This document shows positions 1-64,000 of a stretch of 64,000 nt of DNA, piece after piece. The position numbers and the translations under genes are program-made. A model generated the notes under the pieces. The model was given only the letters and a program-made list of their open reading frames with translations, did no database searches and was not told the origin of the DNA. Each line of letters starts with the position of its first letter. Positions within the stretch are counted from its first letter, which is position 1. The stretch covers positions 215,388,001 to 215,452,000 of the forward strand of contig NC_091288.1 of assembly GCF_032444005.1 (NCBI RefSeq), given 5' to 3'. This DNA comes from Ranitomeya imitator. Lineage: Eukaryota.

Positions 1-292
1 TATTCAGGGGGCACAATGTGGGGCATATTCTATTCAGGGGGCACAATGTGGGGCATATTCTATTCAGGGGGCACAATGTGGGGCATATTCTATTCAGGGG
101 GCACAGTGTGGGGCATATTCTATTCAGGGGGCACAGTGTGGGGCATATTCTATTCAGGGGCACAGTGTGGGGCATATTCTATTCAGGGGCACAGTGTGGG
201 GCATATTCTACTCAGGGGGCACAGTGTGGGGCATATTCTATTCAGGGGGCACAGTGTGGGGCATATTCTATTCAGGAGGACAGTGTGGGGCA
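1..292. repeat. 30-bp minisatellite (tattcagggggcacaatgtggggcatattc)n, truncated by the window edge
   Basis: About 10 near-identical units read directly; explains periodic ORFs 16..354 and 18..425. Confidence 0.95.
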
Positions 293-495
293 TATTCCGA
301 TCCATGCTGATCCATTTCTCTGGGCCCGGTGTCTGGCACAGGGCACAGGGCTAATGTTCAGCTTTTGGGAGTTATGTCGCCTTTATTCTCCAGGTGGGCA
401 TTGGCTCTGCGTTATTAACAATTAGCGGGCGCGCCCAGAATCTTATCCAAACACAGCCGATCCCTTCTTCCCATACACCTGCCCCCTGGGCACTG

Positions 496-526
496 TGCTG
501 AGTCACTGGGGCTGGCTGCAGTATAA
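496..526 (+). promoter_or_regulatory. NMRAL1-A core promoter: ARE/StRE TGCTGAGTCAC (496-506) and TATAA (522-526)
   Basis: Reverse complement GTGACTCAGCA matches the NRF2-sMaf/BACH1 consensus RTGACTCAGCA; TATA box ~60 nt before the ATG at 584. Motif-based only. Confidence 0.65.
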
Positions 527-583
527 GGAGCAGCTCCCTGTAGTGTACACACCACTGCTGACTGGGGAGCTGCACGGATCCTC

Positions 584-3500
584 ATGGCTGCCAGGAAGAT
601 TATCACAGTGTTCGGGGCCACAGGTGAGTGCAGGTCATGGGGCCGCGGGGGCCGCTATCCCTCAGGGACCTCTGTGCCTGTAAATGAACCCTAGGCCAAA
701 GAATAAGGACCTGTGCAGACGCTGCGCCGCGCTGTGCGGTTTACAGGGGATGCAGAAGTTGCAGTTGCACCTGGGCCCTGGTGTCACAGGGCAGCATTAC
801 TATCAATGACATTGGGGTCCGGATAAACCTTTACCCCGAGCTGCGTGTCCGGGTGTGGACATTAGTAAGGAGATGCAAAAGCTGCAGCGGGGTCTCGAAT
901 GCTTTAGCGCTACCTCTACCTCACTTATAGGGAGCTGCATCTTCAAGGGTTAATGCTGCAGGAAACCAGATCTACAGCAAGTTTACATTGGAAATTCTTA
1001 GCGAGATTTGTGGATATAAACACATGAATATCCCGCAGGGCGATCAGTGACATCTTATATCCCGCAGGGTGATCAGTGACATCTTATATCCCGCAGGGCG
1101 ATCAGTGACATCTTATATCCCGCAGGGCGATCAGTGACATCTTATATCCCGCAGGGCGATCAGTGACATCTTATATCCCACCGGGCGATCAGTGACATCT
1201 TATATCCCGCAGGACGATCAGTGACATCTTATATCCCGCAGGGCGATCAGTGACATCTTATATCCCGCAGGGCGATCAGTGACATCTTATATCCCGCAGG
1301 GCGATCAGTGACATCTTATATCCCACCGGGCGATCAGTGACATCTTATATCCCGCAGGGCGATCAGTGACCATCTTATATCCCGCAGGGCGATCAGTGAC
1401 ATCTTATATCCTGCAGGGCGATCAGTGACATCTTATATCCCACAGGGCGATAAGTGACATCTTATATCCCACAGGGCGATAAGTGACATCTTATATCCCG
1501 CAGGGCGATCAGTGACCATCTTATATCCCGCAGGGCGATCAGTGACATCTTATATCCCGCAGGGCGATCAGTGACATCTTATATCCCGCAGGGCGATCAG
1601 TGACCATCTTATATCCCGCCGGGCGATCAGTGACATCTTATATCCTGCAGGGCGATCAGTGACATCTTATATCCCACAGGGCGATAAGTGACATCTTATA
1701 TCCCACAGGGCGATAAGTGACATCTTATATCCCGCAGGGCGATCAGTGACATCTTATATCCCGCAGGGCGATCAGTGACCATCTTATATCCCGCAGGGCG
1801 ATCAGTGACATCTTATATCCCACCGGGGGATCAGTGACATCTTATATCCCGCAGGACGATCAGTGACATCTTATATCCCGCAGGGCGATCAGTGACATCT
1901 TATATCCCACCGGGGGATCAGTGACATCTTATATCCCGCAGGGCGATCAGTGACCATCTTATATCCCGCAGGGCGATCAGTGACATCTTATATCCCACCG
2001 GGGGATCAGTGACATCTTATATCCCGCAGGGCGATCAGTGACATCTTATATCCCACCGGGGGATCAGTGACATCTTATATCCCGCAGGACGATCAGTGAC
2101 ATCTTATATCCCGCAGGACGATCAGTGACATCTTATATCCCGCAGGGCGATCAGTGACCATCTTATATCCCGCCGGGCGATCAGTGACATCTTATATCCC
2201 GCAGGGCGATCAGTGACATCTTATATCCCGCCGGGTGATCAGTGACATCTTATATCCCACCGGGTGATCAGTGACATCTTATATCCTGCAGGGCGATCAT
2301 AGTAACATAGTAACATAGTAACATAGTTAGTAAGGCCGAAAAAAGACATTTGTCCATCCAGTTCAGCCTATATTCCATCATAATAAATCCCCAGATCTAC
2401 GTCCTTCTACAGAACTTAATAATTGTATGATACAATATTGTTCTGCTCCAGGAAGACATCCAGGCCTCTCTTGAACCCCTCGACTGAGTTCGCCATCACC
2501 ACCTCCTCAGGCAAGCAATTCCAGATTCTCACTGCCCTAACAGTAAAGAATCCTCTTCTATGTTGGTGGAAAAACCTTCTCTCCTCCAGACGCAAAGAAT
2601 GCCCCCTTGTGCCCGTCACCTTCCTTGGTATAAACAGATCCTCAGCGAGATATTTGTATTGTCCCCTTATATACTTATACATGGTTATTAGATCGCCCCT
2701 CAGTCGTCTTTTTTCTAGACTAAATAATCCTAATTTCGCTAATCTATCTGGGTATTGTAGTTCTCCCATCCCCTTTATTAATTTTGTTGCCCTCCTTTGT
2801 ACTCTCTCTAGTTCCATTATATCCTTCCTGAGCACCGGTGCCCAAAACTGGACACAGTACTCCATGTGCGGTCTAACTAGGGATTTGTACAGAGGCAGTA
2901 TAATGCTCTCATCATGTGTATCCAGACCTCTTTTAATGCACCCCATGATCCTGTTTGCCTTGGCAGCTGCTGCCTGGCACTGGCTGCTCCAGGTAAGTTT
3001 ATCATTAACTAGGATCCCCAAGTCCTTCTCCCTGTCAGATTTACCCAGTGGTTTCCCGTTCAGTGTGTAATGGTGATATTGATTCCCTCTTCCCATGTGT
3101 ATAACCTTACATTTATCATTGTTAAACCTCATCTGCCACCTTTCAGCCCAAGTTTCCAACTTATCCAGATCCATCTGTAGCAGAATACTATCTTCTCTTG
3201 TATTAACTGCTTTACATAGTTTTGTATCATCAGTGACATCTTATATCCCGCAGGGCGATCAGTGACCATCTTATATCCCGCCGGGTGATCAGTGACATCT
3301 TATATCCCACCGGGTGATCAGTGACATCTTATATCCCACCGGGTGATCAGTGACATCTTATATCCCACCGGGCGATTAGTGATCATCTTATATCCTGCAG
3401 GGCGATCAGTGACATCTTATATCCTGCAGGGCGATCAGTGACATCTTATATCCTGAAGGGCGATCAGTGACATCTTATATCCCGCAGGGCGATCAGTGAC

Positions 3501-6500
3501 ATCTTATATCCCGCAGGGCGATCAGTGACCATCTTATATCCCGCAGGGTGATCAGTGATAATCTTATATCCCGCAGGGCGATCAGTGATCATCTTATATC
3601 CCGCAGGGCGATCAGTGACATCTTATATCCCGCAGGGCGATCAGTGATCATCTTATATCCCCCAGGGCGATCAGTGATATCTTATATCCCGCAGGGCGAT
3701 CAGTGACATCTTATATCCCGCAGGGCGATCAGTGACATCTTATATCCCGCAGGGCGATCAGTGACATCTTATATCCCGCAGGGCGATCAGTGATATCTTA
3801 TATCCCGCAGGGCGATCAGTGACCGTCTTATATCCGGGATCCCGCAGGGCGATCAGTGATAATCTTATATCCCGCAGGGCGATCAGTGACATCTTATATC
3901 CCGCAGGGCGATCAGTGATAATCTTATATCCCGCAGGGCGATCAGTGACATCTTATATCCCACAGGGCGATCAGTGACATCTTATATCCCGCAGGGCGAT
4001 CAGTCACCATCTTATATCCCGCAGGGCGATCAGTGACATCTTATATCCCGCAGGGCGATCAGTCACCATCTTATATCCCGCCGGGCGATCAGTGACATCT
4101 TATATCCCGCCGGGTGATCAGTGACATCTTATATCCCGCAGGGCGATCAGTCACCATCTTATATCCCGCAGGGCGATCAGTGACATCTTATATCCCGCAG
4201 GGCGATCAGTCACCATCTTATATCCCGCAGGGCGATCAGTCACCATCTTATATCCCGCAGGGCGATCAGTCACCATCTTATATCCCGCAGGGCGATCAGT
4301 CACCATCTTATATCCCGCAGGGCGATCAGTCACCATCTTATATCCCGCAGGGCGATCAGTGACATCTTATATCCCGCAGGGCGATCAGTGATCATCTTAT
4401 ATCCCGCAGGGCGATCAGTGACATCTTATATCCCGCAGGGCGATCAGTGACATCTTATATCCCGCAGGGCGATCAGTGACCATCTTATATCCCGCAGGGC
4501 GATCAGTGATATCTTATATCCCGCAGGGCGATCAGTGACATCTTATATCCCGCAGGGCGATCAGTGACATCTTATATCCCGCCGGGCGATAAGTGACATC
4601 TTATATCCCGCAGGGCGATCAGTGACATCTTATATCCCGCAGGGCGATCAGTCACCATCTTATATCCCGCAGGGCGATCAGTCACCATCTTATATCCCGC
4701 AGGGCGATCAGTGACATCTTATATCCCGCAGGGCGATCAGTGATATCTTATATCCCGCAGGGCGATCAGTCACCATCTTATATCCCGCAGGGCGATCAGT
4801 CACCATCTTATATCCCGCAGGGCGATCAGTCACCATCTTATATCCCGCAGGGCGATCAGTGACATCTTATATCCCGCAGGGCGATCAGTGATCATCTTAT
4901 ATCCCGCCGGGCGATCAGTGATCATCTTATATCCCGTCTGGCGATCAGTGACATCTTATATCCCGCAGGGCGATCAGTGACATCTTATATCCCGCAGGGC
5001 GATCAGTGACATCTTATATCCCGCCGGGTGATCAGTGACATCTTATATCCCGCAGGGCGATCAGTGACATCTTATATCCCGCAGGGCGATCAGTGATCAT
5101 CTTATATCCCGCAGGGTGATCAGTGACATCTTATATCCCGCCGGGCGATCAGTGACATCTTATATCCCGCAGGGCGATCAGTGACATCTTATATCCCGCA
5201 GGGCGATCAGTGACATCTTATATCCCGCAGGGCGATCAGTCACCATCTTATATCCCGCAGGGCGATCAGTCACCATCTTATATCCCGCAGGGCGATCAGT
5301 GACATCTTATATCCCGCAGGGCGATCAGTGACATCTTATATCCCGCAGGGCGATCAGTGACCATCTTATATCCCGCAGGGCGATCAGTGACTGTCTTATA
5401 TCCCGCCGGGCGACCACTGACCATCTTGCACCTCTCAGGATGATCCCTCATCATCTTACATCTTGGAGATCAGTGACGCTGACCCATTACCCATAAAAGC
5501 GCCTGGAGCTTCAGGAGCACAAGGCAAGATTTGGGACCATCATCTAGAATACTGCGCCCTCCTTCCCAGGGCCTGGGGGCGGCTGCCACCTCCTATAGTT
5601 GTGCCTCTGCCAGTATCAGACGCTCGGTGCAGGGATGGGCAGAGCGTTCTGTAATTTTTGCCCAGGGCCATGACAAGGATTTCTGAAGACAAGCGTCGCT
5701 GGGATCACCTTCCCTATTGTAAAACGAACTGGTTCTACTGGTCCGTATATTTAGTGGGGTCAATGATGATTGGGGGCACTTGTATACATTGTGGTTAGTG
5801 TTGGCCTGCGAGATCGGTCACTTATGCTGGTGTTTCACTTTTTAGGCTCCTATATACTATGTTATATGAAGAGTTGTCAGTTGCCAATCCAACCGAACAT
5901 CTACCTGTCGCTTGCCATAAGCATGTAATGTTTCTACCCGGTGTAAATGCCGCTGTTCTCCTGAATCCGCCGATATTTTTCTTTTCCTCCTGAGTCTTCA
6001 TTCCTGAGATATGGCCCCTCTTGTCCCTGTATATAAATATTGTCGTGTTATACAAGAAGGTGTGGTCTCACTGAAGACCATGCCCACTTGGCTGAAAAGA
6101 CTAGATTTACTTGCAGGGAAGATCGGGGTCATATCTCAGGAACGGAGAGGTTCAGGAGCAAAAGAAAAACATTGGTGGATTCAGGAGAACAGCGGCATTT
6201 ACATCAGATATAAACATTACATGCTTATGGCAAGCGACAGGACTTCCAGGACGTATCTGCAGACCAGTTGCTGACCGGTGGAGCGAGGTGAGGGAAAACC
6301 AACTTACTCAAGGTTAAAACGAGTGAAACATTCACAAAGATGGAATCTGAAGCAGAGTCAGGGAGAGCGAGGGCCGCGCTTGGCTAGTCAGAGTTCACAA
6401 GGAGAATAAAAAAGTTCTTAAAGGGGTTTTACAGGCCCCTAAAAATTATTATAGGATACCCTGATCCTCTAGCAGTTGATCCATCCTAGTTTTGGCAGCT

Positions 6501-8020
6501 TGAATTGTGACTAGATCTGTGTGTCGAGGGGGCTGGCTGGCGGCCCACTTTAATAGTTAAGCCAGTCCCCAGTCAATATATTAAGGGGGCTGGCTTAGCT
6601 ATTAAAATGAGCCACCAGCCAGCCCCCTCCACACACAGATCTGATCCCGTGCTGACACAAGAAACGTGGTCTAACGGCCAGGACCCAATATCAGCTAGAA
6701 AACGCTATTATTTAGTCCTACATGCCGTAAATTTGTGTTTGTTTTTTTTCAGGGGCTCAGGGGGGTTCGGTCGCCAGTGCCCTCTTAAAGGACCACAACT
6801 TTGCGGTCAGGGCAGTAACTCGTGACACCAGCAAGCCGGCGGCTGTGAAGCTAAAGGAGGCCGGAGCGGAGGTCGTTTCCGCGGATCTGGAAAATGAGAA
6901 AAGTCTAGAGGCCGCACTGAGCGGGGCGTATGGGGCGTTCGTGGTCACCAACTTCTGGGATCACTTTAGTAAGGAAAAGGAGGTCAAACAGGTAAGATCA
7001 GTAGTCAGAAGTAGAAAAAGTGTGAAAAAAATGTTTAAAAATGCAATACCGACAGTGACCACAAGGGGCAAACAGGGGATTGCGTGTAATTTGTGCACTA
7101 TGGAGGGCAGGGATCGGTGATACCGCGTGTTGTACTTTTGGTACTGGCCCGTGGTGGGAAGGTTGAGTTATATTCTTGTATTCCAGGGTAAAGTCATCGC
7201 AGACTTGTGCAAACGCCTGGGCCTGCAGCACGTGGTCTACAGCGGACTGGAGAACGTCAACAAGTTGACGGGAGGGAAGCTGGACGTGCTGCATTTTGAC
7301 GGTAAAGGAGAAGTGGAGGAGTATTTCCGAACGATCTCCTGCTCCATGACCAGCGTCAGACTCGCCTTCTACTTCGAGAACTTTTTATCTGACTGCAAAC
7401 CCCAAAAATCTAAGGACGGCACCAGCTACGACCTGGGTGAGACTTCAGCCAATCAGAGCTCAGCCTTCTTGTCATTGGCTGATTTTTACCTCCAAGGTTC
7501 CTCGTAATTTTGTTTTGTGGGTTTTTATTTATTTATTTTTTACAGTTATTCCCATGTGTGACGTCGGCATGGATGGGATCTCTGTGTCGGATCTGGGCCC
7601 AGCAGTTGTCAGCATCTTGAAAAGTCCCAAGGACTATATAGGGAAGGACATCGGACTGAGTGCCGAAAAACTGACGGTGGCGCAATACGCCCAGATCATG
7701 TCCAAGGTCTCCGGCAAGACCATCAAAGACGCCAAGGTCTGGGACGGTGGTGAAAACCTGTAACAAGGCAGAAGACTCCTCAAGACTTTAGGAAAGGTTC
7801 CTTAATATTATTTTGTCCCTTTTTATTTTTCTCACAGATCCCCCCTGAGGTTTACGAAAAGCTGCCCTTCCCAGGGGCTCAGGAAATGGCCAACATGTTC
7901 AAGTTTTACCTGATGAACCCTGACAGGAACGTGGCGCTCACCCATAAACTGAACCCAGACACCAAGAGATTCCAGCCGTGGTTGGAGGAGAAGAAGGAGG
8001 CCTTCAACAAAGCCTTGTGA
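584..8020 (+). CDS. NMRAL1: NmrA-like family domain-containing protein 1 (HSCARG), copy A, 300 aa; exons 584-623, 6753-6991, 7187-7436, 7546-7736, 7838-8020
   Basis: GT-AG exons of 40/239/250/191/183 nt join in frame with no stops: MAARKIITVFGATGAQGGSVA...VTR...TNFW...YSGLENV...[12 protein letters not shown]...PEVYEKLPFPGAQEMANMFKFY...; Rossmann GxTGxxG and HxxxK motifs, collinear with human NMRAL1 as recalled. Confidence 0.96.
1027..5420. repeat. 29/30-bp minisatellite (cccgcagggcgatcagtgacatcttatat)n in NMRAL1-A intron 1, interrupted by a CR1
   Basis: 29-bp period read directly (atcttatatc at 1081 and 1110); 30-bp variants gtgaccatc/gtcaccatc. Confidence 0.97.
2299..3233 (-). mobile_element. 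5'-truncated CR1 LINE (RT C-terminal part and 3' tail)
   Basis: ORF 2416..3174 (WAERWQMRFNNDKCKVIHMG, LEYCVQFWAP, LERVQRRATK, TRGHSLRL, FFTVRAVRIWN) preceded in frame by DDTKLC; 8-bp tail repeat (catagtaa)x3 at ~2298-2326. Confidence 0.93.
5830..6335. mobile_element. Fold-back/MITE-like element with long inverted arms (~5905-6020 vs ~6125-6241)
   Basis: cctgtcgcttgccataagcatgtaatgttt...ctgagatatggccc has its reverse complement downstream; both strands translate to KNIGGFRRTAAFT in the ORF track. Confidence 0.55.
6417..6642. mobile_element. Probable TTAA-AGG (Kolobok/T2-type) MITE remnant with an internal 130-bp imperfect hairpin (6513-6642)
   Basis: ttaaaggggtt start; agatctgtgtgt...ggggctggctgg and ccagccagcccc...acacacagatct are inverted arms; far terminus not found. 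Confidence 0.4.
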
Positions 8021-8054
8021 AGGGGGGAGATAGGAATGTGGGTTTTTTTTTGCA

Positions 8055-8071
8055 ATTAAAACGTTATTAAA
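8055..8071 (+). terminator. Candidate polyadenylation signals of NMRAL1-A (ATTAAA at 8055-8060 and 8066-8071)
   Basis: Variant hexamers 35-50 nt after the stop codon. Confidence 0.55.
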
Positions 8072-8394
8072 AAAATCCTTGTGAATTCTTTACTGTCTCC
8101 CACCGGCAGAAGTCACCCAACCTGCTAATCCTCACGCAAGGAGGGTCGGACCTGGACATCTGACCGGTGTGTGCCGGGCGCTGCTGCATGGCATGTGAGG
8201 CTCACCTGGAGCACTAATGCCCGGCACACAGGACAGTATAAGCCCCCAGTCAGCAAAAGCCCCCAATATCGAGGAGATCCGCCACCAGTCTAATGTGTCC
8301 GGAAGTCTCCGGATGATTTTGGGAGAGAGAAGAATCTGGACAGATGAATGTCAGCGGCTGATCCTTTCCTTTGGTTCTCCCTGGAAATAAGCAT

Positions 8395-11010
8395 CTACTG
8401 GAGGGGATGTAGGAGCCATCTGGAGGGGAACAGAGGAGTCTGGAGGGGTCTGGGGGGGAACAGATTAGTCTGCGGAGAACAGAGGAGTCTGGAGGGGAAC
8501 AGAGGAGTCTGGAGGGGAACAGAGGAGACTGGGGGGAAACAAAGGAGTCTGGAGGGGATATAGGAATCATCCAGAGAGGACAGAGGGGTCTGGAGGGGAA
8601 CAGAGGAGTCTGGAGAGGATGTAGGAGTCATCTGGACGGGAACAGAGGACTCTGGGGGGAGCAGAGGAGTTTGGGGGGAACGGAGGAGTCTGGAGGGGAA
8701 CAGACCAGTCTGGAGGGGAACAGAGGAGTCTGGAGGAGTCTGGGGGGGGACAGATGGTCTGGAGGGGAACAAAGGGGTCTGGGGGGTGGAATAGAGGAGT
8801 CTGAGGTGAACAAAGGAGTCGGGGGGAACAGAGGAGTCTGGAGGGGAACAGAGGAGTCTGGAGGGGATGTAGGAGTCATCTGGAGGGGAACAGAGGAGTC
8901 TGGGGGGGAACAGATGAGTCTGCGGAAAACAGAGGAGTCTGGAGGGGAACAGAGGAGTCTGGAGGGGAACAGAGGAGACTGGGGGGAAACAAAGGAGTCT
9001 GGAGGGGATATAGGAATCTTCCAGAGAGGACAGAGGGGTCTGGAGGGGAACAGAGGAGTCTGGAGAGGATGTAGGAGTCATCTGGACGGGAACAGAGGAG
9101 TCTGGGGGGAGCAGAGGAGTTTGGGGGGAACGGAGGAGTCTGGAGGGGAACAGAGAAGTTTGGAGGGGAACAGACCAGTCTGGAGGGGAACAGAGGAGTC
9201 TGGAGGAGTCTGGGGGGGGGGGGACAGATGGTCTGGAGGGGAACAAAGGGGTCTGGGGGGTGGAACAGAGGAGTCTGAGGTGAACAAAGGAGTCGGGGGG
9301 AACAGAGGAGTCTGGAGGGGAACAGAGGAGTCTGGAGGGGATGTAGGAGTCATCTGGAGGGGAACAGAGGGTTCTGGAGGGGAACAGAGGAGTCTGGTGG
9401 GGAACAGAGGGGTCTGGGGGGAACAGAGGAGTCTGGAGGGGATATAGGAATCTTCTAGAGAGGACAAAGGAGTCTGGGGGAACAGAGGAGTTTGGGGGGA
9501 ACGGAGGAGTCTGGAGGGGAACAGGAGTCTGGAGGGGAACAGAGGAGACTGGGGGGAAACAAAGGAGTCTGGAGGGGATATAGGAATCTTCCAGAGAGGA
9601 CAGAGGGGTCTGGAGGGGAACAGAGGAGTCTGGAGAGGATGTAGGAGTCATCTGGACGGGAACAGAGGAGTCTGGGGGGAGCAGAGGAGTTTGGGGGGAA
9701 CGGAGGAGTCTGGAGGGGAACAGAGAAGTTTGGAGGGGAACAGACCAGTCTGGAGGGGAACAGAGGAGTCTGGAGGAGTCTGGGGGGGGGGGACAGATGG
9801 TCTGGAGGGGAACAAAGGGGTCTGGGGGGTGGAACAGAGGAGTCTGAGGTGAACAAAGGAGTCGGGGGGAACAGAGGAGTCTGGAGGGGAACAGAGGAGT
9901 CTGGAGGGGATGTAGGAGTCATCTGGAGGGGAACAGAGGGTTCTGGAGGGGAACAGAGGAGTCTGGTGGGGAACAGAGGGGTCTGGGGGGAACAGAGGAG
10001 TCTGGAGGGGATATAGGAATCTTCTAGAGAGGACAGAGGAGTCTGGGGGAACAGAGGAGTTTGGGGGGAACGGAGGAGTCTGGAGGGGAACAGGAGTTTG
10101 GAGGGGAACATACAAGTCTGGAGGGGAACAGAGGGGACTGGGGGGGAACAGATGGTATGGAGGGGAACAAAGGAGTCGGGGGGGGGGACAGAGGAGTCTG
10201 GGGGGAACAAAGGAGTCTGGGGGAACAGAGGAGTCTAGAGGGGAACAGAGGAGTCTGGAGGAGACTGGAGGGGAACAGAGGAGTCTGGAGGGGATATAGG
10301 AATCTTCCAGATGGGTCTGGAGGGGGACACAGGAGTCTAGAGGGGAACAGAGGAGTCTGGGGGGAACAGATGAGTTTGGAAGGGGGGGGGCAGAGGAGTC
10401 TGGAGGGGAACAGACCAGTCTGGAGGGGAACAGATGAGTTTTGGGGGGGGGGGGCAGAGGAGTCTGGAGGGGAACAGACTAGTCTGGAGGGGAACAGAGG
10501 AGTCTGCGGAGGAAAAGAGGAGTCTGGAGGGGAACAGAGGAGTCTGGATGAGACAGGAATCTTCTAGAGAGGACAGGAGTCTGGAGGGGAACAGAGGAGT
10601 CTGGTGGGAACAGAGGAGACTGGGGAGGAACAGAAGAGTCTGGAGGGGATATAGGAATCTTCTAGAGAGGACAGAGGAGTCTGGAGGGGAACAGAGGAGT
10701 CTTGGTGGGAACAGAGGAGTCGAGGGGAACAGAGGAGTCTGGGTGGAAACAGAGGAGTTTGAAGGGGACAGAGGAGACTGGGGAGGAACAGAGGTGTTTG
10801 CAGGGGACATAGGAATCTACTAGAGATGACAGAAGAGTCTGGAGGGGAACAGAGGAGTCTGGAGGGGACAGAGGAGTCTGGGGATGAACAGAGGTGTCTG
10901 GAGGGGATATAGTAATCTTCTAGAGAGGACAGAGGAGTCTGTTGAGTCTTGAAGGGGACAAATGACTGGAGGGGAACAGAGGGGGTCTAGAGGGCATATA
11001 GGAATCTTTT
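8395..11010. repeat. G/A-rich ~20-bp minisatellite (ctggaggggaacagaggagt)n with higher-order blocks
   Basis: Unit read directly; landmark ggaatc(a/t)tccagagaggacagagggg recurs at ~8562, ~9012 and ~9586. Confidence 0.92.
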
Positions 11011-12328
11011 AGATGAAACAGAGGGGTCTTCTGGAGAGGGATGGACTCTGAAGAGGACAGAGGTGTCTTCTTGAGAAGACAAAGGGGTCTGGAACGGAAA
11101 GCAGTCTGGAGAGGACAGATGAGTATGGGGAGGACAGTGAAGTTTTGGAAAGGAGTCTGGAGGGACAGAGGGGTCTCAGGAGAACAAAGGAATTTGGGAG
11201 AGCACAGTGGAGTCCTGGGGGACAGGAGTTAGGAGGGTACAAAAGCATCAAGAGGGGAGAGGGGATAGAGGAGTTTTGACAGTGACTATCTGATAGAAAA
11301 CACTGGAACACTCGGTCAATTTGCACGTTCCTGTTTATGGAGGTGATGGCTCAGTCTTTTCGGGTGGGTCCAGATTTGGGGGAGTTTCTCGGACACACAA
11401 TTTTAAGTGCTGGCAGACTCCATAATTATGTTTCACCCTAAAATGTAAAACCATATATTCACAACTTTAAAGGACAGGAATCAATGTTTCTCAATTGCAT
11501 AGGTTTCATGGTCAAGCCCCCTTTTCCGGGAAACATCTCCTCTGTGCCAATAACATGCCCCCTCCACAACCCGTTACCAATGTCCTGAAGGTCCACGGTG
11601 GAGATCCTCAACATCAGGCTAGAAAACTAACCGGAGCTCAGCTTTCTAGAGAAGTTCAGCAGCGCTTGGAGCATTTGCCATCTCTACCTGGAGATGGGGA
11701 GGTTTTGTCATTGGCTCTAGGGCAGCGCTCCGCTCCCTTCCTTTATGACAGCTGCCCTTTGCTGTACTCCACCTTGGGTTTCACTAGTTGCCTGGAAAAC
11801 CACAACGATGTAATTACCCAAGGCCTATTAATGCTGACGTAGACACTCATGTGTCGGGAGTATTTAGTAAGCTTTGTGTTTAGTTATTCCTTACCATGTT
11901 TCCTGCCAACCTGTACCACCAGTCAGTTGGAACTCCGAGGACTTAGCCCAATGACCTGGTGGTAGACCACATTCCTGCGAGGTCCTCTGAAACCTGATAG
12001 AGTAGGTAGCGCACAGCGTGTCCATGATTGACCACCTTTTTAGAGCTACCAGGTGACCACTAATAGTGGCCTCGTAACAGCTGTGATTTTTGGTCTATCA
12101 CACATCTTCAGTTTCTGTGCTTGTCTACACACATGGCTCTGGGTCTCCTGGTGTCCTGTTCCGCTTCCTGTCTGTGGTCCAGCTTACTTCATTGTCCTGG
12201 TCTTCACTAGTCCATGTGTCATCCGGGAAGTCCAGGCCGCTGTGCCATCATCTTTGACCCAGATGGTCACCCTGACCTTCGGCTTAGTGAATCCACCTCA
12301 CGACATGAGCCCTGCTAGGTGCGCCCTA

Positions 12329-12490
12329 TTTATTATTATTATTTATTGTTATAGCGCCATTTATTCCATGGCGCTTTACATGTGAGGAGGGGTATACATA
12401 ATAAAAACAAGTACAATAATCTTGAACAATACAAGTCACAACTGGTACAGGAGGAGAGAGGACCCTGCCCGCGAAGGCTCACAATCTACA
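12329..12490 (-). mobile_element. Short L2-family 3' end fragment (or L2-tailed SINE)
   Basis: ttattattatt...tatagcgccatttattccatggcgctttacatgtga...gagaggaccctgcccgcga is near-identical to the 3' end of the L2 at 42048-42205. Confidence 0.7.
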
Positions 12491-12754
12491 ATCTATTTCC
12501 GGGAGCCTCTCAATTGTTTCGGGAAGAATATGTAAGTCATAACTGGTAAGGAAACCATGTTCAATCATTCCCTCCTAGGAAAGAGTCGGAAGACCCCCTT
12601 ACGCATCAGTGCAGAAGGATCTGGTCAAAGCCGTAAATTTGGCTTCCAAGTTTCTAATGTGTACAAAGGCCCTAACAAATGACAGGCATGAGAATCTAAA
12701 AAAGGGTTAAAACCACAACAAACTCAACCAGTAAACCCATCAGGGTGTGAAGAC

Positions 12755-12760
12755 TTTATT
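12755..12760 (-). terminator. Polyadenylation signal AATAAA of NMRAL1-B
   Basis: tttatt on the + strand, 15 nt past the TAA stop. Confidence 0.6.
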
Positions 12761-12774
12761 GTGGGCCACAGACA

Positions 12775-18121
<5,347 letters not shown>

Positions 18122-18176
18122 GGCGCACTCAGTACAGATGGGTTGATATGAAGCCTTCTCCTCCGCTGTCTTCTCT

Positions 18177-18200
18177 CTTATAGCCGGTCGCTGTGACTCA
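18177..18200 (-). promoter_or_regulatory. NMRAL1-B core promoter: TATAAG (18182-18177) and AP-1 site TGAGTCA (18200-18194)
   Basis: Same ctgagtcac + TATAAG arrangement as copy A at a similar distance from the ATG. Confidence 0.55.
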
Positions 18201-18387
18201 GTGGACAAACAATGCCCAGGTGATGGCAGATCCCAGGGGCGCAGCTCATTTTTGTAAGCGGTCCAGCCAACCAGATCCGCGATTCTTAAGTCTCCATTAT
18301 TTACTGAGGAGCCGCGAATAACCTTCCACCCCCAAACTGAGCTCCAAAACCCGACCTCAGATTGTCCTCAGTTCACCCGCACAATCA

Positions 18388-19553
18388 GCGCTCCCTATAC
18401 CACCGAGCCGCGCTCCCTATACCACCGAGCCGCGCTCCCTATACCACCGAGCCGCGCTCCCTATACCACCGAGCCGCGCTCCCTATACCACCGAGCCACG
18501 CTCCCTATACCACCGAGCCCCGCTCCCTATACCACCGAGCCGCGCTCCTTATACCACCGAGCCGCGCTCCCTATACCACCGAGCCCCGCTCCCTATACCA
18601 CCGAGCCCCGCTCCCTATACCACCGAGCCGCGCTCCCTATACCACCGAGCCGCGCTCCCTATACCACCGAGCCGCGCTCCCTATACCACCGAGCCGCGCT
18701 CCCTATCCACCGAGCCGCGCTCCCTATACCACCGAGCCGCGCTCCCTATACCACCGAGCCGCGCTCCCTATACCACCGAGCCGCGCTCCCTATACCACCG
18801 AGCCGCGCTCCCTATACCACCGAGCCGCCCTCCCTATACCATCGAGCCGCGCTCCCTATACCACCGAGCCGCGCTCCCTATACCACCGAGCCGCGATCCC
18901 TATACCACCGAGCCGCGCTCCCTATACCACCGAGCCGCCCTCCCTATACCACCGAGCCGCCCTCCCTATACCACCGAGCCGCGATCCCTATACCACCGAG
19001 CCGCGCTCCCTATACCACCGAGCCGTGCTCCCTATACCACCGAGCCGCCCTCCCTATACCACCGAGCCGCGATCCCTATACCACCGAGCCGCGCTCCCTA
19101 TACCACCGAGCCGTGCTCCCTATACCACCGAGCCGCCCTCCCTATACCACCGAGCCGCGATCCCTATACCACCGAGCCGCGCTCCCTATACCACCGAGCC
19201 GCCCTCCCTATACCACCGAGCCGCGCTCCCTATACCACCGAGCCGCGCTCCCTATACCACCGAGCCGCGATCCCTATACCACCGAGCCGCGCTCCCTATA
19301 CCACCGAGCCGCGCTCCCTATACCACCGAGCCACGCTCCCTATACCACCGAGCCGCGATCCCTATACCACCGAGCCGCGCTCCCTATACCACCGAGCCGC
19401 CCTCCCTATACCACCGAGCCGCGATCCCTATACCACCGAGTCACGCTCCCTATACCACCGAGCCGCGATCCCTATACCACCGAGCCGCGCTCCCTATACC
19501 ACCGAGCCACGCTCCCTATACCACCGAGCCGCGCTCCCTATACCACCGAGCCG
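18388..19553. repeat. 22-bp CpG-rich minisatellite (ccaccgagccgcgctccctata)n, ~53 units
   Basis: Read directly; 22-aa periodicity of ORF 18362..19597 equals 3x22 nt. Confidence 0.96.
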
Positions 19554-19637
19554 ACAACAGCCGAAATCTCTGCTACACGGGTTGTCACAGCCTCTGACCG
19601 ACAGTGGAGGGGACCAAACACCCAACACCCCGGACTA

Positions 19638-22600
19638 TGTATCTAATCCTCTCCTGTGTGATACTGACTGCTGAGCTGTGTATCTAATCCTCTCCTGTGT
19701 GATACTGACTGCTGAGCTGTGTATCTAATCCTCTCCTGTGTGATACTGACTGCTGAGCCATGTATCTAATCCTCTCCTGTGTGATACTGACTGCTGAGCC
19801 GTGTATCTAATCCTCTCCTGTGTGATACTGACAGCTGAGCCATGTATCTAATCCTCTCCTGTGTGATACTGACTGCTGAGCTGTGTATCTAATCCTATCC
19901 TGTGTGATACTGTCTGCTGAGCCGTGTATCTAATCCTATCCTGTGTGATACTGTCTGCTGAGCTGTGTATCTAATCCTCTCCTGTGTGATACTGACTGCT
20001 GAGCCGTGTATCTAATCCTCTCCTGTGTGATACTGTCTGCTGAGCCGTGTATCTAATCCTATCTTGTGTGATACTGTCTGCTGAGCCGTGTATCTAATCC
20101 TCTCCTGTGTGATACTGACTGCTGAGCCGTGTATCTAATCCTCTCCTGTGTGATACTGACTGCTGAGCCGTGTATCTAATCCTCTCCTGTGTGATACTGT
20201 CTGCTGAGCCGTGTATCTAATCCTCTCCTGTGTGATACTGACTGCTGAGCCGTGTATCTAATCCTCTCCTGTGTGATACGGACTGCTGAGCCGTGTATCT
20301 AATCCTCTCCTGTGTGATACTGTCTGCTGAGCCGTGTATCTAATCCTATCCTGTGTGATACTGACTGCTGAGCCGTGTATCTAATCCTATCCTGTGTGAT
20401 ACTGACTGCTGAGCCGTGTATCTAATCCTCTCCTGTGTGATACGGACTGCTGAGCCGTGTATCTAATCCTCTCCTGTGTGATACTGTCTGCTGAGCCGTG
20501 TATCTAATCCTATCCTGTGTGATACTGACTGCTGAGCCGTGTATCTAATCCTATCCTGTGTGATACTGACTGCTGAGCCGTGTATCTAATCCTCTCCTGT
20601 GTGATACTGACTGCTGAGCCGTGTATCTAATCCTCTCCTGTGTGATACTGACTGCTGAGCCGTGTATCTAATCCTATCCTGTGTGATACTGACTGCTGAG
20701 CCGTGTATCTAATCCTATCCTGTGTGATACTGACTGCTGAGCCGTGTATCTAATCCTATGCTGTGTGATACTGTCTGCTGAGCCGTGTATCTAATCCTAT
20801 CCTGTGTGATACTGACTGCTGAGCCGTGTATCTAATCCTATCCTGTGTGATACTGACTGCTGAGCCGTGTATCTAATCCTATCCTGTGTGATACTGTCTG
20901 CTGAGCCGTGTATCTAATCCTATCCTGTGTGATACTGACTGCTGAGCCGTGTATCTAATCCTATCCTGTGTGATACTGTCTGCTGAGCCGTGTATCTAAT
21001 CCTCTCCTGTGTGATACTGTCTGCTGAGCTGTGTATCTAATCCTCTCCTGTGATACTGTCTGCTGAGCTGTGTATCTAATCCTATCCTGTGTGATACTGA
21101 CTGCTGAGCTGTGTATCTAATCCTCTCCTGTGTGATCCTGTCTGCTGAGCCGTGTATCTAATCCTCTCCTGTGTGATACTGACTGCTGAGCCGTGTATCT
21201 AATCCTCTCCTGTGTGATACTGACTGCTGAGCCGTGTATCTAATCCTCTCCTGTGTGATACTGACTGCTGAGCCGTGTATCTAATCCTATCCTGTGTGAT
21301 ACTGACTGCTGAGCCGTGTATCTAATCCTATCCTGTGTGATACTGACTGCTGAGCCGTGTATCTAATCCTATGCTGTGTGATACTGTCTGCTGAGCCGTG
21401 TATCTAATCCTATCCTGTGTGATACTGACTGCTGAGCCGTGTATCTAATCCTATCCTGTGTGATACTGACTGCTGAGCCGTGTATCTAATCCTATCCTGT
21501 GTGATACTGTCTGCTGAGCCGTGTATCTAATCCTATCCTGTGTGATACTGACTGCTGAGCCGTGTATCTAATCCTATCCTGTGTGATACTGTCTGCTGAG
21601 CCGTGTATCTAATCCTCTCCTGTGTGATACTGTCTGCTGAGCTGTGTATCTAATCCTCTCCTGTGATACTGTCTGCTGAGCTGTGTATCTAATCCTATCC
21701 TGTGTGATACTGACTGCTGAGCTGTGTATCTAATCCTCTCCTGTGTGATCCTGTCTGCTGAGCCGTGTATCTAATCCTCTCCTGTGTGATACCGTCTGCT
21801 GAGCCGTGTATCTAATCCTATCCTGTGTGATACTGACTGCTGAGCTGTGTATCTAATCCTCTCCTGTGTGATCCTGTCTGCTGAGCCGTGTATCTAATCC
21901 TCTCCTGTGTGATACTGACTGCTGAGCCGTGTATCTAATCCTCTCCTGTGTGATCCTGTCTGCTGAGCCGTGTATCTAATCCTCTCCTGTGTGATACTGT
22001 CTGCTGAGCCGTGTATCTAATCCTCTCCTGTGTGATACTGACTGCTGAGCCGTGTATCTAATCCTATCCTGTGTGATACTGTCTGCTGAGCCGTGTATCT
22101 AATCCTCTCCTGTGTGATACTGTCTGCAGAGCAGTGTATCTAATCCTCTCCTGTGTGATACTGACTGCTGAGCCGTGTATCTAATCCTATCCTGTGTGAT
22201 ACTGTCTGCTGAGCTGTGTATCTAATCCTATCCTGTGTGATACTGTCTGCAGAGCAGTGTATCTAATCCTCTCCTGTGTGATACTGACTGCTGAGCCGTG
22301 TATCTAATCCTATCCTGTGTGATACTGACCGCTGAGCCGTGTATCTAATCCTCTCCTGTGTGATACTGTCTGCTGAGCCATGTATCTAATCCTATCCTGT
22401 GTGATACTGACTGCTGAGCCGTGTATCTAATCCTATCCTGTGTGATACTGTCTGCAGAGCAGTGTATCTAATCCTCTCCTGTGTGATACTGACTGCTGAG
22501 CCGTGTATCTAATCCTATCCTGTGTGATACTGTCTGCAGAGCTGTGTATCTAATCCTATCCTGTGTGATACTGACTGCTGGGCCGTGTATCTAATCCTCT

Positions 22601-25600
22601 CCTGTGTGATACTGACTGCTGAGCCGTGTATCTAATCCTCTCCTGTGTGATACTGACTGCTGAGCCGTGTATCTAATCCTCTCCTGTGTGATACTGACTG
22701 CTGAGCCGTGTATCTAATCCTATCCTGTGTGATACTGTCTGCAGAGCTGTGTATCTAATCCTCTCCTGTGTGATACTGACTGCTGAGCCGTGTATCTAAT
22801 CCTCTCCTGTGTGATACTGACTGCTGAGCCGTGTATATAATCCTCTCCTGTGTGATACTGACCGCTGAGCTGTGTATCTAATCCTCTCCTGTGTGATACT
22901 GACTGCTGAGCCGTGTATCTAATCCTCTCCTGTGTGATACTGACCGCTGAGCTGTGTATCTAATCCTCTCCTGTGTGATACTGACTGCTGAGCCGTGTAT
23001 CTAATCCTCTCCTGTGTGATACTGTCTGCTGAGCCGTGTATCTAATCCTCTCCTGTGTGATACTGTTTGCTGAGCCGTGTATCTAATCCTCTCCTGTGTG
23101 ATACTGACTGCTGAGCTGTGTATATAATCCTCTCCTGTGTGATACTGTCTGCTGAGCCGTGTATCTAATCCTAGGCGGTGTGATACTGACTGCTGAGCCG
23201 TGTATCTAATCCTCTCCTGTGTGATACTGACTGCTGAGCTGTGTATCTAATCCCATCCTGTGTGATACTGACTGCTGAGCCGTGTATCTAATCCCATCCT
23301 GTGTGATACTGTCTGCTGAGCCGTGTATCTAATCCTCTCCTGTGTGATACTGACTGCTGAGCCGTGTATCTAATCCCATCCTGTGTGATACTGTCTGCTG
23401 AGCCATGTATCTAATCCTCTCCTGTGTGATACTGACTGCTGAGCCGTGTATCTAATCCTATCCTGTGTGATACTGTCTGCTGAGCCGTGTATATAATCCT
23501 CTCCTGTGTGATACTGTCTGCTGAGCCGTGTATCTAATCCTAGGTGGTGTGATACTGACTGCTGAGCTGTGTATCTAATCCCATCCTGTGTGATACTGAC
23601 TGCTGAGCCGTGTATCTAATCCCATCCTGTGTGATACTGTCTGCTGAGCCGTGTATCTAATCCTCTCCTGTGTGATACTGACTGCTGAGCTGTGTATCTA
23701 ATCCCATCCTGTGTGATACTGACTGCTGAGCCGTGTATCTAATCCTATCCTGTGTGATACTGACTGCTGAGCTGTGTATCTAATCCTCTCCTGTGTGATA
23801 CTGACTGCTGAGCTGTGTATCTAATCCTATCCTGTGTGATACTGTCTGCTGAGCCGTGTATCTAATCCTCTCCTGTGTGATACTGACTGCTGAGCTGTGT
23901 ATCTAATCCTATCCTGTGTGATACTGACTGCTGAGCCGTGTATCTAATCCTATCCTGTGTGATACTGTCTGCTGAGCCGTGTATCTAATCCTCTCCTGTG
24001 TGATACTGACTGCTGAGCTGTGTATCTAATCCCATCCTGTGTGATACTGACTGCTGAGCCGTGTATCTAATCCTATCCTGTGTGATACTGACTGCTGAGC
24101 TGTGTATCTAATCCCATCCTGTGTGATACTGACTGCTGAGCCGTGTATCTAATCCTATCCTGTGTGATACTGTCTGCTGAGCCGTGTATCTAATCCTCTC
24201 CTGTGTGATACTGACTGCTGAGCCGTGTATCTAATCCTATCCTGTGTGATACTGTCTGCTGAGCCGTGTATCTAATCCTCTCCTGTGTGATACTGACTGC
24301 TGAGCCGTGTATCTAATCCTCTCCTGTGTGATACTGACTGCTGAGCCGTGTATCTAATCCTCTCCTGTGTGATACTGTCTGCTGAGCCGTGTATCTAATC
24401 CTCTCCTGTGTGATACTGACTGCTGAGCCGTGTATCTAATCCTCTCCTGTGTGATACTGACTGCTGAGCCGTGTATCTAATCCTCTCCTGTGTGATACTG
24501 TCTGCTGAGCCGTGTATCTAATCCTCTCCTGTGTGATACTGACTGCTGAGCCGTGTATCTAATCCTATCCTGTGTGATATTGACTGCTGAGCCGTGTATC
24601 TAATCCCATCCTGTGTGATACTGACTGCTGAGCCGTGTATCTAATCCTCTCCTATGTGATACTGTCTGCTGAGCCGTGTATCTAATCCTATCCTGTGTGA
24701 TACTGTCTGCTGATCCGTGTATCTAATCCTATCCTGTGTGATACTGTATGCTGAGCCGTGTATCTAATCCTCTCCTGTGTGATACTGACTGCTGAGCCGT
24801 GTATCTAATCCCATCCTGTGTGATACTGTCTGCTGAGCCATGTATCTAATCCTCTCCTGTGTGATACTGACTGCTGAGCCGTGTATCTAATCCTATCCTG
24901 TGTGATACTGTCTGCTGAGCCGTGTATCTAATCCTAGGCGGTGTGATACTGACTGCTGAGCTGTGTATCTAATCCCATCCTGTGTGATACTGTCTGCTGA
25001 GCCGTGTATCTAATCCTATCCTGTGTGATACTGTCTGCTGATCCGTGTATCTAATCCTATCCTGTGTGATACTGTATGCTGAGCCGTGTATCTAATCCTC
25101 TCCTGTGTGATACTGTCTGCTGAGCTGTGTATCTAATCCTCTCCTGTGTGATACTGACTGCTGATCCGTGTATCTAATCCTATCCTGTGTGATACTGTAT
25201 GCTGAGCCGTGTATCTAATCCTCTCCTGTGTGATACTGACTGCTGAGCCGTGTATCTAATCCCATCCTGTGTGATACTGTCTGCTGAGCCATGTATCTAA
25301 TCCTCTCCTGTGTGATACTGACTGCTGAGCCGTGTATCTAATCCTATCCTGTGTGATACTGTCTGCTGAGCCGTGTATCTAATCCTAGGCGGTGTGATAC
25401 TGACTGCTGAGCTGTGTATCTAATCCCATCCTGTGTGATACTGTCTGCTGAGCCGTGTATCTAATCCTATCCTGTGTGATACTGTCTGCTGATCCGTGTA
25501 TCTAATCCTATCCTGTGTGATACTGTATGCTGAGCCGTGTATCTAATCCTCTCCTGTGTGATACTGTCTGCTGAGCTGTGTATCTAATCCTCTCCTGTGT

Positions 25601-28600
25601 GATACTGACTGCTGATCCGTGTATCTAATCCTATCCTGTGTGATACTGTCTGCTGATCCGTGTATCTAATCCTATCCTGTGTGATACTGTATGCTGAGCC
25701 GTGTATCTAATCCTCTCCTGTGTGATACTGTCTGCTGAGCTGTGTATCTAATCCTCTCCTGTGTGATACTGACTGCTGATCCGTGTATCTAATCCTCTCC
25801 TGTGTGATACTGACTGCTGAGCCGTGTATCTAATCCTATCCTGTGTGATACTGTCTGCTGAGCCGTGTATCTAATCCTAGGCGGTGTGATACTGACTGCT
25901 GAGCTGTGTATCTAATCCCATCCTGTGTGATACTGTCTGCTGAGCCGTGTATCTAATCCTATCCTGTGTGATACTGTCTGCTGATCCGTGTATCTAATCC
26001 TATCCTGTGTGATACTGTATGCTGAGCCGTGTATCTAATCCCATCCTGTGTGATACTGTCTGCTGAGCCGTGTATCTAATCCTATCCTGTGTGATACTGT
26101 CTGCTGATCCGTGTATCTAATCCTATCCTGTGTGATACTGTATGCTGAGCCGTGTATCTAATCCTCTCCTGTGTGATACTGTCTGCTGAGCTGTGTATCT
26201 AATCCTCTCCTGTGTGATACTGACTGCTGATCCGTGTATCTAATCCTATCCTGTGTGATACTGTATGCTGAGCCGTGTATCTAATCCTCTCCTGTGTGAT
26301 ACTGACTGCTGAGCCGTGTATCTAATCCCATCCTGTGTGATACTGTCTGCTGAGCCATGTATCTAATCCTCTCCTGTGTGATACTGACTGCTGAGCCGTG
26401 TATCTAATCCTATCCTGTGTGATACTGTCTGCTGAGCCGTGTATCTAATCCTAGGCGGTGTGATACTGACTGCTGAGCTGTGTATCTAATCCCATCCTGT
26501 GTGATACTGTCTGCTGAGCCGTGTATCTAATCCTATCCTGTGTGATACTGTCTGCTGATCCGTGTATCTAATCCTATCCTGTGTGATACTGTATGCTGAG
26601 CCGTGTATCTAATCCTCTCCTGTGTGATACTGTCTGCTGAGCTGTGTATCTAATCCTCTCCTGTGTGATACTGACTGCTGATCCGTGTATCTAATCCTAT
26701 CCTGTGTGATACTGTCTGCTGAGCCGTGTATCTAATCCTATCCTGTGTGATACTGTCTGCTGATCCGTGTATCTAATCCTATCCTGTGTGATACTGTATG
26801 CTGAGCCGTGTATCTAATCCTCTCCTGTGTGATACTGTCTGCTGAGCTGTGTATCTAATCCTCTCCTGTGTGATACTGACTGCTGAGCCGTGTATCTAAT
26901 CCTCTCCTGTGTGATACTGACTGCTGAGCCGTGTATATAATCCTCTCCTGTGTGATACTGACCGCTGAGCTGTGTATCTAATCCTCTCCTGTGTGATACT
27001 GACTGCTGAGCCGTGTATCTAATCCTCTCCTGTGTGATACTGACCGCTGAGCTGTGTATCTAATCCTCTCCTGTGTGATACTGACTGCTGAGCCGTGTAT
27101 CTAATCCTCTCCTGTGTGATACTGTCTGCTGAGCCGTGTATCTAATCCTCTCCTGTGTGATACTGTTTGCTGAGCCGTGTATCTAATCCTCTCCTGTGTG
27201 ATACTGACTGCTGAGCTGTGTATATAATCCTCTCCTGTGTGATACTGTCTGCTGAGCCGTGTATCTAATCCTAGGCGGTGTGATACTGACTGCTGAGCCG
27301 TGTATCTAATCCTCTCCTGTGTGATACTGACTGCTGAGCTGTGTATCTAATCCCATCCTGTGTGATACTGACTGCTGAGCCGTGTATCTAATCCCATCCT
27401 GTGTGATACTGTCTGCTGAGCCGTGTATCTAATCCTCTCCTGTGTGATACTGACTGCTGAGCCGTGTATCTAATCCCATCCTGTGTGATACTGTCTGCTG
27501 AGCCATGTATCTAATCCTCTCCTGTGTGATACTGACTGCTGAGCCGTGTATCTAATCCTATCCTGTGTGATACTGTCTGCTGAGCCGTGTATATAATCCT
27601 CTCCTGTGTGATACTGTCTGCTGAGCCGTGTATCTAATCCTAGGTGGTGTGATACTGACTGCTGAGCTGTGTATCTAATCCCATCCTGTGTGATACTGAC
27701 TGCTGAGCCGTGTATCTAATCCCATCCTGTGTGATACTGTCTGCTGAGCCGTGTATCTAATCCTCTCCTGTGTGATACTGACTGCTGAGCTGTGTATCTA
27801 ATCCCATCCTGTGTGATACTGACTGCTGAGCCGTGTATCTAATCCTATCCTGTGTGATACTGACTGCTGAGCTGTGTATCTAATCCTCTCCTGTGTGATA
27901 CTGACTGCTGAGCTGTGTATCTAATCCTATCCTGTGTGATACTGTCTGCTGAGCCGTGTATCTAATCCTCTCCTGTGTGATACTGACTGCTGAGCTGTGT
28001 ATCTAATCCTATCCTGTGTGATACTGACTGCTGAGCCGTGTATCTAATCCTATCCTGTGTGATACTGTCTGCTGAGCCGTGTATCTAATCCTCTCCTGTG
28101 TGATACTGACTGCTGAGCTGTGTATCTAATCCCATCCTGTGTGATACTGACTGCTGAGCCGTGTATCTAATCCTATCCTGTGTGATACTGACTGCTGAGC
28201 TGTGTATCTAATCCCATCCTGTGTGATACTGACTGCTGAGCCGTGTATCTAATCCTATCCTGTGTGATACTGTCTGCTGAGCCGTGTATCTAATCCTCTC
28301 CTGTGTGATACTGACTGCTGAGCCGTGTATCTAATCCTATCCTGTGTGATACTGTCTGCTGAGCCGTGTATCTAATCCTCTCCTGTGTGATACTGACTGC
28401 TGAGCCGTGTATCTAATCCTCTCCTGTGTGATACTGACTGCTGAGCCGTGTATCTAATCCTCTCCTGTGTGATACTGTCTGCTGAGCCGTGTATCTAATC
28501 CTCTCCTGTGTGATACTGACTGCTGAGCCGTGTATCTAATCCTCTCCTGTGTGATACTGACTGCTGAGCCGTGTATCTAATCCTCTCCTGTGTGATACTG

Positions 28601-31600
28601 TCTGCTGAGCCGTGTATCTAATCCTCTCCTGTGTGATACTGACTGCTGAGCCGTGTATCTAATCCTATCCTGTGTGATATTGACTGCTGAGCCGTGTATC
28701 TAATCCCATCCTGTGTGATACTGACTGCTGAGCCGTGTATCTAATCCTCTCCTATGTGATACTGTCTGCTGAGCCGTGTATCTAATCCTATCCTGTGTGA
28801 TACTGTCTGCTGATCCGTGTATCTAATCCTATCCTGTGTGATACTGTATGCTGAGCCGTGTATCTAATCCTCTCCTGTGTGATACTGACTGCTGAGCCGT
28901 GTATCTAATCCCATCCTGTGTGATACTGTCTGCTGAGCCATGTATCTAATCCTCTCCTGTGTGATACTGACTGCTGAGCCGTGTATCTAATCCTATCCTG
29001 TGTGATACTGTCTGCTGAGCCGTGTATCTAATCCTAGGCGGTGTGATACTGACTGCTGAGCTGTGTATCTAATCCCATCCTGTGTGATACTGTCTGCTGA
29101 GCCGTGTATCTAATCCTATCCTGTGTGATACTGTCTGCTGATCCGTGTATCTAATCCTATCCTGTGTGATACTGTATGCTGAGCCGTGTATCTAATCCTC
29201 TCCTGTGTGATACTGTCTGCTGAGCTGTGTATCTAATCCTCTCCTGTGTGATACTGACTGCTGATCCGTGTATCTAATCCTATCCTGTGTGATACTGTAT
29301 GCTGAGCCGTGTATCTAATCCTCTCCTGTGTGATACTGACTGCTGAGCCGTGTATCTAATCCCATCCTGTGTGATACTGTCTGCTGAGCCATGTATCTAA
29401 TCCTCTCCTGTGTGATACTGACTGCTGAGCCGTGTATCTAATCCTATCCTGTGTGATACTGTCTGCTGAGCCGTGTATCTAATCCTAGGCGGTGTGATAC
29501 TGACTGCTGAGCTGTGTATCTAATCCCATCCTGTGTGATACTGTCTGCTGAGCCGTGTATCTAATCCTATCCTGTGTGATACTGTCTGCTGATCCGTGTA
29601 TCTAATCCTATCCTGTGTGATACTGTATGCTGAGCCGTGTATCTAATCCTCTCCTGTGTGATACTGTCTGCTGAGCTGTGTATCTAATCCTCTCCTGTGT
29701 GATACTGACTGCTGATCCGTGTATCTAATCCTATCCTGTGTGATACTGTCTGCTGATCCGTGTATCTAATCCTATCCTGTGTGATACTGTATGCTGAGCC
29801 GTGTATCTAATCCTCTCCTGTGTGATACTGTCTGCTGAGCTGTGTATCTAATCCTCTCCTGTGTGATACTGACTGCTGATCCGTGTATCTAATCCTCTCC
29901 TGTGTGATACTGACTGCTGAGCCGTGTATCTAATCCTATCCTGTGTGATACTGTCTGCTGAGCCGTGTATCTAATCCTAGGCGGTGTGATACTGACTGCT
30001 GAGCTGTGTATCTAATCCCATCCTGTGTGATACTGTCTGCTGAGCCGTGTATCTAATCCTATCCTGTGTGATACTGTCTGCTGATCCGTGTATCTAATCC
30101 TATCCTGTGTGATACTGTATGCTGAGCCGTGTATCTAATCCCATCCTGTGTGATACTGTCTGCTGAGCCGTGTATCTAATCCTATCCTGTGTGATACTGT
30201 CTGCTGATCCGTGTATCTAATCCTATCCTGTGTGATACTGTATGCTGAGCCGTGTATCTAATCCTCTCCTGTGTGATACTGTCTGCTGAGCTGTGTATCT
30301 AATCCTCTCCTGTGTGATACTGACTGCTGATCCGTGTATCTAATCCTATCCTGTGTGATACTGTATGCTGAGCCGTGTATCTAATCCTCTCCTGTGTGAT
30401 ACTGACTGCTGAGCCGTGTATCTAATCCCATCCTGTGTGATACTGTCTGCTGAGCCATGTATCTAATCCTCTCCTGTGTGATACTGACTGCTGAGCCGTG
30501 TATCTAATCCTATCCTGTGTGATACTGTCTGCTGAGCCGTGTATCTAATCCTAGGCGGTGTGATACTGACTGCTGAGCTGTGTATCTAATCCCATCCTGT
30601 GTGATACTGTCTGCTGAGCCGTGTATCTAATCCTATCCTGTGTGATACTGTCTGCTGATCCGTGTATCTAATCCTATCCTGTGTGATACTGTATGCTGAG
30701 CCGTGTATCTAATCCTCTCCTGTGTGATACTGTCTGCTGAGCTGTGTATCTAATCCTCTCCTGTGTGATACTGACTGCTGATCCGTGTATCTAATCCTAT
30801 CCTGTGTGATACTGTATGCTGAGCCGTGTATCTAATCCTCTCCTGTGTGATACTGACTGCTGAGCCGTGTATCTAATCCTCTCCTGTGTGATACTGACTG
30901 CTGAGCCGTGTATCTAATCCTCTCCTGTGTGATACTGTCTGCTGAGCCGTGTATCTAATCCTCTCCTGTGTGATACTGACTGCTGAGCCGTGTATCTAAT
31001 CCTCTCCTGTGTGATACTGACTGCTGAGCCGTGTATCTAATCCTCTCCTGTGTGATACTGTCTGCTGAGCCGTGTATCTAATCCTCTCCTGTGTGATACT
31101 GACTGCTGAGCCGTGTATCTAATCCTATCCTGTGTGATATTGACTGCTGAGCCGTGTATCTAATCCCATCCTGTGTGATACTGACTGCTGAGCCGTGTAT
31201 CTAATCCTCTCCTATGTGATACTGTCTGCTGAGCCGTGTATCTAATCCTATCCTGTGTGATACTGTCTGCTGATCCGTGTATCTAATCCTATCCTGTGTG
31301 ATACTGTATGCTGAGCCGTGTATCTAATCCTCTCCTGTGTGATACTGACTGCTGAGCCGTGTATCTAATCCCATCCTGTGTGATACTGTCTGCTGAGCCA
31401 TGTATCTAATCCTCTCCTGTGTGATACTGACTGCTGAGCCGTGTATCTAATCCTATCCTGTGTGATACTGTCTGCTGAGCCGTGTATCTAATCCTAGGCG
31501 GTGTGATACTGACTGCTGAGCTGTGTATCTAATCCCATCCTGTGTGATACTGTCTGCTGAGCCGTGTATCTAATCCTATCCTGTGTGATACTGTCTGCTG

Positions 31601-33397
31601 ATCCGTGTATCTAATCCTATCCTGTGTGATACTGTATGCTGAGCCGTGTATCTAATCCTCTCCTGTGTGATACTGTCTGCTGAGCTGTGTATCTAATCCT
31701 CTCCTGTGTGATACTGACTGCTGATCCGTGTATCTAATCCTATCCTGTGTGATACTGTATGCTGAGCCGTGTATCTAATCCTCTCCTGTGTGATACTGAC
31801 TGCTGAGCCGTGTATCTAATCCCATCCTGTGTGATACTGTCTGCTGAGCCATGTATCTAATCCTCTCCTGTGTGATACTGACTGCTGAGCCGTGTATCTA
31901 ATCCTATCCTGTGTGATACTGTCTGCTGAGCCGTGTATCTAATCCTAGGCGGTGTGATACTGACTGCTGAGCTGTGTATCTAATCCCATCCTGTGTGATA
32001 CTGTCTGCTGAGCCGTGTATCTAATCCTATCCTGTGTGATACTGTCTGCTGATCCGTGTATCTAATCCTATCCTGTGTGATACTGTATGCTGAGCCGTGT
32101 ATCTAATCCTCTCCTGTGTGATACTGTCTGCTGAGCTGTGTATCTAATCCTCTCCTGTGTGATACTGACTGCTGATCCGTGTATCTAATCCTATCCTGTG
32201 TGATACTGTCTGCTGATCCGTGTATCTAATCCTATCCTGTGTGATACTGTATGCTGAGCCGTGTATCTAATCCTCTCCTGTGTGATACTGTCTGCTGAGC
32301 TGTGTATCTAATCCTCTCCTGTGTGATACTGACTGCTGATCCGTGTATCTAATCCTCTCCTGTGTGATACTGACTGCTGAGCCGTGTATCTAATCCTATC
32401 CTGTGTGATACTGTCTGCTGAGCCGTGTATCTAATCCTAGGCGGTGTGATACTGACTGCTGAGCTGTGTATCTAATCCCATCCTGTGTGATACTGTCTGC
32501 TGAGCCGTGTATCTAATCCTATCCTGTGTGATACTGTCTGCTGATCCGTGTATCTAATCCTATCCTGTGTGATACTGTATGCTGAGCCGTGTATCTAATC
32601 CCATCCTGTGTGATACTGTCTGCTGAGCCGTGTATCTAATCCTATCCTGTGTGATACTGTCTGCTGATCCGTGTATCTAATCCTATCCTGTGTGATACTG
32701 TATGCTGAGCCGTGTATCTAATCCTCTCCTGTGTGATACTGTCTGCTGAGCTGTGTATCTAATCCTCTCCTGTGTGATACTGACTGCTGAGCTGTGTATC
32801 TAATCCTCTCCTGTGTGATACTGACTGCTGAGCTGTGTATCTAATCCTATCCTGTGTGATACTGTCTGCTGATCCGTGTATCTAATCCTATCCTGTGTGA
32901 TACTGTATGCTGAGCCGTGTATCTAATCCTCTCCTGTGTGATACTGACTGCTGAGCCGTGTATCTAATCCCATCCTGTGTGATACTGTCTGCTGAGCCAT
33001 GTATCTAATCCTCTCCTGTGTGATACTGACTGCTGAGCCGTGTATCTAATCCTATCCTGTGTGATACTGTCTGCTGAGCCGTGTATCTAATCCTAGGCGG
33101 TGTGATACTGACTGCTGAGCTGTGTATCTAATCCCATCCTGTGTGATACTGTCTGCTGAGCCGTGTATCTAATCCTATCCTGTGTGATACTGTCTGCTGA
33201 TCCGTGTATCTAATCCTATCCTGTGTGATACTGTATGCTGAGCCGTGTATCTAATCCTCTCCTGTGTGATACTGTCTGCTGAGCTGTGTATCTAATCCTC
33301 TCCTGTGTGATACTGACTGCTGATCCGTGTATCTAATCCTATCCTGTGTGATACTGTCTGCTGAGCCGTGTATCTAATCCTATCCTGTGTGATACTG
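19638..33397. repeat. 41-bp satellite (gtatctaatcctctcctgtgtgatactgactgctgagccgt)n, ~335 units, with higher-order duplications
   Basis: Read directly; variant landmarks recur at offsets of 4100 and 2460 bp, both multiples of 41. Confidence 0.98.
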
Positions 33398-33454
33398 TTG
33401 TCCTCTCTGGTTACTTGTGATGTTCCTTTGTTTGTGTTAATAAAGCTTTATAGG

Positions 33455-33690
33455 GAAGCCCCGCCCTCTCCGCTGGAGCAGTTGTAGCTTGATCTCCTGA
33501 CTGCGGTCTCTTGCTGCCGGTTGCTATGGGGACGAGCACTTCCTGTTTTCGGCCTCTCCTGGATTAGTAGGTCAGAGGTCAGCGGGGAGAGCGGAGCAGA
33601 CGCGGAGGCGCCGAGTACCGGTCAGTGACTGCAGCCTGGGCTTGTGACACGTGACTGACGGCTTATGTGACCGCCAGGGGGCAGGTGAGA
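33455..33690 (+). promoter_or_regulatory. CpG-rich candidate distal promoter / non-coding exon 1 of HMOX2 copy 1
   Basis: GC box 33459-33466, RFX X-box-like GTTGCTATGGGGAC 33520-33533, ETS CACTTCCTG 33537-33545, donor-like GTCAGT 33621 and GTGAGA 33685, E-box CACGTG 33648-33653, CTCF-like CCGCCAGGGGGCAG 33671-33684. Confidence 0.5.
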
Positions 33691-33805
33691 GATCCTGCTG
33701 CGCCATGTAGTTCTCCTGTGTGTTCAGGCTGTTATACCACTAACGTTTAGTGTCCTTTTATTTTAGTCAGCAAACTATTTACAGCTTCGCAAAGTGTACA
33801 CAAAT

Positions 33806-36790
33806 AATACTGCCACATAGTGCTGAGACAATAGTACAGAGCCTAAATACTGCCACATGGTGCTGAGACAATAGGACAGAGCCTAAATACTGCCACATGG
33901 TGCTGAGACAATAGGACAGAACCTAAATACTGCCACATGGTGCTGAGACAATAGGACAGAGCCTAAATACTGCCACATAGTGCTGAGACAATAGGACAGA
34001 GCCTAAATACTGCCACAAAGTGCTGAGACAATAGTACAGAGCCTAAATACTGCCACATAGTGCTGGGACAATAGTACAGAGCCTAAATACTGCCACATAG
34101 TGCTGAGACAATAGCACAGAGCCTAAATACTGCCACATAGTGCTGAGACAATAGTACAGAGCCTAAATACTACCACATGATGCTGAGACAATAGTACAGA
34201 GCCTAAATACTGCCACATAGTGCTGAGACAATAGTACAGAGCCTAAATACTGCCACATGATGCTGAGACAATAGCACAGAGCCTAAATACTGCCACATAG
34301 TGCTGAGACAATAGCACAGAGCCTAAATACTGCCACATGGTGCTGAGACAATAGCACAGAGCCTAAATACTGCCACATGGTGCTGAGACAATAGCACAGA
34401 GCCTAAATACTGCCACATGGTGCTGAGACAATAACACAGAGCCTAAATACTGCCACATGGTGCTGAGACAATAGCACAGAGCCTAAATACTTCCACATGA
34501 TGCTGAGACAATAGCACAGAGCCTAAATACTGCCACATGGTGCTGAGACAATAGGACAGAGCCTAAATACTGCCACATGATGCTGAGACAATAGCACAGA
34601 GCCTAAATACTGCCACATGGTGCTGAGACAATAGTACAGAGCCTAAATACTGCCACATGGTGCTGAGACAATAGCACAGAGCCTAAATACTGCCACATGA
34701 TGCTGAGACAATAGCACAGAGCCTAAATACTGCCACATGGTGCTGAGACAATAGCACAGAGCCTAAATACTGCCACATGGTGCTGAGACAATAGCACAGA
34801 GCCTAAATACTGTCACATGGTGCTGAGACAATAGCACAGAGCCTAAATACTTCCACATGATGCTGAGACAATAGCACAGAGCCTAAATACTTCCACATGA
34901 TGCTGAGACAATAGCACAGAGCCTAAATACTGCCACATGGTGCTGAGACAATAGTACAGAGCCTAAATACTGCCACATGGTGCTGAGAAAATAGTACAGA
35001 GCCTAAATACTGCCACATGGTGCTGAGAAAATAGTACAGAGCCTAAATACTGCCACATAGTGCTGAGACAATAGTACAGAGCCTAAATACTGCCACATGA
35101 TGCTGAGACAATAGCACAGAGCCTAAATACTGCCACATGGTGCTGAGACAATAGGACAGAGCCTAAATACTGCCACATGGTGCTGAGACAATAGGACAGA
35201 GCCTAAATACTGCCACATGGTGCTGAGACAATAGGACCGAGCCTAAATACTGCCACATGGTGCTGAGACAATAGTACAGAGCCTAAATACTGCCACATGG
35301 TGCTGAGACAATAGGACAGAGCCTAAATACTGCCACATGATGCTGAGACAATAGTACAGAGCCTAAATACTGCCACATGGTGCTGAGACAATAGCACAGA
35401 GCCTAAATACTTCCACATGATGCTGAGACAATAGCACAGAGCCTAAATACTGCCACATGGTGCTGAGACAATAGCACAGAGCCTAAATACTGCCACATGG
35501 TGCTGAGACAATAGTACAGAGCCTAAATACTGCCACATGGTGCTGAGACAATAGTACAGAGCCTAAATACTGCCACATGGTGCTGAGACAATAGTACAGA
35601 GCCTAAATACTGCCACATGGTGCTGAGACAATAGTACAGAGCCTAAATACTGCCACATGGTGCTGAGACAATAGTACAGAGCCTAAATACTGCCACACGG
35701 TGCTGAGACAATAGGACAGAGCCTATATTCTGCCACACAGTGCTGAGACAATAGCACAGAGCCTAAATACTGCCACATGGTGCTGAGACAATAGCACAGA
35801 GTCTAAATACTGCCACATGGTGCTGAGACAATAGGACAGAGCCTAAATACAGCCACATGGTGCTGAGAGAATAGGACAGAACCTAAATACTGCCATATGG
35901 TGCTGAGACAATAGGACAGAGCCTAAATACTGCCACATGGTGCTGAGAGAATAGGACAGAGCCTAAATACTGCCATATGTTGCTGAGACAGTAGGACAGA
36001 GCCTAAATACTGCCACACGCTGCTGAGACAATAGCTCAGCTTAAATACTGCAACACGGTGCTGAGAGAATAGCACAGAGCTAAAATACTGCCGCACGGTG
36101 CTGAGACAATAGTACAGAGCCTAAATACTGCCACATGGTGCTGAGACAATAGTACAGAGCTTAAATGCTGCCACATGGTGCTGAGACAATAGGGCAGAGC
36201 TTAAATACTGCCATACAGTGCTTAGACAATAGTACAGAGCCTAAATATTGCCACATGGTGCTGAGACAATATTACGGAGCCTAAATACTGCCACATGCTG
36301 CTGAGACAATAGGACAGAGCCTAAATACTGCCACATAGTGTTGAGGCAATAGGTCAGAGCGTAAATGCTGCTACATTGTGCCGACAAGATAGTACAGAAC
36401 CTAAATACTGCCACATGGTGCTGAGACAGTAGTACAGAGCCTAAATACTGCCACATGCTGCTTAGACAATAGGACAGAGCCTAAATACTATCAAATGGTG
36501 CTGAGACAATAGGGCAGAGCCTAAATACTGCTACATGGTGCTGAGACGATAGTACAGAGCCTAAATATTGCCACATGGTGCTGAGACAATAGGACAGAGC
36601 CTAAATACTGCCACATTGTACTGAGACAATAGCTTAGGGCCTACATACTGCCACATGGCAATAGTACAGAGCCGAAATACTTCCACATAGTACAGAGCCT
36701 AAATTCTGCCCCATAGCACTGAGATAATAGTACAGAACCTAAATACTGACCTGTAGTGTTCAGATAATAGTACAGAGCCTATCCACTATT
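33806..36790. repeat. 40-bp minisatellite (gcctaaatactgccacatggtgctgagacaatagtacaga)n, decaying to ~37080
   Basis: 40-bp period read directly; ~73 units. Confidence 0.96.
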
Positions 36791-37507
36791 ATATACTGCT
36801 GAACAAATGCTGCCGTATATTAATGAAATAATACTGCATGCTGAGCCCAAATACTGCCATATAGTGCCTTATAGTACTGACATGTAGTGCCGAAATAATA
36901 GCAACAGCACAGAATCTAACTAGCATTGTCCACTGCTGAAATAATACTGCAATATAGTGCTGAAACATTAGTACCTATAGTGCCTAATAGTACTGACATG
37001 CTGCTGAAATAACAGTGTAAAGCTCAATTACCATCATTTAGTACATAATGCCGCCACATGGTGCTGAGATAATAGTAGAAAGCCTTACTACTGTCATCAA
37101 AAGCTGGGCGGCAGCGGTCATGAGAACGATGTGCAGCATGTGACCAATGCCAAGAATTGCTATTAAAGGGGGTGCGCGTAAAATAAAAATAAACAGCGGC
37201 ATAGTCGCTTTCCAGCGCCCTCCGCGGATTTGGCGGAGGATTGCGCCGGCTCTGGAAGCAATGCGTGCAGCATTGCTGTCTGTGATTGGCTGCAGCGGTC
37301 AGGTGACTAGAGGAGCTTGTGATCGGCTGCAGGCTGTCCTCTGACTTCCCACAGGAGCAGGCATCGCTTCTGGAGACGCTCGTTAGCGTCCGCTCTCCCT
37401 CCGTCTCAGTCTCGTTTATTGTTCTTATGTTTTTATATTTTGCACTTTTTTACCTTTTTTTGTCTTCCTTATAATATCTACGTGACTGGTACAATCCCGC
37501 CGCTTTC

Positions 37508-37708
37508 TGCTGAGTCACGCCACAATCACTCACTTCCTGTTTTTCGGGAACCATTGGATCTGCTGAGTCACTTTTAGAAAAAAAAAAAAAAGAAAATCCC
37601 TGAGTGCAGCAGAGGAATACGGAAGTGACTACGGAGGCAGCGGCTGGGATTGTATATATACAGGTCACCCTGCAGCCGGTCACCAGCTCTGCGCTGCACA
37701 CAGTAAGT
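37508..37708 (+). promoter_or_regulatory. Proximal promoter and short non-coding exon of HMOX2 copy 1: two TGCTGAGTCAC (37508-37518, 37561-37571), ETS sites (37531, 37620), ATTGG (37553), TATATATA (37653-37660), donor GTAAGT (37703)
   Basis: Motifs read directly; the donor pairs with the acceptor at 37823 to give a 121-nt intron; the region is conserved in the duplicate at ~51800-51975. Confidence 0.62.
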
Positions 37709-37864
37709 GACAGGTGTAGGGTGACAGGACCCCTGCGGGGGCATGCGGGGAGGCCGGCCTCTGGGCCCTAGAAGCTTTGTGCTCTCCTGCCTCATCCGCT
37801 TCTGTCTCTTTGTGTTTTAACAGGCGGCTGAAACTTTTCCATCCTCGCACAGAACACAGACGCC

Positions 37865-38638
37865 ATGTCCTCCGCACAGGAAGAGAGTGGGACGTACGGA
37901 GCCGCGTCCGGAGAGGAGGACCAGCAGCCCCTGAGGTGAGAGGGGGATCTGAGCACGGTATATGGCGCTGACATGTGCCCCCCATGGTCAGCACTCCGAT
38001 ATGGCGCAGATGTAGAGCACTGGTTCCGTCTGGGATTGTGGCGACCTGACACCCGCCACCTGGACGTGCCCCGGCTCACGTATTACGGGCAGCCTTTATA
38101 CGAGGCGTCGTTAACGTCCAAGATCCCGGCGGCGGCTCATGTCCACGTGACCCGTATACGTCAATCACACAACGCTCGCTCTCGTCTTGTTACAATGTGT
38201 CAGTGCAGCCAGAAGCGTATCAGTCCGGAGGGCGAGGTATAGTAATAGGGAGGTCTCAGCCCCTCCGATCAGGACGGGAAGCAGGAAAAATAGGGAAAAT
38301 AATGAGGAATCGAAACATAAAAAGAGATTAGAAAGTCTGAGAATTAAAAGAAATATATATATTTATATATACATATTTATTTTTATATATTTATTATTTA
38401 TATATTTACTATTTATATATATTATTCCTATTTACATATATNNNNNNNNNNNNNNNNNNNNNNNNNNNNNNNNNNNNNNNNNNNNNNNNNNNNNNNNNNN
38501 NNNNNNNNNNNNNNNNNNNNNNNNNNNNNNNNNNNNNNNNNNNNNNNNNNNNNNNNNNNNNNNNNNNNNNNNNNNNNNNNNNNNNNNNNNNNNNNNNNNN
38601 NNNNNNNNNNNNNATATATGTGTAAATATTATGTATGA

Positions 38639-38688
<50 letters not shown>

Positions 38689-41600
38689 TCATACATAATA
38701 TTTACACATATATTTACTATTTATTTGTAGTTACGGTATTTATTTTCATATATATAATTTTTCACTTCTTTTCTCTATCCGTTTAGTTTTATGCCTTTTT
38801 TTTTATTTTATAGAATTATTATTTGTTTTCCATTTTGAGTCTTATTAGATGTAAAGTGCGAAAGGTGAATATTTGTGTTGTTTTATACAGTGAAGGAAAT
38901 AAGTATTCGACCCCTCGCTGATTTTGTACGTTTGCCCACTGACAATGACATGAACAGTCTGTAATATCAAGGGTCGGTTAATTTTAACCTTGAGAGGTAG
39001 AATATCCAAAAATACAATCCGGAAAATCACATTGTATAAATGTATAAACTTACTAAATCAGCTAGGGATCGAATACTTATTTCCACCACTGTATTTCTTT
39101 TTACCTTTTGTACTTGTTGTTTTACACTCATAACAGACCCCCGGGGGGAATCCACACTTAGTTTCCAGGTTTGGGGCATCTAGAGGGAATATTAGTCTCT
39201 GGTGGGGCATGTGGGGGTCCTGACTTTGGTCACTGGGACCAGTAGGAGCTGTGATATTGACTCCTCTGGTTCTAAGCCTCCTCTGTCTTCCCCATTGGGC
39301 CTCAGCTTTGTCTTTTAGCCGAAAACCCAACCCGATAGATTTCAGGCGCTTTACATTTAATTTTTTTTTATCGTTTTTTTTTTTTTTCCAATTACATCCA
39401 GAGCAATTTTCAAAATTCTGCCCACGTCCTATGGGAAAAGACTGCAGTTTAGCTCCACATCTACCAGTCTTGTGACATCTCTGCCTTGCTCTCCATTCAC
39501 AGGAAACTGGCAGAATTCCGAATTCAGCTCTGAATGTGAACAGGAAAAAAAACCCGATAAAAAGCTGCAAAGTAAACGATTTACAGTTCCACAATCTCAG
39601 ATAGAATTTAGCTGACTCCATATTTTTTTCTCAAGATGGAGAAATTTCTTGCAGATTTTCGCCGCTTCCCTTTTTTTGCAGAGATTTCCTGTAAAAGAGA
39701 GCCATCGTCCTCTTGGTAATATCCGATGCCGGCCATCTTGTCTGACCGGGTCGCCCTCTTGTCTTCTCTAGGCCGACAGATCTGTCCGAGCTTCTCAAGG
39801 AAGGAACCAAAGTGTCTCACGAGAAGGCGGAAAACACGAAGTTCGTGAAGGATTTCCTTAAGGGTCGGATCAAGCGAGAATTATTTAAGGTGGGTGAAGG
39901 CTGAGTGTAAAACACGGACTGGTCGAGTCACCCAACGCCAGAACAATTCGCCTGGTGCCGTCCCCTCCTGCCAGTATCTTCTCCAGTCGTTTGTAAGAAA
40001 GCTGGGGGGCTCCAGTATCCAATATGGCCGCCGTCACCCAGCGCTAATAAAACATAAACCTTTATTCTAAAATCTACAAATGACCGAATTGACATAACAC
40101 ATGGTGCACTCGTGTATTTCCATTCCTAGAGTGACACAGAGAATTTGACAGAGAGACATTTTATTTGTATGACTACAATAGATCACATTGCGGAGACTTC
40201 TGGGATTTCGTTTCGTGTCAATTCTCGTTCGCCGTAGGAATTGAAATAAATGAGTGCACAATGTGGTATGTCAATTAGGTTATTTTAATATTTTAGAATA
40301 AAAGTTACTTTTTATTATCCCTTTCAGTGACTCTTAATATTTCAGGGCTAAATAAACCTATCATTGATATTGTCACCCAGCTTTGCCTGACTCCTGACCA
40401 GCAATTCTGACAAAATGGAATTATTTATAGCCGGGGTGATATCCCGTTACATACGGCTTCTTGTAGTTTCCGGGATTAGTGCAGATCCCCTGAGCGGTGA
40501 CATGACTAGGGACCTGTGTATCAGGTTGCAGGCTGCTCTACATCCTCCGCAGTCAGTAACAGAGTGGAGAGACCAGCTCCGCTGTATAATAATATATGTA
40601 TATGTGATGAATGTCTGCGGGATCACTCACCTATATATAGGGATAACGAACCAGTCACAGAGCAGATCCAGTTTCTGTCGCTCCCTGTTCCGTCGCTCCC
40701 TGTTCCGTCGCTCCCTGTTCCGTCGCTCCCTGTTCCGTCGCTCCCTGTTCCGTCGCTCCCTGTTCCGTCGCTCCCTGTTCCGTCGCTCCCTGTTCCGTCG
40801 CTCCCTGTTCCGTCGCTCCCTGTTCCGTCCCTCCCTGTTCCGTCCCTCCCTGTTCCGTCCCTCCCTGTTCCGTCCCTCCCTGTTCCGTCCCTCCCTGTTC
40901 CGTCCCTCCCTGTTCCGTCACTCCCTGTTCCGTCACTCCCTGTCCCGTCCCGTCCCTCCCTGTCCCGTCCCTCCCTGTCCCGTCCCGTCCCTCCCTGTCC
41001 CGTCCCTCCCTGTCCCGTCCCGTCCCTCCCTGTCCCGTCCCTCCCTGTCCCGTCCCGTCCCTCCCTGTCCCGTCCCGTCCCTCCCTGTCCCGTCCCGTCC
41101 CTCCCTGTTACTTCCCTCCATTTTCCGTCCCTCCCTGTTCCGTTTCTCCCTGTCCCGTCCCTCGCTTTTCTGTCCCTCGCTTTTCTGTCCCGTCCCTCCC
41201 TGTTCCGTCCCTCCCTGTTCCGTCCCTCCCTGTTCCGTCCCTCCCTGTTCCGTCCCTCCATTTTCCGTCCCTCCCTGTTCCGTCCCTCCCTGTCGCGTCC
41301 CTCGCTTTTCTGTCCCTCCCTGTTCCGTCCCTCCCTGTCCTGTTCCGTCCCTCCCTCTTCCGTCCCTCCCTCTTCCGTCCCTCCCTGTCCCGTCCCTCCC
41401 TGTTCCGTCCCTCCCTGTCCCGTCCCTCCCTTTTCCGTCCCTCCCTTTTCCGTCCCTCCCTTTTCCGTCCCTCCCTTTTCCGTCCCTCCCTTTTCCGTCC
41501 CTCCCTTTTCCGTCCCTCCCTGTTCCGTCCCTCCCTGTTCCGTCCCTCCCTTTTCCATCCTAGTTTTTGTGTAAAAACGCCAATATAAATGTGATATCGC

Positions 41601-44600
41601 TGTAATCGTACTGATCTGCAGAATGAAGCTTCCTTATCAATTTTACCACACGCGGAATGGCATTAAAAAAAACCTGAATTTGCTAGTTTTTGTTAATGCT
41701 CTGTCCCAAAAATAAGAATAGAAAGCGATCAAAAAATGTCATGACCGAAAACAGTACCAATAAAACGTCAGCTCGTCCCACAAAAAACAAGCTATCAAAA
41801 TATGGCGATGCAAAAACTAGTTTTGAAGTTTAAGTGTGTGACAGCACAAGGAACGGCGTAAAAGAAATCAACTATTCTTCACCTGTTGTTAATTTTTTTA
41901 TTCTGCCTCCCAAAGATCGCAGTAAGGCTAAGCACATATTTAACCTGCTCTCTGCGCTGAGCGCTTACACCGTGTTTTCCATGTAAATCTCTGAAATACT
42001 TGATTCAGACGGAACCTCTGGTGAAAGGTTCCCTATAATGAGGCAGATTATTATTATTATTATTCATTTTTATAGCGCCATTTATTCCATGGCGCTTTAC
42101 ATGTGAACGGGGCAAATATTGACAAGTACAATAAACATGAGTAAAACAAGGCACACACAAGAACAGGAGGAGAGAGGACCCTGCCCGCGAGGGCTCACAG
42201 TCTACAGGGGATGGGTGAGAATACACTAGGTGAGGGTAGAGCTGGTCATGTGGCGCTTCAGTAGACAGGGGATCACTGCAGGTTGTAGGCTTGTCGGAAG
42301 AGGTGGGTCTTCAGGTTCTTTTTGAAGGTTTCCGTGGTAGGTGAGAGCCTGATGTTTTGGGGTAGAGAGTTCCAGAGTATGGGGGAAGCACGGGAGAAGT
42401 CTTGGATGCGGTTGTGGGAGGAAGAGATGAGAGGGGAGTAGAGAAGGAGATCATGAGATGATCGAAGGTTGCATGTAGGTAGGTAACGGGAGACCATGTC
42501 ACAGATGTATGGAGGAGTCAGATTGTGAATGGCTTTGTATGTCATTGTTAGTGTTTTGAACTGTAGCCTCTGGGCAATAGGAAGCCAGTGAAGGGCCTGG
42601 CAGAGAGGAGAGGCTGGGGAGTAACGGGGAGACAGGTGGATTAGTCGGGCAGCAGAGTTTAGGATGGATTGGAGTGGGCCAGAGTGCTAGAGGAAAGTCC
42701 AGAGAGTAGGAGGTTGCAGTAGTCGAGGCGGGAGATGATAAGGGCATGTACTAGTGTTTTTGTGGCTTAATGGTCAAGGAATGCACGGATCCGGGAAATG
42801 TTTTTGAGTTGGAATCGGCAAGAGGAGGCAAGGGCTTGGATATGTGGCTTGAAAGAGAGTGTAGAGTCAAGGATCACCCCGAGGCACCGAGCGTGCGGGG
42901 CCAGGGAAAGTGAGCAGCCATTGACATTGATGGATAGGTCGGGTGGAGGGGTAGAGTGAGATGGGGGAAAGATGATGAATTCTGTTTTGTCCATGTTCAG
43001 TTTTAGAAAACGAGCAGAAAAGAAGGATGAAATAGCAGACAGACATTGTGGGATTTTGGTCAGTAAGGAAGTGAGGTCGGATCCAGATAGGTAGATCTGC
43101 GTGTCATCAGCGTAGAGATGATATTGTAAACCGTAGGATTCTATGAGCTGTCCCAGGTCGAAGGTGTAGATGGAGAAGAGTAGGGGTCCTAGAACTGAGC
43201 CTTGGGGAACACAGACAGACAAGGGGCGAAGTGAGGAGGTGGTGTGGGAGAGGGAGACACTGAATGTACGATCTGTTAGATATGATGAGATCCAGGATAG
43301 GGCCAAGTCTGTGATGCCAAGAAATGAGAGAATCTGTAACAGGAGGGAGTGGTCCACAGTGTCGAAGGCAAAAGACAGGTCCAAGAGGAGGAGGACAGAG
43401 TAGTGTCGCTTGCTCTTGGCGGTTAGTAGGTCATTGGTCACTTTAGTTATGGCAGTTTCAGTTGAGTGATGTGTTCGGAAGCCAGATTGTAACCGGTCAA
43501 AGAGGGAGCAGGAGGAGAGGTGGGAGGACAGTTCAAGATGGACATGCTGTTCCAGTAGTTTTGAGGCATAAGGGAGAAGGGATATCAGGCAATAGCTGGA
43601 CACAGAGGATGGGTCGAGGGAGGGTTTTTTGAGGATAGGTGTGATTGATGCTTGTTTGAAGGATGAGGTGAAGACACAGTTTGTAAGTGAGAGGTTGAAG
43701 AGTTGTGTTAGGGTTGGGATGAAGACTTTTGCGAGGTTAGGGATGAGGTGGGACGTGAGCGGGTCAAGGGTGCAAGTGGTGAGATGTGATCTTGATAGAA
43801 GGATGGAGAGCTGATCGTCTGTCATGGTGGAGAAGCTGGCTTTGGAACAGGGCTGAGAAGTCAAGAGGAGGGGCATTGGGGGCTGCGGGCCAAAGCTTTG
43901 TCTGATGTTTTCTATCTTCTGCTTAAAGAAAGATTCAAATTCTTCAGCTTAAATGAGAGGGGAGGGAGGAGATGCTGGGGGACAGAGTAGAGAATTGAAA
44001 GTGTTGAAGAGCTGTTTAGGGTTGTGAGTCGGGGAGGATATGAGAGATGAGATGTAAGTTTGTTTTGCGGCAGTGAGCGCGGACTTGAAGCTGGCGAGGG
44101 ACTGCTTGTATGCAGTGAAGTGCTCAGCAGAACGAGATTTCTTCCATCGCCGTTCAGCGATCCTGGAAGCCCGTCTCAGTTCTTTGGTCAGGCTGGTCAG
44201 CCAGGGCTGCCTGTTGATTCAACGAGTTTTGCTATGCATGAGTGGGGCGGCCGAATCGAGTGTTGCTGTTATTGTGGTGTTATAAAAAGAGGCAGCAGCA
44301 TCTGTGTCATGGAAGGAAGCTATGTCTGTAAGAGGGAGAAGGGACTCAGAGAGTGATTGTAAATTGAGGTGTTTGAGATTTCTGCGAGGGTGAGTGAGTT
44401 TGTGGAGTGGAGGTTGCGCGAGAGGAGAGAGAAGAAAATGTCAGTAGGTTGTGGTCAGACAGGGGGAGGGGTGAGTTAGTGAGATTAGTAAGGGAATAGA
44501 GGCGGGTGAAGATGAGGTCCAATGTGTGGCCATCTTTATGGGTGGCTGCAGATGACCATTGAGTGAGACGAAAGGAGACAGTGGGCGATAAAAGTTTAGA

Positions 44601-47600
44601 GGCGGCTGAGGTGGAAGTGTCAATGGGGATATTGAAGTCACCCATGATGATCGTGGGGATGTCGGCTGAGAGAAAATGAAGTAGCTAGATGGTGAAGTGG
44701 TCAATAAAAGGTGGAGATGGCTAGTTCTGGGGGGGCGGTACATGACAGCCAGCTGGAGATTGGAGGGGGAGTAGATGCAGATGGAGTGCACCTTGAATGA
44801 GGGAAGAGTAGCAGAGGGTGGTAGTGGAATTGGGGTAAAGGAGCAGGTATCGTACAGGAGCAAGCCAACCCCTCCACCATGTTTGTTGCTGGGGCGAGGG
44901 GTGTGAGAGAGGTGGAATCCACCATAGGAAAGAGCGGCTGGAGAGGCTGAGTCAGAGGCGGTGAGCCAGGTTTCAGTGATGCCGAGGAAGGAGAGTTTGT
45001 TATTGATAAAGAGGTCTTGGATAAATGACAGTTTATTGCAGACAAGAGCGTGCGTTCCATAGTGCTCCAGGTAGGGAAATTGGGGGAGTGGGGGCTGGAT
45101 GAATGGGTATGAGGTTACTGTGGTTGCGAGGACGTGTAGAGGATCGTGGCAGGGGATTAGAAATGAGTGTGGGGATGTGATGAGGAGGGCCAGGATTTGG
45201 GGATATGTCGCCAGCAATGAGGAGCAGCAGACAGAGCGTTAGAAGGTGTGAGCAGGATAGGTCATGATGTGGCCGTGTGTGTCTGGAGAGAAAGGATTGT
45301 GTGTGGAGGAATAGTTCTGTGGAGGAGGTGAGGTGACTGGGGAGGATGGAGGAAGAAATGACTAGTTCCTTACTGGGTGGAGGGATTACAGGAGATAGGA
45401 AGAAATAAAGTAGTATGGGGGTGAATGTTACAGGAAACCGAAACATTATTGAAGTTTTCTATTCCTTTACCTTCCAGTTAATTCCAGTCCAATTCATGGT
45501 AATTAAAAATCTATAATTTAAAAGATGGAATTTCAAAGATGGTCAGACACGTCTGGTCAGACTCATGGCTTTGAATTTATGTGCACCTAAGGGCTCACAG
45601 CTGAGAGGGGGGATGTGGGCCTGTGTGTGTCCAGAGCACATGTTCACAGTTAAGAAGGTAATAAAGAGGGGGTGGGGTAGATGGCCACTCAGGTATGCCA
45701 GGAAGACACAAGAGGAGTGAAATACATATGGATAGAAAATAATGGGTAAGCAAAGCATGCCAGGTGGCAATTACATGCACTTCACATAGACAGACATAGC
45801 AGGAAAAGCTGAGTAGATGAGCAGCATACCAGGTGGCAATTATATGCACTTCATATAGAAAGACATAGCAGGAAAAGCTGAGTAGATGAGCAGCATACCA
45901 GGTGGCAATTATATGCACTTCATATAGAAAGACATAGCAGGAAAAGCTGAGTAGATGAGCAGCATACCTGTGGGTAGACAAAACAACTCGATTAGATGAT
46001 GCAGTTGGTGATGAGGATGATGAAAGTACAGCTGTGATGAATGGGTAAATGCTTCATGGAATTCTAGTCTAATTCATGGTAATTAAAAATCTAATTTAAA
46101 AGATGGAATTTCAAAGATGGTCAGACACGTCTGGTCAGACTCATGGCTTTGAATTTAAGATGGAGGCAGATGGAGGCACTATGGATGCCTTCTGACCTAT
46201 GATCTAGCGGTGTTCGTTTTTTTTAGGTGTATTAGTAACACATGGATCGACAGCCTATAAAATGTTCACACCCCCTTGTCTGCATCCTGTATACAGCTCG
46301 CCACGGGTGCTCTGTACTACACGTATTCTGCGCTGGAAGAGGAGCTTGACCGAAACAAGGAGAACCCGGCCATCGCACCCCTGTATTTCCCTCAGGAGCT
46401 GCACAGGGCGGAGGCGCTACAGAAAGATGTCACCTACTTCTATGGTGAAGATTGGAAGGACACGATCCAGTGCTCTGAGGCCACACAGGCTTACGTAGAC
46501 CGGATCCGCCACTTAGGCCGTCACAAGCCAGAACTGCTGGTGGCTCACGCCTACACCAGGTACATGGGGGATCTGTCAGGAGGTCAAGTCCTGAAGAAGG
46601 TGGCACAGAGAGCCCTGCACCTGCCCAACACCGGGGAAGGGATCCAGTTCTACATGTTTGATAATGTCACGAATGCCCAGCAGTTCAAGCAACTCTACAG
46701 GGCCCGACTCAACACACTGGAACTGAATGCCAAGGCGAAGGAGGACATGGTGGAAGAAGCAAACAAAGCCTTCCAGTTTAATATGCAGGTATGTGTCTAA
46801 CAGTGCCTGGAATTATGAGAACTATAATGCCGCCCTTATGTACAAGAATGTAACTACTATAATACTGCTCTTATGTACAAGAATATAACTACTATAATAC
46901 TGCCCCCTATGTACAAAAATATAACTACTATATTACTGCCCCTATGTACAAGAATAACACTACTATAATACTGCTCCTATGTTCAAGAATATAACTACTA
47001 TATTACTGCTCCTATGTACAAGAATATATCTACTATAATACTGCCCCCTATGTACAAGAATATAACTACTATAATACTGCGTCATGTACAAGAATATAAC
47101 TACTATAATACTGGCCCTATGTACAAGAATATAACTACTATAATACTGCTCCTATGTGCAAGAATATAACTACTATAATATGCTCCTATGTACAAGAATA
47201 TAACTCCTATAATACTGTCCCCTATGTACAAGAATATAACTACTATCATACTGCTCCTGTGTACAAGAATATAACTACTATAATACTGCTGCTATGTACA
47301 AGAATATAACTACTATAATACTGCTCCTATGTACAAGAATATAACTACTATAATACTGCTCCTATGTACAAGAATATAACTACTATAATACTGCTCCTAT
47401 GTACAAGAATATAACTACTATAATACTGCTCCTATGTACAAGAATATAACTACTATAATACTGCCCCTATGTACAAGAATATAACTACTATAATACTGCC
47501 CCTATGTACAAGAATATAACTACTATAATACTGCTCCTATGTACAAGAATATAACTACTATAATACTGCTCCTATGTACAAGAATATAACTACTATAATA

Positions 47601-48551
47601 CTGCTCCTATGTACAAGAATATAACTAATATAATACTGCTCCTATGTACAAGAATATAACTACTATAATACTGCCCCTATGTACAAGAATATAACTACTA
47701 TAATACTGCTCCTATGTACAAGAATATAACTAATATAATACTGCTCCTATGTACAAGAATATAACTACTATAATACTGTCCCCAATGTACAATAATATAA
47801 CTACTATAATACTGCTCCTATGTACAAGAATATAACTACTATAATACTGCTGCTATGTACAAGAATATAACTCCTATAATACTGTCCCCAATGTACAATA
47901 ATATAACTACTATAATACTGCTCCTATGTACAAGAATATAACTACTATAATACTGCCCCTATGTGCAAGAATATAACTACTATAATACTGCTCCTATGTA
48001 CAAGAATATAACTACTATAATACTGCCCCTATGTACAAGAATATAACTCCTATAATACTGTCCCCAATGTACAATAATATAACTACTATAATACTGCCCC
48101 TATGTACAAGAATATTACTGCTATAATACTGACCTTATGTACAGGAATATAACTATAATACTGCCCCCTATATTGAAGTGATTGTGGTAATTTTGTACTT
48201 TTTCATTTTCTGAAGGTATTTGAGGAGTTGGATAAGATAGGAACCACCATCCCTGATGAAGCACAAGATGGCGGACTTCCAGTGCATGATGGGAAGGGAG
48301 ATATTCGCAAATGCCCGTATTATGCTGCAAAAGGTGCGTGTAGGTGTCACACATTACATATGTACACATACGTAAATACGCACAGTATAGTGATGTGCAG
48401 GGGTCTCATCTCCTCCTCTCTCGCAGATGCTGCCTCCTCAGGATGTCCACTCCACGCTGCTCTGGCTCTAACAGGTCGCCCGGAAGTTAAAGCAGCACTA
48501 GCCGCTTTCGCCGCCGCCATCGCTGCCACCATCGCTTGGTATCTTATGTGA
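37865..48551 (+). CDS. HMOX2: Heme oxygenase 2, copy 1, 307 aa; coding exons 37865-37935, 39772-39889, 46297-46788, 48216-48333, 48427-48551 (exon acceptor at 37823, 41-nt UTR)
   Basis: In-frame GT-AG exons of 71/118/492/118/125 nt: MSSAQEES...[29 protein letters not shown]...[21 protein letters not shown]...RKCPYY...GCPLH...AWYLM. Two C-terminal Cys-Pro heme regulatory motifs and a membrane anchor identify HO-2 rather than HO-1. The third mammalian CP (VQCP) is IQCS here. Adjacency to NMRAL1 matches mammalian gene order. Confidence 0.96.
38442..38613. other. Assembly gap (172 N) in AT-rich low-complexity sequence
   Basis: N run flanked by TA-rich tracts. Confidence 0.99.
38888..39091. mobile_element. 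204-bp non-autonomous Tc1/mariner element
   Basis: TA|cagtgaaggaaataagtattcga ... tcgaatacttatttccaccactg|TA: terminal inverted repeats with TA target duplication. Confidence 0.85.
40675..41555. repeat. Pyrimidine-rich minisatellite (gctccctgttccgtc, 15 bp) grading into shorter variants
   Basis: Read directly; source of the SLFRR/PVPSL/GTEQG periodic ORFs. Confidence 0.93.
42048..46170 (-). mobile_element. Near full-length, frameshifted L2-clade LINE in HMOX2 intron
   Basis: (TAA)n tail at ~42048; RT fragments ([34 protein letters not shown]) in 42767..43876; APE endonuclease (GITETWL, MGDFN) in 44346..45217; N-terminal [13 protein letters not shown]. 5' boundary is approximate. Confidence 0.9.
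46822..48172. repeat. 35-bp minisatellite (ctatgtacaagaatataactactataatactgctc)n filling an HMOX2 intron; reverse complement of 13352-16256
   Basis: Same unit as the NMRAL1-B array on the opposite strand. Confidence 0.96.
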
Positions 48552-48709
48552 TCTGGGTCACAATTTGGTTTTTCGGACTCTGTATGGAAGATCTTGGCCA
48601 CAAGGACATTAACATTCCCATTACAATGCCTCCTCCTCTGATGGCGCGTTGGTTTGTGATTTTTTTTTTTCCCTGCTGTGATCTTGTCTTGCTTAACCTA
48701 TAGACTGCT

Positions 48710-48715
48710 ATTAAA
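48710..48715 (+). terminator. Candidate HMOX2 polyadenylation signal ATTAAA (alternative AATAAA at 49603-49608)
   Basis: Hexamers downstream of the TGA at 48551; usage not demonstrable from sequence. Confidence 0.4.
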
Positions 48716-51113
48716 GAACTGCCGGGAAGGGGGTTTCTCGGCCTAGGGAGTATTAACCCCTTAATGTTCAGATTCAGGGGTTATATGCACTATAACTGTG
48801 TTCTAATAGGTCGGTGAGCACAGCCATAAGCACACAATAGGTCTTACCCTAGAAGTCGCCATTGGCTGCTCATCTACCACTTACTGTATATTACGAGATG
48901 TGTTGAGAGGATTTAGCCATATGTATATGCAAGACTCCCAAAGATGATTTCATGATTTATTACGGATGAAGTATTAATGGTTTGGTGCTGCCACGTGAGG
49001 AAACCATCTTGTTTTTGGAGCTGTAGTTCCTCGTAGATTTTTAGATATACTGTGACGCCAATATGGCCGGCCATCGACACAGCCCGGAATTTCGTGCCTC
49101 TTTGAGAATCCATTCACTTCTAACAGTTTACTCATCAGATTTTACATATCGATCATTGAAGATCATCCATCCAATATGGCCGCCGTGACACCTTTCCTGA
49201 GGGCTACAATGGGATTTTGCCTAGTGATGCATCTCCTGTTTGCCTTTTTTACAGTCTGACCACCACTGTTGCTGCCATATTGTTTTTGAACCAGATTTTC
49301 CAGAAATGGATTTCTAAGAAATTGCTAAGAATTTGGATTTTTAGGGGGATAACGCTGTGTAAATATCACCAGTAACAGAGACTAGGTGTAGGCGGCCATA
49401 TTGGTGACCTTAGATTACAACTAGAGAGGCGCAAATAACATTGTGCCTCATACCTCATTACTCCATCAACGGTTTGGCTAGAAAATGGCCGCCTTTTGCT
49501 GTCCTTAATTCTTACAAGGTAACGGTTGTGTGAGTGTGCGGAGCTCGGATGTCTGAGCCGTTCCTCGCTTGGAGATAACAAAAGGAGCTTTTTGTGTAAC
49601 TCAATAAATTATATTAAAATATCGAATGTGTAAGTTGTTCCTACTTCGGATGCTTTTATCGTGGACAAGCGGCGCCCGTATCAATCAATATTTTCCTCAA
49701 TGACTCCTCGAGACACTTTCTCTTCCATTGACCTCAGTCGTATGAGAGTGTCTGGTTGCTATTCACTCTGTTTGTCCACAACAACCGGTCTGTCAGACAT
49801 GATTAAGTTGTTTAACTCTGTCATCCCTTGTCATCCGGCATTATTATTAATCAGACGTTTTCCCAAAATTTGACTCCCCTGCCTCAGGAAGAGGGCATCA
49901 CCTCCAACAGCCCCCTCTATTTACTGTATTCACGTCATCAGTCATGTTTTATGTTCTCTGTCAGACTATATCACCACCCACAGGCAGACAGAGGCTTCGA
50001 CAAAACATGGGGCACTGCACTCCGACCATGTTTGTCAGAACTGTTTTATAATCCATGGCAACCAATCAGCTTCTTATTCCACCACAGAGCAACCAATCAG
50101 AGCTCAGCTTTCGTTTTACCTCAGCAGTGTAAGATTTGACTGAGGTGGTCATCTACTCTGTCAGTCAGTGTTTCTCTGTGGCAGGCGGTAGGAATGTGTA
50201 TGTCTCCATCATGGCGAGTTGTGATAGTCAAGACCGATGTACCCGACACATTGTAATTGGCCACCGGATACGGAGGTAGACGGCCATGTAGAGTCGTCAC
50301 AATAGATCATGGCGGATGAATAATGATAATCTTTATTTTTATATAGCGCTAACATATTCCGCAGTGCTTTACAGTTTGAACACATGATCATAGATGAAGT
50401 GCGATTCTATGGAACTGGGTGTGTTGCCTCACAGAAAACTCGCATGAAAAAAAATCTCCCCTTTATGACCCCAAAATCTGTGTTTTGATGCTCGGATCAT
50501 GGGTTTTATATTCTGTGGTGAGAATGTGAACACATCCATGTAGGGGAACTTCTTCCTAAAATTTCTTGCACAGGGTCCTGTTTGTAGCCCACCCTGGCTT
50601 TACTTCCAATTGGAGACCACTTTAGTAAATCATTCTCCCCACAGCCAGGTCTCCGTATAATGATCTTTGGTTGCCAATAGAAATGGCTTTCTGTCCTACT
50701 TCTCCGGAAAGGATCAGAGCCTCTGTAGTAGATGACAGTGTAAGTGAAAGGAAGATTATATTGTCATATGTGCATGAGCTGCCAGAGGGGGGAGGAGACT
50801 TATCTTCTCAAAAGCACAGAATGGCTTCATGTGGAAGCAAAAAATGCTTAAAAATGTATCTTGATACTAGAAAAAAAGATGACTCAAGGACTTAAATTTA
50901 CCGAGGGCTAAAACAAAGTTTTGTGGCTCATGTCGTGATATTTTTTACTTTGGCCATAACAAACCACAATGAGTGAAGTTTTTTGGCTCTATTTAAGTAA
51001 TGGGAACTAAATATAAACCCACGGAATAAAATCCACCTTGATCACGGCTTGTGAGGAGCAGTGTAGTGGAAACTAATCCATAGGCTGGCTGGAACGTTGG
51101 ACATCTTGTTAAG

Positions 51114-51297
51114 CAAGGATGTCAAACTGCATTCCTCGAGGGCCGCAAACAGGTCGTGTTTTCAGGATTTCCTTGTATTGCACAGGTGATAATTTAATCA
51201 CCTGCACAGAATGATTCCAGCACCTTGTGTATTGCAAAGGAAATCTTGAAAACACGCATGGTCTGAGGCCCTCGAGGAATGCAGTTTGACACCCCTG
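51114..51297. mobile_element. 184-bp hAT-type MITE
   Basis: TIRs caaggatgtcaaactgcattcctcgagggc / gccctcgaggaatgcagtttgacacccctg; perfect 8-bp TSD TTGTTAAG (51106-51113, 51298-51305). Confidence 0.9.
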
Positions 51298-51384
51298 TTG
51301 TTAAGTGTGGTACACTTGACATGCCGACAGATCAAGGAATGTAATTCACAGCAATGGAGGGGTGCTATGGGCTTTCCTATATTG

Positions 51385-51600
51385 TAACCATAAGAGGGTA
51401 TCCTCTACGTCTAGAGGAAGAAAGAAAAACTTTCTGCACCAACATATATGAGGATTCTTTACTGTAAGAGCAGTGAGAGCATGGAACTCTATGCCGGGGG
51501 AAAGTTGTAGTGAATTAACTACAAGGGTTTATAAGGAGCATGGATGCCTTTCTGAAAGTCATAATATCACAAGTTATGGCTACTAGACTGCTAGAAATGC
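51385..51600 (+). mobile_element. Degenerate CR1 3' fragment
   Basis: ggtatcctctacgtctagaggaa...ttctttactgtaagagcagtgagagcatggaactct aligns by eye with the RGHxLRLEE...FFTVRAVRxWN end of the CR1 at 2299-3233. Confidence 0.7.
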
Positions 51601-51800
51601 AGCAGGTTATTATTCTGAGTGTCAGATTTGGAGTCTGGAAGGAATTTTTTCATTTTAGGATGAGGAAAATTGACTTTTGCATTGATGAGTTGGGGGGGGG
51701 GGGGGGGGATATGCTGAACGAGATGTCCTCAAGTATTGTTTTTGCCATGCGAGGTATGTTGCGAAGTTACACCATCGTTCCTCATGGTTTCGCTGCCTCC

Positions 51801-51975
51801 TCACGTTTCTGCACTTTTAGGGAACCATTGGATCTGTTTAGTCACATTTTTATTAAAATAATAAATAAACCCTGACTACAGCAGAGACTTACGGAAGTAA
51901 TCATGGGAGGTAGCTGCTGGGATTGCATATATGGAGGTCACCCTGCAGCTGGTCATGTGCGTTGCTCTGAACAGA
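51801..51975 (+). promoter_or_regulatory. Degenerate duplicate of the HMOX2 proximal promoter (upstream of copy 2)
   Basis: gggaaccattggatctg, cagcagag, tacggaagt, ctgggattg, ggtcaccctgcagc are collinear with 37545-37682; ARE reads TGTTTAGTCAC, TATA reads CATATATG, donor absent. Confidence 0.8.
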
Positions 51976-52699
51976 GGGTTGAGACGAAGGGTAGGCTTAT
52001 GCAAACAACACTGGCGGGCATGGTACCGCATAGGGTTAAATCCAGGTGCCGGGGTCAGCACCTTCCTCTTTCTCCCCAGCGGACCCTCTGGAACCATTTC
52101 TCCCACTCTCCCTCCCTTACATATTCACTGATGTTTTGTGCTGTTAGGATAAAGAAAAATGTTTTAATATTTGAAATTTAAAACTGACGATAATAATACT
52201 GTTCTTATTAAGTCACAGCGGAAGTGGAGGGAGGGGCGAAGGTTCATAGCCGCTCATTGGCTGCCCGCCTGCTGGTCGCAGACTGGGCCCACGGCTGTGA
52301 GCCTGTTGCGAAATGTAATTGCCCCTCTGTGACCGACTCGTTTCAACCCATCTAGGCCTGTTTGTGTTGTCTTTTCGGGATCAGAGGGAGGGGGGAAGGC
52401 ACTGTTTACGGCACACAGGTCTCCGCAGTCTTAATTTTCAGGGCACCATGTCGGGATGTGCTGCAGAAGATTGGAGAAGAAGGAAGTCTGCAGAGAAGAG
52501 CTGTGGATGTTAAAAGTCACCATGGCATCTGGACAAGATGGAGACGAAAAGAAATAAATGACTCAATTAGAGAAGATGGCATCTATAAGGTTCCTGTATG
52601 TAAATGTTTACTTGTTGATACTGGCTATGTCTCATGAGTACTGTGTTCTTGTATGGTCCACAGTCTGATAATGATATAACAGCTCCCAGCATCTTCTTA

Positions 52700-53037
52700 G
52701 GGTATGTGCACACGTCAGGATTTCTTGCAGAAATTTTCCTGACAAAAACCGGACATTTCTGCCAGAAATCCGCATGCGTTTTTACCGCGATTTTACCACG
52801 ATTTTAACGCGTTTTTGGTGCGTTTTTTTGTGCGTTTTTCCCCAAATGCATAGAATTGCGGGAAAACGCAGAAAATCTGCAAAAATAATGAACATGCTCA
52901 TTTTTTTTCCGCGATGCGTTTTTTTTCGCGGAACAAAACGCATCCATGTGCACATAACATGCAGAATGCATTCTAAATGATAGAATGCATAATGTATGCA
53001 AAAAAACGCGAAAAAACCTGAACGTGTGCACATAGCC
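52700..53037. mobile_element. PIF/Harbinger-type MITE, 338 bp
   Basis: TTA|gggtatgtgcacacgt ... acgtgtgcacatagcc|TTA. Confidence 0.85.
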
Positions 53038-53147
53038 TTACTATTGTTAAGGACATACTGTGAGTTGTAGATTCATGAAATACAAATGTAAATGGGCCTG
53101 ACTTGATATTACAATTGATAGCTGTACTAAGCTTTATGATGTATTAA

Positions 53148-53984
53148 AGGGAACCTGTCACCCCGGTTTTTAAGCACGAGATAAAAATACTGTTAAATAG
53201 GGCCTGAGCTGTGCGTTAGTTACTGTAGTGTATTTTGTGTACCCTGATTCCACCCCTAAGCTGCCGAAATAACTTACCAAAGTCGCCATTTTCGCCTGTC
53301 AATCAGGCTGGTCAGGTCAGATGGGCGTGGCGACATCGCTGTATCTTCCCCCAGATCTTGCATATATTTCCGTTGGTGGCGTAGTGGTTTGCGCATACCC
53401 ATCTTCTGAATCCACTGGGCAGGAGAAGAAAAAACGCGCGATGGGCGCTATTTCCCTGGTGATCTGTGGGGGCGGCCATCTTCCTGAGGCCGCGCGTGCA
53501 CATATGGAGTCGTCTGCTGCCCGGGGCTTCAGGAAAATGGCCGCGGGATGCCGCGCGTGCGCAGATGGAGATCGCGGCAGCCATTTTCCTGAAGCAGAGT
53601 TCGCATCTCAACTTCAGGAAAATGGCCGCCGCGGACTCCATATGCGCACGCGCGGCCTCAGGATCACCCCCACAGATCACCAGGGAAATAGCGCCGATCG
53701 CGCGTTTTTTCTTCTGCCCAGTGGATTCAGAAGATGGGCATGCGCAAACCACTACGCCACCAACGGAAATATATGCAAGATCTGGGGGAAGATACAGCGA
53801 TGTCGCCACGCCCATCTGACCTGACCAGCCTGATTGACAGGCGAAAACGGCGACTTTGGTAAGTTATTTCAGCAGCTTAGGGGTGGAATCAGGGTACACA
53901 AAATACACTATAGTAACGCACAGCTCAGGCCCTATTTAACAGTATTTTTATCTCGTACTGAAAAACCAGGGTGACAGGTTCCCT
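53148..53984. mobile_element. Kolobok/T2-type palindromic MITE, 837 bp
   Basis: TTAA|agggaacctgtcacc ... ggtgacaggttccct|TTAA; almost fully self-complementary (near-identical ORFs on both strands, 53321..53824 and 53312..53815). Confidence 0.9.
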
Positions 53985-54420
53985 TTAATGTACTGATGGT
54001 GATTCTGGTGTTGTGTTCGTGTACTAATTACATTTAAATAGCTTCCCATTTGCTGTGTGTCCATGTTCGGGACTAGGTCATGCTCATCCCTTATTCACAT
54101 AGGGTGAATAGGACTAAATTCATGCCAATTTATATGGAAACTGGGGATGGATCACCTTTATCTTCTGGACCTGTTAATCATGAGACAATTGCAATAGAAA
54201 TCTGTATGGAACCTGATCATTGTGAAACTGTTCGTTTTCATCTTATTTCTTCTCCAAAGTTTCTATTCTATGAATTCCCTGGTTTTCAATTCATAACTCT
54301 TTTATCAATTGGGCATCAAGGGCCATTGCCTTTCCATTCTGAGTACTGTAAAGACAATTGCGACACTAATCAATCTGTTCTCAAACAAATCCAAGTCTCG
54401 GAGATTTCTCGTCAGAGTTA

Positions 54421-55400
54421 CAGTTATGGTTGAAATTGTTGGCAGCCTTCACTTTGTTCCAGAAAATGAAGTATTTTTTCCAGAAAATTATTGTAGTTAC
54501 GGTACATATACTTTGTTATATACGTTTATTTTCTTTGTGTATATAGGAACAACACACAAAAAAAACATAGCCAATAGGAAAAATGGATAATATTACATCA
54601 ATATACAAAACCCCCAAAATGGGCCAGACAAAATTGTTGGCACCTTTCCAAAATTATGAGTAAACAACTTTGTTTTCAAGCATGTGATGCTCGTTCAAAC
54701 TCGCTTGTGGCAAGTAACAGGTGTGGGCAATCTGAAAATCACACTTGAAAACCGATTAAAAGCCGAGAAGTTGACTCAATTTCTACACTGTTTGTATGTG
54801 TGTTCCACCCTAGGCATGGAGAACAGAAAGAGAACTGCTTGAGGACCTGAGAACCAAAGTTATTGAAAATAACAATCTGAAGGCTACAAGTCCATCCCCA
54901 TATATCTTTATGTTTCTTTGTCCACGGTGTGCAATCTAAACAACCTAATCAAGAAGTTTACAATACATGGCACAGTAGCTAATCTCTCTTTAGGTGGATG
55001 GCAGAGAAAAATTGATGACCAGATGCAACGCAGGATAGTCTGCATGGTGGATAGAAAGCCCCAATAAAGTTCCAAATAAATTCAATCTGTCCTGCAGGCC
55101 CACAGTACATAAGTGTTGGAGCAAACTATACGTTAGCATCTCATCTCATTCAAATGTCATGTCAGGAAACCCAGGAGGACCCCCTGCTCACATAGAGACA
55201 TAAAAAAACTAGACTGTAGTTTGCCAAAATATTCATGCGTAAGCCAAAATCTTTCTGGGAAAGTATCTTGTGGACAGATGAGACCAAGATAGAGCTTTTT
55301 GGTAACGCACAGCATTCTATTGTTTACCGAAAACAGAATGAGGTCTACAAAGAAAATAACACAGTAGAAACAATAAAGTGGAGTTCCATACACAATAATA
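54421..55400 (+). mobile_element. Decayed Tc1 transposon (left end and transposase N-terminal part)
   Basis: TA|cagttatggttgaaattgttggca with inner repeat caaaattgttggcacc (~54629); ILWTDETKIELFG at ~55264-55302. Confidence 0.8.
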
Positions 55401-55542
55401 AAGTTTAAAAGAAAAAAATACTTTATTGCACATGATACTACAAAAATGTCACAAAATGAAGCACAAACATAGAACATAAAAACCATGGTGAGAAACAAAT
55501 GGGTCCAAGGCATAAAAAATAATAAGCATCACCATGGTGTAA

Positions 55543-55844
55543 GGCTACGTTCACATTTGCGTTGTGCGGGGCTGCGTCGGCGACGCAACGCACAACGCAA
55601 ACAAGAACGCATGCAAAACACATAGTTTTGCGACGCATGCGTCCTTTTTTTGCCGGATTTTGGACACAAAAAAAATGCATCTTGCTGCATCCTCTGCGCC
55701 CTAACGCTTGCGGCACAAAAGACGCATGCATCGCAAAACGCATGCAAACGCATGTCCATGCGCCCCCATGTTAAATATAGGGGCGCATGCGTCGCCGCGG
55801 CTGCGCCCGACGCAGCCCGGCAGAACGCTAATGTGAACGTAGCC
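55543..55844. mobile_element. PIF/Harbinger-type MITE, 302 bp
   Basis: TAA|ggctacgttcacatt ... aatgtgaacgtagcc|TTA; internal palindromic arms. Confidence 0.85.
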
Positions 55845-56551
55845 TTAGTGCGGGGCACTATGAACTTCAACAACATATGGTGTAAACCATGTATGTCAAT
55901 AAAGCATTAGGTATTAATGTAAACCTTAGCGCTAGCAATTATATAACAAAGATACCCCTCTAATAGTCAATTTCCCTGAGGCTGTCACAGTGACAATACG
56001 CCCCCAGAGGGGAAAAAGAAGAAAGTGCCCTTAGTAGCCATAAAGCTTACCCATGATGGACGTAACAAGATGCTGAGGAACCAGATCCAATCCCGCTGCC
56101 CCTACTCGCGTTTTGCCGTGTCTTCTCCTCCTTTTCACGATAGATCCCTTGTTCATTCCTGCTTTAGTAGCGATACTCTGTCTGGACTTGTTTTTATAAT
56201 GTATTAATTTATGTTAATATAATTTATACTATGGTTGAATATACTCTCTGAAATTTTATACTACATTTTATTAACATGCATTAACAAAACGCGCGTAGAG
56301 GCGGCAGGCTGGTATCCTCTTACTGTATAACCTAGTGAGTATTAGCCTAATACATGCACCTTATGACACTTTTTGTTACTCTGCCGGGACACATGCATTC
56401 TGTTGGGCTCTGACTTCCACTCCCTCACATGAGGATGTCACCCTGTGTTTAGGTCGTATGAGTGAGTGTCAGATCTAACCATGACTCTGTGCAGACTCTA
56501 GCTCTCTATTGTTTCCCTGTACATACACATTGATTAACTGCCTTATGATAG

Positions 56552-57725
56552 TGCAGCGCCCCAGGGTCCTGGTCCTCGCAGTGATATTGCTTTCCTCTTG
56601 GGGAGAGTGATACTACGTTTGGAGGCAAAGAAAGATAACTGCATCCAGGTATCACAAACATGCAACACATTTCACACTCCAGACCACCAGGGGGAACTTC
56701 TCCTATTTATTAGGTCACTCCCCATATATATAACTTGTAGTTTGTAGGGAAAGTTAGTCAGTTCCAGACAGGAGTTAGTTCCTGACAGAGCTCCAGACAG
56801 GCATTCTGGAGGGAGTTCCAGACCAGAGTCTGAGGAGGACAGAAGGTTAAAAGGAGCTGTGCATGCCCTCAGAGCTGCAGCTCCCAGAAAGAGACATTGA
56901 AAGGCAGAACTGTATTGCAGCGAGCGTGAAGGAAGTCGAAGCAAAGGAGAGGATACCAGAAGGGGACCAGCCCCGCTCAAGCTGTCTCCTTCTGAGGAGC
57001 AAAATCCTGGTAGCCGGAACACCGAGGGAGTAAGGACCTCTACGCCTTATTTCAGAGACCAGCAGGACAGCTAATTGCATGTTACCTGTCCGCACCTACA
57101 CTCAGGAGGCACAGTGACACCTACAGAGCCGGGTTATCTAAGAGACCCAATAAACAGGCTCAAGTCACCAGTCATACGGGTTTTGTCCTATCCTATATGG
57201 GGGACAGAGAGAGCGAAACATCGCATCTGTGAGACCCTTATGTGAAGCCATAGGCAGTAAGGGACTACACCACCGCAGCGCAAAGGAAGGCTACTGATTT
57301 CCACCTGGATAAGGGGACTCTGGATTTGCCTCCAAACCGGCCGGACTCTGCCTGCCCTGTGATCTGGTGCCCTGGACTGGATGCTGAAGTCTTCAGTAAA
57401 GGTAAAGAGACTGCAACCTTGTGTCCTCGTTCTTCACTGCGCCTCTCGCCATCCTACCATCTACACACTGGGAAGTCCTGGGGACATACTTCACCTGTGG
57501 GAAGGTATACCATCTAGCTGCCATGACATCACCCCAGCGGACCCCTAAAGCAGCGTCGGTCACCCTGACCGAATACCACAGGTGGCGTCACGAACATTCC
57601 TCTTAAAGACCTTTCCCTTTAACACCGACGTTCCAGGGCCACGGACCGGGTCAGCCACCGTGACATCCCCCTGTGAAGTACCAGACCTGGTACCGAGTAC
57701 CCCCTTGCCCTGACGGAGCGATCCA
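56552..57725. mobile_element. Probable solo LTR
   Basis: TG...CA ends with imperfect inverted termini (tgcagcgcccc / cggagcgatcca); no clean TSD found. Confidence 0.45.
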
Positions 57726-57929
57726 ATGTATTTTTATTTTGATCTTGATCAGCATCTATTTTACTATAGCACACAGGGCTTCATACTTTGTCTAAACTGA
57801 CCTGATTTATATATTCATATTCTGGCTATACTTTTCACAATGGATCCCTTATTCATTCCTGCATTAGTAGCGATACTCTGTCTGGACTTGTTTTTATAAT
57901 ATTTTAATGTATGTTAATAAAATGTATGT

Positions 57930-59395
57930 CTTTTGGCCTTAACAACGCCCCTGCAATTTTTCAGCATTTCATTAATGATGTGTTTTGAGATTTCTTGGAC
58001 CAATTTGTTGTTGCTTACCTCAATTACATTCTTATGTTTTCAGACACCTTGGAGGAATATGGCAGGCATGTCCAGTCCTTGGAACGTCTACAGGAAAATC
58101 ATCTCTATATTGAACTCGAAAAATGTGAATTTGAACAAGCCATGATTCAATTTCTTCGATATATCATCTGCCCAAAAGGTCGTCTGAGTATGGATCCTAG
58201 CAAAATCAGAGCCGTGGGTGACTGGTCTACTCCAAGAAATGTAAAAGACGTCCAACGCTTCTTAGGCTTTGCAAACTTCTACAGAATATTCATAAAACAT
58301 TTTCGAAGATCATCTTACCAGTCACTTCAGTCACAAAGAAAGCTTTTTCTGATCTCCAGAGGCACAAGTGGCTTTGACAAACTAAATCCTCGTTTTATTT
58401 CTTCTCCATTACTAGTCCATCCAAACCCTGAACTGCCGTTTGTTATCGTAGTAGACGCCTCAGACTCCGCGGTGGGAGCAGTTTTGTCTCAACGAGTTGG
58501 AGACAAGATGCAGCTTCATCCATGTGCATTCCTTTCTCATAACATGTCATCTGCAGAAAAGAACTATGACATTGGAAGATTGTACAAGACTATAAAGAAG
58601 CAGCAGATAAACATCGCAGAACCTTTCAGGCTGATTTTAACTTGCGTACCATCTTCTAAACTGGGTCAAAAATTCATAGGACCTTTTCACAGCCTGAAAA
58701 TTCATCATGCATCCTTGCTCAAACCATAGAGTGAGACTCATTTAACAGGAAGAACTCAGCCACCTTCTCCACCACAGCAAAAGGTCCAAGGTGAAGGAGA
58801 ACATCCTGTTGACAAAATTCTGGACTCTAGAAGATTTAGAGGCAGATTACAATAGTTGGTGCAATGGAGGGGTTACGGACCAGAACGTAGCTCTTGGGAG
58901 CCCCTAGGTTTGCGAGAGCATTTTATTAGAGGCATCCAGAGAAACCTTCCCCTGAGGTGTCCTGAGGCCATCCTGGAAGGAGGACACTACTGTCGAGACT
59001 CAGTGCATCAGGGAGCAGCTCTTCCTTCTGAGCTTCTCAGCTCTATGGACAGCTCCTTGCTTTTTTAGCCACCAGTACCTGTTGTTTCTGTTTGGCTCCA
59101 CCTTGTGTTTTTCTGATTGGCTCCACTCTGATTCCAAATCGAACACCCTATTTACGACTGATCTTGCACAACTTTGTGAAATTATTGAGTTTCCAGCCTT
59201 TAGTGGAGCGCTCTCACCTGTTGCTCCTCCATATCATACTGCTGCTCCTGTTTTCTGACCTCCGACTACGCTACCTACCTATGCTACGACTAGTGGTTGC
59301 CATACTAAGTCTCCAATCCAAACCCGGGTTTTTAAACAACCGTAAGTGTCAAAGGGCAACTTAGTCACACAGTAGATGGCAGTTACAGGGTGACA
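57930..59395 (+). mobile_element. Internally deleted Ty3/gypsy (chromovirus-type) remnant with PPT and 3' LTR (58991 to ~59387-59395)
   Basis: RT end (degenerate YLNY for YLDD, EKCEF, RFLGFANFY), RNase H (VDASDSAVGAVLSQ, EKNYD), integrase GPF tail (QKFIGPF), chromodomain (VDKILDSR...LVQWRGYGPE..SWEP), PPT GGAAGGAGGA 58975-58984, then TGT. Confidence 0.88.
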
Positions 59396-59542
59396 TAGGG
59401 GCCCGGCAGGGGTCCGGCTGCCTGCAACAGAAGGGCTGTCCTTCTGGATCATCTAGGCTTCACGTTCCCTTGCCTCATCGACTTCTATCTTTTTTGTTAT
59501 TAGGACTGGACCTTTTTTATCCTCTCACGGAACACAGACACC

Positions 59543-62500
59543 ATGTCCTCCGCACAGGAAGAAAGTGGGATTTATGGAGAGAAGGACCACCAGCACCCGA
59601 GGTGAGAGAGTGATCTGCGCACGTTATGTGGCGGTGACACATTCTGCAGCGATGTACAGGATTATGTCTTAGTAGCGAGCTGTATCCCCCATGTCATCTT
59701 AGATTGCCAGCTCTTCTATCCTGTATTGCAGTATGTGGGAGATATAGAAGGGAGAGCTGGTTCTATAATTCTATGCCACACTCAGGTTATACAGGCAGGG
59801 TTGAAGCTCGGATTATGTAACCGTCCACCTGTACGCGTCCCGGCACACCTTGGGTTATTAAAGTCACTACCTTAAAGATTCTGGCCTTCGCTTTTGTTTG
59901 TGCTGGTTTTATTCATGACACCTTATTTTTATAGTTTGTTTTTTTTCTTAATTTGACACTTATTAGGCAAAGTACTAAAGGTAACTCTTTGCGTACGTTT
60001 AAGTTGATGTATATTTCTTGTACATTTTGTCTGTGCTTTTAACATTATATGTCCCCCTACCCTCTCTATGGCATCATAGCAGACCTCTGGAGGAAATCCA
60101 CACTTACTCTACTGTTTTCGACTATAATGGGGGCATCCAGAAAAACCCTGTCCCGTGTGGTGACATTAATCCCTCGTGGTGCTTTTCTGGGTCTTGCCTT
60201 TGATCACCAGGACCAGTAGGAGCTGTGATATTGCCGTAGCTCATTGACCCATATGTAGAAGATGGAAACAGTTATAAACCTCTTCTGTCTTCTCCATGAA
60301 ACCTCTATTTTTTTCTTTTAGCCAAAACCCAACCTGATAGAGTGCAGGGGCTTTAAACTCGCTCTGCACTTTTGCAGCATGTGGTCCTAAACGTGATGAG
60401 TCTACACAGTGTGGAAGGACTTTATAGTTTTCGAAAGTTTTTCTCCAGTTACTTCCAGAGCATTTTTTGTTATAAACTCTGCATTTCTCACATAAACATA
60501 CTTCCTTTTAGCTCCATTTTCTACCAGTCTCATGACTTCTTTCTGAGCTCTCACAATGCACTACTCTCTTTTGAAAGAGAACATGGAAAAATTCTGAATT
60601 AAGCTCTAAACATGAGTGAGAAAGAAAACTTAATGAATTTGGCAAGTAAACTATTAACACTTAAGTCTCATTCGGACGTTCGTGTCAATCAGTCTGGGTA
60701 TGGAATGCTAAAGCACGGATTGGTCATGGCTCTCCCAACCCAAGTGTGACAGCTTCATTTACTATAATTTCACAAAAAAATTTCCTTTAGACCTAATTTA
60801 TTTTTACTTTCGCAAGGGAAAGAGGAGAAAATGGACCATGCAATTTGTTGTGAAATTTCTCCTGAGCATGCTGATACCCCATATGTGGGGGAAAACTATT
60901 GTCTGGGCGCATGGCAAGGCTTGGAAAGGAAGGAGCGCCATTTCACTTTTTGAATGTAACATTTGCTGGCATAATAAGCGGATGCAATGTCATGTTTGGA
61001 GAGCCCCTGATGTGCCTAAATAGTGGAAACTCCCAACAAGTGACGCCATTTTGGAAACTAGACCCTTTAGGGAACTTATCTAGATGTGTATTGAGCACCT
61101 TGAACTCCCAGGTTCTTCATAGAAGTTTATAGTGTAGATCCGCTTTGCATTGTCCTGATGGAAGCGCACAGGGAAATCTTTCCCTGGGCGATGCTCTTCT
61201 ATGTTGCTGTCACTACTGACAGCGGCATCAGAGGGGTTAAATGCCCACGATCGGTGCTGCCACCGATCGTGGGCATTGCTGCAATGTCAGCTCTCACATA
61301 GAGATACTGTAGTCAGTGAAGACAGATTGTTGCATTACTGATATAGGAGATGGCGATTGGTGCTAATAACATTCTATGATGGGAGGAGCTTTACTTCTAG
61401 CTCCTCCCCTCCTACATATATAGAGCTTTATGAGCACCAATTGTCATCTTCTATGTCAGTAATATAATAATCTGTCTTCACTAATTACAGATTTTACCTG
61501 TAAATTGAGAATTAATGATCAATCCTGGAGGAGAAAGAAGCAGATTTCTCTGATAAGATATTACAAAGTTTCTTATTTTCATGTGAACTATTCAATCATG
61601 AAATAAAAATTAAAACAACATCGAACCAGAAAGAAAACATAGCATAACTCACAATCCGATTCAGTGTTACTCAATTTCTTGCAGATTTTAACCGCTTCCC
61701 TTCTGTCATGATCCAGACTGGGTTTGGAGTCCTGCTTACCCCTTTCCCGGTCTGGTCATGTCAGGGGTTAACTTTGTTCTGCCTCATTCTGGGTTCGGGT
61801 TTGCTATTTATCTCCGCTGCATCCTGCAGGCGGTGTCGGTTATAGTTTCTGCCTACAGCATGAATAGCTGACCCTGCTTAAACCCTGATTTGCCCTGCTG
61901 CCTTTGCTGACTGTGCCCGTTTCTGTTTACTCCCCTCTTCCCGTCCCGACACAGTGTTTCCCTTTCATGTGTGGACTCCCAGGTACTTGATTCGGCTTGG
62001 ACCCTGACTTGCTTTTGTCTCTTGTCTTTGGTATTTCCACTCCTGACCGGTATTGACCTTTTTGGCTTGTCTCTGACTCTGTGTTTGTTTATTCCTTTGG
62101 TACTGCGCTACTGACTAATATCGACCCGGCTTGTTTGACTATCCTGCTGCCACCTGGTGGTAGTCTCGCTGCTGTGCTGCAGGTCTGCTCTGGCAGTGTG
62201 CAGTCCTCCCACCACTATATTGCCATCTAGTGGAGCTTGCATCTCCCTGCATAGCACCTTCTTTGCTGAGATTTCCTTTAATCCCTTCATGACCTATGAC
62301 ATATAAGTGCATCATAGATCGTGTATTCCCCTTTGATGCGGGCTCCGGCGCTGAGCCCGCATCTTTTTCTGAATATGACAGCTGATCTGATCAGGCTGTC
62401 ATGTGTCTCTAACAGCTGCGGGTGGAATCCTGATCCTCCTGTTAACATGTTAAATGCCGTTGTAAATCTTGGACAGCGGCATTTAACATAATAGCGATGA

Positions 62501-63705
62501 AAGCGCATCACAAACCTCGCCCAACGGCACCCCTGTCATATGATTGCGGGGTGCCGATGGGTTGGCATGACAACTGGGGTTATGCAGAAGACCCCCGTGT
62601 TTGTCACTGCAGATGTGCTAGGATTGTAGGCCGCTGATGATTTCGGCTGTGATAGAAATGATGATTTCTGCTCGTGCTACATTTCTGCTATGTGCAGCAC
62701 AAGCGAGTGGAAGATCACAGCTTCAGGTCTCCTCAAGAGACTATTGAAGCAAGTAAAAAGTAGAAAAAAAAGTTTTTAAAAATATTTAAAAAAAATAAAT
62801 AAATGTTCAAATCACCGCCCTTTTGCCCCATTCAAAAGAAAACAATAAAAAAAATACCCATATTTGGTATCGCCGCATTCAAAATCGCCCGATCTATCAA
62901 AATATAAAGTAAATTAATCTGATCGACAAATGGCGCAACGAGAAAAAAAATTAAAACCACAGAATGACAGATTGCAATAAAATGGAATAACAAGCGATCA
63001 AAACATCATGTCTACTCCATGATGGTATCAATAAAAACGACATCGTGGCGCGCAAAAAATAAGCCCTCAATCAGCCCCAGATCCCGAAAAATGGAGACGC
63101 TACGAGTCTCCGAAAATGGCACCATTTATTTATTTATTTTTTACAATTTTTCTTTTTTCAACACTTATCATGTCTGATATCTGTGAACTGGGATACTGGC
63201 CTGGACAATCATAATGGCAGCTCAGTTTTAGCATTTTGCGATCATGGTAAAAAAAAAAAAAACAATTGTGAAATGGCATTTTTTTTTTTTTTTTTGCAAT
63301 TTCACTGCACTTGGTATTTTTTCCCGATTTCCAGTACACTGTACGGTAAAACCAATGCTGTTGTTCAAAAGTTCAACTTGTTCCGCAAAAAACAAGCCCT
63401 CACACGGCCATATTGACGGAAAAATTAAAAAAAAGTTATGGGTCTGGAAAGAAGGGGAGCAGAAACCGAAAATACAAAAATGGAAAATCCCAAGGTCGTG
63501 AAAGGGTTAAATGAGAACCATCATCCTCTTAGTAATGTACGATGCCGGCCATCTTGTCTGACCGGGTCGTCCTCTTGTCTTCTCTAGGCCGACAGATCTG
63601 TCCGAGCTTCTCAAGGAAGGAACTAAGAAATCTCACGACGACGCACAAAATACCAAGTTCATGAAGGATTTTCTTAAGGGTCGGATCAAACGAGAATTAT
63701 TTAAG
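59543..63705 (+). CDS. HMOX2: Heme oxygenase 2-like, copy 2 (partial); coding exons 59543-59601 and 63588-63705, continues beyond the window
   Basis: [20 protein letters not shown]|[39 protein letters not shown]; intact splice sites (acceptors 59503 and 63587), in-frame 12-nt deletion vs copy 1. Later exons are not visible, so pseudogene status cannot be excluded. Confidence 0.82.
61704..62256. mobile_element. Solo LTR, 553 bp
   Basis: TG...CA with perfect 5-bp TSD CCTTC (61699-61703, 62257-62261); absent from the homologous site in copy 1 (~39668). Confidence 0.85.
62282..63506. mobile_element. piggyBac-type non-autonomous element, ~1225 bp
   Basis: TTAA|tcccttcatgacc ... ggtcgtgaaaggg|TTAA; homology with HMOX2 copy 1 resumes on both sides. 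Confidence 0.8.
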
Positions 63706-63843
63706 GTGGGTGAAGGCTGAGTGTTAAAGACGGGCTGGTCGAGTCACCCAGTGCGAGAACAATTCGCCTGGTTGTCGGCCATTTTGGATCCAGCATTATA
63801 AATGGCCCACCCAGGTGTATCCATATAAATGGCCCACCCTGTA

Positions 63844-64000
63844 TCTATAATATAACGCTGGGAGCGTCACTCTGTCCGAAGCCTTTATAGACTGCGCAGG
63901 CGCAAGCGCCGGCGCAGTCTGGCCCCCACAGAGTGACGCTCCCAGGAGATCGCGGTATGCGTAAGCACTGAACGCATACCGCGATCTCCACCGGAGAGTC
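63844..64000. mobile_element. Start of a hairpin-rich interspersed element, possibly a non-autonomous Helitron
   Basis: A|TCTATAATATA start; stems gggagcgtcactctgt/acagagtgacgctccc and ggagatcgcggtatgcgt/acgcataccgcgatctcc; cut by the window end. Confidence 0.4.

What the first reader, a model, noticed from the sequence alone, without database searches (positions are those of the whole stretch)
37508..37708. HMOX1-style tandem StREs and a TATA box on an HMOX2 gene
Two perfect TGCTGAGTCAC, 53 bp apart, lie 80-145 bp upstream of TATATATA, followed by a short exon and GTAAGT donor. Expected chance count of this 11-mer in 64 kb on both strands is ~0.03 at uniform composition. Known: clustered TGCTGAGTCA elements mediate BACH1 repression and NRF2 induction of HMOX1, whereas mammalian HMOX2 is constitutive. 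Inference: this HO-2 is heme/oxidant-inducible.
Basis: partly seen in the sequence, partly recalled or inferred. Interest (0 to 1): 0.75.

Follow-up and report, generated by a model that had tools for sequence, protein, structure and literature searches.

The report
Conserved twin stress elements, frog HMOX2
Two exact copies of the DNA motif through which heme and oxidants switch on heme oxygenase-1 in mammals sit just upstream of the supposedly constitutive heme oxygenase-2 gene of a poison frog; a distantly related frog keeps both at the same spacing, so they are very likely a working control element, but nobody has yet measured whether the gene is inducible.

Summary
TGCTGAGTCAC occurs exactly at 37508 and 37561. 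TATATATA is at 37653-37660, GTAAGT at 37703-37708, and the ATG at 37865. The gene is Ranitomeya imitator HMOX2 copy 1: its five coding exons reproduce a 307-aa database protein, and it falls in the HO-2 clade with 100/100 support.

The key new result is conservation. Eleutherodactylus coqui has both sites at the homologous place, in the same orientation and with the same 53-bp spacing. The 70 bp that span them are 90% identical, against 35% just upstream and 72% in the coding part of exon 2. Spea bombifrons keeps a recognisable but degenerate version. The dead promoter of the tandem HMOX2 copy 2 (51.8 kb) has lost both sites.

So this is a selected cis-regulatory module of two ARE/MARE sites and ETS sites. 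It is most likely read by NRF2/BACH1-small Maf dimers.

Two things are not shown. There is also no evidence of induction.

A third exact site sits on the neighbouring NmrA-like gene and is conserved in Spea.

The scan holds no earlier follow-up of this locus. My call is a new variant of a known kind, of moderate interest.

The parts
37508..37518 (+). Distal StRE/ARE/MARE, TGCTGAGTCAC. The block conserved between species begins here.
   Evidence: Exact match. The identical 11-mer sits at the homologous place in E. coqui, L010 10624. Identity falls to 35% immediately upstream.
37531..37539 (-). ETS-type site (CAGGAAGTG on the minus strand) between the two StREs.
   Evidence: Read from the sequence. 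Identical in E. coqui, and its ACTTCCTGTTT core is also kept in Spea. The factor assignment rests on consensus only.
37561..37576 (+). Proximal StRE/ARE/MARE, TGCTGAGTCAC. With its 3' flank it fits the 16-bp extended ARE.
   Evidence: E. coqui has TGCTGAGTCAG at L010 10677, also 53 bp from the distal site. The hyloid X RNA contig L001 starts at the GTCAG of this site. Spea has TGCTGCGTCAG here.
37578..37591 (+). A-run of 14 between the proximal StRE and the second ETS site.
   Evidence: Present with varying length in E. coqui and hyloid X. Two RNA contigs of hyloid X break inside it.
37620..37627 (+). Second ETS-type site, CGGAAGTG.
   Evidence: Its TACGGAAGT core is invariant in R. imitator copy 1, copy 2, E. 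coqui and hyloid X; the last base of CGGAAGTG is A in copy 2.
37653..37660 (+). TATATATA, a candidate TATA box whose use is not shown.
   Evidence: ATATATAC is conserved in E. coqui and hyloid X and partly in copy 2. It lies inside spliced RNA contigs of hyloid X.
37683..37702 (+). 3' end of non-coding exon 1. The start shown assumes a TATA-directed start; the true 5' end is unknown and may lie at or upstream of 37567. The GTAAGT donor follows at 37703-37708.
   Evidence: The donor is homologous to the exon 1/exon 2 junction seen by comparing spliced contigs L001, L003 and L004 with intron-retaining L002. The distance from TATA to donor is 50 nt here, 52 in E. coqui and 59 in hyloid X.
37824..37935 (+). 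Exon 2, with the ATG at 37865. The acceptor is either the AG at 37822-23 or the AG at 37851-52.
   Evidence: tblastn with P0121 and P0002. An exon chain with GT/AG borders reproduces P0121 exactly. Hyloid X uses the homologue of the downstream acceptor.
39772..39889 (+). HMOX2 coding exon 3.
46297..46788 (+). HMOX2 coding exon 4, the catalytic core.
   Evidence: It scores 277 bits to human HO-2 chains against 209 to HO-1.
48216..48333 (+). HMOX2 coding exon 5, containing the first Cys-Pro heme-regulatory motif.
48427..48551 (+). HMOX2 last coding exon, with the second Cys-Pro motif, the membrane anchor and the stop codon.
51812..51965 (+). Decayed copy of the module, belonging to tandem HMOX2 copy 2. 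The proximal site is now TGTTTAGTCAC, the distal site is unrecognisable, and the donor is lost.
   Evidence: Alignments. Copy-2 exons lie at 59543-59629 and 63586-63705.
496..506 (+). Third exact TGCTGAGTCAC, 16 nt upstream of TATAAGGA (522-529) of NmrA-like gene A (ATG at 584). It is a neighbouring gene, not part of HMOX2.
   Evidence: Spea has the same 11-mer about 50 nt upstream of the TATAAA of its NmrA gene.

Best explanation
The 37505-37702 block is the conserved proximal regulatory module of Ranitomeya imitator HMOX2 (copy 1). Two TRE-type ARE/MARE (StRE) sites lie 53 bp apart and flank an ETS site. An A-run, a second ETS site, a TATA-like element and the end of a short non-coding exon 1 follow. 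The likely mechanism is as follows. Small-Maf heterodimers with CNC-bZIP partners occupy the two sites. BACH1-sMaf represses when free heme is low. Heme removes BACH1, and NRF2-sMaf, stabilised by electrophiles or oxidants, then activates. ETS factors supply basal activity. HO-2 in hyloid frogs would thus be tunable by heme and oxidative stress rather than purely constitutive. What is shown: the motifs, their statistical excess, the HO-2 identity of the gene, and strong purifying selection on both sites and their spacing. What is inferred: which factors bind, the direction of regulation, inducibility, and the position of the start site.
For: The 11-mers are exact and far above chance. They account for 3 of only 4 ARE cores in 128 kb of scanned strand, and one fits the extended ARE. 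HO-2 identity rests on four results: 277 against 209 bits versus solved human HO-2 and HO-1; a 100/100 HO-1/HO-2 split with this protein inside anuran HO-2; two C-terminal Cys-Pro motifs; and NmrA-like neighbours, as also in Spea. E. coqui carries both sites at the homologous place with identical spacing, and they are the only two TGASTCA in its 19.9-kb contig. Identity is 63/70 across the pair, against 35% upstream, 59% in intron 1 and 72% in the exon 2 coding part. By my own arithmetic, keeping 21 of 22 site bases at the intron-1 identity of 0.59 has a probability of about 1.5e-4. In Spea the homologous proximal site keeps the ARE core GCnnnGTCA but not the AP-1 core TGASTCA. That favours a CNC-sMaf reader over AP-1. 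Spea HMOX2 also has a tandem MARE/TRE pair in intron 2. Copy 2, whose module is separated from its exon 2 by 7.6 kb, has lost both sites. StRE, MARE and ARE are one element, and BACH1 and NRF2 act through it (PMC7997353; PMC6189649).
Against: The TGAGTCA core is also a perfect AP-1 site, and the whole 70 bp is conserved, so the conserved flank does not by itself single out Maf or NRF2. Mammalian HO-2 is constitutive, with only a GRE described (PMC6907065; bioRxiv 10.64898/2026.05.07.723605). Zebrafish hmox2 was unchanged by tBHQ at 0.97-fold (PMC4234671). Spea lacks perfect sites at this position. In another hyloid frog the module downstream of the proximal site is part of spliced RNA, so part of the conservation could act at RNA level. 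AREs can also support basal rather than induced expression.
Confidence: 0.6

Rival explanations
1. The module is an AP-1/ETS composite promoter element. Jun/Fos dimers on the two TGAGTCA cores cooperate with ETS factors such as GABP to give constitutive or growth-factor/MAPK-responsive HO-2 transcription. NRF2 and BACH1 play no part, and there is no heme sensing.
For: Both sites contain the perfect TRE TGAGTCA. An ETS site lies between them and a second, invariant one lies downstream. ETS plus AP-1 composites are a classical promoter design (own knowledge). HO-2 is constitutive in mammals, and zebrafish hmox2 is not induced by tBHQ.
Against: The TGC flank needed by Maf/CNC dimers is present at both sites in both frogs. 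The Spea homologue keeps the ARE core while breaking the TRE. The same 11-mer marks the NmrA-like neighbour in two distant frogs, and a human NmrA-like pseudogene is a direct NRF2 target (PMC7555619).
Confidence: 0.22
2. The conserved block is mainly a transcribed 5'UTR (exon 1) element that acts on the RNA, for example on translation or stability. The StRE-like words are then incidental to that constraint.
For: Spliced RNA contigs from three runs of another hyloid frog contain the block from the A-run, and in one case from the proximal site, through TATA to the exon 1 donor. A 24/28 inverted repeat, 37313-37340 against 37662-37689, could pair if transcription started further upstream.
Against: The distal site and the first ETS site lie upstream of every RNA contig end seen. 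Conservation starts exactly at the distal site and is highest between the sites. The inverted repeat is not evident in E. coqui. Two exact copies of a well-known protein-binding motif are hard to explain by an RNA function.
Confidence: 0.1
3. The pair is chance or a relic of a repeat and has no function.
For: The window is very repeat-rich, and its satellites carry one-mismatch versions of the motif. An inverted repeat brackets the module.
Against: Shuffles expect 0.11 copies. An orthologous pair with identical spacing and 90% identity exists in another frog family. The only other copy of the module in the window is the paralogous one.
Confidence: 0.03

Closest known systems
Mammalian Hmox1 E1/E2 enhancers (clustered StRE = MARE = ARE sites, BACH1 repression, NRF2 induction)
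   Same: The core word (T/C)GCTGAGTCA is the same, it occurs in more than one copy in a short stretch, and it sits on a heme oxygenase gene.
   Different: The paralogue here is HO-2, not HO-1. There are two sites within about 200 bp of exon 1 instead of enhancers at -4 and -10 kb. Binding and induction have not been measured.
Human NQO1 promoter ARE
   Same: From my own knowledge, the NQO1 ARE core GTGACTCAGCA is the reverse complement of this exact 11-mer. It is a TRE-type ARE in a proximal promoter region that supports both basal and induced expression.
   Different: NQO1 has a single site in an unrelated gene. I recalled this resemblance from memory and did not test it here.
Mammalian HMOX2 promoter
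   Same: It is the orthologous gene, with the same protein features (Cys-Pro motifs, membrane anchor) and the same neighbourhood with an NmrA-like gene (the human arrangement is own knowledge).
   Different: It is described as constitutive, with only a glucocorticoid response element identified (PMC6907065). No StRE pair has been reported in the papers I could search.
Human NMRAL2P, an NRF2-driven NmrA-like pseudogene
   Same: It is an NmrA-like locus under direct NRF2 control (PMC7555619). The frog NmrA-like gene A and its Spea counterpart carry the same perfect ARE next to a TATA box.
   Different: The frog genes look intact and lie next to HMOX2. I did not test orthology to NMRAL2P.

Membership tests
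StRE / ARE / MARE (CNC-bZIP-small Maf recognition element) | The sequence fits (T/C)GCTGAGTCA and RTGACnnnGC | tested here: met
   Both sites are exact. The proximal one also fits TMAnnRTGAYnnnGCR.
StRE / ARE / MARE (CNC-bZIP-small Maf recognition element) | The site is evolutionarily conserved at the orthologous locus | tested here: met
   E. coqui has both sites with the same 53-bp spacing, and 63/70 bases are identical. Spea has a degenerate version.
StRE / ARE / MARE (CNC-bZIP-small Maf recognition element) | The site is bound by NRF2-sMaf or BACH1-sMaf | not testable with these tools
   This needs ChIP, CUT&RUN or EMSA with frog proteins.
StRE / ARE / MARE (CNC-bZIP-small Maf recognition element) | The site confers induction by heme, electrophiles or heavy metals | not testable with these tools
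HMOX1-type distal StRE enhancer | The StRE cluster lies in enhancers several kb upstream (-4 and -10 kb) | tested here: not met
   The sites lie 132 and 185 bp upstream of the exon 1 donor. The enhancer positions come from PMC7997353.
HO-2 (HMOX2) orthologue | The protein falls in the HO-2 clade, not the HO-1 clade | tested here: met
   IQ-TREE gives a 100/100 split. The protein scores 277 against 209 bits versus solved human HO-2 and HO-1.
HO-2 (HMOX2) orthologue | There are C-terminal Cys-Pro heme-regulatory motifs before the membrane anchor | tested here: met
   KCPYY and GCPLH are seen in exons 5 and 6 and in P0121.
HO-2 (HMOX2) orthologue | The gene shows conserved synteny with an NmrA-like gene | tested here: met
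   NmrA-like genes flank HMOX2 in the window, in Spea and in E. coqui.
TATA-box core promoter | The sequence matches TATAWAWR | tested here: met
   TATATATA lies at 37653-37660 and is conserved in E. coqui and hyloid X.
TATA-box core promoter | Transcripts start about 25-35 nt downstream | tested here: inconclusive
   No reads could be laid. Spliced RNA contigs of hyloid X include the TATA and about 100 nt upstream of it. A TATA-directed start would give an exon 1 of only about 20-29 nt.

The most novel reading that the evidence does not exclude
In hyloid frogs HO-2 is a genuinely heme- and oxidant-inducible enzyme under BACH1/NRF2 control. Together with the adjacent NmrA-like NADPH-sensor gene, whose perfect ARE is conserved as far as Spea, it forms a small ARE-regulated neighbourhood. 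CNC-sMaf control would then be ancestral to the HO-2 lineage and lost in mammals. The dendrobatid tandem duplication would have split the gene into an inducible membrane-bound copy 1 and a copy 2 that has lost the sites, the Cys-Pro motifs and the anchor.
Probability: 0.3. Interest if true: 0.7.

Novelty: new variant of a known kind. Interest (0 to 1): 0.5.

Why it matters
HO-2 is the textbook constitutive heme oxygenase, and its regulation outside mammals is almost unstudied. A selected pair of perfect ARE/MARE sites at its promoter predicts lineage-specific rewiring of heme catabolism. It also gives a clean natural experiment: copy 1 has the sites and copy 2 lacks them in the same genome. 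The parallel, older ARE on the neighbouring NmrA-like gene links a redox-sensor gene family to NRF2 control well beyond the human NMRAL2P pseudogene.

Tried and rejected
Steps that failed or led nowhere:

Local scripts only scanned the whole window for motifs or used it as a BLAST subject.
I therefore could not test the closest relatives.
- The look-up for Leptodactylus P0125 found no record.
- Two metagenome scans with conserved 20- and 21-mers from the module found nothing.
- No R. imitator transcript proteins are in the protein collection, so I could recover no 5'UTR contig of this species.
- Intron-retaining contigs L005, L006 and L008 gave no promoter information.
- Two papers were not held: the zebrafish hmox paralogue paper, looked up by DOI, and Sun et al. 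2002.

Ideas considered and rejected:

- I rejected a simple local duplication as the origin of the pair, because only 13 nt are shared.
- I rejected a recent transposon origin, because an orthologous copy exists in E. coqui.

One step deliberately left out: I checked the joined five-exon protein model only inside a local script, for equality with P0121, and sent it to no search tool.

Full report
**Observation.** The sequence at 37200-38100 shows TGCTGAGTCAC at 37508-37518 and 37561-37571. TATATATA is at 37653-37660, GTAAGT at 37703-37708, a pyrimidine tract and AG at 37822-23, and an ATG at 37865. A pattern search finds three exact copies in the window, all on the + strand; the third is at 496. 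Dinucleotide shuffles expect 0.11 copies, and none of 100 shuffles reaches three. With one mismatch allowed there are 76 hits. Nearly all are units of two satellites (19638-33398 and 33806-36658) that carry TGCTGAGCCA or TGCTGAGACA. A wider scan finds only four matches to the ARE core RTGACnnnGC on both strands of the window, and three of them are these sites. The proximal site also fits the 16-bp extended ARE. The two HMOX2 sites share just 13 nt, so they are not a fresh local duplication.

**The gene.** The large exon at 46297-46788 scores 277 bits against solved human HO-2 chains and 209 against HO-1. The best database proteins come from dendrobatid frogs. P0121, the 307-aa HO-2 of Ranitomeya imitator, matches the window at 100% within exons. 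Its recorded gene span of 10,687 bp equals 37865-48551. In a local script, five exons with GT/AG borders (37865-37935, 39772-39889, 46297-46788, 48216-48333, 48427-48551) translate exactly to P0121. I sent this joined model to no search tool. A maximum-likelihood tree separates HO-1 from HO-2 with 100/100 support and places this protein inside anuran HO-2. The protein has the two C-terminal Cys-Pro motifs and the membrane anchor. NmrA-like genes flank it here, in Spea and in E. coqui. The window therefore holds R. imitator HMOX2 copy 1. A tandem copy 2 follows, with exons at 59543-59629 and 63586-63705, as other first-stage notes say (s1-307449, s1-307412).

- *Eleutherodactylus coqui* (L010). 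TGCTGAGTCAC lies at 10624 and TGCTGAGTCAG at 10677. These sit 418 and 365 bp upstream of the ATG at 11042, in the same orientation and with the same 53-bp spacing as in R. imitator. They are the only two TGASTCA words in the contig.
- A global alignment gives 35% identity upstream of the distal site, which is noise level. It gives 90% (63/70) from the distal to the proximal site, 92% at the second ETS site, 64% from TATA to the donor, 59% in intron 1 and 72% in the coding part of exon 2. The conserved block thus begins exactly at the distal site and is better kept than the coding sequence beside it.
- By my own arithmetic, keeping 21 of the 22 site bases at the intron-1 identity of 0.59 has a probability of about 1.5e-4.
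- *An unidentified hyloid frog, 'hyloid X'* (runs SRR5149xxx). RNA contigs carry the same block from the GTCAG of the proximal site onwards.
- *Spea bombifrons* (L009). The block is recognisable: ACTTCCTGTTT is kept. The distal position reads TGCTGGTTACC and the proximal one TGCTGCGTCAG, which keeps the ARE core but not the AP-1 core. Spea also has CGCTGAGTCAGC and TCTGAGTCAG 11 nt apart in intron 2.
- *R. imitator copy 2*. Its module (51812-51965) has lost both sites and the donor.

**Anatomy and the start site.** The exon 2 acceptor is ambiguous: it may be the AG at 37822-23 or the AG at 37851-52, and hyloid X uses the homologue of the downstream one.

The TATA-like word is conserved. Its distance to the donor is 50 nt in R. 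imitator, 52 in E. coqui and 59 in hyloid X, so a start 30 nt after it would give a first exon of only about 20-29 nt. On the other hand, all three spliced contigs of hyloid X include the TATA region and about 100 nt upstream of it. Two of them break inside the A-run, which probably reflects a length-variant branch. One reaches the proximal site. At least some transcripts in that frog therefore start at or upstream of the proximal site. The start site stays open. The two sites are either about 110-175 bp upstream of a TATA-directed start, or they straddle or lie just inside a longer exon 1.

**Mechanism.** StRE, MARE and ARE are names for one element, the dominant element of the Hmox1 enhancers at -4 and -10 kb (PMC7997353). 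BACH1-small Maf dimers repress through it, and heme relieves that repression (PMC6189649). Two perfect, selected copies on a heme oxygenase gene make CNC-small Maf control the most economical reading, which I hold at confidence 0.6.

- The main rival is an AP-1/ETS composite element, because TGAGTCA is also a perfect TRE and two ETS sites are conserved alongside it (0.22). The Spea site, which keeps the ARE core while losing the TRE, and the recurrence of the same 11-mer on the NmrA-like neighbour speak mildly against it.
- An RNA-level role for a transcribed exon 1 is possible for the downstream part of the block (0.10).
- Chance or a repeat relic is effectively excluded (0.03).

Inducibility has not been tested. 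Mammalian HO-2 is constitutive, with only a GRE described (PMC6907065; bioRxiv 10.64898/2026.05.07.723605). A zebrafish hmox2 probe was unchanged by tBHQ (PMC4234671).

**Novelty.** Searches of the held papers found no description of StRE/ARE/MARE sites on an HMOX2 promoter in frogs or other vertebrates. One review calls HO-2 a downstream target of Nrf-2 in passing (PMC11892469). The element type and the pathway are well known. What is new is the paralogue, the proximal position and the lineage, so I class this as a new variant of a known kind. The scan holds no earlier follow-up of this locus.

**Limits.** Cross-species evidence rests on two genomic loci and one set of RNA contigs. The closest relatives and the ranoid and pipid frogs could not be fetched. 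All statements about binding factors are inference from consensus.

Noticed in passing
window 496-529 and 584; L009 4944-4954 (-): A third exact TGCTGAGTCAC lies 16 nt upstream of the TATAAGGA of NmrA-like gene A (ATG at 584, exon 2 at 6758-6997). Spea bombifrons has the same 11-mer about 50 nt upstream of the TATAAA of the NmrA gene next to its HMOX2. This ARE therefore looks conserved across very distant frogs. A human NmrA-like pseudogene, NMRAL2P, is a direct NRF2 target (PMC7555619).
   Followed up: partly
window 18080-18230 (-): NmrA-like gene B is head-to-head with HMOX2, with exon 1 at 18133-18080 and exon 2 at 17010-16771. At the matching promoter place it has CCACTGAGTCAC followed by TATAAGAG. 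The TRE is kept but the GC box is lost.
   Followed up: partly
L009 10402-10425: Spea HMOX2 intron 2 holds a near-palindromic MARE, CGCTGAGTCAGC, and a TRE, TCTGAGTCAG, 11 nt apart and about 400 bp after the ATG. This may be turnover of the degenerate upstream sites.
   Followed up: no
window 19638-33398 and 33806-36658: Two satellites, with 41-bp and 40-bp units and about 400 units in all, fill the space between NmrA-like gene B and HMOX2. Each unit carries a one-mismatch StRE (TGCTGAGCCA or TGCTGAGACA), which is a Maf half-site. This may be coincidence.
   Followed up: no
window 37313-37340 and 37662-37689: A 28-nt inverted repeat, 24/28 complementary, brackets the StRE module. Related GGCTGCAG..GGTCA words recur at 37107 and 37288. 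It is not evident in E. coqui, and its meaning is unknown.
   Followed up: partly
window 51812-51965, 59543-59629, 63586-63705; P0001, P0002: HMOX2 copy 2 has a decayed copy of the module 7.6 kb from its exon 2. The copy-2 proteins annotated in R. variabilis and P. terribilis end before the Cys-Pro motifs and the membrane anchor. The R. variabilis model uses a first exon homologous to window 50211-50288.
   Followed up: partly
L001 90-130: In the unidentified hyloid frog the TATA-containing 32-nt segment is tandemly duplicated in RNA contigs from three runs.
   Followed up: no
window 38442-38613: There is an assembly gap (N run) in HMOX2 intron 2. I left it untouched.
   Followed up: no

What the first reader, a model, noticed from the sequence alone, without database searches (positions are those of the whole stretch)
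51801..59503. Promoter replacement in HMOX2 copy 2: dead ARE/TATA promoter pushed 7.4 kb away, LTR promoter with splice donor in its place
The duplicated proximal promoter has a mutated ARE (51835-51845), a weakened TATA and no donor; the upstream ARE is not recognisable. In copy 1 it is ~120 nt from the coding exon; here ~7.4 kb of stacked elements intervene. The last of them is a sense gypsy 3' LTR with ATTGG (59116), TATTTA (59149) and a consensus donor CC|GTAAGT (59342), which would splice to the acceptor at 59503 (162-nt intron). The donor could alternatively be the displaced original one. Inference: LTR exaptation giving copy 2 a new expression pattern.
Basis: partly seen in the sequence, partly recalled or inferred. 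Interest (0 to 1): 0.7.

Follow-up and report, generated by a model that had tools for sequence, protein, structure and literature searches.

The report
Retrotransposon first exon for frog HMOX2
In a poison frog, the second copy of a duplicated heme-breakdown gene has its original promoter pushed 7.4 kb away by jumping-gene debris, and its RNA carries a first exon made from the end of an old retrotransposon, which likely now serves as its promoter.

Summary
Copy 2 of a tandem HMOX2 pair has its duplicated proximal promoter (ARE with two changes, weaker TATA) cut off from the first coding exon by about 7.4 kb of repeats ending in a sense Ty3/gypsy 3' LTR (58991-59338). Public-run contigs show the predicted 162-nt splice 59341-59504 in 2 of 4 runs laid (two studies); a third fits it indirectly, and the fourth (another species label) holds the LTR unspliced. 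Cover is high over the LTR exon and near zero just upstream in two runs and at the old promoter, so a start inside the LTR is likely, but contigs cannot fix a start. One correction: CCAAT and TATA are LTR-family features, but the donor lies 3 nt outside the LTR, in non-LTR sequence. A new expression pattern is untested. New context: copy 2 encodes a 253-aa HO-2 core without CP motifs or membrane anchor, truncated likewise in four dendrobatid gene models. Verdict: a new member of a known kind (LTR-derived first exon/promoter of a host gene, as in mouse Naip), unusually clean and on an unusual paralog.

The parts
37508..37702 (+). Copy 1 proximal promoter and non-coding exon 1: two TGCTGAGTCAC AREs (37508, 37561), CCAAT, TATA 37653; donor GTAAGT at 37703 (reference for comparison)
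   Evidence: sequence
51800..51976 (+). Displaced copy 2 proximal promoter and 5' remnant of old exon 1: ARE with two changes (51835-51845), CCAAT 51827 intact, TATA weakened (51926), no donor at the homologous place
   Evidence: 77% to copy 1; depth 0/1.4/0/3.6 in bin 51721-52127
51977..52031 (.). 55 nt of unknown origin, single match in the genome
   Evidence: 1 candidate, itself; not homologous to copy 1 intron (1413 of 2000 shuffles reach the score)
52032..52431 (+). 5'-truncated fragment of a high-copy repeat (82-88% to family); family copies carry a CCAAT/GC-rich stretch upstream that is missing here; the motifs near 52250 belong to it
52431..54028 (+). Second repeat (80-91% to family) split into three collinear pieces by two nested MITE-like insertions (52699-53036, 53144-53988)
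   Evidence: 'MITE' is my label from their palindromic form
54104..54420 (+). 5'-most surviving piece of the gypsy internal region, collinear with 57925 onward in 7 of 11 family loci; no 5' LTR found in the region
54421..57924 (.). Later insertions inside the gypsy element: probable Tc1/mariner remnant (about 54480-55400; recalled motif, no Pfam hit), palindromic MITE-like element (55540-55848), 97-nt direct repeats (56131, 57831), and a young 1.18-kb high-copy element (56550-57725, 88-92% to family, LTR-like by inference)
57925..58990 (+). Broken gypsy pol remnant (RT end, RNase H, chromodomain trace; stops and deletions) and purine-rich tract
58991..59338 (+). Gypsy 3' LTR (TGT...ACA) with family-typical ATTGG (59116) and TATTTA (59149); no AATAAA/ATTAAA here or in any of 29 family copies; its 3' part forms the new first exon; out-of-frame upstream ATG at 59281
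59176..59341 (+). New non-coding first exon (5' end approximate: contigs begin at 59072, 59176 and 59211 in three runs)
   Evidence: tables 5 and 8
59339..59365 (+). 27-nt non-LTR spacer holding the used donor ACC|GTAAGT (59342); single match in the genome at up to 2 mismatches
59366..59503 (+). Host intron 1 homologous to copy 1, with the decayed positional homologue of the copy 1 donor (GTAGAT, 59372) and acceptor AG at 59502-59503
59504..59601 (+). Copy 2 exon 2, ATG at 59543
63588..63705 (+). Copy 2 exon 3 with the proximal heme His; exons 4-6 lie beyond the window (G000:C7:215458714 onward), stop TAA at G000:C7:215467841
50211..50276 (+). Candidate alternative upstream exon: encodes the N-terminus used by the R. 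variabilis copy 2 model (P0149), which skips exon 2
   Evidence: outside the stretch on which runs were laid

Best explanation
HMOX2 copy 2 RNA carries a first exon made of the 3' part of an old sense gypsy LTR, spliced from a donor just outside the LTR to exon 2, and transcription likely starts at the LTR's own CCAAT/TATA promoter rather than at the ancestral promoter 7.4 kb upstream. Inferred history: after a tandem duplication, insertion at the 3' end of the short non-coding exon 1 separated promoter from gene; further elements piled in and deletions removed the gypsy 5' LTR. The LTR has no canonical poly(A) signal, so RNA started in it would run out of its end and meet a consensus donor 3 nt later. 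The old promoter, left without a good donor, decayed at its ARE and TATA. The predicted result is ARE-independent expression of a 253-aa HO-2 core lacking CP motifs and membrane anchor, probably damped by an out-of-frame upstream ATG.
For: Shown: joint 59341-59504 (GT..AG, 162 nt) in X8 (depth 32.4, 99 letters on the short side) and X5 (17.8, 32 letters), two studies, 2 of 4 runs laid; the 395-nt X8 contig has 270 letters on 59072-59341 and 125 beyond. In X1 a contig covers 59176-59329 at depth 27 with no mismatch, its upstream neighbour (58946-59198) has depth 2.2, and the exon 2 contig carries 11 unplaced letters before 59504, the number expected for 59331-59341 (inferred; letters not shown). 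59176 is 27 nt after the TATA. Bins 57826-58639 have depth 0-1 in X1 and X8; the old-promoter bin 0 and 1.4. ATTGG in 18 of 29 and TA(T/C)TTAA in 24 of 29 family copies at the same columns. No poly(A) hexamer in the LTR, 0 of 29 copies. LTR end at 59338 matches the family TAACA end; 0 of 11 copies with a parsed end have a GTAAGT/GTGAGT in the next 30 nt. The LTR is present in a second species label (X11, 30 mismatches over 729 nt). Copy 2 keeps an open heme oxygenase core (Pfam 273 bits; aligned to human HO-2) and forms a clade of four dendrobatid models (98/99).
Against: All four runs are contigs, unstranded, and only guessed or not recorded as RNA; the tool states that they cannot show a start. 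The X8 contig begins at 59072, 77 nt upstream of the TATA. X5 has mismatch-free contigs inside the pol remnant (58047-58218, 58649-58818) at depth about 12 against 18-21 at the LTR exon, which fits read-through or DNA. X11 shows no joint. X1 has no listed joint, and its exon 2 contig is deeper (74) than its LTR contig (27). 37 joints and 4987 pieces were not shown, so a rare joint from the old promoter is not excluded. The R. variabilis model (P0149) uses a different upstream exon and skips exon 2. The LTR core promoter is no better preserved than the rest of the LTR (7 of 41 changed against 5 of 54 to 11 of 45). The old promoter keeps its CCAAT and GGAAGT sites. No tissue labels were available.
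Confidence: 0.7

Rival explanations
1. Exonisation without promoter capture: RNA starts further upstream (the young 56550-57725 element with a TATATATAA at 56725, the old promoter, or read-through from copy 1) and runs through the pol remnant and LTR to the 59342 donor, so the LTR supplies exon sequence only.
For: X5 cover inside pol at about two thirds of the LTR-exon depth; X8 contig starts upstream of the TATA; mismatch-free low cover (depth 2-4) at 55960-56484 and 57669-57877 in X1 or X8; the LTR has no poly(A) hexamer.
Against: Depth 0-1 over 57826-58639 in X1 and X8 while the LTR-exon contigs are at 27-32; X5 cover is patchy; a tenfold step near 59176 in X1.
Confidence: 0.15
2. The LTR exon is one of several 5' ends. 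A second promoter, such as the exon at 50211-50276 used in the R. variabilis model or residual activity of the old promoter, makes much of the RNA in some tissues or species, and the LTR is a minor alternative promoter of the common kind.
For: P0149 N-terminus is encoded at 50211-50276 with a donor after it; exon 2 deeper than the LTR exon in X1; no joint in X11; PMC3649676 (section 4) says TE promoters usually give minor variants.
Against: The X1 exon 2 contig extends 11 letters upstream of the acceptor unbroken, which suggests one dominant upstream partner (inference from contig structure); the R. imitator model P0164 begins in exon 2; P0149's exon may be a prediction without RNA support.
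Confidence: 0.1
3. Neutral decay: copy 2 is a slowly dying duplicate kept open by gene conversion from copy 1, and LTR-driven RNA is noise without function.
For: Premature stop and a broken last exon; exon 4 differs at only 10 of 492 nt against 15 of 117 in exon 3, which suggests conversion; out-of-frame upstream ATG overlapping about 31 codons of the main frame; anchorless HO-2 loses use of endogenous CPR (PMC3335857, section 16). This rival is compatible with the best explanation on where RNA starts and differs on function.
Against: Exons 2-3, which differ clearly from copy 1, stay in frame in four species models, and all four end within a few residues of each other (253-257 aa); the stop is 13 nt before the last junction, so it is predicted to escape NMD.
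Confidence: 0.3

Closest known systems
Mouse Naip genes driven by an ORR1E LTR; primate INSL4 driven by an LTR (PMC3649676, section 4 read)
   Same: An LTR supplies the first exon and probably the main start of a host protein-coding gene in a duplicated family.
   Different: Here a Ty3/gypsy LTR in an amphibian, not a mammalian ERV/MaLR LTR; the ancestral promoter is still readable upstream; the donor is outside the LTR; exclusive use and start site are not yet shown.
Medaka dmrt1bY, a duplicate rewired by the Izanagi DNA transposon (PMC7786948 and PMC3649676, passages read)
   Same: A transposon insertion in the promoter of one gene duplicate changes its regulation.
   Different: There a DNA transposon adds a regulatory element, with a shown functional outcome; here the core promoter and first exon appear replaced and no outcome is shown.
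Rodent gene with an LTR/LINE composite giving an alternative promoter and first exon expressed in testis (PMC7786948, passage read)
   Same: Composite TE at intron 1 yields a new first exon spliced into the host gene.
   Different: There the classical transcript persists; here the old exon 1 has lost its donor.
Vertebrate HMOX2 and engineered C-terminally deleted HO-2 (PMC3335857, abstract and section 16 read; PDB 2q32, residues 1-264)
   Same: Copy 2 keeps the catalytic core over nearly the span of the crystallised soluble construct.
   Different: Copy 2 is a natural gene that ends before both CP motifs and the anchor, and has Gln for the Glu four residues after the proximal His.

Membership tests
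LTR-derived promoter / first exon of a host gene | A true LTR lies in sense just upstream of the gene | tested here: met
   Follows RT/RNase H remnant; family alignment with shared ends
LTR-derived promoter / first exon of a host gene | LTR sequence is spliced to host exons in RNA | tested here: met
   Joint 59341-59504 in 2 of 4 runs, two studies; run type is guessed or unrecorded, but a GT..AG joint indicates RNA
LTR-derived promoter / first exon of a host gene | Transcription starts inside the LTR | tested here: inconclusive
   Contig 5' ends 59072, 59176, 59211 and depth step in X1; contigs cannot show starts; X5 has upstream cover
LTR-derived promoter / first exon of a host gene | Core promoter motifs come from the LTR family | tested here: met
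   ATTGG 18 of 29, TA(T/C)TTAA 24 of 29 copies
LTR-derived promoter / first exon of a host gene | Splice donor supplied by the LTR (common, not required) | tested here: not met
   Donor 3 nt beyond the LTR end; 0 of 11 parsed family ends carry it
Exaptation in the strict sense (PMC3649676) | Most or all transcripts start in the element | tested here: inconclusive
   Little cover at the old promoter, but tables are cut, contigs only, and the 50.2-kb exon was not covered
Exaptation in the strict sense (PMC3649676) | New tissue pattern, selection on the element, or effect of its loss | not testable with these tools
   No tissue labels or orthologous DNA; no extra preservation of the core promoter within the LTR
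Ty3/gypsy (chromodomain-type) retrotransposon | RT, RNase H, then integrase with chromodomain, purine tract, LTR TG...CA | tested here: inconclusive
   RT/RNase H met; chromo hit below cut-off (E 0.0067); integrase core largely deleted; 5' LTR absent
HMOX2 (HO-2) | Heme oxygenase core closest to HO-2 | tested here: met
   351 bits to human HO-2 against 271 to HO-1; best named hits are frog HMOX2
HMOX2 (HO-2) | C-terminal CP heme-regulatory motifs and membrane anchor | tested here: not met
   Copy 2 stops at residue 253; exon 6 has deletions

The most novel reading that the evidence does not exclude
Poison frogs have reorganised their heme oxygenases: HMOX1 is gone, HMOX2 copy 1 took on ARE-driven stress induction, and copy 2 was handed by a gypsy LTR an ARE-independent promoter to make a soluble, unanchored HO-2 (heme buffer, cytosolic or nuclear form) kept across dendrobatids. 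The locus would be a preserved record of promoter replacement fixing the fate of a duplicate.
Probability: 0.2. Interest if true: 0.75.

Novelty: new member of a known kind. Interest (0 to 1): 0.52.

Why it matters
LTR promoter capture is well described in mammals; the examples in the two reviews I read passages of are mammalian or medaka. Here old and new promoter sit side by side with an intact sister copy as a control, so the question of whether a transposon can replace, not just add to, a promoter and so retain a duplicate is directly testable in a frog. The captured gene encodes a natural anchorless HO-2 shared by four poison-frog gene models, and no HMOX1 was found in this assembly, which bears on heme, biliverdin and oxidative-stress handling in these frogs.

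Tried and rejected
Donor as an LTR feature: rejected. Donor spacer as the end of another repeat: no other match at up to 2 mismatches, and 51966-52035 matches only itself; both searches are limited, so the origin stays open. 51970-52035 as a remnant of copy 1 intron 1: not above chance (1413 of 2000 shuffles). Motifs at 52250 as a host promoter: they lie in a high-copy repeat fragment. A 5' LTR or clean target-site duplication for the gypsy element: none found; ACAGAG (51971) and ACACAG (59367) could be a 6-nt duplication for the whole block, untested. No listed run is on record as RNA; that is no evidence on expression. Parts without contig cover are not proof of silence. Pfam gave nothing for 4 of 7 queries (54077-54430, two putative Tc1 pieces, 58730-58852). 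The tree left the second Leptodactylus fuscus unit unplaced (long branch), so the duplication is not shown to be older than dendrobatids. HMOX1 was not found in four searches; these score only first-look candidates and do not prove loss. Literature searches with no relevant hit. Earlier-findings look-ups gave nothing that bears on this.
Full report
Setting. The window is G000:C7:215388001-215452000 of a 5.96-Gb genome. Copy 1 exon 4 is identical to P0026, which its sources name as a Ranitomeya imitator protein on a contig of the same length as C7. Only two heme oxygenase genes were found in the genome, both here in tandem. Both are HMOX2-type.

Observation. The copy 1 promoter and exon 1 (37541-37703) match 51815-51976 at 77%, and copy 1 intron 1/exon 2 match 59471-59639 at 75%. 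The copy 2 ARE has two changes, the TATA is weaker, the upstream ARE region has no homologue (1816 of 2000 shuffles reach the score), and no donor stands at the homologous place. CCAAT and GGAAGT survive, so the old promoter is damaged rather than shown dead.

The intervening block. It is a mosaic of truncated and nested repeats: a fragment of a high-copy family at 52032-52431, a second family split by two nested insertions at 52431-54028, and a gypsy element running from 54104 to 59338 whose internal pieces are collinear in 7 of 11 family loci and interrupted by about 3.5 kb of later insertions, among them a young 1.18-kb element at 56550-57725. RT/RNase H is confirmed by Pfam; the chromodomain hit is below cut-off. 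There is no 5' LTR in the region. The labels MITE and Tc1 are mine, from shape and a recalled motif.

The LTR. I aligned the 29 other loci returned, from a search with 42 matches (456 candidates, 40 scored). The window LTR begins TGT at 58991 and ends ACA at 59338, in register with the family's TAACA end, after which copies diverge. ATTGG is present at the same columns in 18 of 29 copies and TA(T/C)TTAA in 24 of 29, so the promoter motifs came with the element. Neither the window LTR nor any of 29 copies has AATAAA/ATTAAA. The window copy is 69-81% identical to the others (median 74%), similar to the 77% between the two promoter copies, so the insertion is old and may be not much younger than the duplication (inference; the copies are only the best-scoring candidates). 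The core promoter is not better preserved than the rest of the LTR.

The donor. GTAAGT at 59342 lies 3 nt outside the LTR, and 0 of 11 family copies with a parsed end have such a site in the next 30 nt. The best positional homologue of copy 1's donor is a decayed GTAGAT at 59372 (23 of 29 ungapped; 0 of 2000 shuffles). The used donor also resembles copy 1's (11 of 13), but weakly (80 of 2000 shuffles) and half of that is the splice consensus. Two readings remain: it is the original donor, with the insertion 3 nt before it and a 30-nt indel after it, or it is a local duplicate or new site in a 27-nt spacer that matches nowhere else in the genome. Either way it is not LTR-derived.

RNA. Of 14 runs listed I laid four, from four studies, on 50500-62700; all are contigs and none is on record as RNA. 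The predicted joint 59341-59504 (GT..AG, 162 nt) is listed for X8 (depth 32.4) and X5 (17.8), not for X1 or X11. In X1 a mismatch-free contig covers 59176-59329 at depth 27, its upstream neighbour has depth 2.2, and the exon 2 contig (depth 74) has 11 unplaced letters in front, as expected for 59331-59341 (inferred). X11, a second species label, holds 59003-59731 unspliced with 30 mismatches, so the LTR is shared but its use there is not shown. Bins over the pol remnant (57826-58639) are at depth 0-1 in X1 and X8; the old-promoter bin is at 0, 1.4, 0 and 3.6. Against a sharp LTR start: X8 reaches 77 nt upstream of the TATA, X5 has mismatch-free pol contigs at depth about 12, and one X5 contig has 21 unplaced letters before 59211. 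The tool showed only part of its tables (37 joints and 4987 pieces omitted) and states that contigs cannot show starts, strand or level.

The gene product. Copy 2 is open through exons 2-4, then has a 12-nt deletion and a TAA in exon 5, 13 nt before the last junction, and a deleted exon 6. The RefSeq model P0164 (253 aa) agrees, and models from R. variabilis (255), D. tinctorius (257) and P. terribilis (253) end at the same region. The four form a clade (98/99) in a tree of 20 rows, none dropped. The predicted protein is an HO-2 core without CP motifs or anchor, close to the span of the solved soluble construct 2q32. PMC3335857 (abstract and section 16 read) reports that anchor-deleted HO-2 loses use of endogenous CPR and can be found in the nucleus. 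Exon 4 differs from copy 1 at 10 of 492 nt against 15 of 117 in exon 3, which suggests gene conversion. The new leader has an out-of-frame ATG at 59281 in weak context whose 65-codon frame overlaps the main start; it would damp translation. The R. variabilis model begins with an exon found here at 50211-50276 and skips exon 2; whether RNA supports it I could not see.

Mechanism. Shown: displacement of the old promoter, LTR origin of CCAAT/TATA, non-LTR donor, LTR-to-exon 2 splicing, truncation of the reading frame. Inferred: start inside the LTR (about 0.7), loss of ARE control, order of events. Untested: tissue pattern, promoter activity, protein, selection.

Comparison. It works like mouse Naip and INSL4 (PMC3649676, section 4 and passages read) and, as a rewired duplicate, like medaka dmrt1bY (PMC7786948, passages read). 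It passes the tests for an LTR-derived first exon. Strict exaptation (most starts in the element, new pattern or selection) is unresolved. Searches for this locus in print found nothing relevant (listings only), but the library lacks most subscription papers, no supplements were read, and the RefSeq mRNA model behind P0164 may already include this 5' exon.

Verdict. Real, ordinary in kind, good as a case: interest 0.52, new member of a known kind. The boldest open reading, a reorganised heme oxygenase system in poison frogs with an LTR-driven soluble HO-2, gets probability 0.2 and interest 0.75.

Noticed in passing
L034 (G000:C7:215467751-215468070; copy 2 exons 5-6): Copy 2 stops before both CP motifs and the membrane anchor; the same truncation is in gene models of four dendrobatids, so a conserved anchorless HO-2 paralog is predicted.
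   Followed up: partly
G000 whole genome; window 37508-37571: No HMOX1 found in four searches, while HMOX2 copy 1 has two perfect TGCTGAGTCAC elements in its proximal promoter, a feature I recall as typical of HMOX1. Possible loss of HMOX1 with transfer of inducibility, or an assembly or search gap.
   Followed up: partly
window 46230-48167 against L033 (copy 2 exon 4 and intron 4): 94% identity over exon 4 and the following minisatellite intron, far above the 75-89% of the 5' parts: likely gene conversion. An older assembly's model (P0005) differs from this one late in exon 4.
   Followed up: partly
window 50211-50276: Stretch after copy 1's probable poly(A) signal (49604) encodes the N-terminus of the R. 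variabilis copy 2 model and is followed by a GT donor.
   Followed up: partly
window 59281: Out-of-frame upstream ATG in the LTR exon, 65 codons, overlapping the main start; only 6 of 29 family copies have an ATG there.
   Followed up: partly
P0133 (Leptodactylus fuscus model): A fused model holds two tandem HMOX2 units; the second shares several copy 2 residues (SHD.AQ, FMKDF, EEAK) but keeps an anchor. The duplication may be older than dendrobatids; the tree could not place it.
   Followed up: partly
window 59190-59210, run X5: A contig has 21 unplaced letters before 59211: allele difference, adaptor or another upstream joint; unexplained.
   Followed up: no
window 56131-56227 and 57831-57927: 97-nt direct repeats (91%) flank the young 1.18-kb element at a distance and abut the resumed gypsy pol; origin unknown.
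   Followed up: no
window 42050-46160: A LINE-like element on the minus strand fills copy 1 intron 3, with short direct repeats near its 5' end (read by eye, not tested).
   Followed up: no
window 1028-5477, 8398-11274, 13352-16257, 19638-33398, 33806-36867: Several long minisatellite arrays upstream of copy 1, one about 14 kb.
   Followed up: no
P0002-P0029: Many shark, ray and eel-like fish hmox1a models hold two or three tandem heme oxygenase domains in one chain.
   Followed up: no

Follow-up and report, generated by a model that had tools for sequence, protein, structure and literature searches.

Heme oxygenase 2 (HO-2) is usually encoded by a single slow-evolving gene, and current models of what HO-2 does give a central place to its regulatory tail and its membrane anchor. 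The Glu four residues past the ligand His (Glu29 in HO-1, Glu49 in HO-2) normally hydrogen-bonds the δ-nitrogen of the imidazole; in soybean HO-1, Gln34, four residues past His30, is among the heme-binding residues, and there, with the imidazole ring rotated, the His hydrogen-bonds a backbone carbonyl (PMC7948506). The roles of the propionate-binding and other residues of the catalytic core have also been described (PMC7509768). Both HO-1 and HO-2 are further known as cleaved or laboratory-truncated forms that lack the hydrophobic tail, the truncated forms being the crystallised ones, and trafficking and coupling to cytochrome P450 reductase are altered upon loss of the anchor (PMC3335857). 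Islands of divergence that are held against gene conversion in tandem paralogues have been treated in theory (PMC3924837) and described in the GOT1 genes of Tigriopus (PMC3728101) and the RH2 opsins of medaka (PMC7337190).

The window analysed here, a stretch of 64,000 nt from Ranitomeya imitator, contains two tandem HMOX2 genes on the + strand. The exons of the first gene (copy 1) translate with 100% identity to R. imitator HMOX2 (P0001, 307 aa). The second gene (copy 2), directly downstream of HMOX2, is annotated as 'heme oxygenase 2-like' and its protein is XP_069590922.1 (P0181). The features of the two copies are as follows.

37865-37935, + strand: protein-coding stretch of exon 1 in copy 1; it shares about 75% identity with the exon 1 region of copy 2 and was used as a gauge of unconverted divergence
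39692-39956, + strand: block of copy 1, the canonical HMOX2, that can be aligned with copy 2
39772-39889, + strand: copy 1 exon 2, with AG/GT bounds, containing the 14-residue counterpart of the patch peptide
46297-46788, + strand: exon 3 of copy 1, which encodes the catalytic core; the corresponding exon of copy 2 is past the end of the window
within 48216-48548, + strand: last exons of copy 1
59543-59601, + strand: coding part of the ancestral exon 1 of copy 2 (19 residues plus 2 nt), matching the N-terminus of P0181
63508-63772, + strand: block of copy 2 that can be aligned with copy 1 (265 nt, 89.4% identity)
63540-63587, + strand: 3'-terminal 48 nt of intron 1 in copy 2; one base differs from copy 1
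63588-63705, + strand: copy 2 exon 2, bounded by AG (63586-87) and GT (63706-07), encoding (R) plus 39 residues
63624-63661, + strand: divergent patch, with 13 of the 15 exon differences
63706-63724, + strand: first 19 nt of intron 2 in copy 2, with no difference from copy 1

Compared with copy 1, exon 1 of copy 2 has lost 12 nt in frame; its GT donor at 59602 is intact. Exon 2 encodes the proximal heme helix with the His ligand; its peptide is identical to residues 21-59 of P0181 and on its own matches Pfam PF01126 (E=8e-9, 36 bits). The outer parts of the block at 63508-63772 are 12-19% diverged and homology ends abruptly on both sides. Upstream of the block, the nearest matching stretch of copy 1 (39643-39672) pairs with 61673-61702, indicating that about 1.8 kb was inserted in copy 2. 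The same tandem order is found in R. variabilis, where the gene for a 307-aa protein ends about 2 kb upstream of the gene for a 255-aa protein.

Protein searches and cluster look-ups identified copy 2 proteins in four genome annotations, and the comparisons of copy 2 proteins below were made on these database proteins, not on joined window exons.

P0181: R. imitator, 253 aa
P0002: R. variabilis, 255 aa
P0182: Dendrobates tinctorius, 257 aa
P0005: Phyllobates terribilis, 253 aa

Judged from these annotations, four dendrobatine poison frogs carry the duplicate: two Ranitomeya, one Dendrobates, and one Phyllobates. The peptides that the window encodes in exons 1 and 2 of copy 2 form the start of P0181, which runs on through intact exons 3-4, and thus the downstream exons of copy 2 exist in the R. 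imitator genome. The preliminary description had named two outcomes that would count against its reading, downstream exons that are missing or disrupted and a patch that species do not share. The annotated P0181 is intact, and the patch peptide is identical in R. variabilis and D. tinctorius, with P. terribilis having its D, Q, and M. The reading frame is open in all four species and has the same ending. P0181 matched PF01126 with 272.8 bits (curated cut-off 23, E=2e-81), and the match spans positions 2-204 of the 204-position profile. Its His36 aligns with His45 of human HO-2, the distal segment YMGDLSGGQ is identical to that of human HO-2, and the propionate-binding Lys, Arg, and Tyr are kept. 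Copy 2 is therefore predicted to encode a complete heme oxygenase catalytic core, and its top database matches were all HO-2. Similar to vertebrate HO-2 (human structures 2QPP, 2RGZ, and 5UC8), copy 2 aligns over the whole catalytic core and has the same exon structure, and it shares about 91% identity with HMOX2 of the same frog.

Unlike vertebrate HO-2, copy 2 has lost the C-terminal tail. The four proteins end at HKHP, HKYL, or RKYL, near ...EGKGDI(H/R)K... (...EGKGDIHKHP in R. imitator) and before the Cys-Pro motifs. Both Cys-Pro heme-regulatory motifs are absent (copy 1 has RKCPYY and SGCPLH), the C-terminal hydrophobic membrane anchor is missing from all four proteins (253-257 aa against 307 aa in copy 1), and four residues (LPVH) are deleted. 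Copy 2 therefore resembles the anchor-less HO-1 and HO-2 in being a core without the hydrophobic tail; unlike the cleaved or engineered forms, its truncation is encoded by the gene and fixed in the lineage. The loss of the Cys-Pro motifs and the anchor is the larger difference of copy 2, and it lay outside the view of the preliminary description.

Words of 63540-63760 were contained in 20 runs from seven studies. Ten small assemblies shared 0.46 of these words, the modal share, which equals the fraction of wholly exonic 31-mers (0.461) and points to spliced RNA; copy 1 could account for at most 0.14. The exon-only share suggests spliced copy 2 RNA in at least three organisms, and copy 2, an intact gene, is probably transcribed. 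A search with residues 1-110 of P0181 found no short transcript-derived fragments of copy 2.

Ungapped alignment of 39692-39956 with 63508-63772 gave 28 differences over the 265 nt. The preliminary description had placed 13 of the 15 exon 2 differences within the 42 nt at 63622-63663, and in our count these 13 lie at 63624-63661, inside that stretch. The change of one 14-residue peptide into another was recovered exactly. The 81 nt before it (63541-63621, 47 intronic and 34 exonic) were nearly identical as described, with one difference at 63570, and exon 1 and other intron sequences were indeed more diverged (77% identity in the promoter, 75% in the exon 1 region, 68% in intron 1). The ligand His is kept and Glu is changed to Gln four residues on; alignment to human HO-2 structures makes these positions His45 and Glu49. 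At least 13 differences in a 42-nt window would rarely arise by random placement, whether the differences are placed in the block (p=0.002) or in the exon (p=0.0005). Five codons of the patch carry replacements (V14K, E17D, K18D, E20Q, and V25M in exon 2 peptide numbering; 8 nt), and five others differ only synonymously (T12, K13, A19, N21, and T22; 5 of the 13 patch differences), so the patch is not purely an amino-acid phenomenon. Outside the patch, exon 2 has two differences and both are synonymous.

For comparison we used exon 2 DNA from the genomic locus of Eleutherodactylus coqui (L001) and from a hyloid cDNA (L002). Differences between copies 1 and 2, and between copy 1 and E. coqui, were counted by segment.

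Upstream distal intron, 32 nt: 6 between the copies, 23 to E. coqui
Upstream proximal intron, 48 nt: 1 between the copies, 18 to E. coqui
Exon 2, 5' flank, 36 nt: 0 between the copies, 3 to E. coqui
Patch, 38 nt: 13 between the copies, 9 to E. coqui
Exon 2, 3' flank, 44 nt: 2 between the copies, 3 to E. coqui
Downstream proximal intron, 19 nt: 0 between the copies, 3 to E. coqui
Downstream distal intron, 48 nt: 6 between the copies, 24 to E. coqui

In the patch the two paralogues differ more from each other (13) than either does from E. coqui (9 and 9). With the distal-intron ratio (0.26) as the yardstick, the patch is in excess (P about 1e-6) and the proximal intron is in deficit, with one difference against 5.4 expected (P=0.03; 1/67 between the copies and 21/67 to E. 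coqui over both sides). The flanks of exon 2 have two differences against 1.5 expected without conversion, and thus they are not below expectation. The synonymous contrast between patch and flanks gave p=0.07, with one exon examined. The striking feature of exon 2 is the excess in the patch; the evidence for homogenised flanks is real but modest. Moreover, the 3' end of intron 1 has a branch-point-like CTGAC (63558-63562) in a 13-nt core that is conserved in E. coqui, so part of the proximal intron is constrained anyway. Structured RNA was also considered as a cause of the intron conservation and was set aside, as there was no Rfam match near threshold.

The two outgroup orthologues, E. coqui and the hyloid cDNA, show 5 differences in the 5' flank, 4 in the patch, and 3 in the 3' flank, or about 10% over exon 2. 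Since these differences are spread evenly, neither a high intrinsic rate nor hypermutability marks out the patch. Copy 1 underwent 5-6 changes in the patch, of which 4-5 were synonymous and one turned Glu into Val. Copy 2 underwent seven, six of them in replacement codons and one synonymous. The seven unchanged patch codons of copy 2 match the hyloid HMOX2 cDNA at third positions too, and thus the patch is HMOX2 sequence altered in place and was not imported from HMOX1.

The remaining exons were compared at the protein level in an alignment of 15 sequences, in which distinguishing residues were sought between positions 25 and 246. At eleven residues (38, 41, 42, 44, 49, 186, 191, 192, 219, 228, and 239) every copy 2 protein differs from every copy 1 protein, and five of them are within 12 residues (38-49; permutation p=0.006), although the sites were defined from the same alignment and some contrasts are thus partly circular. 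In exons 2-3 of R. imitator the copies differ only at nine sites, all of which separate the copies in every species compared; exon 3 contributes four differences only (N186D, Q191H, Q192K, and N219K). Other sites follow the species. Asn174 is found in both copies of both Ranitomeya and nowhere else in the alignment, Lys209 is found in both copies of R. imitator only, and the private differences between the copy 1 proteins of R. imitator and R. variabilis (134 and 209) both match R. imitator copy 2. Leu138 is present in copy 2 of D. tinctorius and P. terribilis, and copy 2 of Ranitomeya is back to the Arg of copy 1. Lys212/Gly213, the state in Anomaloglossus, is kept in D. tinctorius copy 2 only, and copy 2 of Ranitomeya and Phyllobates has the Glu-Asp of copy 1. 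Sites 174 and 209 co-vary perfectly at this level, and 134, 138, and 212/213 fit the same pattern. Phyllobates falls outside Dendrobates plus Ranitomeya in the accepted tree, and on this tree about nine parallel or reverse changes, all toward the other copy of the same species, would be needed without conversion.

Gene conversion with conversion-resistant sites is the best reading of these data, and we judge it slightly better than an even bet. The neighbouring HMOX2 copies would exchange short stretches by gene conversion, and exons 2-3 would thereby stay for the most part near-identical within a species, together with some tens of bases of the introns next to them. The eleven distinguishing residues, five of which are on the proximal heme helix, would not have been overwritten in any of the four species, and the patch would thus retain its full divergence since the duplication, with copy 1 contributing synonymous changes and copy 2 replacements. 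That conversion homogenises the flanks of the patch had been proposed in the preliminary description. The species-tracking protein sites and the proximal intron argue for it, and exon 2 itself lends it modest weight, given its flank count and p value. The nucleotide comparison covers exon 2 and the adjoining intron, and in exon 3 the evidence for conversion is at the protein level only.

Similar to the islands of GOT1 and the RH2 opsins, the HMOX2 copies combine near-identical coding sequence with short segments that are fixed-different across species, and their other sites follow the species. Unlike in GOT1 and RH2, the evidence in HMOX2 is mostly at the protein level, with one exon at the nucleotide level. 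The scale of the exon 3 tracts is very short, with 209-213 converted between the retained 192 and 219. Moreover, the retained sites are tuning sites in the RH2 opsins, whereas any role of those in HMOX2 is putative. A full-text search of the literature returned no paper on the copy 2 gene and none pairing heme oxygenase with Ranitomeya, and poison frogs and heme oxygenase were co-mentioned only in passing, in two papers. Copy 2 is an undescribed instance of a known evolutionary pattern; it offers a compact, testable case of conversion against selection and no new principle.

The alternative that survives best does without conversion in exon 2. Exon 2 would simply be a slow exon next to a constrained splice-proximal intron, and the patch would be a local burst of replacements in copy 2, either adaptive or due to relaxed constraint after the loss of the anchor and motifs, together with a few chance synonymous changes in copy 1. 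The flanks do fit this account (2 differences against 1.5 expected), as do the low divergence (about 10%) of the two hyloid orthologues across exon 2, the CTGAC core conserved to E. coqui, and the ratio of six replacement-codon to 1-2 synonymous changes in the copy 2 patch. Furthermore, the copy 2 patch of P. terribilis has five further replacements (5 of 14 residues against 14 of 208 elsewhere, p=0.003), which makes the helix a repeated target of change in copy 2. However, slow evolution does not account well for a proximal intron with 1/67 differences between the copies and 21/67 to E. coqui. It also leaves the 4-5 synonymous changes of copy 1 to fall by chance in the same 38 nt, and it needs the roughly nine parallel or reverse changes at sites 138, 174, 209, and 212/213 of exon 3. 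We consider this account unlikely.

Mismatch density inhibits homologous exchange, and a further alternative leans on that effect. Conversion would be real, and the patch would survive mechanically, with 13 mismatches in 38 nt blocking heteroduplex formation or triggering rejection; its residues would have no special function. The theory of exchange against mismatch density is reviewed in PMC3924837. Preservation is best in the two clusters where distinguishing sites are densest (38-49 and 186-192), which agrees with a barrier. But the single-residue sites 219, 228, and 239 persist beside the converted 209-213 in Ranitomeya and Phyllobates, and since 219 and 228 are only a few codons from converted sites, selection fits better than a mismatch barrier. 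Asp41, Gln44, and Met49 (alignment numbering) are invariant in copy 2 of the four species, against 7-8% change in the rest of copy 2, and a barrier would not explain how the cluster arose. This mechanical account therefore seems rather improbable.

Copy 2 as a decaying pseudogene or assembly artefact, or its patch as an import from HMOX1 or another paralogue, is largely excluded and very improbable: its protein evolves about twice as fast as copy 1, its C-terminus is truncated, and Met54 and three exon 3-4 changes appear to coincide with states of human HO-1, but the frame is open with the same ending in four species, patch-specific words occur in runs from seven studies, the seven unchanged patch codons match hyloid HMOX2 cDNA down to third positions, and the key site is Glu in HO-1, not Gln.

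Returning to conversion with conversion-resistant sites, we infer that the distinguishing sites are spared by selection and not by a mismatch barrier, and that they change the function of the protein. The preliminary description had proposed that selection preserves a functionally distinct heme pocket. The fixed, retained sites agree with the part on selection, and the part on an altered pocket held up less well, as the Gln49, Asp46, and Met54 states recur elsewhere. Unlike in vertebrate HO-2, the proximal helix of copy 2 has K43, D47, Q49, and M54 (human HO-2 numbering) in place of E/V, K/R, E, and V, and all four copy 2 proteins have Gln instead of Glu four residues past the His. Human HO-2 itself has Asp at 46, HO-1 has Met at 54 according to the HO-1 comparison of the preliminary description, and positions 43, 46, and 47 vary among frogs. 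Since Gln49, Asp46, and Met54 recur in ordinary heme oxygenases and 43, 46, and 47 are variable, the change in the pocket would probably be subtle. The clear functional departure predicted from the copy 2 sequence lies in its missing regulatory motifs and anchor. Copy 2 is likely to be a soluble enzyme or heme binder without thiol/heme regulation and with a slightly retuned proximal side.

It is doubtful, though conceivable, that copy 2 is a neofunctionalised soluble heme protein specific to poison frogs. In such a protein Gln49 would weaken the His-carboxylate hydrogen bond, the charge on the outer face of the proximal helix would be reversed, and the thiol/heme regulatory tail would be missing; its distinguishing residues would be defended from conversion because they alter heme affinity, redox behaviour, or partner choice. 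If this is true, copy 2 might, for example, buffer or sense heme in the cytosol, or supply biliverdin and CO in particular tissues. The locus offers a natural, lineage-specific HO-2 copy without tail and anchor, with fixed changes around the iron ligand and otherwise overwritten by its neighbour, and thus a ready-made mutational experiment in which about eleven residues are marked by evolution as mattering. As for the site four residues past the ligand, Mixophyes fleayi and the caecilians Rhinatrema and Microcaecilia also carry Gln at the Glu49 position of their ordinary HO-2, and tinamou HO-2 has Thr there, so this position is not strictly defining. These Gln- and Thr-bearing proteins are ordinary full-length HO-2, whereas copy 2 is a truncated extra gene.

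The Glu at position 49 of human HO-2 hydrogen-bonds the proximal His and is usually treated as conserved. Three species, Mixophyes fleayi and the two caecilians Rhinatrema and Microcaecilia, have Gln at this position in their ordinary HO-2 (P0021, P0022, and P0098), and Thr was found there in four tinamou HO-2 proteins (P0016, P0061, P0070, and P0072). This Glu has thus been lost recurrently among ordinary HO-2 proteins.

In R. variabilis, the model of copy 2, the tandem 'heme oxygenase 2-like' gene, begins with an exon (MASCDSQDQCTRHIVIGHRTRR) that matched positions 50211-50276 of the window with 81% identity. This segment lies about 1.7 kb past the last exon of copy 1, the canonical HMOX2, and 13 kb upstream of exon 2 of copy 2. 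Unlike the R. variabilis model, the R. imitator model of copy 2 has the ancestral exon 1 at 59543 as its first exon. Since the two models start at different first exons, copy 2 may have alternative first exons and promoters. In Eleutherodactylus coqui, the genomic HMOX2 contig (L001) carries two exon-1-like segments (4133-4207 and 4896-4970) separated by about 760 nt, and they are 96% and 88% identical to the N-terminus of the protein.

Immediately upstream of exon 1 of copy 2 there is an open frame of 246 amino acids (57989-58726), which looked like a putative retroelement pol fragment. About 1.8 kb of copy 2 (61703-63507), upstream of the block alignable with copy 1, has no counterpart in copy 1. 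At the other end, homology to copy 1 stops sharply at 63772, and the following sequence (63773-64000) contains long inverted repeats, such as the one at 63940-63995, as well as 'aaatggcccaccc' motifs in duplicate. This stretch looks like a putative transposon insertion.

Over the first 37 kb of the window, roughly every second base belongs to a tandem repeat, and repeats were also found in the copy 1 introns together with a sequence gap.

Tandem repeats in the first 37 kb, and repeats and gap within the introns of copy 1
1028-5427, tandem array, 29-nt unit
8443-10907, tandem array, 20-nt unit
13352-16257, tandem array, 35-nt unit
17183-18046, tandem array, 61/124-nt unit
18388-19553, tandem array, 22-nt unit
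19638-33398, satellite array, 41-nt unit, 13.8 kb, 336 copies, 93% matches
33806-36658, tandem array, 40-nt unit
38442-38613, run of 172 N in intron 1 of copy 1, AT-rich simple repeats on either side
40673-41560, 15-nt tandem repeat (TTCCGTCCCTCCCTG), 57 copies, intron 2 of copy 1
46821-48155, 35-nt satellite, copy 1 intron between exons 3 and 4

The satellite between exons 3 and 4 is the 35-nt upstream array in reverse complement, with about 92% identity. The 15-nt repeat in intron 2 gives rise to spurious long open frames that are rich in Pro, Ser, and Leu.
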